Source of the DNA: Azolla caroliniana
Lineage: Eukaryota > Plantae > Polypodiophyta
Assembly (NCBI GenBank): GCA_043228905.1
Contig: JBHGNT010000009.1
Location: 8,990,001 to 9,054,000, forward strand
DNA length: 64,000 bases
Reading direction: 5' to 3'
The position numbers were made by a program, and so were the translations under genes. Under the pieces are notes generated by a model. That model did no database searches and had not been told where the DNA came from. It was given only the letters and a program-made list of their open reading frames with translations. Below, piece by piece: positions 1 through 64,000 of the stretch; position 1 is the stretch's first letter, and each line of letters begins with the position of its first letter.

Positions 1-1344
1 GTGCCGGTTTCTTTCTCTTTCCGAAAATGCCAACAGTTCTTCTGGAAGTGCCCCAGCTTCCCACAATAAAAGCAAGTAGGCCTCCCCCTTGACTTCGACC
101 TTGTCCCAGTTTTGGGGACTCCGATACCGGCCTCTTCCCCAGTCGTGGTCATCTTCCATGACCAAGGCCTTTGGATCGGTTCCGAACTCTTGGTCCTTTC
201 AGCGAGCTTCTTCATCTAGCAAGCTTGATTTTACCCTTGCTAGGGACAATTGTTTTCCTTCCGGCCCGACGTTGCCCAATGTGACAACTAGCGTCTCCCA
301 ACTATCCGGGAGGGAACCGAGCATGAGTAATGCGAGTACCTCATCGGCGAGAGGTACTTCCAACGACATGGCTTGATGTATCAACCCCTAGAAGGCATTC
401 ATGTGCACCGCCATACTGGAGCCGTCTTGGTATCGGATCCTCACTAGCTTCCGGAATACCGAAACCCGATTAACAACATTCTTGTTCTAGAACATGATGT
501 CGATCTTCTCCCAGAGTTCATGAGCCTTACTTTCTTCATTGAAGTTGTTGTACAGGCTCATGTCAATGAAGCACCGGATGTATGTCCTCGTCTTCATGTG
601 CATCACCTCCCACACTGTGGTGTCGATCTTATCCGGTCTCTTGTCCCTGAACTGAACCGGCAACCAAAGATCTTTAACCACCAACATATCCCTCATCTTC
701 AACTTCCACACTGAGTAGTTGGAGCCGGTGAGCTTGAACATGCCGCCGAACAATTCTTCCATTTCCTGTGTTGTTCACTCTGATACCAGTTTGACGAGAA
801 TAGCGCGGAATATTGCTCGGCCACAACTAAGTCTTGAATCACTTCGATGAGAATGAAACACAGAAATGGGAATAGAGATGAATACAAAGGAGAGTACATA
901 GGATGTTTACATGGAAAACCCTGAATGGGAAAAAACCACGGGAGTCCACAGACTCCAACTATCACTATATGAGAACAATACAATCAGAGGCTCGGAGGCA
1001 ACTACCTTGAGCTTTGTATCTTCGCTAGGCGGCGGTTACAACAGAGTATCGCTCTATATCTCACTCTTTCTCTGTACAGCAGTTATACACATACAACAAT
1101 ATGACAACAAATCAACACTCATCACACATAAAGCGATTGCCCTAAGTCATATTTATACTTATATGAACTTAGGGCTATTTACAAATATAGCCTCAAAAGG
1201 CTTATTCAGAACATATTTACAAATATGTCTTCTCTTCTGGTTCTCACCAGGTCCATCCGATCCGGTTTCTGGATCTCTTCCAGTTCTCACCGGGTCCTCT
1301 TCATTCATAACCGGATCCCATCCGGAGGGACCGATTTCCCAACA
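1..1344 (-). mobile_element. 5' end of a decayed Ty1/Copia LTR retrotransposon (5' LTR 792-1344, tRNA-iMet PBS 778-788, gag from 762 leftward)
   Basis: Minus strand reads TGTTGGGA...CTCGTCA, then AAC and TGGTATCAGAG. Gag motifs are KLTGSNYSVWK, LLGSLPDSWE and a CCHC knuckle near base 60. Gag has CAG>TAG stops. Same family as the element at 60711. Confidence 0.93.
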
Positions 1345-3010
1345 AGAACAAACATGTAGATGCAATATACCACATCGATGAAAGGAGAACCTGATTAGCT
1401 ATCATTACTCTGCCTACTAAAGGCAACTTTGTAGTGTCCCAAATCAACAATTTTTTCCTACGTGATAACATTAGAGGAGCTAACAATCACTCTTTATGCA
1501 TATTTATACCAACCTGACAGCCTAAGTAACGAACTGAAACTCCTTGAATCCAACAAAAAGACTCAGATGGTCTCCATGATGGCAACGGCCACATAGAAAC
1601 CCAAAACCCCACTGATTTACACCAATTAACTTTTGCACTAGAGGCAGCACAAAATGTTTCCAATGCAGCCTATGCTTTACACAAATTACCTTCTTCGGCG
1701 TGCATGTATAGTGTTGTATCATCTGCAAACTCCACATCCAAAATCATCTTATTAGAGATCGGTGCGACCAACCCTTGGATCCCAGCACCTATTGAATTTA
1801 AATATGTAGAAAATACCTTCGTAACAATAAAAAAAAGGGGGGTTAACTAACACCCTTGGCTAATAGATCATGACATTTGAAATCTTCATCCTCTACCTCC
1901 TGCTACTAAGATAGAACTATAAGCTAATCTATAAAAAGTTTCCACTGCAATAATCCAACCTTTTAGAAACCCTAATCTTCTCATCGTCTCTTCTAAAAAG
2001 TCCCAATTCACTCTATCATAGGCCTTATCAAAATCTAATAATAAAATTACTAAGTCCTCTTTCTTTGCCAAGGTTGAGGCGGACAACTCCCAAAACAAAA
2101 AATATATTATCAAATATACTCCTACTCCTGTCTTGCATGAAACATGTCTCAGAAGTATGAATAATATCAGGCAATAAAGGTTGCAAACGCAATGCCAATA
2201 CCTTAGCATAAATTTTGTAAACTGTATTGAGTAATGTGATCGTCCTTCATGCCCTAATGTCCTCCGAAGCTCTATCCCCTTTAGGGATAAGAAAAATCAG
2301 CCCCTCCTTCCATTCCTCTGGCATAGCTCCCAAATAAAAAATTATCTGAAAAGCACTAGTTAAATCATTAGCTATAATGTCCCAATACTATAAGGAAACA
2401 TCTCTTATTAGTCCATCCTCTCTTGGGCAAACCTCGGAACCCAAAGATTTTAATGCTTGCAGAACCTCAAAAGAAGAAAAAGGGCATAAAAGAGTTTGAA
2501 CCATTTGATCTGTAACACAGGGCTTTGTTGTACCGAAAACTATACCCCTCATTGCCAATACATTTTGATGCACCTCATCAATGGACAACTATTGTTCATA
2601 ATACTGACATGTTAACTCTCGCATTTCATCTGGATCTGTTGAGAGAATACCGCCATCCCTCTTTAATGCACTTATTTGAAACTTACGTGGTCTTGGAGTA
2701 ACTACATCAAAATATAATTTAGATATTTTGTCCCCTTTTTGAGACCATTTTGCTATAAATGTAGAGTATTTAAAATCAACAATTTTAGATTGCATAAGAA
2801 AAATCTCATCTCTTAACTTCCATAAGTTATTTTCAAGATAAATTTAGTTGATATCTCTTTCTTGCAAGCATTGAATCGAGGCCAACCCTCTTCTTGCATT
2901 TGCCAACCGAGAGATAAGAAAAAATTTCTTATCCTTAGCCTTACCTAAAAGCAGTTGCTTAAGTTGAAATAAAGCCACAAAATCATCAGGAGCAAAGACA
3001 CTAGACCAAA
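1345..3010 (-). mobile_element. LINE (L1/Tx1-like) ORF2 remnant, RT region, inverted
   Basis: Fragmented ORFs with LLLDFDKAYDRVNWDFL, KWSQKGDKISKLYF and GRVMIANQVLLSSMWY; many stops and frameshifts. Confidence 0.85.
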
Positions 3011-3019
3011 GGGAAGCAA

Positions 3020-4170
3020 CACTCTTTGTAATGGAATCATCCTTTAGAGACTATTGCTATTTTGATGTATCTGAGGAAGGAAGATTATGGCAAACTGATG
3101 TGAAATCATCAATTTGGCAAACGACATTGCAACATCCGGTGAGAGTGATTGGTAAGTCTAGTAAAAGGTGGATTTTAGATCCTTCTCCTTCTGATAGTAT
3201 GTTGTTTTGCCAACTATGGGTTTTTTTAAAAAAGTCATTGTTGGACTTGCATTGGGATCCATCAGATTATCTTTGGAAACATACAAATCCTTCGTCTCAT
3301 ACTAAATTTATTCAGTTTTTTCAATATTCTATGAAATTGGGACGAAAGTTGCTCTTAAATAGGAAATTGCATCCGCCATCCGCTATGAAAGTGTGGTTGG
3401 CGAATAGGGCCTCTTTAATGGATGCATCTAAATATTGGAAGTGGTTATGGAGTATGCAGGTTCCAAGGACGATCAATGTCCATTTTCGTTGGTTATTGAT
3501 CCATTATGCATTACCAGTTCAGGCTTGGTTACGGCAACTAGATAGTAAATCATGTGGATTTGGCGGTGGATGTATGATGGAATCAATTAAGCATGTATTG
3601 TGGTCTTGTCCTAAAATTATGCAAGTATGGCAAAGAGTATTAAGGTTGTTGATAATTGTGTGATCACTTGGGGTGCGGTTAGGTGGGGCATTCTAGAGGG
3701 ACAACTCTTGCTATATGAAAAGGAGGATATAGTGGAAGCCTTTTACATAGTTCCTCCTCATATACAAATGGTTCAACCTTTTATAAGTGATAGTTTGCAA
3801 TTTAGGGATGATATTATCTGGAAGACAATTTCATCTATTCTTATGTGGGTAATTTGGAAGGCACGATGCACATCAGTATTTGACAATGCCACTTAGGATG
3901 TTATGTTATAATTGTTGAATTCTGGTTGTTACTTGTTCATACATTAGGTCATCAGTATGAAAGTTTTACATGCAATGTTGATGCCATTTTCAAGCAGCAA
4001 ATGCTTTTAAAAGGTTATGGGAATCTATGCTCATTTTTAGGGAAGATGGAGATCACATAATATGGATGTATATTGTTCCCATCATTTTGGGAAACAATAT
4101 CTACTAACTTTGTTTATGGACACTCTGTTTGTTACATATTTTGGTGGTATAGGTTACATTGCATGCTCAA
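3020..4170 (+). mobile_element. LINE ORF2 C-terminal (zf-RVT-like) remnant
   Basis: ORFs 3031-3663 and 3627-3896 contain WLLIHYALPV...CGFGGGCMMESIKHVLWSC...WVIWKARC, typical of the LINE C-terminal zinc-finger region. Confidence 0.8.
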
Positions 4171-4328
4171 TTGCAGTTTGGGAGGAGTAGACCATAAAAA
4201 TCTTGGAGATATGGTGTACAAATATGTGTAGTTCTTGTATATAGACATCAAATTGACTATGATGTGAGCACAATGGAGTTGGTTGGTATTCTCCTTTATC
4301 TAACACAACTTTTGTATTTCTTGTGATT

Positions 4329-4760
4329 TTATAATACCAAGGAGTATCTCTTTTCAAATAAAATAAAATAAATCAATTTCCATAAATCCATTAACATAAC
4401 TTCTATCTCTAAGTTTCCCCACTCTTGAGCCTTTGGTCCATCCAGAATAGCATGAATAGATATTAATTGATTTGCCTCACAACAAACATTAAAATCTCCC
4501 ATCAAAAAACCCAATTTGACCATTATCAAGCACTCTGATAAGAGATTTCGATAACAACTTCCGTTCTTGTGAAACATTTGATGCAAACACAACAACTAAC
4601 CAAAGAACTTGCCCTTCATAGCATATCTAAACCATCATATATCTTCCAAACTCATCTAAAGCAATTATTTTTGGGTGAAATTTGTCTTCAATAAACATCA
4701 CAATCCCAGAATAATCCCCTTGAATATTGCCAACATAACATAGTGTATAACCCTTAGAAT
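4329..4760 (-). mobile_element. LINE endonuclease (APE) remnant
   Basis: MGDFN motif and LMDLWK in ORF 4329-4595. Confidence 0.65.
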
Positions 4761-5093
4761 AATAAATTAATTAGCGTTACGATGATTTTTATGCTCTATA
4801 GCTCTAGTTCCCACTAGGTTTTAGGGAATGGAATATTACGAAGCACTCTTCATCATTTTCGATGGTATTTATGGTTTTACTTTCCTCTTAGCTGCACATA
4901 AGACATCTCATTGCTCACTTAACACAACCCTCCAAACCTCCTTGTTATGTGCATAACCATATTTGATCATGAGATAAGTTTTTCATAGTTTTTCCTACTC
5001 TTAGGATGAGTGTGTCTTAGATAATTCTAAAAGTAAAAGGAATATGCATTATAATAGTCAATTCTACAATGTGAGATAACTATAAGTGTGTTA

Positions 5094-5414
5094 TCACTTG
5101 ATCACTTCACATGAAGTAGTCAAGTGTGAACATACAACCATATGAAGTGTTGATCTCTTTGCAACAAACTTATCTGCACGTTCTATTCCTTTCACTGAGT
5201 TTAAAGATGACATCATGGACTCTACAATCTCCTCTGAAACATTATGATCCCTAAACCATATATTCTTTGTGTGTTTATCCAAATTTTGATGGTGTAACAC
5301 TCTAGAAATAATATTTGTACAATCCTTCTTGCTAAATCTCTTTCTAACCTCTAGTAAGTTACGAACTATGTGAAGAATAACCTGACTCTTGCTTCTTTTG
5401 AATATTGGTTTCAT
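5094..5414 (-). pseudogene. Degenerate ORF fragment, probably DNA-transposon derived
   Basis: 106-aa ORF in AT-rich decayed DNA next to a minisatellite; no family confidently recognised. Confidence 0.3.
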
Positions 5415-5799
5415 TCATTTGTTTATTGGTAAACAAGAGACATCAATCTCATTTATGATTACCATTTTCAATATATTTATTATTAAAAAAGAGCACTTAG
5501 GAAATGGGACATGCAAGTGTAATAAATGAGTAAGAATCATATAAATAATTCCATAACCAAGGATAACATTATTTTAAATATGAAAACAATGAAATGGAAG
5601 AAGAAAAATGAACATGCGATGATCTTACAAGGAATATGAATATAAAATTGAATATGACAAAAATCACTTAATAATCAAGCTTTAGAATTGAGGTAGATTC
5701 GTTGGGTCGTCAATGAAATGAAAATAGAATAAGCTTAAAATCGGAAAATGGTGAATGCTCAATACAAAGAAGAACGATGAAATGGAGAATGCTCAATTG

Positions 5800-6290
5800 G
5801 AAGAAGAATGCTTCAGATTTGAAAACGGAGAATGTTTTTCATGTATGAAGCTTCAAATTTGAAAATGGAGAACGATTCATGAATGAAACACCAAATTTGA
5901 AAGTGGAGAACGATTCATAGAAGAAGCTTCAAAACTGAAAATGGAGAAAGATGAAATGGAAGAAGCTTCAAGTTTGAAAATGGAGAATGTTTCATGGATG
6001 AAGCTCCAAATTCAAAAATGGAGAACGATTCATGAACGAAGCACCAAATTTGAAAGAGGAGAACGATTCATGGAAGAAGCTTCAAAACTGAAAATGGAGA
6101 AAGATGAAATGGAAGAAGCTTCAAGTTTGAAAATGGAGAATGTTTCATGGATGAAGCTCCAAATTCAAAAATGGAGAACGATTCATGAACAAAGCACCAA
6201 ATTTGAAAGAGGAGAACGATTCATGGAAGAAGCTTCAAAACTGAAAATGGAGAAAGATGAAATGGAAGAAGTTTCAAGTTTGAAAGGATA
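5800..6290. repeat. Hierarchical minisatellite: ~30-bp monomers in a 153-bp higher-order unit
   Basis: ATGGAGAAAGATGAAATGGAAGAAG recurs at 5941, 6094 and 6247 (period 153). The sub-repeat GAAGCTTCAAA..TGAAAATGGAGAA recurs about every 30 bp. Confidence 0.9.
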
Positions 6291-6779
6291 GAATGATACG
6301 ATGGAAGAAGAATGCTCAGTTGGAAGAATAATAATGATGAGGAAGAAGATTCAAAATTGAATAAGAAAAAAAGATTAATTTGAGGGGGGGAAAGCCCCCA
6401 AAATGGCAAGTTCGTCTCAGAACTGTTTCCCCCCATTTTCTCTCTTTATTGCACTTTTACTACCCCTACTTGACTCCCTACAAAGATTTTCTTACAGTTG
6501 AAATTGTTTTTTCTTAGTTTTTAGTACTCATAGTATAAAATGTTGTCATGCTTTTTTGGTCAAAAACAATACTTTTTTGGTACACCATAACGTGCTTTCA
6601 CCCTTTAATCCTTGTAAAAAGTCACCACTTTTGTGACAATTTTTTATGAACCCATTTCATTGTAAGAAAGAGAAACTTTACCTATCTTAATATATATTTC
6701 GTGTTATTCTTGTAGTCTCGTGTGATTGGTGTTAATCTTGTGTTAATTACCCCTACGCCATTGCGTTTGTGTGTGCTAC

Positions 6780-8930
6780 TCAAGTGGGACCATGGGGGTC
6801 TCGGACCAGGGAGAACACAAGAATCAAAGGGTGGGATGTTGGGAATTCGAAGGCTCATAGGAGTCAAAAGCTCGACAAAGTCAAAAGCTCTTAAGACTCG
6901 AAGCTTGTCAAAGTTGAAGGCTCCTTGGAGTCAAAAGTTCTCTAGAGTCAAAGGTAGAGCAGAGTCAAAAGGAAGAAGAGTCAAAGAGAGACCAAAGTCA
7001 AAGGGAAAGATGTATCCTTCTCTTTCCCCCCACACTCTCACAAGTAGGGTAATGATTAATGCACAACGTTAGGGTGGAAACAAGTAAATGTAATGAGCAT
7101 AATTTTAAAGGATGAACAAGCAAGATTAAGAACGGGGAGACTTGTTTTAGGTCGAGAATGTTTAGATTAAACAAGAAAACCCTTTATAGGTTACGTTGTA
7201 CAACGGTTTGAGCTGATGATTACAACGGGGGTAGCAACAATAACCTTTTTTTTAGTAACACTTTTATTACTAGTGGGAAACCTCAAAGTGAGGTGAAAAC
7301 CCACAAAGAATAAACAAAAATATACAAGTGTCAATTAGACACTAAAGAGCTTAAAAGCACTCAAAGTAAAGACTGTAAAATCAACAATAACTACTAAATA
7401 AGCAATGAAGACAGAAAGAAAGATAAGAGAGGAGGGTTGAAGCTTCCTATGATGACAAGTCGACTGGGTTGTCGAGATCGTAGCTACCACCGACGGCTAC
7501 GATGCCATGAATGGGGGTAGAGTTCTCGGGCCACCCATCCTCCCTTTGAACGATCGGTAAATGAGCTTTTTGAAGCTCTCATTGAAGCCTAAAAAATGCT
7601 AAACGCAAAAGATGATGATGATGATGATGAAGACGAAGAACAAAATGCCAAAAACAAACTAGTGGCCCAAAATGTACCCTCTTCCACTCCTTTATAAGGG
7701 GAAGATGCCACAAAATCTTGTTTTCCTGATGTGGTGCGAGTTAAATGTAGAAAGTGAGAAAATAGAGAGATGTAAAATGGAGTGAAAGCATATGTGAAAA
7801 GTAAGAGGGAGAGAATGTGTAGCACGTGAAAAAGGGACAAAGAAAGGGAATTCACAAAATGTGTAACAATGTATATAGAAATATAAAATTATTAAAGAAC
7901 TAGTAAAAGTTAATGGCTTTGTGGATAGAGCAATTCAATAGGTGTAGGAGGTGTGGAGTTTGATTATTTGTTAGAGTGGCCACATTAAAATATATCGTTT
8001 CTTTTACTAAAATATGGGGAAAGGGACATTTACATTTAATGCGAGTGAGGCGCCTCCCGAGGGAATCCTTATTTTGGGTTTCTTCTTCATTCTTCGTTTT
8101 TGTGTGGCCCTTTTCAACATGTTCATCTTCGTCTTCTTCAATTTGCTGGTAGGAGGAGACTTCTTTGTTTTTTCTATTTCTTCTTTGACTCTTCTTCATC
8201 TAGGATTTTCGACACTCAAGTGGAGGCAACGAGGTGGCAGAAAGCTAGTACACCAGTCATTTGTAGGGAAGACGAAGTGGCATGACAACTTTATCTCGAT
8301 TCGAGGCATCATGGCCTTCAGAGGTAGTTGTGGTCGCGACGGCCCACTCGACTCGCCTAAACTGGAAGCTTCATTCCTCTCATTTCCTAACTCTTGCTTA
8401 AGTTCGTGGTTAACTTGAAGTTGTCGTTGTTGTAACCCCTTCCCCTTTTGTAATTTGGAAAGCCTATTTTATAAAGGGCTTCTTCTTTTATGTATCTAAT
8501 TTGGCATCTACTTCTTAATATAAGGTCGGTCGGTCTTAATCTCGTGTTACTTCGTTAATCTCCCTCTCGTGCATTTGCGTTGTTCTTTCACTCACGATGG
8601 TGAACCTTCGCGCCTGAGCATTCGTGCCTTGGGAAATTTCCGACCTACACCTCTGACATCTTTCTTCTACAATGGTTCTCGACTAAGGAGCCTTTGACTA
8701 AAGTTTCTTTGACTAGACCCTTTAACTAGCTTCTTCGACCAACGAATGTTCAACTAAGTTCGAATCTTCGACTAGACTGAGCGTTTCGCCTAGTTGAATC
8801 TACGACTACCACGAGTATTTGACTATTCCTGTTGACTTGTTTCATCGACTAGAGCCTTCGACTACTTTCTTCGACTGGCCGTCTTCTTCAACTTACTCCC
8901 TAGAAATAGTCGTGGAAAGATCACTCACAT
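6780..8930. mobile_element. Two diverged copies of one TE-like sequence in opposite orientation
   Basis: AGTCAAA-rich block 6860-7000 mirrors the TTCGACT/TTTGACT-rich block 8680-8880. CAAGATTAAGAAC...TTAGATT...CCCTTTATA (7120-7190) matches the reverse complement of 8470-8545. Confidence 0.5.
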
Positions 8931-9209
8931 AAAACAAAAGCTTCGTAAGGCATTTTGGGCATTAACGAAAGGTTAGAGGACCAGGGGCATTCTGGGAAAT
9001 AAAGAAAGGGTAGAGGTCCAAGAGGAAATAAAGAAAGGAGATATGGTAGCATGATAGTGAAGTAGAAGACAGACTGAGAGAGGCCCACGTTATCGATTCT
9101 CTCTCCTCCCCCCCCGAAACAGCACCGCCATTCCTTCTGTCCATCCGTTCTCTGCAGAAAAGAAACAAAGAACGGAAAATAATTGAGACGAAGAAAGTAA
9201 AGAGAAACG

Positions 9210-12103
9210 ATGTGTCTTGAAGAAGGTCGTGGTTCGAAACCTGCTGATGACCCAACTGTTCATCACCGTGTCCAGACGTTGTTTGATGCTTGCAAAGAAA
9301 CATTCTCTGCATCTTTCTCGAACCGATCCTTGGACAGGGTTCGGACACTTCTAGGTATTTACCTTTCTCTCGCTCTCTATCATGATGGATTTATGCCTTT
9401 AAATTCCTACTTCAATGAAGGAGGAACCCTTTTTATGCCATGGTATTTTTGAAATCTAAGCCTAGAAAGTGGCCATTTGTATCAAGTTTAAGCATCAATA
9501 ATTATGATGTAGTGATTATGAAAAAACTGCCGGTTTGATTCTATATGTTTTATGCATTCAATTTTAGTGGCTTTCATAGTTCTATTGAGGGGAAAGAAAT
9601 CTGTAATGGTTTGTGAAGTTTGATCTAGAAAGTAGTAATTTTGAATCGTGTGTGAAAATATTATTATTTCATTCGTTAGATGCCACAATTTCTTCATTCA
9701 TAAAACATAGTATCAAAAGATCACATCTCATGTTGTATCCATTATAAAAAAATCATATTTCTTTTCTTTGGCATAAGTTGGTATGCTGAAATGCAATAAT
9801 GGTTCTATAAGTATAAATGCACTACCCTACTCCAATATAGCTTGCATTATGATCATCCAAACATTACTAAAGTAGAAGAGGAAGTGTTGAATGGATAGCT
9901 TTAAATTGGATATTGAAAGAACATGGATCAGACCCATAACATGTTTTGGTAGGAAGATGGCCCACTACAAGGCATCTATCTCATATACATCTATATCATG
10001 TGATATGTAGTGTGATAGAGTAGTGTAGGATCTCTTTGTATCAATTAATATTCGCAAAAGGCACCACACCATCTCCCCATAACAAAAGCATGATGACTAA
10101 ATTCCCAATGATTATTTCTTCAATGCTTTCTTCCTTTATAAACTTGGCAACCATTTATTCTAATTCATCAATTAATTGGTGAGATTGGGCATCCTTTCTT
10201 AAGACCAATAGTACAATTAAAATAATCTAAAATCTCATTGCGCATATGCATACAATATATAACTTTCTCATAGACTCGGAAAAGTGTGAGCATATATTCA
10301 GTTGGCACCTTGAATTCTTCCATGCACCTTCAAAGTGATTAGGAGTAACATATCCAAAGCTTTCTTGAAGTCTAAGAAACAACAGTATAAACCTTTACCT
10401 CTCAATCAACTTTCTTCCATGGATACTTGAAGGATGATCCATGGTGCTATGGTGTTTTTGAAAGCCAACTTGTCCCCACAAGCTCTCTTACCATTTATTT
10501 AGCTAATTCATTTACCTTTGATTCCATTATACTTCAAAAGAGTTTTGCCATAAGTGAGCTGACCATGATAGTCCTAGAATTGTTTACATTGTTTATATCT
10601 CCAACTTATGTAAAGGTGTGTTCCAACTGGATCGGAAATTCCGAATGGTCATTACATTACTGGGGAGACCTGTGCGTACCCCACCCACCTTTTCTCATAA
10701 CTTTTTATATTCCAAGATATACTCCAATCATAGGGCATGCCATGTTGCAATTCTCCCAATTTTCTCCTTAAAAACATTTTTTGAATCTTCTCAATCTCAT
10801 TCCTTGCATTACGATGGATAGTGCCTCTCTACACCTGTACTCCATAAAGTAAGACTTGCGTTACCATGCCATTATATAGCATTAGTTTCACTTCCCATCC
10901 ATGAGTGTCACTTTAGTTGCATTGGTTCTCCATGAGAGAGAAAAGAAGAAGAAGAGAGATTTTACTTTATTTATATACAGATGGGATAAAACCCATTGAT
11001 GTTGGGCTAGATGAAAGTTTAGCTTCACAAAATGATCGAGGACTTGGATTTTTCGGGAGGATGGGGGAACGGAGTGGACGGCATTTGTCAATGGTTTCTC
11101 GATGGTCCCCACCCATCACATATTTACATATATTTGAGAACAAAGATTTTTCTGTAAGTTGACTACCTTATGCTAGCTATAAAAAGAGTCCTATCTATAT
11201 TTTTATATGCCAATAACATAAGCTAATGACTTAATAGCGTTTATAAGCTTGAAGTTTATCCTAAATCATTTTTCTGTTTCTTGTTTTTCTTAATTGAGGT
11301 AGATTGGGATTTTCTGTTTGCCAACATCAGCAGTGATTCCCCTTCATAACCATCCTGGCATGACTGTGTTGAGTAAACTCTTATATGGGTCTATGCATGT
11401 CAAAGCTTATGACTGGGTCAATCAAAATGACATTGCCCAACAACGTATGTCTTCTTAATCATTAAGTACCCCAAAATACCCCAAACTTGTTCTGTGTTTA
11501 CCCTTTTGATTTTTTCATTTCTAAATAGGGGTATGTTGGCAAAGAATACCCAACAAGTTAGGGATATTTTGGAGTGCTATTTTTACTATCAACTTCGGAT
11601 TTTGAAGAAAGGTTTCATTACCTTTTACGATTTTCTCTTTTGAGCTAGCTCGGTTGGCCAAAGTAGTTGTGGATAAAGTTATTTCCGCCCCATGTGAGCC
11701 ATCCATCTTATATCCAACAAGTGGAGGAAACATCCATTCATTCACTGCAGTGACACCTTGTGCTGTTCTTGATATCCTTGCTCCACCTTATTCTACACAA
11801 GATGGGAGACATTGCACATATTATCGGGAAATTCCATACTCAGGTAAAATGAATTGAATATTCCTTTCTTAATGTGTGTGTGTGTGGAATGAGTATATGG
11901 GCATCATCTTACTTGGGTTCTTACTTATCTTAATTTCTGTTGATCCTTAACATTTTCTAATTGTAGGATCTCAATCTAATAAGGATGAGAAGAGTGGTGA
12001 TGGAAAGGAGTCGGTAGATTCGGTATGGCTTGGGGAATTCCAACCTCCAGATGATTTTGTTGTGGAGGGTGCTCCATACCGGGGTCCAAGGGTGATGAGC
12101 TAA
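9210..12103 (+). CDS. PCO: Plant cysteine oxidase (PCO/ADO-family thiol dioxygenase); exons 9210-9354, 10981-11153, 11303-11444, 11649-11843, 11967-12103
   Basis: GT-AG exons join in frame. Motifs: [66 protein letters not shown], and C-terminal PYRGP. The His iron ligands are present. Confidence 0.96.
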
Positions 12104-13104
12104 ATCAAAGAAATGATTTGTTTACATTTACATTTAAAAAAAGATGGTGAAAATTTGCTGTAATCAGAAATATATTCGGATGTGTTCTCGTTTTGGGTGT
12201 AGAAAATAACATTGAATGTTGGTTCCCTACCTCTTCAATTAACGAATGGGCTGGGTATGTTTAGATAGTTTTTTTTATCATTGTGCTTCAAAAGCTGATG
12301 TACAGTTTTTTTTGTGATATTTTTTTTCAAGTCAATTTGATGTTTGAGAATTGGCTTGTTCAAATATCATTAATTCTTCATTGGAGACATATTTTAACAA
12401 CTGAAAAGACCATAATAAAAAAATAACTGTTTTAGTTTAGTTTAGGTGTTTCCATGTCAAGTGTATAATGCCATTGTTTATTGTTTATTAATGGATGATG
12501 TCTACTGAGCTAGCATTCCATAGAACAACTTGTAAGTAATGTTCCACTGTAATTTCTTGTGTATATGTATGTTTTTTTTTCATTCCTCTTGTTTGGGAAG
12601 AGGAAAATTCTCAATATCATTTTATTAAAGAGTTCATGATACTTGGCAAGGTTTATAATATTGGATGCCAATTACAACCTTAGGAAGGTGAAAAATAAGT
12701 TTCAATATTTAGGATGCACCTTGACTTGTGTTCTTCATGTGGATGACCTTAATTCTCTGTAATTAATACACTAGGTGTCTCGATTGTTTTCTTCATTTAC
12801 AATAGTTTCTGTTTACCGAAACCATGAACATATATTTTAATACGGCATCCATTTTGGACATGTTTCCTTAATGTGGGAAGGTTTATTATTTATTTCCAGT
12901 GTGATTGGAAATGTGCCCAACATTACAAATATGTCGGAATACCCTCCCTCCATATTTGACAAAATGTAGGACAATTCAACTTCATTTTGAGGTGACCTAA
13001 ACACCCCATGACTTTAGTTTGAGAACATCTATACTATGTGTTTACTCCTAAATATGCCTTTTCAACTTTGATTTTATAAAAAAATTCAAATTACAAAGAG
13101 TGAA

Positions 13105-13449
13105 TAGGAGTTGGCATTGGCTCAGCTCAAGCTTGAACCAAGTTGTTACTTTGTTTTGAAATGATTTGGTGAATTAGTGGGGTTCGGTTCAAGCTTGAGT
13201 GTCCTTAACCAGTTTGAGCTCGATTAGGGATGGCTCAAGCCAAACCGAACCCATTTGGGCTAAATCGCTTCCCAAGCTGGTTAAAGCTAATTGGTTAAAG
13301 CTAATTGCTTTGGCTAAACTTACTCCTAAATTGGTTTAGGAGTTGGTTTAGTTTAAGTTTGAAAATTCCCAAACTGGTCAAGCCTTAACCAGTTGGGTTT
13401 GGACAATGCCAAAACGGTTAATTCGAAACTTAATCATTGCCGATTGCTT
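13105..13449. mobile_element. hAT-type MITE
   Basis: Degenerate TIRs TAGGAGTTGGCA / TTGCCGATTGCTT, perfect 8-bp TSD AGAGTGAA, and AACCG/GGTT subterminal repeats. Confidence 0.8.
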
Positions 13450-14272
13450 AGAGTGAAATGGTAATGTTGTTCCACTAGTATGTAGATAAACTTCTAATAA
13501 CATAGTATTGTTGTAATCACATGTATATATTTCATTATAATTAATATTTGATTCTTCTTTGGTTGGGCTTGTGAACTATGTGCTTTGAGGTAGGCATTGA
13601 TAGTTGCCCATTGTAGATTGTCATAATAGTTTGATGAGGATCAATGTACATATTTCCAATGCAAATACACTTTTTATGGTGGGGTGGTAGTTGAGGCAAT
13701 GGCCACCAACTGGTTTTGTGTGACTACCTTTGATCAATTACTATGAGACAAATAATTGTATATGAGATGCTACGATTAAAGGCTTGATGAGTTTGTTGTA
13801 GTTATATTTATATCTCATATATGAGCATTGTTGAACATTATATTTAATTAGCGTGATTCTAGCAATGTAGTTACATATTACACTTCTTTTCTCAGGCATG
13901 ATTTCCTCGATATTTTGTGTAATATTTCAAGGTTCTTTTTCTATCTCTATAATGTATTAATTACTAGCTGACCCCCTCGCATCTAAACAAATTTGATTGT
14001 CAAATAACATAGAATATCAACAATCACAAGATTGTTTTTAGTTACAAGAGAATGCTATAGAATGTATATGATCAATGAAACGTGCCTCCATAACTTTAGA
14101 ATAGGCTCAAGGATGCAACACCATTGTTTCCTCTATCCCAACCATAAAGCCAAGAATGTCCAACCTTCACCTATTCAAACTTGTGGGGAAATAGGTTCTC
14201 GCCATCTTTACAAAATCAATCCAAGCTTTGTGTCGTGGGAGATAGGTGGCCAACGATGACTATTCTCACAAT

Positions 14273-14980
14273 TAGGAATTGGCAATGGTTCGGTTTAGGC
14301 TTAATTGGTTTGGCCTTATCCAAGCCAAACCGGTTAAGCCTAAACAATTTTGGGGTTCTCAAACCTGAACCAAACCAAACCAAACCGATCCCTAACCCGG
14401 TTTGTGAAGCGGTTTGGGACAAAAAAGTTGAAGATACCCAAAAAACACCAATACCACTACCACTTCGTCCTACTCTCCTCCTCCTCCTCATAACTCCCAC
14501 CCCCTTGGCCTTACCACTGATGAGTCAAACTCAACTCCAAGTCCCACCTCCACGACTCCCTCTTTGTAGACTACTATGGTTGGTCGGCTGACATCCATGA
14601 ATCCCTTGAACCATGAAGCCCGAGGCTATGGCGACCTATCACTCTCGATGATCCAATCCTTCTCCAAACTGATCTTCCACTATGCAAGCTCTCTCACCCT
14701 CTCTATCCCTCCCTCTCTCGTCACTCAATAGTATGTTGCCCATGGCTTCCTGTCAGTCTCTCTGTCAACTTTCAAGTTCTAACGTCTAACTTTATAACTT
14801 TCTAAACCCTAATTCTTAAATCACATAAACAACTTAAACGACTTAACTGGTTTGAGACAGTTTGGCAAGGCTCAAGCCAAGTTGAACCAAGCTCAAACCG
14901 TTTAGGTAGTCAAGCCTAAACCGAGCTGCTAATCCGTTAAAAACATGTTTAGGCTTGAGCCGAGCCGTTGCCGATCCCCA
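14273..14980. mobile_element. hAT-type non-autonomous element
   Basis: TIRs TAGGAATTGGCAA / TTGCCGATCCCCA; 8-bp TSD CTCACAAT / CTCACGAT; AAACC(G) subterminal repeats. Confidence 0.85.
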
Positions 14981-15547
14981 CTCACGATCGGAAGAGACAT
15001 GTGTGGAAAAGAATCGTTGGTCAAGCTTGGTAACAGAGTGAGGATTGTCAATTGATATGGCGGGAGGTGAGGGGGGGCAATTTGTGATGATGAATGGTAG
15101 ATAGGTAAATATTTTTTAGCGTCCATAGAGAGGCCAATGTTGGCCCATAGGACTAACTACTAGCACTACGTCGTCTTGGGTTTGAAACCCAAATTGTGCG
15201 CCTCTATTACGTCACACGTATCTCTTAATATACTAGATGCTACTATAGAGTGTAGGGGTTGCACCCCATGACCTCCTGGTTTCCATTGGGCAACCTTACC
15301 AATTGAGGTATGGAAGGAGGGAGGGGTATTTCGGGAGATAAACAAAAGCTGAGGGCTATTGCCCCCATGTACATAGTACATACTGTATTGTCCTGTCCTG
15401 TTCTGAGCAAGGGAAGAAAAAAGGAACGATAGCTTAGTTCAGATCTTCCATCCTTACCATTATTGGCCTTTGGAGGAGGAGCAGATTCTGACAAAAAGAA
15501 GCAGCAGCAGAAGGAGAAGGAGAAGGAGAAGGAGAAGAAAGAAGGCC

Positions 15548-15729
15548 ATGCCAAGCGCAGAGGAACTCTCGACCATTGGAGGGATTGCCACCGTCTCGCT
15601 TCTTCACTCCTTCATCCCCACACACTGGCTTCCCTTCTCTATTGTAGGAAGAGCTCAGAAATGGAGCCTTTCAAAGACCCTTCTCGTGAGTAAGTACTTC
15701 TTCCACAGCTCTGTTGGTATATATACATA

Positions 15730-15777
<48 letters not shown>

Positions 15778-17776
15778 TAGAAAATCCTAGACAGTTGTAG
15801 CTCAGCTGGTAAGGTCGCCTGACAGACCAGAACGTCATGCGTTCAACCCTTCAATTCTACAGCATCATCTAGTAAAGTAGTGCATATAGTGAGATTTGAA
15901 CCCGAATCATGGGTTAGGCCAAAAGAGCAGATGAGATCTCAACAGTGCATATAGAGAGATTTCAAACCCTTTGCTGGTCATGTGAATAATTCACACTGCT
16001 AATATCATGGATTAAATAGAGATATGGGTAATGTACAATGCTCTTTAACATTTGTCTGGGGTTAATGTTCTAATACTTGATTGTTAACTTTTCAAGTTGT
16101 AGCATGGAACTATTCTGTCTCTGCCAAATAGAGAGTTTTGGAGCCAGATGTGATTTATGCAGGATCATTATGTCACAAATGTGTGAACAATTGTATGTAA
16201 ATAAAAAATAAAGAATGTGAATTTGTGTAAAGCTTAAAAATAATAGAGAGATCTTAAGTAAAAGAATGGTAAGGGTTTTGTGTATAATAGAGAACGAGAT
16301 GGATGAAATGTTACGTTAATTTCTTTGAAAGGACAAAATGACTTACGAGACCAAATAGATTACAAGTGAAGTCCAATAAAATACAAGAGAAAATTGAAGA
16401 AAAGGTACATCAAGTGAGATCTAGCAAGAGGATCTCTCTAAGATCGCTTCAAGGGGCAATGGGAATGTTCCATCGTCGAGTATGCTCAGTGGTGCACAAT
16501 GGTGCTTTAGATCTGGTGATGCAATTGGGCTCCTGTAATGCAAAGAGCCACATAGTAAGGACAGCAAGAGGAACCCAACAATTGGACAGTGTTATTTTGA
16601 GCTGGAGATGTGTCTATGTGGTCAACTTCCACTAAAGAAATGGTGATCTGGGTTGGATAGATGTGGGTTCCTCCAAATCTCATCGTGAGATTCTCTCCAA
16701 GTTTACAAGTCTCAAGTAGATGCAAAGACCCAGGAATCTCTGGTCATAGTAAACCATGACATGAGTGAAGTTTCTAACAATTTTCTGAAGATGTACCGAT
16801 AATGCCTTTGGATTTTGTAGTAGAGTAGGCTCTGCGAGTGTAATGTGCTGCGGTAGAGACCAGATGGTCATATAGAATAACATTCATGAGACCTGAATCC
16901 AATGTATGTTCATAAATACATGGCTTGTGTCTAGGCCGTAGAGTAAAGTTCCAATATGAGATAGATAGGTAGGTAGATGTTATTATCATTCTCAGAGGTT
17001 AAATATGACCTATGTTATCAAAAGCAAAACATTTTTACTTAGCATGTATGGAATTGAGTTAGGACCCAGTGCTCATTAATTTTATTTATGAAAAATTCAA
17101 TCAAGAGTGCACATTGTGAATGTGAGAGGAAGGTGGTAGGGAGTGAACTAGATTGCCAATGTGTGGAAAGCAAACTTGAATCTGGTTGAAAGCAGAGGTT
17201 TGTATCAAAATGCAATACTCGGATTCTAACTCCACACTGCCCTCCATCACAAAAAAAAGAATGTGGGCTAAGTTGTATAAAACCATTGGTGTAGACATTG
17301 GAGAAATGGATGGGCTCTAGCATATATGGGTGAGTGTAGTTTACCAACTTAGGACATGGAAATAGTTTTGTAGTTTGGTACAACATATGTTGTATAATGT
17401 GTGAAATGTCAACATCCACACCTTTCCCAAGCCATGATACATAGTCTTGCAAAAAAACCTCATCCACGAAGGAATCCATCGATACATCATGAAGTAAACA
17501 TAATCTATCCCATCTTTCTAACCATTTCTTCACATTGTGCATGCATCCAAACCTAATATTTGGCTTTTCTATGTCTTTTTTTATTGTTCTCTTGCGATTC
17601 TCTAATGTTGATGTGAGAGTTTTATTTAAACTTTAAGCGTGGACTCAACAACCCTTTCACTGGCCATGATCGCAATGGGAAGTGATCCGATCTCAAAATG
17701 TAGGGCTTTTATAGCTTGACTTGAAGAAACTTCATTAGAAAGGGCTTTTGGACATTTTTCAAACTCTTTCAAAGTG

Positions 17777-17863
<87 letters not shown>

Positions 17864-19316
17864 ATTATCGTCTTCGAAGGTCAAATATGATCTATGAGAC
17901 CAAAAATACTTCATTTTCATGAAGTAGATGTGAAAGTGAGAAGCAACTCTTGCTCTTCAAGACCGTTACTAATGTAAGTCGTAACTGAGAGTGCACACTG
18001 TGTTTATGAGATAAATTTGGGCAAGGATTGGGTTTGGTTGAAGATGTGGAAAGTATAGCTAGATGTGATCAAAGGTAGAGCATTGTCTCAAAGTGTGATA
18101 CTTAAGACTCTTGAACTTGTTTAGGGCAAAGTGTGTATAGTCGATTACTCTCATCAGTTGTGCCCCAATGTTGTGTCTCACATTGTAATGAGTGTGAGCT
18201 AAGTTGCATGGAAGCAATAGTTCGGATGGTAGTCAACAGAATGGGCTTCAACATGTATTGATGTGTGCAGCTTTCCCCATTCGGCAAAGAACATGGTTTT
18301 GTGGTTGGGTGCAAAATATGTAGTATAATATGTGAAGGGTGAGCCTCCACGTCTTTACCATGTCATGATACATTGGCATTGCAAAAAGGCCTCATTCACA
18401 AAGGAATCTATTGATGCATCATATGATTGAGAGATGTATAAGCGTTCTCAAACGCGAAACATGGGGTTATGAGAATCTCTTGGCAACACTTTACAAGTTC
18501 AAAACTAGATTTCATGGAAGCGTCATTAATGAATTACTCCTTTATAGTCTTTCTAGAAAGATGCAATACTTTTTGTGACGTTGTATCAAACTTTCCTTTT
18601 TACCATTAATAATCATAGGAAGTTGGTGAGAAATGCAACGATGTTCTTCCGTAGAATGCCTTGTACCTTACAAGCTTTATTTAGTATACAGTCAATACAA
18701 TTAGCTGGTTACAGAATTTTGTTGTATTAGCTGACTTATATTGTTTTGGTATATCACAGCTGCATTTGGAGCAGTGTGCCATGTTTTTTCAACAAGTATT
18801 CTTGGTCTCACTGCAATAACAATGGCCAACAGCATTGCCAGTGAAGAGACAGTACATAAGCTTGCATCACTACTACTGGTATTCATGGGAGCAAGTTACA
18901 TCGTGCTCTTCATTTTTGGGAAAGGAAAGCATGGTCACTCACATAACCATTCAGTAGAAAAGATGGCTGTGGCTGGCCTTATATTGGTGCCAACATTGTC
19001 ACCTTGTGCTACCACATTACCTGTATTTTTAGCTGTGGGAAATTCTTCATCAAGCTTGATAGCACTTGCTATTGCAGTGCTACTTTCTAGCACCTTAGTT
19101 GTAATGGTAACATTAGTGGCATTGTCTTTCTATGGAGCAAGCCAGCTCAACTTTCATTGGGTCGAGAAATATGACAAAGCTCTTGTTGGCACTGTACTTT
19201 GTGTGGTGGGTTTTCTAACCTACTTTTTCCATCATCATGATCATGATGACGAGGTTAGTTCGCATGTCGAGGCTATTATCGACCATTTTCAAAATATTCA
19301 TAGGAAGTTTTTATGA
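15548..19316 (+). CDS. Conserved plant membrane protein, UreH/RcnA-like putative Ni/Co transporter (~232 aa); exons 15548-15689 and 18760-19316
   Basis: A phase-1 GT-AG intron joins KTLLV-TAFGA. About six hydrophobic helices, SLLHSFIPTHW (HxxxxxH) in TM1, His loop KHGHSHNH, LSPC motif and HHHDHDDE tail. Confidence 0.9.
15734..15774. repeat. (GA)n microsatellite at the start of intron 1
   Basis: About 20 perfect GA units. Confidence 0.97.
16980..18420. repeat. Old diverged direct duplication within the intron (copies ~16980-17500 and ~17860-18420)
   Basis: Shared blocks AGGT(T/C)AAATATGA(C/T)CTATG, GAGTGCACA and CATGATACAT...GCAAAAA..CCTCAT.CAC.AAGGAATC appear in both copies. Confidence 0.7.
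17780..17859. repeat. Compound (TA)n(GA)n microsatellite
   Basis: Perfect TA run followed directly by a GA run. Confidence 0.97.
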
Positions 19317-20206
19317 ATCCCTACTAAAAGCACCGTTGAGTGGCTGAAAATGTGTATTTTCATGACAGTTTTTGCCGCTATTACATATCTAGTAAACTGT
19401 CTATTGTTTTGAGTGTTGATCATTAGTTCATCACCTTCTAGTGGCGGAAACGCTGACATCTCAGATCTTGTTTTATGCTTATTTGATGCTTTAACCAACC
19501 CATCAATGTGAAAGTGGTTTTGATACGTACTCTCATCATGTAATGTATATCTGTCCTGCAAAAGTACTTGAAATTATAAGCAAGATTAGTAGTTGACTAT
19601 CTGGTTTACATTTGCTTAGTCAAAAAACATTGTGATTTTGTCATTTGCTATAATGTACTCACCTTTTGAAGACCATTGCATTTGTATTTGGAAGATCATT
19701 CACATCAATAAAATGAATAAACTTGATTGTGTCTCTTAAGATTTGTTCAGTAATGAATTTGACCAATGCTGTGAAATAGAAAAACATGAATCTATTGCAA
19801 TTTTCTAGATTTTTCAATTATATAGCATTGGGAATGCTGATGTATTCGCTCTCCAATATATAGTTTACAATGCCAGTAATCAAATCACAAAGATATTGTA
19901 CCCTCCATAAAAGTATACAATTATACAATGCTGATGTACATAAAATGTCTTTACCACAACACATTTAATTGTGGCATCGAGGAATCTAAACCTTATTTAA
20001 TCACATTTGAGTATCAGTGGATAAATCTCCGTGATTTATGGCACAATAACAAATCAAACTTAAGACTTTCTAAAGGATAGAAATTCCAATGCAGTTCAAC
20101 TTTCGGTGTTGGAGCCTTGAAGCTTGTTTTCAGCAAATTTCAACTAAATAACTTGTAGAACAAACATTAAGCTCAAGTGCTATTGGGTATGGGTATAGTA
20201 CCAATC

Positions 20207-21144
20207 TGACGACTTACGACATTGTGGTGTGCATGTGTTCCTTTGTGCCACCCTTTTAACGCACCTTTTTTAGCTAAGCCAACCAACCCAAATGGGTACC
20301 TTTGAATCAACTATAAATTGAGTAGGAAGTTAATTAGGTTGTGTGCATTTCACATAGGAGCAGGAACAAGAACAATGGCTTGTCGAAGGAGGGGCAACAT
20401 CTGTTGGAGATAGAACTCACAAGTGGCACTATCCATGTTGGTAGGTTTTGAATGGACATCAATGGACAATTTTGGTGGGAGGTGAGGCTTACGCCCATAG
20501 AGTGCTCGAAAAGGGTTGATTCGTGTCAACGCCTGTACGGATGTATTGTAGGCGTAGGTGACGAAAGGCAAGATTTGATCCCAAGTTTTGTGGCATGGAT
20601 GGATGTAAGCGGCAATCTCCTTCTTGAGGGTCTCGTTGAGGCGTCTGGTGAGGCCATTTGTCTGAGGATGGTATGGGGACTTAAACACCTGTTGAGCTAC
20701 AACAACATTGAGGACATCCTCGTGTAACTGGTGGCCATGATAAGATAATAGTTGGACGAGGCTAGTGACGAAAAACGAGCTAACAATTGGTGGATAGATA
20801 TCAATCACTCTTGTGAACTGAGGGCCACCTAAACTTGGCTGAGGTGGGGGACAAGAGGGCTATCGTGTGGGAAGGGGATCGAAGAAACTTGTGGGACAAG
20901 AAGTTAGTGACAACCAAAGGTGAGGGGGAAGAGGTGGATGCTTGGATGTGGGCGACTGGTACCCTACATCTCCACCAATATGTGAAATGCACATAAGAGA
21001 TCAAAACCAACCTACTTAGCTTCTTACTTCTTGCTCAATTTATAGTTGATACAACGGTACCCATTTGGGTTGGCTTAGTTAAAAAGGGTGTGCTAAAAGG
21101 GTGTCACAAAGGAACACATGCACACCACAATATCATAGATGATA
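20207..21144 (-). mobile_element. Ginger/GingerRoot-like DNA transposon derivative: ~120-bp TIRs around a retroviral-type integrase core fragment
   Basis: 20215-20330 is the reverse complement of 21025-21140. Internal ORF 20350-20808 has SPYHPQTNGLT..LNETLK...WDQILPFVTYAYNTSV...PFRALYGR. No LTR, PBS or RT; TSD unresolved. Confidence 0.75.
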
Positions 21145-21918
21145 ATTACTATATGCTTATTGACTCTTGACATTGAATTAAATACTACACCCCAAATTTC
21201 TCTATTCAAGTTTTGTCATTTCCCCCCAATACAAATACACAAGATCCATTCCTACCCTCATATCCACTTTTTGGGCAATTCTATGGTGAATTAATCACTC
21301 TTTCAATTTTGGGGCATTTGGAGATATAAGTAAAAACTGAGGTGTTTGATTTCCCATCATTTTAAATGATACATTGTTCCATGACAATTCTATATATTGT
21401 CGTGTTATTATTTGAAATGCTTGAAATGCTTCATCCATTACTTGATGAAATGAGTAGATCTCTTATTGTGATTGGATAATTCTCATCACACAATGACCAT
21501 GTTATTATAATCAATATGTGGTTCAAAATGGTTAGTATACACCATGAGATGGATTGAGTTCTAGTACGCTCATTACCAATAGTTTATTGAGACAGCCATG
21601 GACAGTTCCAGAGCCACCGATAAGTAATGGGGCCAATGCATTCTTCAAGGTTTTCCCATTGTTATCATTATCACCATGACAAATTTATGTTCATATACTG
21701 GACCTAATAGTTGATAGTTCTGTAATAATTTGTAAGTATATATTGTTTATACTTCTGCTTTTGTATAATAATCTAATGCCAATTTAAGAGTATTACGGTT
21801 GAAGTCAATATGTTCAGGATATTTTCATCAGTCAAGCTCTTTGCAAGCTATTTAATGGTGATTTAATGCAAGAACTTGTATTAAGATCAATGCCAAACTT
21901 GAAGAATGTCTCTGTAGA

Positions 21919-24900
21919 TTATTTGTTACCTCTTAATTTTTCCTGTTCATCAATTGGTTCAGTCATCATATCTTCTACAGATGAAAATTTCTCTTCAAAA
22001 GGTATGGAAGAAGTCACACTTTCAGAATACAAGACCATATCAGTGTCCTGGATCGACACATCTTCATTTGTGCAATTTGATTCGTTATCAAGAACCAACT
22101 CAGGGGAATCTTGTCTACCCACAGAAATTTGGGAATCTAGTTCATTCGTGTAAATGGGTTCAGGAGCTACTTCCTCGATATCTTTTGACTGATTGGCTGA
22201 AGCTAGATTTAAACCCACAGAACTTAGGGAAGTCAATCGATCATTCGTTATACTTGAAGTCTCAACTGAAATATTTTCCTTGAAATACCCTGTTCCAATA
22301 AGTAAGAAAATTGCACTTAGAGGGCAACTGAAAAACCACCGCATCATTAAGAAATGATATTCAGAATACAGATGCTGTTAAACCTGTAGCAGCCTCAGAA
22401 TTGTCTTTTAAGGGAATTTCAGATAAAAGTAATGGTTCTTTCATTATTGTTGCCACAATTCCTTTTTGTTCTGACATGTCCTTAGTTTTCTCATGGCTAC
22501 TATCGTATGAAATATTTTCAGAGTGAGTAAATCCTCGAGAGAAAAGGGTGTCAGCTTTGTGTCTCCAAGATGGTGAAGTAGATGTTGGTATTCTTTTTTC
22601 ATCACGACCTTCAAAAGGTAAAATATGCATTGGACCCTTTTCTTGTGTCAAGTCAGAATAAGCACCTATTAATTGCTCACTTGTGTTAGCAACTTTATTG
22701 AAGGAGCTTTTTCCTGCTACATATTCATTCTTCTCAACCTTAACAATTTCCCAAGGCTGCAAAACAGTAGATATATTAGCACACAAGCAGTTTCATTAGG
22801 GTAATTATATTACATAAGAATTGCAATTTGATTTTTACTCATGCATATATATGTTAGCAGTAATGGCAAACAATAATGTTTACTTATCGATATTATTAAC
22901 CCTGTTATCTCTTTGTCTCACAAAATCCACACGGAAAAGGAAGTGTCTTGATACTGGCCAAAATCATGTTTAGTATATGATGACAAAACCATTCGATCCA
23001 ATTGATAATGTGTTTCTATGTTATATTCATTCTTTTGTCAAACACAATCCATATATTCATGTAAATCTAAGTTTCAATTCTTTTTAACAAAGAACAAGCT
23101 GACACTGGGCTACTGAATGATTAGAGTAGGCCACTTGCCACAAGCAAATGGTATAATTGTCTGAGAGATTAAATTATCAGAGGGTCTCACCATCAGCAAC
23201 CAAAGTCATCACTCAAAATGTTGACAGATTGAGCTAAAAGGAGCTCAAGGATTGTTTGGCATGCAGCCTCTGCTCAGGATTAAGCTACTTGTGGAAAAAG
23301 GAGGGTCACTGTTAGGAGAATCTGGTTGAACACCAACCTTATTGCGATAAGAGAGGAAGCAGAAGTCCAGACCATTGACTTCATCCAAACCGACTCAAGG
23401 ACTAGCATGAACTGTTAGGCAGGGTATGTTGAATAAGTGACAACTACTGAAGAAGAAACTAACTTGTGTCGGGTATGAAGGCTCAAGAATTCTTCATTCG
23501 TACATTTATTAAGGCCCTTCCAACTAAAGTTCTCTTGAGAGCTTCTAGGACATATTTGGGTCACGTGGCCAGTGACAACTGGCCAAATGCCCTAAAATCA
23601 CATTCTAATAAAACATTAGAAGTTTCCCCCTTAAAAACAGAGTACTTGGGGGCTCCAAAACGTTTGTGTATCTTCTCCCTCTCCCGTGTTTTCTCTGCAC
23701 TTGAGGCATTTTCTTTCCTGTTACTCCTTCAAATCGACCATTACAGATAGGTGGCACCAAAACGAACCTCTTGGCTGACTCTCAACTGGTATCAAAGTAA
23801 CGTTCTAACTCTTGAAACAAAAGCGCTGCCAACAAAAGAGTGTTGTTGATGCAATTCTTGAAGCACTTCAAGTTTCTTGGAGAGGTTTCACCATGAGAAC
23901 AGGTTCAAAATAGAAGGAATCCCATAAAGACTTGCTGTTTGTAGGTACTCCAATGCAAGTCACCTTCACTGTAATATTCCATCCAAATTCAGTTCAAACT
24001 GGTTCTGCATATTCCCCTTGCTGCCCCACCAAAGTGTCAAAGATCAACACGATCTCATCAGAAAATAGAAATATTTGTATGACTATACTTGCTAGACATG
24101 CTCTTGAACCCCGGAATGTTATGCAATGTGATGCCTGATTTACAAGGTAGCATCTATCTTAGGTATGCGTTTTGCATCACGCTCCCAAATTTCAGCCAAA
24201 ATATAACATCAATATCTTGCGCTACATCACTTAGTCCTAACCCCTTATCACATGGATACCCTTTACAATTCCAAAACATGATTTTCAAAATTGAGGTATC
24301 TATGGTCCCATGGGTCATCACCATTGTTGTAGAATACTTAGTATACAAACGCATAGAATACATATGCTAAGTATTCTAAAAGTATTTGAATATGTATTTT
24401 ACAGATAAAATATGTTAAATATGTTAAATATGTTAAATACTTAAAATATGTGTAGATTATTATTTTAAATACGTAGAATACATGTAAAATATGTTAAATA
24501 CTTCTTAAAATTTAAAGCTTTTTTTTTTAATCTTAAAATTTTAAATTTCTTTAAACTTTTTTGAAATGTTAAATAATTGTTAAATACATAAGAATATATA
24601 GAATACGTGAAAAATTATAAACTGGCAGTTCTAAAACGTAGAATACGTGTAAAATAATTCAGAGTATTCTAGCACGTATTCGCGTTTTTTAACAACTATG
24701 GTCATCACTTTCTATGCAGTTTGAATTCCTTTCTTAGATGCATATGCTCTTGCTCTTTTGGAGTTCAATCCTCCATTACAAAGAAACTTGTACCCTTGAG
24801 ATACACCCTACTTCTATCTAAGATGATAGCTCTTTTGCATTCATCTTGGATTCTACAAACAATTGCTCTAACCTTTTCTTACAAACCCTATGTGCGGCAT

Positions 24901-27900
24901 ATACAGTAACATCTCGCATAACAAAACTATCTTCAAAGAATTTTGTAATATTCTCTATCCGAGAAAGTGCATTCTCTATTTCATCCTTTGGCATGCCTCT
25001 AAAACATATTAGAACCTGCTGTCTAAACATATTAGAAAGTTTTCTTTGAGAGAGCTTTCCGATGAGCTAAAGATCAGAAAAAATGGTGAACTGAGCAGAA
25101 AACGGCAAGCTGAAAACAGAGAGAGAGAGAGAGAGTACATCCTTGTTCACTCCAATTGTGCTAGCCACAACCTCCGACAACCCATTAGGAGACCACAACT
25201 TTCCTGACACAGATTCATACAATGCATAGATTTTCCATTGCATATCTATAGCAACACCAAGGGCTTCTAGCAGCTGCATGTTGTGAGCGCATGGTAGTGT
25301 GTCAAAAACCTTTTGATAACAATATGATAAGGGCTTGGAAGGACAGCATGTGATCCAATATGGTGAACCCCTTCCAAAAGCCTGCCTGTCCAGCTGAACA
25401 GATTTCTTTCTGCCTGTACACTCAATTCTGACTCTAGAATTGAGCCATATAGTTTTCCAAGTAAGGGCCAATAATGATTGTCCTATAATTGCTTACCATC
25501 ATGGGGTCTCCATTCTTGAAGATTGGCACATTGGTATGTTCTTTCCAGCTAGTGTAAAAATCTTCACACAGCTCTATTAAAAATGTGCGCATTGATGGGT
25601 CTCTGCATGCATAACAATATTTGTGGTGCTGAAGGCGTCTTCAAAACACCCAGCATCTGTCCTTAGAGAGCCATTGCAATTCCATATAGTCATGCATACA
25701 GTCTCATAGGCCATACATCATCAAGCAACTCTTTTCTCTGTAATAACGACCTTACCATCTCTATATACAGCCGATTTTCCTTCCTCTCTTGCATCTAGAT
25801 TAAATATTTAGAGACATACAGGCGTGCATGCATGTACACACACTTGATATGACGAACACATTTTGCAAAATTCCTTCCCCACTCGTTCTTACTTTAGACT
25901 GGAATGAGACTCTCATACATATTCTTTACAAGGAAAATTTCCACAAATTTCTTATGGACAAACATCCAACATGCTTACGTCAAAAAACAATTCTTGCCAC
26001 AGTTATTCCCTAGATGCTCTATGAAGTTATTCTAAGCAAGTATACCTTTGGTCTTGGCTGCAAACAAGACATAGAAGGAGGCCGATGTGGGTTTGGAGGC
26101 TTATCATTGATTTCCTGTTAAGTTTTCAAAATACAGTTTTCAAAATTCTTACATTTTCTATGAGAACAAGTTATGTAGAAGTTACAATGTTTTACCAGAA
26201 TCCCAGGAGGTTTTTCTCCACGTTCTAAAATAGCCAAAACCTTAGCCACAAGAAAGAAACATTAATTAAGTTCATTGAAAGAAAAGGAGCATCGCCCATT
26301 AGATCTAAATGTTATGTAACCATAAGAAGTCTATAGAAATTTAAAACAGCAGTGTCTTGATATCTCAAATAATGCTAACCCTTTTAAAGAGATTGTTGTA
26401 TTCATGTAATATGAGTGTGATCTTGATGCAGCCCATGGAAAAAGGACATAAAGCAATTGACTCAATGGTGATCACAGAGTTTCTTGTCACCATCACAATA
26501 ATTATCTTCCTATATTAGGACATCCTGCATTTTTCTTTGAATCCTCTATACCACTGATGGTCATTCAAGAGGATCATAAGGGAGTCCCAATTTAAAAATT
26601 AACTCCATCAATCAATCTTTAATAGTTGAATACACCTAGGCTAGAAAAGACTATAAGGTTACACAAAATGTTAGAGAAAAATGAAAAAAGAAGATCAGAA
26701 CCGTACATATCAGATAAGAACCAGGATTTTTTCATTTTCAGTACATCTATCTACATTGTCAGCAGACAACAGAAGTTTAGTTCTTCTATATCCAGGAACA
26801 ATGGTGGAAAGGAGAAGTATTTCACCTCAAGGTAAGATGCTGAATGTGGAGCGTGGTCAGGTTTTTTTGATTGACTTTCTTCTGGTACTTGATCTGTTAA
26901 CAACAAAGACATCACTTAAACAACCATTGATGTATCAAGTTTTTGCAAGAAATAACAAAACACGAGATCCCTGACATATCACACACCTCTACTCCTTGTT
27001 GCACCAGTTGGTTTGCCCAATAACTAGTTTGCAAAGAACAAAAATATTTCTATATTAGGTGCATTATAAAGTACAGCATTAGTAACTAAAGTTATTCACC
27101 AAAAAGAAAAAATGTAATAATCTCATCTATCAAAGGAAAGATATGATCTCAAGCACTGGACGCACAACTTAAAGGGCTAATAAAAAGTAATTGGCATATC
27201 TTGCTCAGGTGCCTGGCATATGTTACAATAGCTCAATTTCCTACATATTCTATCTTGGAAGCTCTTCATAAAGGGGGTTTCTGCTATGGCTACAAATATT
27301 AGCCGCAATTACAGGACAATAAGGAAAATCCTCAATTTTTAGGACAGAACCCAAATAACTTGTATGAGGATTGACTGCAAACTGTTTCCGAGCAAATTCT
27401 CAAATATTTCACATCATCTCCATTTTTTCTTTGGAATAATTATGTATTTAATCTAGTTTTAGGTTACCACAATATTAGAAAATTGCTGTATTTAGATGGA
27501 AGAATTTACACCTTCTGGCCAGGCGCCAAATCTGAATTTTTCCAATTACCATTTGATTGCACTGCAAGAAACACATCATTTGTGTGTAAAATAAAGTAAC
27601 TAAAAGGTTAAGATAAAATATTACATATTATCATCTTCACACACTATAGTTCTTCCAGTGCTTTAAGTAATTGAGCATAGGACATCATCATAAATATTGG
27701 ATACACATTAATAGCAAATATGATCATTTCTAGCCATTCACTAAAACATAAAACAGATTTCCCCAAAAGATGCATTGTGACTTGATATCCTCTAAACTTA
27801 TATACCAAGGTGAAACTCATTGTGGAGCATATAAGCATTACTCTGAGCTATATTACGAGAACATGTTTATGGGCATGGCTCTTTTAACCGGTGTATACAA

Positions 27901-30900
27901 TTCAACCAAAGAATTCTCCAAAAATCAACTTTCAGGGACAAGGAATGGGAGGGGGAAGGGAAGTTCAAAAATGGTTGCCCATTGTGATTTGTAACTATGC
28001 ACGTAAGCTCATTTGAATCTTACACGATAAATAGTTATCTCTGTGCAGATGTAGATGTCATGAGAAGTTTAATGGAGGGGACACTAATGTGTGATGTACA
28101 CTTCATAATAATGAGACAGGCAAGGTACTTGCTGGATTGTGGTGTGCAATTCTACAATGAAGCAAATGCAAGAATACTGTGCACATGTCATGTGATGTCA
28201 ATTGAAACTTGATAATAAAGAGACATAAACTAGGTACTTGCTGGATTGAATTTGACAAGGATGATGGGTGTGCAATACTACGATGAGGCAAATGCAAGAA
28301 TACTTTGTGTACATGTCGTGAGAAGTTTATTGCAAGGCACGGTAATGTGTGATGTCAATTAAAACTTGATAATAAAGAGACATAAGCTAGGTACTTGCTG
28401 GATTGAATTTGTCGACGATGGTTGGTGTGCGATACTACAATGAGGAAAGTGCAAGAATACTTTGGGTTAATGATGGTTTGGACAAAAGTGACATCAAGGC
28501 AAGCTTGTATTCAGCTAGAACTTTTCTTCACAAAGACAATCAACAAGATTTCAGATCATCCTACCTCTCCTCTCACCGTTAATCCTGTCCCTTCAGGATT
28601 CAGCTTACCCTTGGCTCCTTTTCCTCAAAATATTTCTTTCTTTCTTTAGCTCTTTCTATTAGGGTGGTTCTGATTTGATGCTCTTTTTCTATGTCACCAT
28701 AACATTTCTCATTATGAAGAGACTATAAGAGTATAGTACTGAGATATTATTTGGCTGATATGCAACAAATTATATGCAATGTGTTTAATATGATGCATGA
28801 AAATCTTTAAGAAGTTTAGACGTCCAAATTCATCATTGATAACCATTTTCTGCCAATTGAGTGATGCTTATTCTCTTTTAAAGTAAATGTTGAATGAATG
28901 CTGTATCCTTTAAGAAAAAACTTTTCCTAAAATGCATTATGTTCCTAACGTGTTCACAAAATGGTACAATCAGTAAATCAAGCAAAGGAAAATATCCTTA
29001 GAACAGTACCTTTTGTAGTTAGCAGCTGTTTTTTATTGCTGCTGTCAGTGATAATATTCTTCACTGCTATCATGACTTTACTAAGCTCAACAGTATGGAT
29101 TTCTAAAGCCTGAACAATGTTGTTAAAATGATGATTTTCTGTCAAGGAGAAAATCTCTGTAAGACATGGCCATCAGTGATTAAGATACATGAAAACAAAA
29201 TCATGAAATTGACCTTGACTGTGGACCTTCATTATTTCTTTGTTTGCTCTAGCCACTTCTACTGCCGCAGATGATGCCAATTTCACAGCATTGATACTCT
29301 GCATCGCACTAGCTTCTATAGGCATCTTACCCACAGAATCATCTTTTAAAACTACCCCTCGTATCCATTTCTTTATCCTCCGTAAAAATAATCTCTGTGC
29401 AACCACATTAAACATTTTAACAATTGGATGCAATTTTGAAATATTTTGGATATTCTCTTAAGACCCTATCACATTTTATAGACCTTGAATAGAAGCCCTG
29501 TTCCTGTACATGCCACCAAAAAGATGCTCACTGTCCAAGCCAGTTGTGACCATAAAAAGCGTGAAGGATTGCGAGCAACAATCAAAGATGTTGAAGGAAC
29601 ATGTTGCACACTTGGCTTCCCTATCATTGACACCAAAAGAACATAAACGTAAAACATTAAGCGCCATAGTATGACACAAAATTCTCATTTGTTTTCTGAT
29701 TTTAAAACAAAACACATAACAAAGATGAGCTAAAGAAAATGAAAATGCAGTTATCCATATGGTAAAGACATACATAGATATCACTACTACCTTCGGTTGT
29801 TGAGGAAGCAGCAGGAAAAAGATCCTGCAAAATAAGTACAATTTAACAATTGGAAAGAAAGATCACATAGATCTGGACTAACTATGGTAAAACTATGTGC
29901 AACCCAAGATGCATTATGTATCATCTTAACTTATCAAAAAAATTATTTGCATTCCTTTAACCGGTTATAGGAATACAGATCTTTATTACTGCATAATCAT
30001 GAATTTCCTAACAATAATGTAAAACAAAGAGATCATTACCAAATCTATCTAAGTACAATTTTAAAGGTAAATCATAGTGGATTGCCTGATTTTCATAGCT
30101 CCACCATGATACAACCAGAGAGATCATACTGACTTTGTACAAGCATGCCCATATCAAGGAATCACAAGATGGATGCAATTTATCTTCGCGGCATCCATTT
30201 ACCCAAAGAAAATACTTTTAGATAGTATTAATATTTTGGTATGGAGCCACAATCATGATCCAAAAACTCAATTAGCTTAGGTTATTCAATGAAACTAGCA
30301 TCAGAATTTTGTTTGATGGAACTAAACTTTGACTTTTCTTCTCTCAAAAAGTATTTCCTCTCATTATATCACAATTAATGCAAGGATTCCATGGTATATG
30401 CCACAGAAGATGTGTAGAGAATATGAATAGTTAAGCTGATAATAATATAAGAAGCTGCTTCAAAGTCCAATGATATTGAATTGGGAAAAGTACCAGGATA
30501 CCCCTGGAAGTTCCAAATTTACCAAACTACCCCTATGTCCAAAAAATTACACTTTATAAAGTAATTATACACTCAAATCTTTGGTAAATAGGGCTAGTTC
30601 GGGTCCATTTCTTCCATCTTTGGTAAATAGGGCTTGTAGATTTGAGTGCATAATTACTTTATAAAGTGTAATTTTTTGGACATGGCGGTAGTTTGGTAAA
30701 TTTGGAACTTCCAGGGGCATTCTAGTAAATAGATGAACTTCCAGGGGTATCCTAGTACTTTTTCCTATTAAATGCTATCTAATGTCATAAATCATTTCAT
30801 CTCTTTTGTATCATAGCTTGCCCAAAGAGCTCATGATATATGCCAAAGAACATGTGTAGAATATATGAATAGCTAAATTGATAGTAAAAGGTTGCTCCAA

Positions 30901-31115
30901 AGCCTTATCAAAATTTCAAAGAAATTTTGTTAAGATAATTTCAGTCAAGAGTTACTGCTTACCATAATCCGTCGAAACGACTCTTCCACTTCCTCATTAG
31001 ATAAACCCTTTCCACGTAAAAATAAACGGCGTTGTTCTATGGAAGTTCCCTTAACGTTAGGATTGGATAGAAACTTTATGGCATTCTGTATAACATCTTC
31101 CCTCAATGTTTCCAT
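21919..31115 (-). CDS. PEX14: Peroxisomal membrane protein PEX14. Supported exons: 30963-31115, 29791-29824, 29484-29620, 29214-29394, 29010-29138, 26826-26892, 26196-26240, 26046-26114, 22384-22756, 21919-22289. Exons between 26900 and 29000 unresolved.
   Basis: Pex14 N-domain REDVIQNAIKFLSNPNVKGTSIEQRRLFLRGKGLSNEEVEESFRR; hydrophobic segment RFLWSQLAW...GTGLLFK; Ala-rich helix and coiled coil; plant C-terminal block APHSASYLE-VLAILERGEKPPGI-EINDKPPNP...RPKPWE; GT-AG junctions. Confidence 0.92.
23800..25800 (-). mobile_element. LINE 5' remnant (ORF1-like region plus endonuclease start) in a PEX14 intron
   Basis: KIMFWNCKG...DIDVIF is an APE N-terminal motif (24154-24300); broken ORFs lie upstream. 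Boundaries approximate. Confidence 0.6.
24322..24700. mobile_element. hAT-type MITE
   Basis: TIRs CATTGTTGT / AACAACTATG, perfect 8-bp TSD GTCATCAC, AT-rich interior with AATACGT repeats. Confidence 0.85.
28060..28465. repeat. Diverged tandem repeat (~3 copies) in a PEX14 intron
   Basis: GGTACTTGCTGGATTG and GCAAGAATACT each recur three times. Confidence 0.8.
30483..30765. mobile_element. Mutator-like foldback MITE
   Basis: ~100-bp inverted arms GGGAAAAGTACCAGGATACCCCTGGAAGTTCC...; imperfect 9-bp TSD TATTGAATT / TATTAAATG. Confidence 0.85.
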
Positions 31116-32654
31116 CTTTCCAAGCCCCCTACTGCAATAATTCCATATTCAGCTATCAGAAAAATGAAAATCAGATAACATAATCCATTATGCATTCTCC
31201 AGGAATGCAATGTGACATTTTCTATGATCATCAGATTACCTTCTCATAGTCTTTCTACCTTTTTTAAGAGCTCTTTTAGTGTTCATTCTCGGGGAAGAAT
31301 AGTCAAAGATGACTCAGGTTCCTAGTGGACCTCTTTGTCATTCATTTCTATTCACATGCATATTATATTTTCTTCATGTTATTGCCTAAAAGTACTCAAC
31401 GATGGAACGTAGAAGCCATTTATAGAAATATTTTTAATAATTAAAGACTAACTAAAGGATTTTCTTGGTGTAATGTTTTCATAAAGCATTCTACCATGCT
31501 CCTTATCATTGTGATAAGTTATATCACATAAGCAGACTATAATATATCAAAGAATATGAACAAGAATTACAATAACACAAAATTACAACATGGATAACCA
31601 TATAGTTACTTAGGGTTAGAGGTATTTAGACATCCGTCGATGCCAATGTTCAGGACAAGTGTGCTGTCATTCTCCAAAATGAAGCTTAATTTTTTAAAAC
31701 TTTCTGACTGGAAATCATTCTAACAGAAACAAAAAAATCCAACTCAATCACATCCATTTTCTAACTAGCTTCCTACAAATTCTTATGGATTTTTTGTCAT
31801 GATTTCATGTAAATGGAAAACTTAACACATTAAGTAAAGAAAAAAAGTTTCCAAACAATGAAATTTCAATGCCCATTTTAAATGCCTTGTACATACAGCC
31901 TTTAGTTTGTGGCCAGTTTTGTGTGAGTGTCTTACACCTCAATATCATAATAGAAAACAATAAAATTAATTTTGATAAAAAATAAGCTATTTCCACGACT
32001 AATTGCAAATATGCAATTTCAATTCATCCTACATGGATTAATGATGGTCCTGGTTTTTTGTTTTGTTTTTTGGATTACATTGTGAGTGCCTTAGATGATT
32101 ATTAGCTAGTTCAAATACTCAATCCTTGAAAACTAGTCATTTGGCAATACTGACAACTTATTTGTTTGCTTTTTTAGTATGATGGAAAGGCCTAGTTGAA
32201 TTAGACCAGGTGTATACATCGTTCTATAGTAACAAAGAAAGTTGTGATATATATATATATATATATATATAAAACTTAATAATTTCTGATATATTTTCGT
32301 AGCTCCTTGCGATTTAACCAGTGTGTGATTACCAAAACATCATGATGTAAAAAAGAGCTATTTTGCCCATGGGTTAAATATGAGGATGTTAGGAAGTAGA
32401 GGGTTTTCTGAACACACCTGCGTGTGAGAAGAATCTGACGGTACTTCGATCAGAGCGCTGGTCTTTGCTCCCTCATCTCTTCTTGCTTCCTTCCTTCCTC
32501 CCCTGCGTCTTCTGTCTTTCTTCCTTTCTTTCTCCTTCTTTTTGACAAGTAACTTTGTGAGGAAAGGCTTCAAAAACAAAACCGAGATTGGATGCTGGAT
32601 GCCTACACACACACACACAATTGGGCGGACAAAACACACAAATATATGTATGTA

Positions 32655-32712
32655 CAAGGGCCCATCCCATCCATGTCTTTTAGTCTGGCCTTTCGAGAAG
32701 AATTGGGCCATG
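32655..32712 (-). promoter_or_regulatory. Putative PEX14 proximal promoter with site II (TGGGCY) elements
   Basis: GGGCCCA at ~32658 and TGGGCC at ~32704, upstream of a candidate first exon ending at donor 32418. Confidence 0.45.
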
Positions 32713-32739
32713 CATTTTCTTCTACCATTATCTCTACCC

Positions 32740-33193
32740 TAACAATCGGCAACACTTCGGTCCGAACCGAACCGGCTTAACGGTTTTAACGGTTCGTTTT
32801 AGGTTCAATTTTTTTTTAACAGTTCGGTTCGGTTTCAATAGTCAAAAATCGCGGTTTAACGGGGTTTTTTTTTTTTAATTTTAAAAAAAAAACATTTTGT
32901 TTTTAAACAATATTCTCATTTTTAGACCTTATTCTCACATTTTAGGAACATCTTTAAAATTTTAAAATAATAAAATATTTTAAATTTTCAAATTTTAAAA
33001 TTTGACCTAAGTTGAAAACCGAAACCAAACCATGAAACCGCGGTTTTAACGGATTAATGGTTTCACGGTTTGAAATAAAATTAATGGTTCGGTTTTAACG
33101 GTTTCGTGGTTCGTGGTTGGGTTCGGTTCAGGTTTCAAAAAAAATTAACGGATAGGTTTTGACCCTCTCAAACCGAACCGTTGCCGATTGTTA
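32740..33193. mobile_element. Young hAT-type MITE in the PEX14 promoter
   Basis: Perfect 14-bp TIR TAACAATCGGCAAC, perfect 8-bp TSD CTCTACCC, many AACCG/CGGTT subterminal motifs. Confidence 0.93.
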
Positions 33194-34608
33194 CTCTACC
33201 CCAACAGATCACACAATGTCATCGACCTCCAATATCTATGTCTCTCTCTTCACACTTCATCGATATGTTCTAATTCCATGTCTACTATAAAATTCAGAAG
33301 CATTGCACATATCCCAATTCTGCCACATTCCGCAATATCTCAAAAATCAATAAACGATAACCATTCTGATTTCAAGTCGACACATATGAATTGTGTAAAC
33401 AACCACTGTCTTGGAGTCTATTAACAACGTGAGAAAACTTGCAAAATCTAAGAAATATAACCCCAAATCGAACGAGCTATCAAACATGGTGAAACTATGA
33501 TACAATCTCTCCACATTGAACTGTGCAAATAAGCAATTTCATGTTGCTAGTCCATGCCTCTTTAGAGTTAATCCCAAAGCCAAACCCCCAATCAATACTC
33601 TCCAAATGAAGACCTTTGTTAGAAATGGAAATTTAGAATGCCAACTACGTTTCAAGATCTGCCACCACTCATAATTAGAGTTACATGTGTTGCATTCTTG
33701 TTACCTATGGTCACTCTTTGGTTTGTATAGGTAATGAACCTTGCATCAATGTTATTTTGTAGTTGTCAAATAAACCCATGATTGGGAATGCATAAATATC
33801 ATCATGCTTCAATGATCTCCAAAATTCGTTAAGATTGGGCCTTGACTACATCTCCCACCTCTTTAACTCCCCCAAACAAAACAATCAATTGCATTGAGAA
33901 TGCAATCTCTTCTTTATAGGCTAGCATAATAGTCAAGAAGACACAAGTAACCCTTTCTACAAATAATTGCAATGCCCTTTATTAGATGATGGTGCGTGCT
34001 CATACAAATAAGAAGAGCCCTTCATGCCATGAGACAACCAAGTGTGAACACATAAAGCACAAGGAATTTCAAGTGGAATAAATCCATTCAGTAATTGCCA
34101 TCATGATGCTTTAAATTTTCTCCTCCCATGCGTTACACCCTCCTTTTCAATGAAATATTGGACAACAAATATCCATGGTTATGAGTGTGAATACATGTAT
34201 TACTATAACGAAAAATTGCAAGCCATCATATGCATAGATAACTTCAATATCGTGGCTCCCTCCAAGCATTTAGGAATGTTAGATGGTTATACACAACCCA
34301 CGTGATCCTTACCTCATGTCATGATATGACAAGACTCAAACCCATGACCTTATGTTATATAGGTCGAGCTCTTGACCATTATACCCTCTATTGTAATACA
34401 TAGGATATTATTTTCATTTAAGTTTTATTATAGGAAATTAATGTATATTCCAGATTTCTATGGAACATTCTAGAAGCTTCAGGATTACTCCTGAGATCAC
34501 TATAAAAGAAGGCACTAGGCATTATGTTGAACCAAATTGGTTCAACGCCTGTCTTAAGCCTCATAGCCATCTTGTACGTACTCTTCCTATAATATATCAT
34601 CTGTTATC

Positions 34609-34648
<40 letters not shown>

Positions 34649-34823
34649 CCTCTTTTCTCTCTCTCGGGATTACGCAGTCCCGTCCTCTTAGTACTAATAA
34701 TACTTCCCTTCTTTAGTACTAATTCTCTCTCTGTTTTAGTACTATTCCTGACAGTTTGAACCAATTTCTTCCTCTCTAGTCTTTCTTTTGGTTTCCCTCA
34801 TCCTCTTATCCTTTTTCTATACA

Positions 34824-35972
34824 ATGGCTTCTGTTAGCGCCCAAGAATACCAATCCGTTTTCTCCGAGCTGCAGTGTCTAAAAGAAAATTGTGTTGCCTT
34901 GGAACAAGAAAACAAACGGTTGTTAGGGGATCTTCAACAAATCGCCCTAGAAAAACAACAAACGCAGCAACAACATGGGGAGTTGCAACAACAACATGGG
35001 GAGTTAGCGTTACGTGTGCAACAACTCGAAGCAGCGTTGCAACAACAAGGATCAGGTCCCCAAGGATTTCATAAAGAGCCCAAGATTGGACCTTCTGTGA
35101 AATTTGATGGAACGCAATCGCATTTTAGGGGATTCCTCAATCTAGTACGCTTAATCATTCAAATGCATCTATCTCGACACCCCACTAATGCATCCTGAGT
35201 CGGCCTAATAGGCACGTTGCTTAGCGGCTCAGCCTTGGCATGGTTTGCTCCACTTCTAGAAAAACAATTGCCCTTACTTAATAACTTTGAAGACTTTATT
35301 AGCGAGTTTAAAGCTTGCTTTGGAGATACAGACAACATCCGGACAGCGATCAACAAAATCCGACGATTGCGTCAAGGCGATCGTCCAACCTTTGCCTACG
35401 CGATGGATTTCCGTCTACTCGCTTCAAATATCCCTTGGGATGATCAGGCACTAATGGAGCAGTTTCGCTATGGCCTACGAAACGATGTCAAAGATCTACT
35501 TCTAACCTTCCCCGAAGAACCAAAGTCTCTTACGGAGGCAATCAGTCGAGCGGTCCAATGCGACAACCGCCTTTTCGAATGGCGTTCGGAACATCAATTA
35601 CAAATACCACACTCTAGGCCGGAGCCCACTTACGCCTCAGTCGCGGCTAAACCGTTTGCACGAGACATACCTCAAGAAAATACTCCGACACCGATGGAGA
35701 TCGACACCATGCGTCGACGTGGCCCCTTATCGGAAGAAGAAAAGCAACGACGACATGCAAATCGATTATGTCTTTATTGCGGTGGACCAAGGCATATCGC
35801 AATCAATTGTCCCCATAGGCCAAGAAGACAGGTAAATCAAATCGTAGCCTGTACTAAACCCGAGTCAATTCTTCCCTTAGGAGTGTCTGATAGTATTAAT
35901 AGTACTAATAGCCCAAGTATCTCAAATAAATTTGAAATTCTTAGGCAATTATATGAAGAGTTAAATGATTGA
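34824..35972 (+). pseudogene. gag: Chromovirus gag (coiled coil, capsid, CCHC), with one premature stop at 35196
   Basis: ORFs 34788-35198 and 35217-35972 are in the same frame; PEG10/sushi-like KFDGT, LRQG and PTPMEID motifs. Confidence 0.88.
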
Positions 35973-37253
35973 GTCTAGCCAAAATAGGAGCCGTTTGGTT
36001 GGACAGCCCTAGATCTGTACAACCCATTAGTGGTTCCATTCCCTCCAATCAAGTTAGCAATGTGTTTCTAGCCCAAGTCATGGTTAGTACTAAAAGTACT
36101 CCCCCAGCACACGTCCTAACACTTCTAGATTCCGGAGCTAATTCCTGTTTCATGGATCGAAATTTTGCCCAAGCTTCTTAGATATCCTTAAGAAAACTTC
36201 CTTGCCCCGCATCTATAGTAGTCATTGATGGTCATCCCATTGCTTCCAGGAATATTGTAGAAGAGTCAGAACCCATTCAAGTTGTCCTTGGTAGTTTTGT
36301 GTGTGTAGTATCATTTAATATAATTAGTAGTCCAGAGCATCCCATTGTCCTGGGATTACCTTGGTTTGAATTACATAATCCAGACATAGATTGGAGAACA
36401 AGAGAAGTCCGACATCGACAACCCCAAGAATCTACTCATCGAGTTTCAACCATTTCACTATGTCAATTACGCGAAGAAGGACACGAGGAGACAATGTTCC
36501 TATTTGCAATATCAGTACATCCTTCCAGCACTATTAAGAAGGAATCCTTAGTGCAACTACCGGAGAAATATCATCCTTATGCCGATGTATTTGACAAGGT
36601 AAAAGCCGGTACTCTTCCTCATCATCGTCCCTATGATTGTCCCATCGATTTACAACCAGGAGCAGAGCCACCATGGGGATCAATTTACAACTTGTCACCC
36701 ACCGAGTTAGAAGTCCTTCGAGCCTACATAGAGGAGAACTTGGCAAGCGGGTTTATTCGTCATTCGAAATCTCCGGCCGGTGCACCCATCTTCTTTGTCA
36801 AGAAGAAAGATGCTCACTTCGTCTCGTCGTTGATTACCGCGGCTTGAATAAAGTCACCATCCGAAATAGGTATGCACTTCCTCTTATATCAAGTCTTTTA
36901 GAGTGAGTTAATGATGCCAAGTTTTTTACAAAAATCAATCTACAAGGAGCTATAACCCCGTGCGGATCCGACCAGGAGATGAATGGAAGACTGCCTTTCG
37001 CACGTGGTATGGGCATTTCGAATATATTGTTATGTCGTTCGGTCTAACCAATGCACCCGCAGTCTTCCAACACATGGGAAATGATATATTCCAAGACCTC
37101 TTGGATATCTGTTTGATAATCTATCTGGATGATCTATTGATTTATTCGAAGACCTCGGAAGAGCACGATTCTCATGTACTATTAGTACTAAAACGACTCC
37201 GCGAGAATGGTCTTTATGCCAAGCTAGAAAAATGTAGCTTTGACTGCAAGCAA

Positions 37254-40200
37254 TGTTGGGTATGTGAGGAAGAGTGGGAAACACACAAGAAGCTCAAAGA
37301 AAGAAGCACTCACACAAGGAAGGCAATGGCTGGAATAGCTCTCTATTGATGAATGTTCCTAAAAAAATAGAAGCTGAAATATATATCCCTAAGTACTAAG
37401 TACCACCACATATGAGTGACTCATGTATGTGGTAACATGGGAAAAAACCTCTAGCCAGCACTAGAGTAAAAAGTGCCCATGTATAGGGAAAATGGTTCAC
37501 ATCAAAGCTACTAGAGGAACACGCAAGTGTAACAAACCCCCCTGGAGCGAATGATGTGAACATGTACAAGGAGTGACAGATCAGCCCCCACAAGGCAATA
37601 AGCCTAAAGCTTTGCGAAAAGCTTCAAACTTTTCTCGTGGAAGAGCTTTGGTGAATATGTCTGCCACGTTATCTTGTGTAGGCACATATACCAAATCAAT
37701 ATCTCCTGCATGAAAGCGCTCTCTCACATAGTGATAATGCACCTCAATGTGTTTGGTCCGTGCATGAAATACAGGATTTCGTGCAACAGCCAATGCACTC
37801 TGACTATCTGTGAGAATACGTGTAGCAACTTCAATCTCCATGCAAAGATCCATCAAAAGGCGTCTTAGCCATATACACTCCACTGTAGCTGTGAAAACTG
37901 CCCTGTACTCAGCTTCACAACTTGATGTCGCCACTGTAGGTTGCTTTTTACTCAACCAAGATATACATGAGTTTCCAAAGAAAAAGCAATTACCACTAGT
38001 GGACACGCGAGTATCATAACAACCAGCCCAATCACTATCTGTAAAAGCATGCAAGCATGGCTGAGTATCTCTGCCATAAAAGAGACCCAAGCTCAAAGTG
38101 CCTCTAAGATATCTGAACACACGTTTCACTGCTTGCCAATGCTTAGTGCCAGGGCTATGCATGAATCGACTCAATTGGGAGATTGCATACTGTATATCCG
38201 GCCTTGTATTGCATGCATATATAAGACATCCCACAGCTTGTTGATAAAGAGAAGTATCAAACGCATCACTAGAATCCTCAACAGAGAACCTAAATCCTGT
38301 CTCCACAGGTGTATAAACCGGCTTGCAATCCTCAAAGTCAAAACGCTGAAGTAGTTTTTCAACATACTTTCCTTGATGCATAAACATTCCCCCCTCAACG
38401 GATACAAACTGGATGCCAAGATAGTAGCTCAAAAGACCAAGATAAGTGACTTCAAAAGTATGCTGCAAATCAGCCATAAGAAAATCGAGTTTTGCATCAC
38501 ATGACCCAGTCAAGAGTATGTCATCAACATAAAGAACGAGCACTAGAAGATCAGCCCCATCTTTGCGTACATAAAGTGTGCTTTCAATCGGACTACATGT
38601 GAAGCCAAGAGAAATCAAGTGCTTATGGATTTTTTCATACCATGCACGCGGAGCTTGCTTGAGACCATACAAGGCCTTATGCAAGCGACAAACCATATGC
38701 TCTTTCTCTTTCGTAGCAAATCCAGGAGGTTGCTTCACATAAACCTCTTCTTGCAAATCACCATTTAAAAAGGCTGTTTTTATGTCCAATTGATGCATTT
38801 TCCAACCTCTTTGGGCAGCCAATGCAACCACGGTACGAATGGTAGTCATGCGTGAAGTAGGTGCAAAAGTTTCCTCATAATCAATGCCATATTGTTGGGC
38901 ATATCCTTTGGCAACCAATCTAGCTTTGTAGCGATCAATACTACCATCGGGCTTTCGTTTAATCTTGTAAACCCACCTAGTACCAATCACATTCTTTCCT
39001 TTTGGCAATTCACATAACTCCCAAGTACCATTTTTATGAATGGAATCCATTTCTGATTGCATAGCACTCATCCAATGTGGATCATCACATGCATCTTCAA
39101 AAGTAAGTGGCTCCTCATTACATGCTATTGCAACAATAGAATAATCCACAAAATTACCTGATGCATGGCGAGAGCTTGATCTTGTTTTACCAAGTAAAGG
39201 TGCACTCAATTTGCTATCTTGCAAAGTTTGTTTCAGCCACCTCGGCATAGTTTGTGACCTCTCGATAGCCATACGTTCATTATGTAATACATCTTCAATA
39301 TGTACATCATGCGTGGGCTGAATTTCATGCTCATTTTCAGCCACATTTGGTTGGACATTTCGTGCATTTTCAACACTTATTTGCTGGAAATTTTTATCCC
39401 TTTGAGACTCACTTGGCTGGTCTACATGTCCATGGTCAAGCGCAGCACTTTGGAACAAAGGCATGAGTGTATCAAACACATCTTGTGAGCTAACTGTTGG
39501 TTGTTTTTTGCATTCAAGAAAAGGGAAAGCTGAATTTTCAGCAAATACCACATCTCGACTCACAATAATTGTGTCCGTCAATGGATGATACAAACGATAT
39601 CCCTTACTTTCCGCACTATAACCAACAAATATGCATTTCTTTGCCTTGTCATCAAGTTTGTGACGTTGTTGTGATGGCACAAGAGCATATGCCAAACAAC
39701 CGAACACACGCATATGACTAAACATAGGTTTATGTCCATTCCAAGCCTCATATGGCGTAATGACTCTCAACGCTTTTGTAGGGCAACGATTCAACACATA
39801 ATTTGCACACATAACCGCTTCCATCCAAAACTTGTTAGGAAGATGCTTTCCTTTAACCATACATCGTGCCATCTCTAAGAGTGTTCTATTTTTGCGTTCT
39901 ACAACACCATTTTGTTGAGGTGTATATGGCACCGTACATTGATGTAAAATACCTCTTTCACAAAGAAAAGCATTAAACTCATGTGACATATATTCGCCAC
40001 CACGATCCGTGCGTAGAGTCAAGAGCTTATTTGCGGAAAAATTTTCAGCCATAGCTAAAAATGATTTGAAGCAAGAAAAGACTTCATTCTTTGCTTTCAT
40101 AGGATACACCCATGTATGACGAGTAGCATCATCAATGAAGGTAACAAAATATACATGCTTTCCAAAAGATGGAGTCTTTACAGGACCACACACATCACTA

Positions 40201-42419
40201 TGAACAAGTTGTAATTTTCTTGTAGTGTGTGTATGACTATCTTTTGGAAAGGAAGCACGATGCATTTTTCCAAGAATGCAACCTTCACATGCATGTTTTT
40301 CAATGGACTCAAGTGTAGGCAACCCAATAACCATATCCTTCTTTTGCAAGTGAAGCAAACTATTGAAGTTCAAGTGACCAAAACGAGCATGCCAAAGCTC
40401 CATTTCAGCCATGGAAGAAGTATGTACAGCCAAGGCATTTAGAGAAGCCCTCTTGTATGTATCTAAGCGGTACAAGCCATTGCATAATGTACCGGACATC
40501 ACGATAACATCACCATTGCTATAATCGTGAACCATGCACTTATCATCAACAAAATGTACATGAAGTCCGGCTTTGGCAATCAAAGGAACCGAAATTAAGT
40601 TCTTCTTAATACCGGGCACATACAATACATTCTTTAAGATGACAACACCTCCATTTGCAGCCGAAAGCTCAATTTCTCCTACTCCAATGATAGGATAAGA
40701 GGCATTGTTTGCACACACCACATGTCCACCTTTGGGTGCATCTTTCAAGGATGCAAAAAAACTTTTGCATGAAGTAATGTGCTTTGAAGCACCACTATCA
40801 AAGAACCAATCCGAATCAATCTCACTTACAACCATACATTTAGAGTGCAATGATGCATCATAATGATATGTAACAACACATGCCCAATAATCTTGAGCCA
40901 TGTTGGCCTCATCACTCTTTGCACTTGAAACATTTTCAGAAATGGTCATGCCGGATTCCTTCTTCTTCTCATTGCGCTTAACAAGCTTTCTACATTCTTC
41001 AATCGTATGGCCAACCTTTCGACAATATTTGCATCTTTTCTTCTTTTGCAAATCACCATCATTAGAGGAATAAGTGAAAGAGGGAGGTTGAGGCTTTGGT
41101 TTTGAAGAACCAAAAGCTGAACCATGCTTGCCTTTTCCTTTTTGTGAGATAGCAAGTGCTTGTGTTCCCTCTATCAAACCACTTCTATTCACTCTAGATT
41201 GTTCTTCTTGCAAAAGAAGAGACACAACCTCATCAAATGCGTACATATCCGTATTCCCTTTTGCAACCAAACGAATAGTAGTAGCAAAGCTTTGAAAAGA
41301 TTCGGGTAATCCTTTCAACAACGTAGAGACAAGTGATGTATTCGAAATGATCTCATCAATGTTTGCCAATTGCTCTTTCAAATCTTTAATGCGTGTCACA
41401 TACACATCTACCGACTCATTTTCAGCCATATATACATCCTCAAGTTGCTTTCTCAAATATGCAACACGTGCTTCGTTACGCACGGCATACAACGAAGCAA
41501 GAGTGTCCCATGCTTGTTTGGACGTAGAGCATGACCGAATATGTGGAACTATATGACGCTTCACAGAAAGTGCAATCAATGCATGAGCTTGAGCATCTTT
41601 TCCATCCCATCTAAGTTGCTCTTGTGTTGGTGGAGTAGATGAAGTCACTGTGCTCGAAGATGAACCTGTATCTGTGATAGTAGACTGTGAAGTAGTAGGA
41701 CCGGCGGGGCGTCGATCTACATCTACCACTATGTTCCATAGTTGTTTGGCAACAAGAACGTGTTTCATCATGTAGGACCACATTGGATAGTTTGTCCCAT
41801 CAAGCTTATCTTCAGCTTGAAGCATGCCAAACAAATCACCATTGTTTGCCATTTTACCAAAGAACAAGAAAGTGGTAAAATATTACCTCAACAAATCGGA
41901 AATGAGTGCTGAAAATGCAGCTCACAAACTATCACTCGGATGACGATTTCGACTACACGAACGGCTTCGAAATGGGGGTAAAACAGCAGGGTACCTGCTG
42001 AAAATGCGCTCCAAGTGCTGAAATACACTTCTCTATATTCGGAAGTTGATTTGCACAATGAAAAGTGCGCGCGCGCCGCGACACCGCGATGCGGACAACG
42101 GAAGATGGAGAGGATGAAGAACTTGGCTCTGATACCACTGTTGGGTATGTGAGGAAGAGTGGGAAACACACAAGAAGCTCAAAGAAAGAAGCACTCACAC
42201 AAGGAAGGCAATGGCTGGAATAGCTCTCTATTGATGAATGTTCCTAAAAAAATAGAAGCTGAAATATATATCCCTAAGTACTAAGTACCACCACATATGA
42301 GTGACTCATGTATGTGGTAACATGGGAAAAAACCTCTAGCCAGCACTAGAGTAAAAAGTGCCCATGTATAGGGAAAATGGTTCACATCAAAGCTACTAGA
42401 GGAACACGCAAGTGTAACA
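37254..42419 (-). mobile_element. Intact young Ty1/Copia element (5166 bp); LTRs 37254-37534 and 42139-42419
   Basis: Two 281-bp LTRs that read identical by eye, perfect 5-bp TSD AGCAA, iMet PBS TGGTATCAGAGCCA ending at 42137, PPT AGGGGGG next to 37535. Confidence 0.98.
37581..41852 (-). CDS. gag-pol: Copia Gag-Pol polyprotein, uninterrupted (~1423 aa from the first ATG)
   Basis: CKYCRKVGHTIEEC knuckle, protease FDSGAS, integrase HHCC and D,D(35)E (HSDV, TDRGGEY, VVERKNR), RT YVDD, RNase H TDSDWAG...KHIEVHYH...ADIFTK. Confidence 0.98.
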   Translation of the reverse strand: MANNGDLFGMLQAEDKLDGTNYPMWSYMMKHVLVAKQLWNIVVDVDRRPAGPTTSQSTITDTGSSSSTVTSSTPPTQEQLRWDGKDAQAHALIALSVKRHIVPHIRSCSTSKQAWDTLASLYAVRNEARVAYLRKQLEDVYMAENESVDVYVTRIKDLKEQLANIDEIISNTSLVSTLLKGLPESFQSFATTIRLVAKGNTDMYAFDEVVSLLLQEEQSRVNRSGLIEGTQALAISQKGKGKHGSAFGSSKPKPQPPSFTYSSNDGDLQKKKRCKYCRKVGHTIEECRKLVKRNEKKKESGMTISENVSSAKSDEANMAQDYWACVVTYHYDASLHSKCMVVSEIDSDWFFDSGASKHITSCKSFFASLKDAPKGGHVVCANNASYPIIGVGEIELSAANGGVVILKNVLYVPGIKKNLISVPLIAKAGLHVHFVDDKCMVHDYSNGDVIVMSGTLCNGLYRLDTYKRASLNALAVHTSSMAEMELWHARFGHLNFNSLLHLQKKDMVIGLPTLESIEKHACEGCILGKMHRASFPKDSHTHTTRKLQLVHSDVCGPVKTPSFGKHVYFVTFIDDATRHTWVYPMKAKNEVFSCFKSFLAMAENFSANKLLTLRTDRGGEYMSHEFNAFLCERGILHQCTVPYTPQQNGVVERKNRTLLEMARCMVKGKHLPNKFWMEAVMCANYVLNRCPTKALRVITPYEAWNGHKPMFSHMRVFGCLAYALVPSQQRHKLDDKAKKCIFVGYSAESKGYRLYHPLTDTIIVSRDVVFAENSAFPFLECKKQPTVSSQDVFDTLMPLFQSAALDHGHVDQPSESQRDKNFQQISVENARNVQPNVAENEHEIQPTHDVHIEDVLHNERMAIERSQTMPRWLKQTLQDSKLSAPLLGKTRSSSRHASGNFVDYSIVAIACNEEPLTFEDACDDPHWMSAMQSEMDSIHKNGTWELCELPKGKNVIGTRWVYKIKRKPDGSIDRYKARLVAKGYAQQYGIDYEETFAPTSRMTTIRTVVALAAQRGWKMHQLDIKTAFLNGDLQEEVYVKQPPGFATKEKEHMVCRLHKALYGLKQAPRAWYEKIHKHLISLGFTCSPIESTLYVRKDGADLLVLVLYVDDILLTGSCDAKLDFLMADLQHTFEVTYLGLLSYYLGIQFVSVEGGMFMHQGKYVEKLLQRFDFEDCKPVYTPVETGFRFSVEDSSDAFDTSLYQQAVGCLIYACNTRPDIQYAISQLSRFMHSPGTKHWQAVKRVFRYLRGTLSLGLFYGRDTQPCLHAFTDSDWAGCYDTRVSTSGNCFFFGNSCISWLSKKQPTVATSSCEAEYRAVFTATVECIWLRRLLMDLCMEIEVATRILTDSQSALAVARNPVFHARTKHIEVHYHYVRERFHAGDIDLVYVPTQDNVADIFTKALPREKFEAFRKALGLLPCGG

Positions 42420-45400
42420 AGCAAGTGGAATTTCTAGGCTACGTCATCTCCTCAAAGGGCATCTCCATGGATCCAGCTAAAGTCCAAACTGTGCTAGAGT
42501 GGCAAATTCCACGGTCGGTACGAGATGTACAATGTTTTCTAGGTTTTGCTAACTTTTACCGCAAGTTTATATAGGATTACTCGAAGATTATTTTACCTCT
42601 CACACAACTTACGAAGAAGGGACAAGTATTTCTTTGGTCCAATGAAGCGGACATGGCTTTTCGGCATCTTAAGAAAGCCTTTACATCAGCTCCTATTCTA
42701 GCTCATGTGGATACAAACAAATCATTCATCATGGAGGCCGACGCATCGGATTTCGCCCTCGGTAGCATCCTTTCTCAACAAGGAGATAAAGAAGAGTTAC
42801 ATACTGTGGCTTTTCATTCGCGCAAATTCGATGCCGCGAAAATCAACTACGAAATACATGACAAGGAGTTATTAGCCATCGTGGATTCCTTTGTGCAATG
42901 GCGGCATTTCTTAGAGGGCTCTCCACATCAGGTCATCGTCTTTAGTGATCACAAAAATCTTGCTTATTTCCAGAACGCTCGGGTGCTAAATCGACGGCAA
43001 GCTCGGTGGGCTCAATTCCTCACGCGTTTCGACGTCAAAATCACATATCGACCGGGGAAGCAGCAAGGAAAAGCAGATGCGCTATCACGACATTCATATC
43101 TTGCACCTCGTCTTGGTGATCCAACGTTTGATAATCAAAAGCAAGTAATCTTGGGACCAATACGATTGCACACAACGCGAATTTTTCACACCCCAATGGA
43201 TTCCCGGATTACCGATGCCATACGTGCGAACTTGAAGACAGACAATTTTGCTCAAGACATTCTGGCGCACATTGATACCTCTCGGGCATCCTGTTCCCAA
43301 TCTCAACAACCAGGTATGGACTACCAACATTTCAAATATCATGATGGTTTGTTATTCTTTGAAAAGCTTGTATATGTCCTCGATTGCTCCTGTCGCCTTC
43401 AAATTGTCCAAAATTGTCACGACACCCATACGGCGGGACATTTCAGTAGTACTAAGACGTTGGATCTCGTTCAACGATCTTTTTGGTGGCCCCATATGCG
43501 ACGTTTTGTCGACGACTACGTTCGGACTTGTGATGCTTGCTGTTGAGCAAAGATGCCCCGAAACCATCCATATGGCTTGTTGGAACCCTTATCGATTCCA
43601 AGTAAGCCGTGGTAGTCTATTTGCCTTGATTTTATCACAGATCTGCTGGTCTCGAAGGGGTTCGATGCTATCTTAACCGTCATCGATCGATATACCAAGA
43701 TGGCACATTTTGTGCCGTGTACTAAGGCCATCACTACCAAGGAAACCGCCGCCCTTGTCATGTGTGAGGTATTTCGGCATCATGGCCTCCCAGACAAAAT
43801 CATCAGTGACCGAGGACCTCAATTCGTCTCCAAATTTTGGCAGCATCTCTTCAAGATGCTCAAGGTCTCTTGCAACCTCTCCTCCGGCTACCATCCCCAG
43901 ACCGATGGGCAGGCAGAACGAACAAACCAAACGTTGGAACAATATCTCCGGTGTTTTCTGAGCTATCAACAAGACGATTGGGTCGAGATTCTCCACTTTG
44001 CGGAGTTTGCATATAATAATGTTGTTCACTCCTTGACTTGGGTTTCCCCATTTTACGCTTATACCGGTTCTCATCGTCGCTGGTCGGTGATCGACACCCC
44101 AGAGCTACCTACCAATCCTCGTGCCGAGGATCATTTGGAGAGGCTACACAAGATCCAGACAGATCTCTCTACTCATCTTCGTCATGCTCAACACACACAG
44201 AAGACTTATGTGGATCGTCATCGGCTTCCCTCCTCTTTTTCCATTGGAGATAGAGTATGGCTCTTACGTCGTCACATCAAGACTACTCGACCGTGCGACA
44301 AGTTGGATTATCGACGACTCGGTCCTTTCCGTATTACTAGTAAGGTTAATGATTTCACGTTCCGCCTTGATCTCCCTCCACATCTTCAAATACATCCGGT
44401 TTTCCATAGCTCTCTTCTTGAACCTTATAAAGCAAGCATCTTTAGATACATCCGGTTTTCCATAGCTCTCTTCTTGAACCTTATAAAGCAAACACTATTC
44501 CCGATCGTGTTACACTACCGCCGCCCCCGCTTGAGTTGGAAACCGGCCCGGAGTATGAAGTTGTTGCCGTCGTCGATTCCAAACTTGTTCGCAACAAACT
44601 TTATTATTTGGTCGATTGGCTCGGCTATAGTCCGAGCGAACGTACTTGGGAACCCGTTGAGCATGTCACCAATGCTCAGGATATTCTTGCTGAGTTCCAC
44701 CAAAAGTATCCAGACAAACCCAGTCCGCAATCAGCGCCGACTCGTTCCACTCGTCGTCCTAAGGGGGAGATAGTGTCATGATATGGCAAGACTCGAACCC
44801 ATGACCTTATGTTATATAGGTCGAGCTCTTGACCATTATACCATCTATTGTAATACGTAATATATTATTTTCATTTAAGTTTTATTATAGGAAATTAATG
44901 TATATTCCAGATTTCTCTGGAACATTCTACAAGCTTCAGGATTACTCCTGAGAACACTATAAAAGAAGGCACTAGGCATTATGTTAAACCAAATTGGCTC
45001 AACGCCAGTCTTAAGCCTCATAGCCATCTTGTACTTACTCTTCCTATAATATATCATCTGTTATCATCATCTCTCTCGCTCTCGTCCTCACTATATATCT
45101 CTCTCTCTCCTCTTCTTTTTTCTCTCTCTTAGGAGTCTTACGCAGTCCCGTCCTCTTAGTACTAATAGTACTTCCCTTCTTTAGTACTAATTCTCTCTCT
45201 GTTTTAATACTATTCCTGACACCTTACCCCTCTTTCTCCACAACAAATATTTAAAGCATTGCAAAACATAATGCAAATCCTTCTTTGTCCATGGTAGTAA
45301 TGAAAAATAATACAATATAATGGATTCCATATTACATTACACAACTACATATGAGGCATACATTAAATGGCCAAAATTACGACGTCTAATACATGAACTT

Positions 45401-46367
45401 ATCCCTCAACTTGCGAGTCATCCATTCAATCAATTGGGCATTTGTAACAGTCACTCCAAATGGATACCTCAATTGAAAAATAAAGCCCTTTTTAACCATA
45501 GATCATTGCAATCCTAAACATTCCAAAATCCTCTCAATGCATGAGATGATGCAAGTTTTTCTCCATTTAATATGAAATCTGAATGCCAAGCCAAGTTGGT
45601 TCTATGTGAGCATCACTTTTTGAAGAATCTCATGCCAAGCTTGTTAAAACATGAACGAATCATCTGTCAAAGGTTGTGCTACCATCCCCTAGATGGAAGA
45701 TATAATCTCATAATATCCCCATTAGTTTCAAGCCTTGATAACATGACCAAGAAGGGATGAGTAGTCATAGCAAGCAACAATGGGTTAATTGGGTGTGCTT
45801 GACAAACAAATATCATGAGTGCAATATTTGATGTAACTCCACCATTAAGCATTACTTGAAACACTACATCTTGCCCTGATAAATACAAAAGGTGAGAAAT
45901 GTGTGGTTGAAAGCCCATTATATGCATTAGCCCAAAATCTAACTTTCTCCAAATCTAACTACACCACAATCAATTCTTGATGATTATGTCATGCATAATC
46001 CCATTATGCAATGTATTCCTACTTGCAATGAAATTGTATTGGATTGAGTGTATCAACTTGAGTTGAAGTGTGAGTGAGCCATACTTTTGGCTACTGAACT
46101 TTCACCATGGTGCAATACTCATTTGACAAATACTTTTGTAATTTATTTTCCAAGACCTTCATCAATATCATATACAACCTCCCCACAAAACAAATAGGCT
46201 ATCATTGGTGAAATGACTCTAATGATGCCATCTTTAGAACTACTTTATGAAACCAACATTCCTAGCTTGAGGAATACAAATATAATCCCAACATTGAAAC
46301 ATCAAAGTTTGGGTCCCCTTTGAAATGTCAAAATAAGGAAACCCTGTGTTGTCAACCATAGACCTAC

Positions 46368-47824
46368 TCAACGCACATTGTGGGTGGAAAATGAGGGCGT
46401 ATTCTCCCTTGTACAAACTGCCGTGCGGAATGCTCCATACTTCAACACTAGGCCCTTGAGATAGACATGCACTATCTCATCTTCCTCGACAGTCATGTTG
46501 ATAGAGGCAAGTGAGTCGCAGATGTCTTTGATCCAAGCCGTGTAGTTGGCCACCAACATGTCCTTCTGTTGGACATTGCTTAACTCTTGTCGGAGTTGCA
46601 GCTTCTGGGTCGTGGTGCTTGTGGTGAAGACCTTTTTCCGGTTTCCCCAAGTTTCCTTTGGCGTTTTGGTGTCCCGGATATGGTTGAGCAGCTGATCACC
46701 GACACTAGACGCGAAGCAATACATTGTACCCTGCTTGCCACTTGTTCCCAAGTCGGGAAGTCCCTATGTGTCGCATTAGGTGCCATATCGTTAGCTCCAT
46801 TGACATAACTCTAGTAACCATGCCCAAGCAGGTACTAGCGCATCTTGTATGACCAAGGTGCGTAGTTGGATCTGTCGAGCTTCTCCGTTGGGAGCGAGCT
46901 AAGCATTCCTTTGTCCATTCTGACCTTGCTTTTTGTTCTCTACCGGATGTTAGGGTTTGTCTTTGGAAATCACTCGTCGGCTGTAGAGGTTCTCAACCCT
47001 CGCGCTCTGATACCATGAAAAGGTGAATATACGGAAGCTTTGACAAACTGGTGTCGTGAAGATTCGTCACTAAGTGCATTCCTCAACTCATTCAAATCAT
47101 CCTTTCTATTCTCCACACATAGACACAAAGATAATAGCTTTTGCTCTGCCTTATATATGGTGAGATCCTTATTTGTCCTGTCTATGTGGGATATCTCACA
47201 ATTTTTTGTTTTTCTCTTCTTCTTCTCAAACTTCACTTTCACATAACTTGACACTAATTTGTCCATTTCACATGTAGTAAAATGCATTTGGAAGCTCTTG
47301 AAGACCTCCATCTTCCCGTACCAAGATATTAAGCTAATCTAAAATAATATATTCTCTGTTATTGTTTCATGTCTTGTGTGAAGAACCACACTTGATTTTG
47401 TAAATTCCATGCAATTTTCACACCATTGCCGAAAATCTTCACGACACCGGTTTACCGGATAGCAATAGAATACAGATAGGTTTAATGGAACCTTGAATCA
47501 TAGAGTATGCGGGAGAGACAAAGTTAGAGTAGAACACAGAAAACGTGTATATTCCAAAACACTAAAAACTCTCAGTACATACAATGTGCTCAGTTAGCAC
47601 TTTTATACAAGTCCATGAAAGGACTGACAAAAGTACTGACATGTACTTTAATGCTCATACGAGCGATTGACATTGATTCCCAAAAATTTGTTTACGTACT
47701 ACGCTAGATTCGTAGGCCTCTAACGGCCTACCAATTCATCCTGATCCATATTACAATCCGGCTCTCCGATCCGACTCTGGCTTATTCAGCCGATTCGGAT
47801 CTGATTGAGCTTGTCCGCTCAACA
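46368..47824 (-). mobile_element. Truncated Copia element A (gag fragment, PBS 47004-47015, 5' LTR 47016-47824)
   Basis: iMet PBS abuts the LTR; gag has KLQLRQELSNVQQ; LTR is homologous to the one starting at 51017. Confidence 0.85.
47052..47446. mobile_element. Probable solo LTR inserted in the Copia A LTR
   Basis: TGTCGTGAAGATT...AATCTTCACGACA 13-bp inverted termini; 4-bp TSD CTGG / CCGG; absent from the homologous LTR near 51050. Confidence 0.8.
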
Positions 47825-47829
47825 ATCTC

Positions 47830-48090
47830 GTAATCTCAAAGCGTTTATCTTGGGCTAGACTAGCGACAAACACAGGGTGTCCTTCCGAATCACTTCACCA
47901 AAGGGGTGGTTACGGGTAGGATGTTAACCGACACAGATATGATTCTAATCCGACTGTTTCCGGATCGGTTCTGGATTCGCCATATAACAACGATTGATTA
48001 ACACACATAAGATATACAAATTAAGTGCAGACGGTAAGTAGACAATATACACAATACTCAAATCCAAAAACAAGCTTATATTACTTCCGT
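47830..48090 (-). mobile_element. LTR fragment related to the LTR at 54306
   Basis: Shares AACACA.GGTGTC...CACTTCACCAAAGGGGTG.TTACGG with 54341-54386. Confidence 0.6.
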
Positions 48091-48094
48091 GTCT

Positions 48095-51000
48095 AGCATC
48101 TGGTACATGCACATATGCTATTCTACTGAATATCCGAAGGTGCCTTAACTTCGGCTTTTGCCCGAAATACAGCTTGTGTGTTGACACCTTCTCGGCAATC
48201 CAATTTTGGATGTAGACGACCGTCCTGACCGCCTCAGACCACTAGAATTTGGGCATGCTTTTCTCCTCAAGCATTGCCGTTGTCGCGTCGACAATTGACT
48301 GGTTCTTTCTCTCGGCCACACTGTTTTGTTCTGGTGTGTATCTACAACTAAATTCTCACTGAATTTCTTTCTGCTGCAGATAACTGTTGAATTGGCCAGA
48401 AAGGTATTCTTTTTCGGCATCCGACCGCAGGCACTTGATCTTCCTCTCCGTTTCCCATTCGAGAAGTCTTTGTAGGCTCCGGAAATAGTCGAAGACTTCG
48501 CTTTTCTTGTCGATGAGGTAGATCCACGTGTGTCGGCTGTAGTTGTGGATGAAAGAGACAAAATATCAGCTCCCGCCAAGACTAACCTTTTGTGCCGGTT
48601 CTCATACATCCGAATGTATTAGATTGAGCTTGTTACGACTCAAGTTTCTTTCGATGGGGAATGGAAGTCTTGTTTCCTGAGTTGGCAAGCTTCACAAATT
48701 TGGGCCTTCCGGCCGCTAAATTTCGGCAAACCAAAAACAACTTGTTTCGATTGCAGGTCTTGATGCCTCCAGTAGTTGATGTGACCAATCCGCTTGTGCC
48801 AGAGATCGATGTTCGATTCAATCTTCTGTCCTTTGGCGAACAACACTGTCGCGATATTTCGTGAGTATGTGTAGGATCTGAGGCGGGACCACGGGGGTCT
48901 CAAACTAGGGAGTAGAGGAAAAGGAATAAGACACAAAATGGAAGCTTAGCTCAAGAGGAGAAGAGGAAGAATAGCACATTAACATAGAATAGATGGAGAC
49001 AAGATGCCCCAACAAGACAAGATACACAAGCAAGTTATATTATGAATCCGAAAACGAATACAACCATGGCGGCATAGGCCAAAACCCAACGACGACAAGA
49101 AACCCTAACCTCCTAAGTAAAGAAGAAGATGAAGAAACCCTAAACCGAATAGAGACCCTCGACCTAAGTGGTATACCTCTCTCACTCAAAATAGGCAACC
49201 CCTTCACAAGAGACCCCTCACTCCCTTTTATTGTAGTAAGGGGTGAGCACATTACAAGAGGGAGTCAAATCCCCTTTCATTTAATGGGGAATATCTCCCT
49301 TGATCTTAAATCGATGGGCCTTAACTCTCTCTCTCCTATCACATTCACTCTCAATGCCCACTACTCATTCTACTCTACAAAGTGCACATCACATTTATGC
49401 CTCTACGAACTTCGTGGTGCACCTTTAGCACCTTAGATTATTACCCTTCCCATTACATTTTGTTTACTTATTCTTATTACACAAATTTACAAGTGCATGT
49501 GCAATGTTGCACATCCCCATTTTATTTGTCCCTCCCGGTTTTCTCACCGTAGCCAGAAATCTTCACGACAACGTAGTGCCTACATCGTTGGTGTCGAGGA
49601 TGAACATCCTCCCGTCCCTACGCCCTTGCGCGATTATTCGGTCTTCTTCCTGTATGAAGCATCCAAGGTGCGTGAACCGCACCTGCATCCCCTGGTCAAC
49701 AATATGCTCGACCAACACCGGGTTCTTTGTGATTGTCGGAACATGTAATACGTTCATTTGCTTTCCCTTTTGTCTGACATGGCTTAAAGGGACTTCTCTA
49801 ATATGCACAATCGAATGAGTGTCGTCTCCGGTTTCGACAACTCCCGGTTGCTCCAACTTTTCCAAAAACGAGAACCACTCTTCATGGTTTGTCATGTGGT
49901 TTGATGCTCCTGAGTCAATGTACGACACGTACTCCAATCCGGAAGTGGTCTTCTTCATTGAGTTTGCCTTGTGCTTCATCACAAAGGTTGGCCCTTTTTC
50001 GGTTTTATCGGTTCCGGACCCTTCCGATCCTTCTGCATAATGTGAGCTTTGCCGGCTCCCTAGTCCAGTCTTGTCGGATCCGGATTTATCCGAATCGGCA
50101 CACTTCTTCTAGCACTCACTTTCTCGGTGGCCTTTCTTGCCACAATACTAGCATTCTATTTCGGTCTTTGATTGCCGGTTTCCAGCGCCGTTTTGACTCC
50201 CCCTGCTTGTGGAGTGTCCAGAACTGTTGTTAGCACTTTCTCAGTGCCTCTGATTCTGCTCTTGCCAGTCGCCTCCATTGCGTGTCGACCCACCTCATCC
50301 TCCACACCCACGGGGCTGATCCACTTCCGTGTACAACATCCGGTTGTCTGATTGAGTGGTCCTTGACCCACTCACGTGGTTTTCTTCGACCATGAGCATC
50401 AATTGTAGGTCGAAGAAGGATGGTGGTTTCTTCTAGGTGAGGATAGTGGTCTAGATGGGCTTGTACTTTTGAACTAGACCACCGAGGCAAATTTGCACCA
50501 TTTCGTCCTAATCTATCGTGACGTCAATGGACCCTAATGCATTGCAAATCGCCTTTATCTTGGTGGTGTAGTTTGAAACTGACATATCCTTTTGTTGAAT
50601 ATTGTTCAGTTCTTGCCGAAGCAGTAGCTTCCAAGCTGAGGTAGTTGCGGCGAAAATCTTTTTCATATTTTCCCAAGCCTGTTTCGACGTCTTAGCATCT
50701 CTAATGTAGTCGATCATCTGGTCATGCATGGCAGTATAGAACTTTGCTTGCTCCGTGTTCCCATGCTGGGAACTCCTTTTGTGATGACTCTGGCGCTATT
50801 TCATTCGCACCCTCAACATAACTCCATTATCCATGTCCGAGCAGATACTAGTGCATCTAATATGACCAAGATGCATAGTTGTGTCTGTTAAGCTTCTCTA
50901 TCGGAAGCGAACTTGGCATACCTTTGTCCATCTTTCGTCTTTAGCGGGTGATAGGGTTTGTCTTCCGTAATCACTTGTCGATTGCAAAGGTTCTGAACCC

Positions 51001-51341
51001 TTGTGCTCTGATACCATGTCAAAGTTAATATGCGGAATCTTTGACAAATCAGTTTATCCAGATAGCAATAGGAAACAGAGAATAAAGTTTTAATGGAAGC
51101 TTAGGAACAGAGAATACACGGGAGAGACAGACAGAGCAAAATAGTATAAACTATATTAAAAAAATAATACTCTGTACATAGGATATGCTCAGTGAGCACT
51201 TTTTATGCAACTCCACAAGGGACTGACAAAAGTACTATGTACTTCAATGCTCATACGAGCGGCTGACACTGACTCCCAAAAATATGCCTATGTACTAGGC
51301 TAGATTCGTAGGCCTCTAACAGCCTACCAGTTACAATCCGG
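48095..51341 (-). mobile_element. Decayed Copia element B (gag, protease, integrase; PBS 51005-51016; 5' LTR from 51017, interrupted at 51341)
   Basis: IEKLNRHNYASWSY gag start, YIDSGASNHMT protease, LWHKRIGH...CEAC integrase zinc finger, HLRIF..AYVHVPD. Confidence 0.88.
48847..49570. mobile_element. Probable solo LTR inserted in Copia B pol
   Basis: TGTCGCGATATTTC...GAAATCTTCACGACA termini; flanks ACAC / ACGT fit a decayed 4-bp TSD; removal restores DVGT.LFAKG. Confidence 0.78.
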
Positions 51342-54305
51342 TGTTGTGGAGAAAACCGGCCTTAGGCGGAATCAGTGTAAAAGGTGCATGAATCAGCCCT
51401 TACGCGTGGGCACAAGTATTGATAAGTTGTATATAATTAGGAATAGGTCGGTTGATGTAAATATACTAGATAGTACACATTTATTAGCTAGGAAATCGAT
51501 GCGTATCTCTGTCCGAAGGGACAGGGAATAAAGATGATGTATTCAGGATGTGACGGCCCTTTGAGGCAGCCTATAAAAGAGAGGGGAGAAGGCCGAAACA
51601 GGTATCGTCTTTTGGCGAGGACAGAGTGTTGTCGGACTAGGGACCGATCTTTCTCCACCTCTATCGTTGTTCTCTACAGGTTTCTGGAACGGTTGCACCT
51701 GCTTCGAGGAAAGCCCGAGTGCTTCTAGCAGAGGCTCCACTGCGTGCATGCAAGTGTGTGCGTGTGTTAGGTCTGTTACCTGCGTGCCGGTTGTAATCTC
51801 ATGGGCGTTGTAACCCTTTATAGTTGGAATTAATTTCTAGTTCATTGTCTCTCTGTGTTTCTGTGTGTTTTCCCCTTCCAATGTCTGGTGGGTGTGCATC
51901 TCTGTTCGTTCTGTACACGCGATCGTGATTCATTTGGCCGGTAAGCGCTGCTTGCCGAAAGCCGGCGTCCGCTGGTTTGACGCTTGCGCTCTCCTCTCTC
52001 CCCTTGTTTCTTGCACTCCTTGGTCCAAGGCCTCCGTGGTCCCACCTTAGTTTCCTACGCGAGAGCGTAACAACACGACATATTTGGTGAACCCGACGTG
52101 AAACAAGGCGGCAAAGGAGTCGAAGATGAGGGGATCAGAGCTTGCCGAAGCCATGGCGACAACTGTTGATCGAATAGTAAGTGCTCGCGAGGGCACAGGC
52201 GCCCTCGATAGGGCCATCGAAGCGATTGTCAACACAATAGGCCGGTTAGTGGGAAGAACGCCACGAACTATTTAGAGGCCTACCAAGCCGAGATGGTGAT
52301 GAGGGACATCTCAGAGGACAGGCGGCTGGCTGGATTCCCTCGGGTGGCAACGTCGGGCATCCACGCAGAGGTGCTCAAGGTACAAGTTGGGTGCCGGAAC
52401 TGGGAAGAATTCGAAGGTTAGCTCCTCAAGAAGTACGGGCTCGATGACGCGCATCGGTTATCGAAGCGGGACTTCATGGAATGGGTGGAGACCCCCGGAG
52501 AGGGGAGGAACGCGTCGACGCGCCTCCGGGAGTTTGAGGAACGCTTCACGCGGTACTGGACAAGACCATGGTAGACACGAGCTGTGTCCTGTTGTTCGTC
52601 AAAGTGGTGGACGTGCGGGATCGGGATCAAGTGGTTAAAAGAGTCTGCAACCGTTTCGACAAGCGGCGTGAGTGGGGCGACGAAGGTTCGTCGTCGGCGA
52701 GACCCGTTCCGGCAAGGAAGTTCGAGGAACCTTCGCCGACACGAAAGGAGGAAACCCGGGATTGGCTTCAGACGAGCTCGACCTCGACCGGTGTGGTCAA
52801 GGGCCCATCTGGAGGAGCGGCTCTGGAAGAGTTGACTCAGATGGTGTGCGATCTCCAGATCGCGCAGGCCTGGAGAGACAACGGCGAACTGTCTCAGGAC
52901 CGGAGACCTCCGACAGGGCAGCGGTGCATGTGGTGTGACACGGTCGATCACATCCGGAAGGAGTGTGCTGACTTCGCAGAAGCACTGAGGACTAACGTTG
53001 TGTACCTGTGGAATGGGCGGGGGCACGCTAGTGCGACCCGGAAAGCCTCGGAGTTGAATACCGAGTGCCGCGGAATGAAGCGGCTGATGGAAGAAACCGC
53101 GGCGTGACACACTGAAGCCATTCACTACTCGGCATCGACCGGAATCTGAGTAGGGAGTGACGACAACAACAAAGGGACGAAGGACTCTGGATTCTGGCCA
53201 TCGGTGCTACGAGGCCTCTTTGGAGTAAGACTAAGGAAGGAGGAAAGGAACCGCGCGGAGAAGCGGATCCGGGAGGTTACCGGATGGGACGAACCGGTCG
53301 AGGAGAAGACCGGTTTCGTAGAAGCCGCGTGCTGGTGGAGGACAAGAGAGCAGGGAAGGCCGGGGGAGCCGGACCTTCAAAATGGTACGAGACACGGAGC
53401 GGACCGGGGAAGAACGATTCCGGTAGTTCCAGTCTGCAAGATCGGATGAAGCAGGCCGGTTACCGGTTGGGCACCGAGATAGAGAGGACGACGGACTTGC
53501 GAAATGTTGGTGGAAAGAGACTATTCGAGGTTGCACTGGGCTAGAGCCACTACGGAGACCCTCGTTCGGATCGGGGACGTCCAGGAGCCATTGGTGGCGT
53601 TGATAGACCACGGTTTCGAGATCAACCTAATGTCTATGGACTTCTATAAGAAGGGAAAGTGGCTGATCAACACCAAGCACGGGTGGAAGATACGCGTGGC
53701 AACGCGCGCCACGGAGGACCTGCACGGGACCTACCCGAATGTATGTGTGAAAATCGGCGATGTCGAGATTGACCAACACTTCTTCGTGCAAGAGACACCC
53801 TCGCACTCGATGATACTCGGTGAACCGTATATTACGGCGGCACGCATGGAGACAAAGGTGTTGGATAACGGTTCGGCATACGCACGCGTGAAGAGCCAAG
53901 ATGGATGACATTCCGTCCAATTTCTGACAATGCGACCGAACCATGAGCGTAACCGCGAGACCCTCGGCGGCGATAGTCAAGGGGATTTTTAGAGAGGGCT
54001 ATCAAGGCGTGGGGCCGCGATAGTCCGGACACCCCAGAGGAACCCCACACGTGTACCATTGGTAGGAAATTTTGGTTCTTCGACAATGGAGGTTGTACGA
54101 TAACCGACATTAGCGGTCAGGCAAAGAAGCGGGCAGAGGAACATCTCAGGGCATGCAAAGTCCTTGGCCCCGATGAGGAGATTAGCAGCACCGTGGAGGC
54201 AGTCTCTTTCAACAACACCTTGGGAGAATTAAGGAAGGCGCTCGAAGAAGGCCTCAGTGAAGACCAGACGATTCCAGTTTGTTCGGAAAGGATGTACGAA
54301 GCCAT
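51342..54305 (+). mobile_element. 5' part of a tRNA-Trp-primed Gypsy element (LTR 51342-52080, PBS 52085-52102, decayed gag and protease)
   Basis: LTR TGTTGT...ACGACA with TATA at ~51572. TGGTGAACCCGACGTGAA complements the plant tRNA-Trp 3' end as I recall it. CMWCDTVDHIRKEC knuckle; protease ALIDHG.EINLM. Confidence 0.85.
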
Positions 54306-54862
54306 TGTTGATGTTATTCCTTAGGGCCGGACAATGGCCTAACACAAGGTGTCTACGGAAGACACTTCACCAAAGGGGTGTTACGGCGAGATAACTTAAG
54401 ACTCAACGATTAATCAGACTTTAATTGGTTACTTAGCAATATGGCATTAGACTTGATACACGCGTATGATAAAACAATTAGCACAAAATGGTAATCAACA
54501 CTTAAAGATAAAAAAAGAAGCTCTATTAATTATCCGTCCCAGTTTTACATTATAACCGGGCCTTTATATAGGTCACCGGTGCTGAGTACAAAATGGTGCC
54601 AACCGGCACCTGTTCAGAACCGGTCCAGATCCGGATCGGCATACCGATTCCGGTCCGTCTGTTCACGTCTCATAAACTACTTAATTATAATAGATTCTGA
54701 ATATATTATCCCTTTCACATTCTAGTCTTTAACTCCTTTGCCGACCGGGTAACACATGGCACGCCCGTGGGATAGTACCTTGTACGTCGAATCCCACTAT
54801 CCGGCCCTTAGCCTTCGTCCAAGATATCCCGAATACTCTGCTCCAAGGTGTCCAATGGTTCT

Positions 54863-57339
54863 TCAGGAATCTGTTGTTGTTGTTGTGGCTGTGGCTGTTG
54901 CTTCGGCTCCGGCTCCTCCGACTGTTGCTCCTTGGGTGGCGTCTGTTCGACTCTTGGTACCGGCGGTGATTCCTCCGTTTGTTAGCATGTAGCAGTCGTC
55001 GCCATCCTTCTGCTGGTTTTTCGCGTCCGCCCTTAGCAACTGGAACTCAGCTGTGTGCTTTGCCCATTTGTCCCACCATTGCATGGAGCTTTCGTCAATC
55101 AAGCATTTTGTCTTGTTCCTCCATGCCTGGACAATGAACTGGATCTGCTCAAGTCCCATCTTCGATTTGTCCTCCGCGGCTTGCCGTTCTTCCTTCAATT
55201 GCTTGATCAGCTCCACCGTGTCCGCCTCCTGCTCCGGGTAATGTGACAATTGGTTTTGGTAGGTGTTCTGCAACCTCTGCAATACCATTGTCACTCTTTT
55301 CTTTTCTTCATAATGCTGCTTTTGGAGCTCCATACGTTCCTATGCGGCTTCCTCCAGTAGCGTTGTTCTTTCAGCCCGTTCTTCAGCTGGCACTGTCTCG
55401 GCTTGATGAACTTCCTGCCGGAGCTCTGCCATCTTCTCTTGCTGCTTCTTATGCTCCGTATCCAGGTGCTTATAGTCCTGGTGTAGGTGCTCAAAATCAT
55501 CGGTCTTCTACTTCAGCTTCTGGTTGAGTTGCCGGCGAGCGCGGTTTTCCCGATCTTTCTGTTGACGGAGTTCTTCTTTAAGTCTTTCAATCTCCGTTTC
55601 TGCCATCCATCGCAGCTTATCCTTTTCTTGCAACACTTTCTCTTTCTCCTCCTTAAGCCGGTCATATGCCTAATGTCCTTTCCGCAGATTCTCTTATGCC
55701 CGGCGGAAGCTCTGAATAGTCTTTCTTTGTTCTTCTTCTGCCACTTTCTTCAAGTCCCTTTCTCGGGTGCGTAATGCTTCTTGTGCGGCCAGTTCATCTT
55801 TCAATTCGGCAAGCTCTTTCGCTTGCGCCGCCACTGTCTCCGGGACTGGTTCCGTCTCTGGTGTCTTATTACTATGCACAGGTGCTGGTGTGTCGTTATT
55901 ATGTACATCTACCGGAGTCACCGGTGCTTGCATATGTGGTTTGGTTAAGGCCATTTTGGCCAATTCCTCTGTGGCTAGGTCCAAGTCTTGTTCTAGGCTC
56001 TGGATCCTTGACCGGGCCGTCTCTAGTTCTCCGGGTGTGACTAGCAACCAGTCCATCTGTGCTTTCTCTTCCGCCTCTATGTAGTGCACCACTCCAGCAA
56101 TCTGTTCTCCAACCCACCGGAGCCATTGGCTGCCGGTGCCCTGTTGTTGCGTCTGCACGGAGGGTTGGCTGTTGGTTCCACTAGCCAGTGGTCGGTCTCG
56201 TCCGGTGGCGTCGAGCTGCAACTTTGTCTCTGGTTGGTGACCACTTTGCCATTCTGGTTCCAATTGCATCTCCGTTGGCCGCTCCTCCTCTGATTGTTGT
56301 TGACCTGCCGGTGGGGGAGGCAACTATACTCCCGACGCTTGAATTTCGGGTCTTGCCATATCCTGACCCGCCGATATAGCTTGTTGTGCAGGGAGCTTTG
56401 TGACCGGTTTCGGTTCCACCCTTGGTGCGGGATGCTCGGTGCGGGTTAGAGGCGTTCCATCCTTCTTTGGGTCTGAACGCTCCCCGGCCAGTTCTGCGGT
56501 GCTTGCCTTTTGGCGCCGCTGGAGGTGCTCTAACGGTTCCTCCTCTGCTTCCTCCTCCTGAGTCCCGAAGTTGATTTTTGCTGCCAAGGGGTTCGGCTCT
56601 TGTTGAACCGGTCGGTGAAATCTGATCTTGATTGGCCGTGCCGGTGTCTCCTCTTGCGTTTCTACCAACCGCTTGCTATTGGCGTGCTCTTTTGCCGCCT
56701 TGTCCGTGTCGGCCGCCTTCCCTTTGGGTGCCTTAGAGGTCAACAACTGTTGTCATTTCGAAGCCGTTTTCGGGGTGCCTTTGGTCGTTCTCCCCCACTT
56801 CGTGGTCTTGACGGGCTCAATAGGTGGTGCCAATAGGGTGAGCCACTGCGCCACTATAGTTCATATTTTCCGACCCTCCTCGCCTCTTACAGAATTGATG
56901 GCCGCACAGAGGCCGTCCGCAATCAGTACCGGCCAGTCCACCTTCACGCCTTCATACGTTGCTATGACTAAGCCGGCTCGGTTTTGAGGCATGCACGGGG
57001 GTCGAGGGTATACATGTCCAAATTCATGGCGCACACGAGCAATCTCTCTAAATAATGTATCTTCGCCGCCCTATGTCCTGTAGGCCTTGTTGGCCAGAGA
57101 GTATTTGCCAAAATATTTTTGGAGCTGCTCCGGGGTAGGGTTCTCGATAGTGAAGATGCCCCCCTCCGGAAGGCCATCAAAGCATGGATGGCCTCCTCTG
57201 TGATCAGCTCTATGTCGATTTCCTTTACTATCTTCTCCGCCTCCCGGTGCGGTGGCGCCTCCATGATCGTGAGGAAACCTTCTAACCCGTGTTACCTTAG
57301 CCACTTCTTGGCTGCTTGAGAGAGTGCTTGGCAGTCCAT
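54863..57339 (-). pseudogene. Extra 3' ORF of the Gypsy element (~2.5 kb, degenerate): globular N-domain, low-complexity linker, coiled-coil C-terminus
   Basis: Chain of same-strand ORF pieces (56968-57264, 57071-57457, 56324-56746, 55694-56323, 55291-55500, 54863-55333) from the ATG at 57339. Confidence 0.7.
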
Positions 57340-57767
57340 GGCTTCTTCGAGGTTGGTGAGCGCTGGTGAGGGATGTGTGTGAGGAGGCTCTGTGTGCGTG
57401 GGCTCGCGTCTGATGATCTTCAATCACTTGTCTACGTTTGTGCTCCTCTGTTCGCAAAATGTGAAGACCTCTATGCGGTGGGGGTTTTCTTGCTGCATGT
57501 TGGCGCCTGTTTTTCTTTCCCGCACGTGTGCACGTCGTGTACTAGAATAGAATGAAGTGCCATGTGGTGGCGGTTTAATACGCTATTAATAGCCCACTAC
57601 GTACCTTTTCAAAGTGCCTGTTCACTCCTTGTTCTTGCATGTGTCCGTTCACACCTCGCCCTTGCATGATTTACTTTTATTTGATTTGATTTGTTTTTTT
57701 ATTTTTAATAAAACTGTTTGGTTAATTCGCATCCGGTCCCACTGGACCCCTATCCGAATTGTGGGAC

Positions 57768-60710
57768 TTACCGGCCGATTGATTGCGCGTCGTTCTTGCC
57801 ATTTGCCGGCTCGTGCTCCCTCTTACCGGCTTCGCGCTTGCCATTTGCTAAACGTGTTGCCGTCTCTTCCGACTTATCGGTATTTGGTTCTATGTCGGCC
57901 TTTACTTGTTCAAATGGGTTTCTTGGCATGGGTCCATTGTATGGTTTGAGTCGGAACCCATTGACCCATTTACCCAGAACCTTGCCGGCGAGTGTCCCTA
58001 ACTGGTAGGAACCGTTGAACTCACGCGTGATCCAGTATGGCCCGGTCCACCGAAACCGTAGCTTCCCCGGCATCTTACCCATCCGGATCTGGAATACTAG
58101 TACCGGTTTACTGATTCCGAACATCTTTTCGTTCCCTTTTCGGTGACGATCCACGAACGTTTTCCTTCGCCGCTGCTCAAGTTCGAGGTGCATGATGCTG
58201 GCTAGCCGGTGTTCTTCCAATTCGCACAACGCGGCTAACAGGATCGCTTCTAATTCCTTCTCATTTAGGCGTTCCCGAATCTGTATTCGTAAACTCGGTA
58301 CCTAGAACTCGACCGGCATCACTGCCTCCAATCCGAATGCTAGGCGAAACGGTGTTGTGCGGATACTTGTCTTATATGCCGTTCGATAAGCCTAGAGTGC
58401 ACTGTGTAGCTTTGTATCCCAATCCGTCCGGTTCTCATTGACGATTTTTCGAAGGATGTTCTGTAGTGTTTTATTTGTTGACTTGGCTAATTTGTTGGCT
58501 TGCGGATAATAGGGAGTGCTCCATTTATGCACCACCGCATAGAATGTCGTCAAACTTTCCACCACTTGCCCTAAGAAGTGGCCACCTTGGTCACTTATTA
58601 GCTCTATTGGACATCCATACCGGCACCAGATGTATTCATATAAAAAATTTGCCGTTGATGCCACGGTGTTGTCGCGTAGTGCTTTGGCTTCCACCCATTT
58701 TGTGCAATAATCCGTAGCGACAATCACGTACCGGTTGCCGGTTCTCATTGTTGGTGGTTTGAATGGACATACAAAATCCAGTCCCCATTTCTGAAATGGT
58801 TCTAACGGTAGCACGGGCTGGTGAGGCATCCTGGCTTGTTTGGTTGGTTGGCCCATTCGTTGACATAGGTCACATTCTTTAGCGTACCGGATTGCATCCT
58901 TCAATGTTGTTGGCCACCATAGTACACTCTGCCATATTTTCCTTGCCGTAGCGTCTCCGGCATAATGTCCTCCAGCAACTCCGTAGTGTGCTTCGCGCAA
59001 TATTATGTCCTTTTCGTCGCTGCGCACTGCACGCCGCCATATGCCATCCGCGCCTTTGTGGTACAATGTGTCCTGTAATAGAAAGAAGTGTCGGCTTTGA
59101 ACAGCTAAGCGTTTCCTCTCGTCTCTGTTCATCTCCTCCGGAGGTAAGCCGGTGCTCAGAAATTGGTGCATGTTGGTGAACCACTTGTCTTCCTCTGCGA
59201 CCGTACCATCCGTTGTCGTTTCTGCTGTGACTCTAAATAGCTCTGCATCCGGGAAATCGTTTGGGACGCCGTCACCGGTTTCGCCGAAATCTAACCAGCT
59301 CAAATAGTTTGCTACTGCATGTTGTATGCCGGGTCCGTGGAATCTCTCGAACTTGAATTCTTGTAATAGTAACGTCCACCGGGCCAACTTATCAGTGAGT
59401 GATGCTTTGGACACCAAATAGAGGAGCGCCGAATGATCTACGTGAAAGGAAAATTTCCTTCCCAACAGATAGTGTCTAAACTTGGTGACACTGTAGATCA
59501 TGCCCAAGGCCTCTCTTTCCGTTGTGGAATAATTACGTTCTGCTTGGGATAGCTTCCGACTGGCATAATACACTGGCCGGTACCACTTCGGTTCTGTAAG
59601 TTGCATAAGCGCGCTCCCGATTGCGATGTCGGGCGCGTCAACGAACACATGGAACTCTTTAGACCAATCCAGAGGTTGCACCACCGGTGCTTGTGACAAT
59701 AGTACTTTTAGTTCCCGGTAAGCTTTGTCTTCTGTGTCCGTCCATTGGAACGGTGTCCAATGTACCGCAACATGCAATGGTGTAGCCAGGTTTGCCAAAT
59801 ACCAGAGCATTCGGCTGTGCCACCGAATTTGTCCTAAGAACCGGCTTAATGCCGGTGCCTCCAAAATAGCTTTGACCTTGTCCGGATCCACTACAATACC
59901 GTCCTTGCTGACAATGTGGCCAAGTAACGCTCCGCTGGACACTCCGAACACGCATTTTGCCGGGTTAAGGCTTAGCCGGTAAACCCTACATTTCTCCAGA
60001 CATAGTCGGAGGTGCTGAAGGTGATCCCCTTCTCGGCTATAAACAACGAAGTCATCCAAGAACACCTGCATGAATGCTAGAATGAATTCTTTGAAAATCT
60101 CCATGATGATCCGCTGGAAAGTTGTCGGTGTTGTTTTCAGTTCGAACATCATAACTACAACAACAAAGACTCCCCATTCGGTGACAAAAGCGGTTTTCTC
60201 CTGGTCGTCGGGGTGCATCCGGATCTGATTATAGCTGCTGAAACCGTCTAGAAAACTGTACACCTCATGACCTGCGACCGCATCCAAGACTCCATCCATG
60301 AATGGAAGTGGAAAGGCGTTCGTTACCGTAGCCGCATTCAATTTCCGGTAGTCGACGCAAACTCTTGTCTTATCGTTCTTTTTTGGAACTACGACTATCG
60401 GACTGAGCCATGTGGCTTTTTTTACCGATCGGATGAGGCCAACCCTTAGCAACTTGTCAATTTCTTCTTTGACTTTTGCTGCGTAATTCGGGTTCATCCG
60501 GTAACGTCGTTGCACTACCGGTTTGGTGTCTTTACTCAGATGTATCTAGTGTTGATACAACCGAGGATTGAGTCCCCGCATGTCCTCATAGGACCAGGAG
60601 AACACATCGCGAAATTCTTTTAGGAGTGTGATCATTGCCGTTTTGTTCTCCGGGGTCATTTCCTTGGCGATGTGAACCGGTCTTGCGTCCTCTATGGTAC
60701 CTAGGATTAC
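57768..60710 (-). pseudogene. pol: Gypsy pol (RT-RNase H-integrase) with few disruptions
   Basis: WLSPIVVVPKK, CVDYRKLN, FLDD, YYASRKL...NYSTTERE, H..GGH...CDLCQ, WGLDF, SDQG, RWTGPY. Confidence 0.92.
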
Positions 60711-63700
60711 TGTTGGGAGACAGGTCCCTCCGGATGGGAAGGGAGAAAAACAGTGCCGGATGAACAAACTCGGCCGAGGCCGAAACCGTATGAGGAGGAC
60801 CCGGCTACGGAGAGCCGGATGGTACAGGCCCGGTATGAACCGGATGAGGAGTACCCTGCTACGGAGAGCCAGATGGTGGAGGCCCGGTATGAACCGGATG
60901 AGGAATACTCGGCTACGGAGAGCCGGATGGTGCAAGCCCGGTATGAACCGGATGAGGAGTACTCGGCTACGGAGAGCCGGATGGTGCAGGCCCGGTATTA
61001 ACCGGATGAGGAGTACCCGGCTACGGAGAGCCGGATGGTGCAGGCCCGGTGTGAACCGGATGAGGAGTACCTGGCTACGGAGAGCCGGATGACGCAGACC
61101 CGGTGCGAATCGGAGGAAGAGACATATTCGTAAATATGTTTCTAAGAGCCCATCGAGGCTACATTTGTAAATAGCCGAAAAGTCATATTAGTATAAATAT
61201 GACTTAGGGCAAACTTTATGTGTTGTTGTCATTTTTCCTTGTTGGTGCAAGAAGAAGAGAGAGTGCGTAATTGTACAGAGAGAGAGAGAGAGACGAGGTC
61301 ATTGCCTCTGTTGTAACCGCCGCCTGTGGCGAAGATCTATGAGCACGAGGTCGTTGCCTCAGTGAACTCACTGTTGTATATTCCTACATAGTGACAGTTT
61401 GCAGCCTGTGGGCTGCCGTGGTTTTTCCCCTAGTTTGGGGTTTTCCACGTAAACCTCCTGTGTATTCTCTCCTTCTTTGTGTCGCATTTTATTTCTCGTT
61501 TTTTTGTGTATCATTCTAACCTCGGTTGTGGCCGAGCGTTGCGCATAAAGAACGTTGCGTTCCCTACAAGTGGTATCAGAGCGAAATCGACACAGAAAAT
61601 GGACGAATCGTTTGGGGGCATGTTCAAGCTCACCGGCTCCAACTATTTAGTGTGGAAGTCGAAGATGAGGGACATGCTTGTTGTTAAAGACCTTTGGCTG
61701 CCGGTTCAGTTCGGGGACAAGAGACCGAACAAAATCGACGCCGCGATATGGGAGGTGATGCACATGAAGACAACGGCGTACATACGGTGCTTCATTGACA
61801 TGAGCCTATACAACAACTTCAATGAAGAGAGCAAGGCTCATGAGCTCTGAGAGAAGATCGGCATAATGTTTCAGAACAAAAATGCTGTCAATCAGGTGTC
61901 GGTATTCCGGAAGCTAGTAAGACTCCGGTACCAAGATGGCTCCAGCATGGCGGAGCACATGAATGCCTTCCAGGGGCTAATCCACCAGGCAACTTCATTG
62001 GAAGTACCTCTCGCGGATGAGGTACTAGCGCTGCTCCTGCTCGGTTCCCTCCCGGATAGCTGGGAGATGTTGGTTGTCACATTGGGCAATGCCAGGCCGG
62101 AAGGAAAACGGCTATCCCTAGCAAGAGTAAAGTCGAGCTTACTAGATGAGGAGGCGCGTCGGAAAGATAAAGATACGAGCTCCGACTCCAAGGCGCTCCT
62201 TACCGAATCGGAACGCGGAAGACATAGAAACCATAGTCCCCAGAACCGGGAGAAGTCGGGGACACGGTCAAAGTCAAGGGGGAGGCCCACTTGCTTCTAT
62301 TGCGGCAAACCGGGTCACTTCCAAAAGAACTGTCGGCATTTCCGTAAAGACAAGGAAACCGACAGTACCGATTCGAAGCAAACCCCGGATCGGAACGGTA
62401 AAGACCGGAGAGGGCCGGACCGGAAGGGAACGACGGCAATCGCGGCAAGTGAAGAAGAGTTGATGCTCATCACCGAGGAGAGTGAGATAAACCTTGCCGG
62501 CGACGAGATGACCTAGGTGGTAGACTCCGGAGCATCGTTCCATCTTACCCCGGACCGGAAATGCTTCTCATCCTACTCAGCTGGTGATCACGGCTGTGTC
62601 TGGATGGGGAATGAAGGTACATGCCGAATTGTCGGCATAGGAGACGTGTGGCTGTCGACACCAACCAGATGCAAGTTGCTGCTGAAGGATGTACGACACG
62701 TTCCGGAGGTTCGACTGAACTTGATATCAGCCGGTCGGCTAGATGATGAAGGCTACACGGGTAGCATCCGGAACGGTGTCATGAAATTCAGCAAAGGTAG
62801 CTTGATTGTGGCTCGGGCCCGGAAGGTAAACACACTGTACCTGATGAATGCCCGGTTATGTCCGGAAGAAGTGAACGTGGCATCCGACACTGCCGGTGAG
62901 CTGTAGCACAAGAGACTGTGTCATATGAGCGAGAAGGGGATGAAGAGGCTTGCAGACGACAACCTCATTCCAGTAAAGAACGTGCACTTAGAGAAGTGCA
63001 TTGATTGTCTGGCCGGTAAGCAGAACCGGACCTCTTTCCGACCAAGGCCACCGATGAGACGTAATGCACCACTGGAGTTGGTGCATACGGATGTGTGTCA
63101 AGTAGACACGAAGTCACATGCCGGAGCGCAGTACTTCGTGACGTTCATAGATGACCACAGCCGGAAGCTGTGGGCCACACCGTTGAAGACGAAGGATCAG
63201 GTGTTATCTGTCTTCAAAGAGCTCCACGCGAGAGTGGAAAGAGAAACCGGCCGGAAGCTGAAGGCGGTTCGAGCAGATAACGGAGGAGAGTACCGGGGGC
63301 AGTTCGAGGAGTACTGCTGCTCGAAGGGAATCCGGCTCGAATTTACCGTGCCGAAGATGCCGGAACTAAACGGACTGGCCGAGAGGATGAACCGGACCAT
63401 AATGGAGAGGGTCCGGAGTATGCTAGCGCATGCAAAACTACCCAAGAAGTTTTGGGCTAAGGCACTGTCGACGGCGACATATGTGATAAATAGATCACCC
63501 TCAGTACCCTTGGACGGAGACACGCCACAGAGAGTGTGGACCGGTAAGGAAGTATCCTACCGGTATCTGAAGGTGTTCGGGTGTCTCGCGTACGTGCATG
63601 TAGCTAAGGACCGGAGAGGAAAGCTAGATCCAAAGACCCGGCCATGCATATTCCTCGGTTACGGTGACGATGAGTTTGGCTATCGAGTGTGGGACCCGGT

Positions 63701-64000
63701 CGACAAGAAGGTATTCCGGAGTCGAGATATTATCTTTATGGAGAACAAGACGCTCGCCGACTGGGAGTCGGAGAAGAAGATAATGAACTCCGAGTCGACC
63801 GGTAAGGATCGACTCTACGATGAGCAAACCCAACCGGCAAGAGACCGGTTAGCACTTGAGGGACCAGACGGTTACGGTGAGGACACCGAACGGGCTGAAG
63901 AAGAAGTAGAGGAAGCTGAAACCGGAACCGACCAAGACCCCGAATCGGATTTGGATGAAGAGCAGATGGATGAGCCGGTCACCGAAGCCCAGAGAGAGAA
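60711..64000 (+). mobile_element. Ty1/Copia element C (5' LTR 60711-61568, PBS 61571-61582, gag-pol from ATG 61599, runs off the window)
   Basis: TGTTGGGA...CTACA followed by AG and TGGTATCAGAGC; CFYCGKPGHFQKNC, VDSGAS and integrase ADNGGEY; in-frame stops at 61848, 62514 and 62904. Confidence 0.95.
60783..61106 (+). repeat. Six tandem 54-bp repeats inside the Copia C LTR (U3)
   Basis: Unit GAACCGGATGAGGAGTACCCGGCTACGGAGAGCCGGATGGTGCAGGCCCGGTAT. Confidence 0.95.

Follow-up and report, generated by a model that had tools for sequence, protein, structure and literature searches.

The window, by which we mean the whole 64-kb stretch of DNA analysed here, is filled by a nest of plant LTR elements. 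On its minus strand lies a Gypsy element whose broken pol (57768–60711) comprises reverse transcriptase (RT), RNase H and integrase (Pfam RVT_1, RT_RNaseH, Integrase_H2C2 and rve), in the RT-RH-INT order of Gypsy. A Pfam search of 57768–58301 returned no family, and the absence of a chromodomain after the integrase indicates that the element is not a chromovirus; an additional RNase H is absent from pol both between RNase H and integrase and after the integrase. Downstream of pol is a broken, coiled-coil-like extra ORF (54863–57541, minus strand) without a Pfam family, followed by a tRNA-like site and by the element's sole LTR within the window, at 54312–54754 (minus strand; 443 bp, TGTTA...TAACA). 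Because a Copia element (60712–64000, plus strand; LTR start near 60712, PBS TGGTATCAGAGC near 61571) has inserted in pol, the opposite end of the Gypsy element, with gag and the 5′ LTR, is hidden. The Gypsy element itself was received by a host Gypsy element, whose LTR, PBS and gag-pro remains occupy 51344–54311 on the plus strand, a span that includes 54306–54311. The host element carries a PBS, TGGTGAACCCGACGTG, about 11 nt past its LTR; we take this PBS to be Trp-like, which would fit the Phygy group.

Elsewhere in the nest, a Tcn1-like Gypsy element (34317–45237) has LTRs that are 92% alike and contains a Copia element (37244–42420) whose LTRs, 99.6% alike, and unbroken 1433-aa frame point to a recent insertion. 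The LTR of the Copia element in pol (60712–61570) holds about six 54-bp tandem repeats, and a related Copia stretch, inverted and 76% alike, occurs at 2–1253. Two MITE-like elements with long terminal inverted repeats lie at 20215–21137 and 30491–30727. The motif CACTTCACCAAAGGGG, with neighbouring hairpin-like bases, is found at 54365–54381 in the Gypsy LTR and again at about 47892–47908, in an LTR-like stretch among Copia remains.

The edges of the Gypsy LTR were taken from contig depth, for which unselected contigs of four runs (three organism labels, three studies) were aligned to 54150–55050. The depth of LTR-family contigs begins at 54310–54312 in all four runs, and contigs of the host-element family extend up to 54305–54312. 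This places the left edge at 54312, 6 nt from the 54306 given in a preliminary description of this DNA, whose assignment of the repeat as a 3′ LTR stands. All 15 LTRs examined (the window LTR plus 14 from 12 loci) bear the motif TAT[AT]TAAA on the ORF strand and none bears it on the opposite strand; in the window it lies at 54561–54572 (minus strand), 185 nt from the LTR start. The window LTR is a 3′ LTR because this TATA-like motif stands on the ORF strand. Sequence and Pfam matches confirm that pol, the extra-ORF remnants and the motif are all on the minus strand, as had been described.

No polypurine tract (PPT) stands at the inner edge of this 3′ LTR, again as first reported: the longest purine run on the ORF strand in the adjoining 25 nt is 3, whereas two control LTR elements in the window (34317–45237 and 37244–42420) have ordinary purine tracts with longest runs of 10 and 7. 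Among the matches listed (24 of 951 loose-end rows), no purine tract was seen behind the LTR. What adjoins the LTR is a site complementary to tRNA-Arg(UCU), with a 2-nt spacer (54755–54756, minus strand), constant in length and variable in letters, separating the tRNA-like CCA end from the start of the LTR. From the LTR outwards, the site consists of the complement of the tRNA 3′ end, an insert, and a stretch complementary to the T-loop and the 5′ side of the T-stem. Box 1 (54757–54773, plus strand) includes TGGCACGCCCGTGGGA at 54757–54772, 2 nt from the LTR, and is the complement of nt 59–76 without nt 66, tRNA positions being numbered by the standard tRNA layout. The 13-nt insert (54774–54786) has a 4-bp stem and a 3-nt loop (GTAC-CTT-GTAC, 54775–54785) and falls between tRNA positions 58 and 59. 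Box 2, TCGAATCCCAC at 54787–54797 (plus strand), complements T-loop and 5′ T-stem bases (nt 49–58), with one extra base in this copy. Further from the LTR is a D-arm-like sequence, GCCTTCGTCCA, at 54811–54821 (plus strand). All four motifs lie where the preliminary description placed them.

Measured against two reference tRNA-Arg(TCT) genes, one from a phage and one bacterial, which may differ from the host's, the site complements 17 of the last 18 nt of the tRNA-Arg(UCU) 3′ end, nt 66 being the one missing. Both references were retrieved with a wider site-derived pattern, at one viral locus (L001) and one prokaryote-genome locus (L002), and were called tRNA-Arg(TCT) by ARAGORN; the phage gene (L001 9998–10091) is 94 nt long, its long variable arm being uncommon among arginine tRNAs. 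In a free local alignment, site and tRNA scored a borderline 28.5, a value that 2 of 3456 window tiles reached, with shuffle maxima of 27.5 and 29. Anchored at the LTR edge, the match has a chance of about 6e-8 (a rough product of base frequencies). The main case for the site is its constant position across families, rather than the alignment score.

Three boxes matching tRNA-Arg had originally been proposed, and two of them, the acceptor/T-stem box and the T-loop box, are upheld. We rejected the D-arm box as a tRNA match and find it unsupported as a component of the conserved site: against the two reference genes, 45% and 61% of 2000 shuffles score equally high, and contig depth drops 14- to 31-fold past 54800 in the four runs. 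A tRNA gene or full tRNA mimic was likewise considered and rejected, as neither ARAGORN nor Rfam gave a cloverleaf with an acceptor stem; ARAGORN found no tRNA gene in the window and Rfam no tRNA match within 54600–55000.

In the contigs of the four runs, depth over 54770–54800 is 0.62, 0.87, 0.79 and 0.63 of that in the best-conserved LTR bin, where contig depth is not equivalent to copy number. The site plainly travels with much of the window's LTR family. Position 54773 is C in 87–90% of the depth in all four runs, so that a tRNA match lost by the window copy is restored in its sisters. In much of the family (contigs and locus L017), an 8-bp inverted repeat extends around the site, and would compete with tRNA binding.

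Loose contig ends before 54312, numbering 19, 28, 17 and 10 in the four runs, provide a view of the far LTR. On the ORF strand, their majority lines read LTR end, CAGTTTT and TGGCGACC in two runs. A PBS can be read clearly in two of the four runs, nearly so in one and weakly in one, with an agreement of 0.43–0.53, as would be expected of loose ends mixed with random flanks. Judged by these majority lines, the far LTR of the window family appears to have an ordinary sense PBS, and the tRNA end it corresponds to is unlike that of the inverted site. Ends of this type occur in three phage tRNA-Arg genes among 15 viral pattern matches; all three tRNA genes among those matches are Arg(TCT).

A metagenome scan with the site pattern gave 25 matches in 24 loci. 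Two loci (L014 and L015), with a GC content of 65–66% and no LTR, were set aside as chance matches, which left 23 element-type matches in 22 loci. Eleven assemblies, probably of a single campaign given their near-consecutive ids, supply the 22 loci, and LTRs can become merged when short reads are assembled. Since the pattern fixes 24 letters of the site, site conservation is built in, compensatory change in the T-stem is invisible and PPT-bearing relatives are excluded. Nucleotide 66 is absent from all 23 element-type sites, though the pattern permitted it. The LTR starts exactly 2 nt from the site in 23 of 23, after the spacers GG, AG, TA, CG and TG, and opens with TGTT in 22 cases and GGTT in one; with partial and decayed copies counted, the 2-nt spacing recurs in 27 of 27 occurrences, which bears out the spacing first noticed in the window. 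By BLAST linkage, the LTRs behind the sites fall into eight groups, some of them short singletons. Six of the 22 loci have a same-sense homologue of the extra ORF upstream of the site, and pol was found in none of the 22. A 604-aa frame in L026 and a 286-aa frame in L010 match no Pfam family. Viral contigs contained no match to the site pattern, and protein-led scans of them found no relative.

Seven of these loci, belonging to one LTR family, contain both ends of the internal region: the 5′ side reads LTR end, 2 nt, TGGCACGCCC, and the inverted site stands at the 3′ LTR, 1.8–3.6 kb downstream of this sense PBS, which matches tRNA-Arg(TCT) ends. L024 runs from a plain-flanked 5′ LTR and the sense PBS through an internal stretch to the site and then a 3′ LTR that is truncated, and two LTR starts that are free of the site (L024 at 1353, and L009) behave as 5′ LTRs. 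The far-LTR comparison suggested in the preliminary description thus yielded a normal PBS together with conserved boxes, that is, two primer sites, in seven contigs of one sister family and, by majority loose ends, in the window family. The far LTR has this PBS in place of the plus-strand PPT that antisense replication had been predicted to leave there.

Several features of the sister loci are recorded here in their own right. The 5′ PBS of the sister family (L024 1686–1700 and six further loci) matches the tRNA end for 10 nt, shorter than the inverted site, and PBS and site appear to share one tRNA end. Site, LTR and PBS follow in series in L003, L004, L009, L018, L020 and L023, like head-to-tail arrays sharing one LTR, in a family without pol; these may be real tandems or merged repeats of short-read assembly. 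None of the 22 loci showed an element that combines two complete LTRs with a target-site duplication.

Base pairs within the site were counted in an alignment of 14 rows, the window and 13 of the 22 loci. The 4-bp stem of the insert is paired in 98% of cells, and three of its four pairs change on both sides. Its covariation score, 0.212, was reached by 0 of 500 shuffles, though relatedness alone, with no structure, can outdo this control; slid controls scored 0.016–0.057. G-U cases in the stem lie at likely deamination sites and are uninformative on which strand folds. In the would-be T-stem, whose 3′ side is fixed by the pattern, the outer two pairs are unpaired in 7 and 5 of the 14 rows. As the insert stem covaries and the outer T-stem pairs are lost, pairing in trans fits better than a folded mimic. 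A 5′ acceptor strand was absent upstream of the site in the aligned sister-site rows, and the insert interrupts the 7-nt T-loop, which makes the site RNA a poor tRNA mimic. A covariance model from the alignment retrieved one site in the window, the known locus sites, and weak matches on 5′ PBSs and two tRNA genes; being built from the same alignment, it adds no independent support.

Co-folding of the proxy tRNA 3′ end with the minus-strand site predicted one and the same junction, with bulge and hairpin, in 10 of 11 sites: 10 bp, a one-base bulge, 7 bp, a looped-out hairpin and further T-arm pairing, at −50.8 to −58.2 kcal/mol under RNA parameters applied to an RNA:DNA hybrid. The sense strand alone adopts a predicted fold that varies by family, at −14.5 to −23.5 kcal/mol.

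To judge from sequence, then, the PPT is replaced by an inverted, structured tRNA-Arg site across several LTR families. Our main reading, to which we assign a probability of roughly 0.6, is that this lineage lacks a PPT and that a second host tRNA likely anneals at the inverted site and primes the plus strand. Minus-strand synthesis would start on a tRNA at the 5′ PBS. Once RNase H had cleared the RNA template, tRNA nt 67–76 and 59–65 would pair with box 1, with nt 66 bulged, while the 13-nt insert would loop out as a hairpin beside A58 and nt 49/51–58 would pair with box 2. Extension from the CCA end would copy the 2-nt spacer and then the LTR, and removal of the tRNA by RNase H would leave a 2-nt end for integrase to trim. 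A CCA primer end 2 nt before the LTR matches the geometry known for PPTs and for the trimming of ends by integrase. The m1A58 modification is described as lacking the ability to form a Watson-Crick pair (in the available part of PMC13191261), and this pairing block may account for the break at 58/59. Of the two-primer scheme originally put forward, the sites themselves stand, a sense PBS beside the 5′ LTR and the inverted one next to the 3′ LTR; that a host tRNA is the primer at the second is what we infer.

We also lean, slightly, towards a broader proposal: that a whole clade of Gypsy elements of seed-free plants is without a PPT, both strands being primed by host tRNAs through a purpose-shaped three-way junction on minus-strand DNA (bulged nt 66, hairpin at A58), so that the two ends would be functional mirror images and, at its most extreme, copying could use either RNA strand.

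The primer might instead be the element's own RNA, if the tRNA-like stretch with its hairpin survived RNase H and was cut after the CCA, a non-purine PPT that RT would treat like a tRNA end. We regard this as possible but doubtful. Such a primer would account for the identical position and 2-nt spacing and render a second annealing step unnecessary; the sense strand can fold, at the energies given above, and many members of the window's family have the 8-bp stem extension. Ty3 RNase H, moreover, picks its primers partly by hybrid geometry, according to a portion of PMC5371799. However, about 27 nt of tRNA identity, including a T-loop that lies past the insert, would go unexplained, the 5′ PBS of the window family appears to correspond to another tRNA end, and the sense fold differs across families and has no acceptor-stem partner. 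We favour priming by a host tRNA because the long tRNA identity continues past the insert while the intramolecular T-stem is lost, and because the site has no acceptor partner and is independent of the type of 5′ PBS.

Replication from a packaged RNA that is antisense to the ORFs, or from either strand, would turn the site into an ordinary extended PBS for the minus strand, and the plus-strand junction does resemble a textbook LTR-PBS; the ends of the sister family, too, are mirror images (LTR end, 2 nt, TGGCACGCCC), with the inverted site as the longer match. The strict confinement of the TATA-like motif to the ORF strand in the 15 LTRs speaks against this, as does the far LTR, which bears a PBS and is without a purine tract on the opposite strand. 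Antisense replication would therefore still need a tRNA-type second-strand primer and restores no purine tract, and we consider it unlikely. We think it very unlikely that the site has another job, such as closing the RNA by base-pairing to the 5′ PBS or serving as a small-RNA target or decoy, while a purine-poor RNA fragment that has escaped recognition starts the plus strand. The sense copy of the sister family is indeed complementary to the 10-nt 5′ PBS, but the 5′ PBS of the window family differs from the site, and the CCA end stands 2 nt from the LTR in every one of the 27 occurrences, as a primer end would be expected to do. A single end of the element is present in the window, amid a nest of insertions. 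The preliminary description named a breakpoint between 54830 and 57768 as one finding that would undo its proposal, the LTR and PBS then belonging to a separate plus-strand element joined to a pol fragment by recombination or inversion. This we judge extremely improbable: extra ORF, site and LTR recur in the same order and sense in six other loci with different LTR groups, which excludes a breakpoint private to the window copy, strand composition is steady from 54712 to 57500, and LTR polarity agrees with pol.

The arrangement was not known to have been described, and the literature searched, mostly non-subscription papers and excluding the per-element tables of PMC6317226, contained no report, in the portions available, of an inverted tRNA site replacing a PPT. 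The site letters gave only unrelated matches among the matches listed (20 of 124). As stated in the available text of PMC5371799 and PMC13191261, the rule for retroviruses and LTR retrotransposons is that a tRNA primes the first strand and a polypurine tract the second. If our main reading is correct, a high-copy natural lineage breaks this rule, and its RT would be able to start on a DNA-bound tRNA and remove it precisely. Transposition would then be tied to two tRNA pools, with tRNA-fragment control acting at the second site as well, and there would be a reason why annotation tools that rely on a PPT overlook these elements or place them in reverse.

Metagenome proteins, with up to 91% identity, are the best relatives of the element's proteins; among named ones, liverwort proteins (about 45%) come first and angiosperm and fern proteins next, so that the host is probably a seed-free plant. 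In a midpoint-rooted RT-RH tree of 105 sequences, built from 120 matches listed plus the window and with no labelled references, the RT groups with metagenome proteins and, more loosely, with liverwort and fern proteins, apart from the angiosperm matches and from two matches that bear an additional RNase H. Its domains would place the element near Athila or Tat Z1/Z2, as a non-chromovirus Gypsy without an additional RNase H in pol. With these groups, as described in the available parts of PMC6317226, PMC13468544 and PMC10508981, it shares the lack of a chromodomain, an extra ORF after pol and a non-Met PBS, and those parts mention neither a missing PPT nor an inverted tRNA site for Athila or Tat. 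Like the window pol, the Tat Z1/Z2 'zero' clades have no additional RNase H, according to the same portions; moss Tat B has one upstream of gag, whereas the regions visible in the window are those between RNase H and integrase and after integrase. Athila also lacks an additional RNase H in pol, as the window element does by Pfam and tree, but its PBS is mainly of the tRNA-Asp/Asn type in the available part of PMC6317226, whereas the PBSs found here are Arg-like, matching tRNA-Arg(TCT) ends in the sister family and an end found in phage tRNA-Arg genes in the window family. Phygy elements, for which the same part of PMC6317226 gives a tRNA-Trp PBS in 81% and no extra ORF, differ from the present Gypsy element in both respects, as it has an extra ORF and an Arg-like PBS.

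Sequence derived from tRNA or rRNA also occurs inside LTR elements in the non-autonomous Cassandra and Helenus/Ajax, whose captured 5S or tRNA-like motifs are said to assist transcription (available portion of bioRxiv 10.64898/2026.03.01.708851); the present site, in contrast, lies outside the LTR, at the position of the plus-strand primer. With Ty3 the element shares LTRs, RT-RH-INT, a tRNA-primed minus strand at the 5′ PBS and a plus-strand primer position just upstream of U3, but Ty3 uses an RNase H-resistant 12-nt PPT where we find a tRNA-complementary site on minus-strand DNA (Ty3 as covered in part of PMC5371799). The split pairing resembles the bipartite PBS of Ty1 and Ty3, where a single tRNA binds two segments through its acceptor stem and its T-arm, the segments being split in Ty1 by a small internal loop and one of them lying near the 3′ end in Ty3 (same part of PMC5371799). 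Whereas those segments lie on genomic RNA and serve minus-strand priming, the site described here has the opposite orientation, so that it can bind a tRNA only on minus-strand DNA or on antisense RNA.
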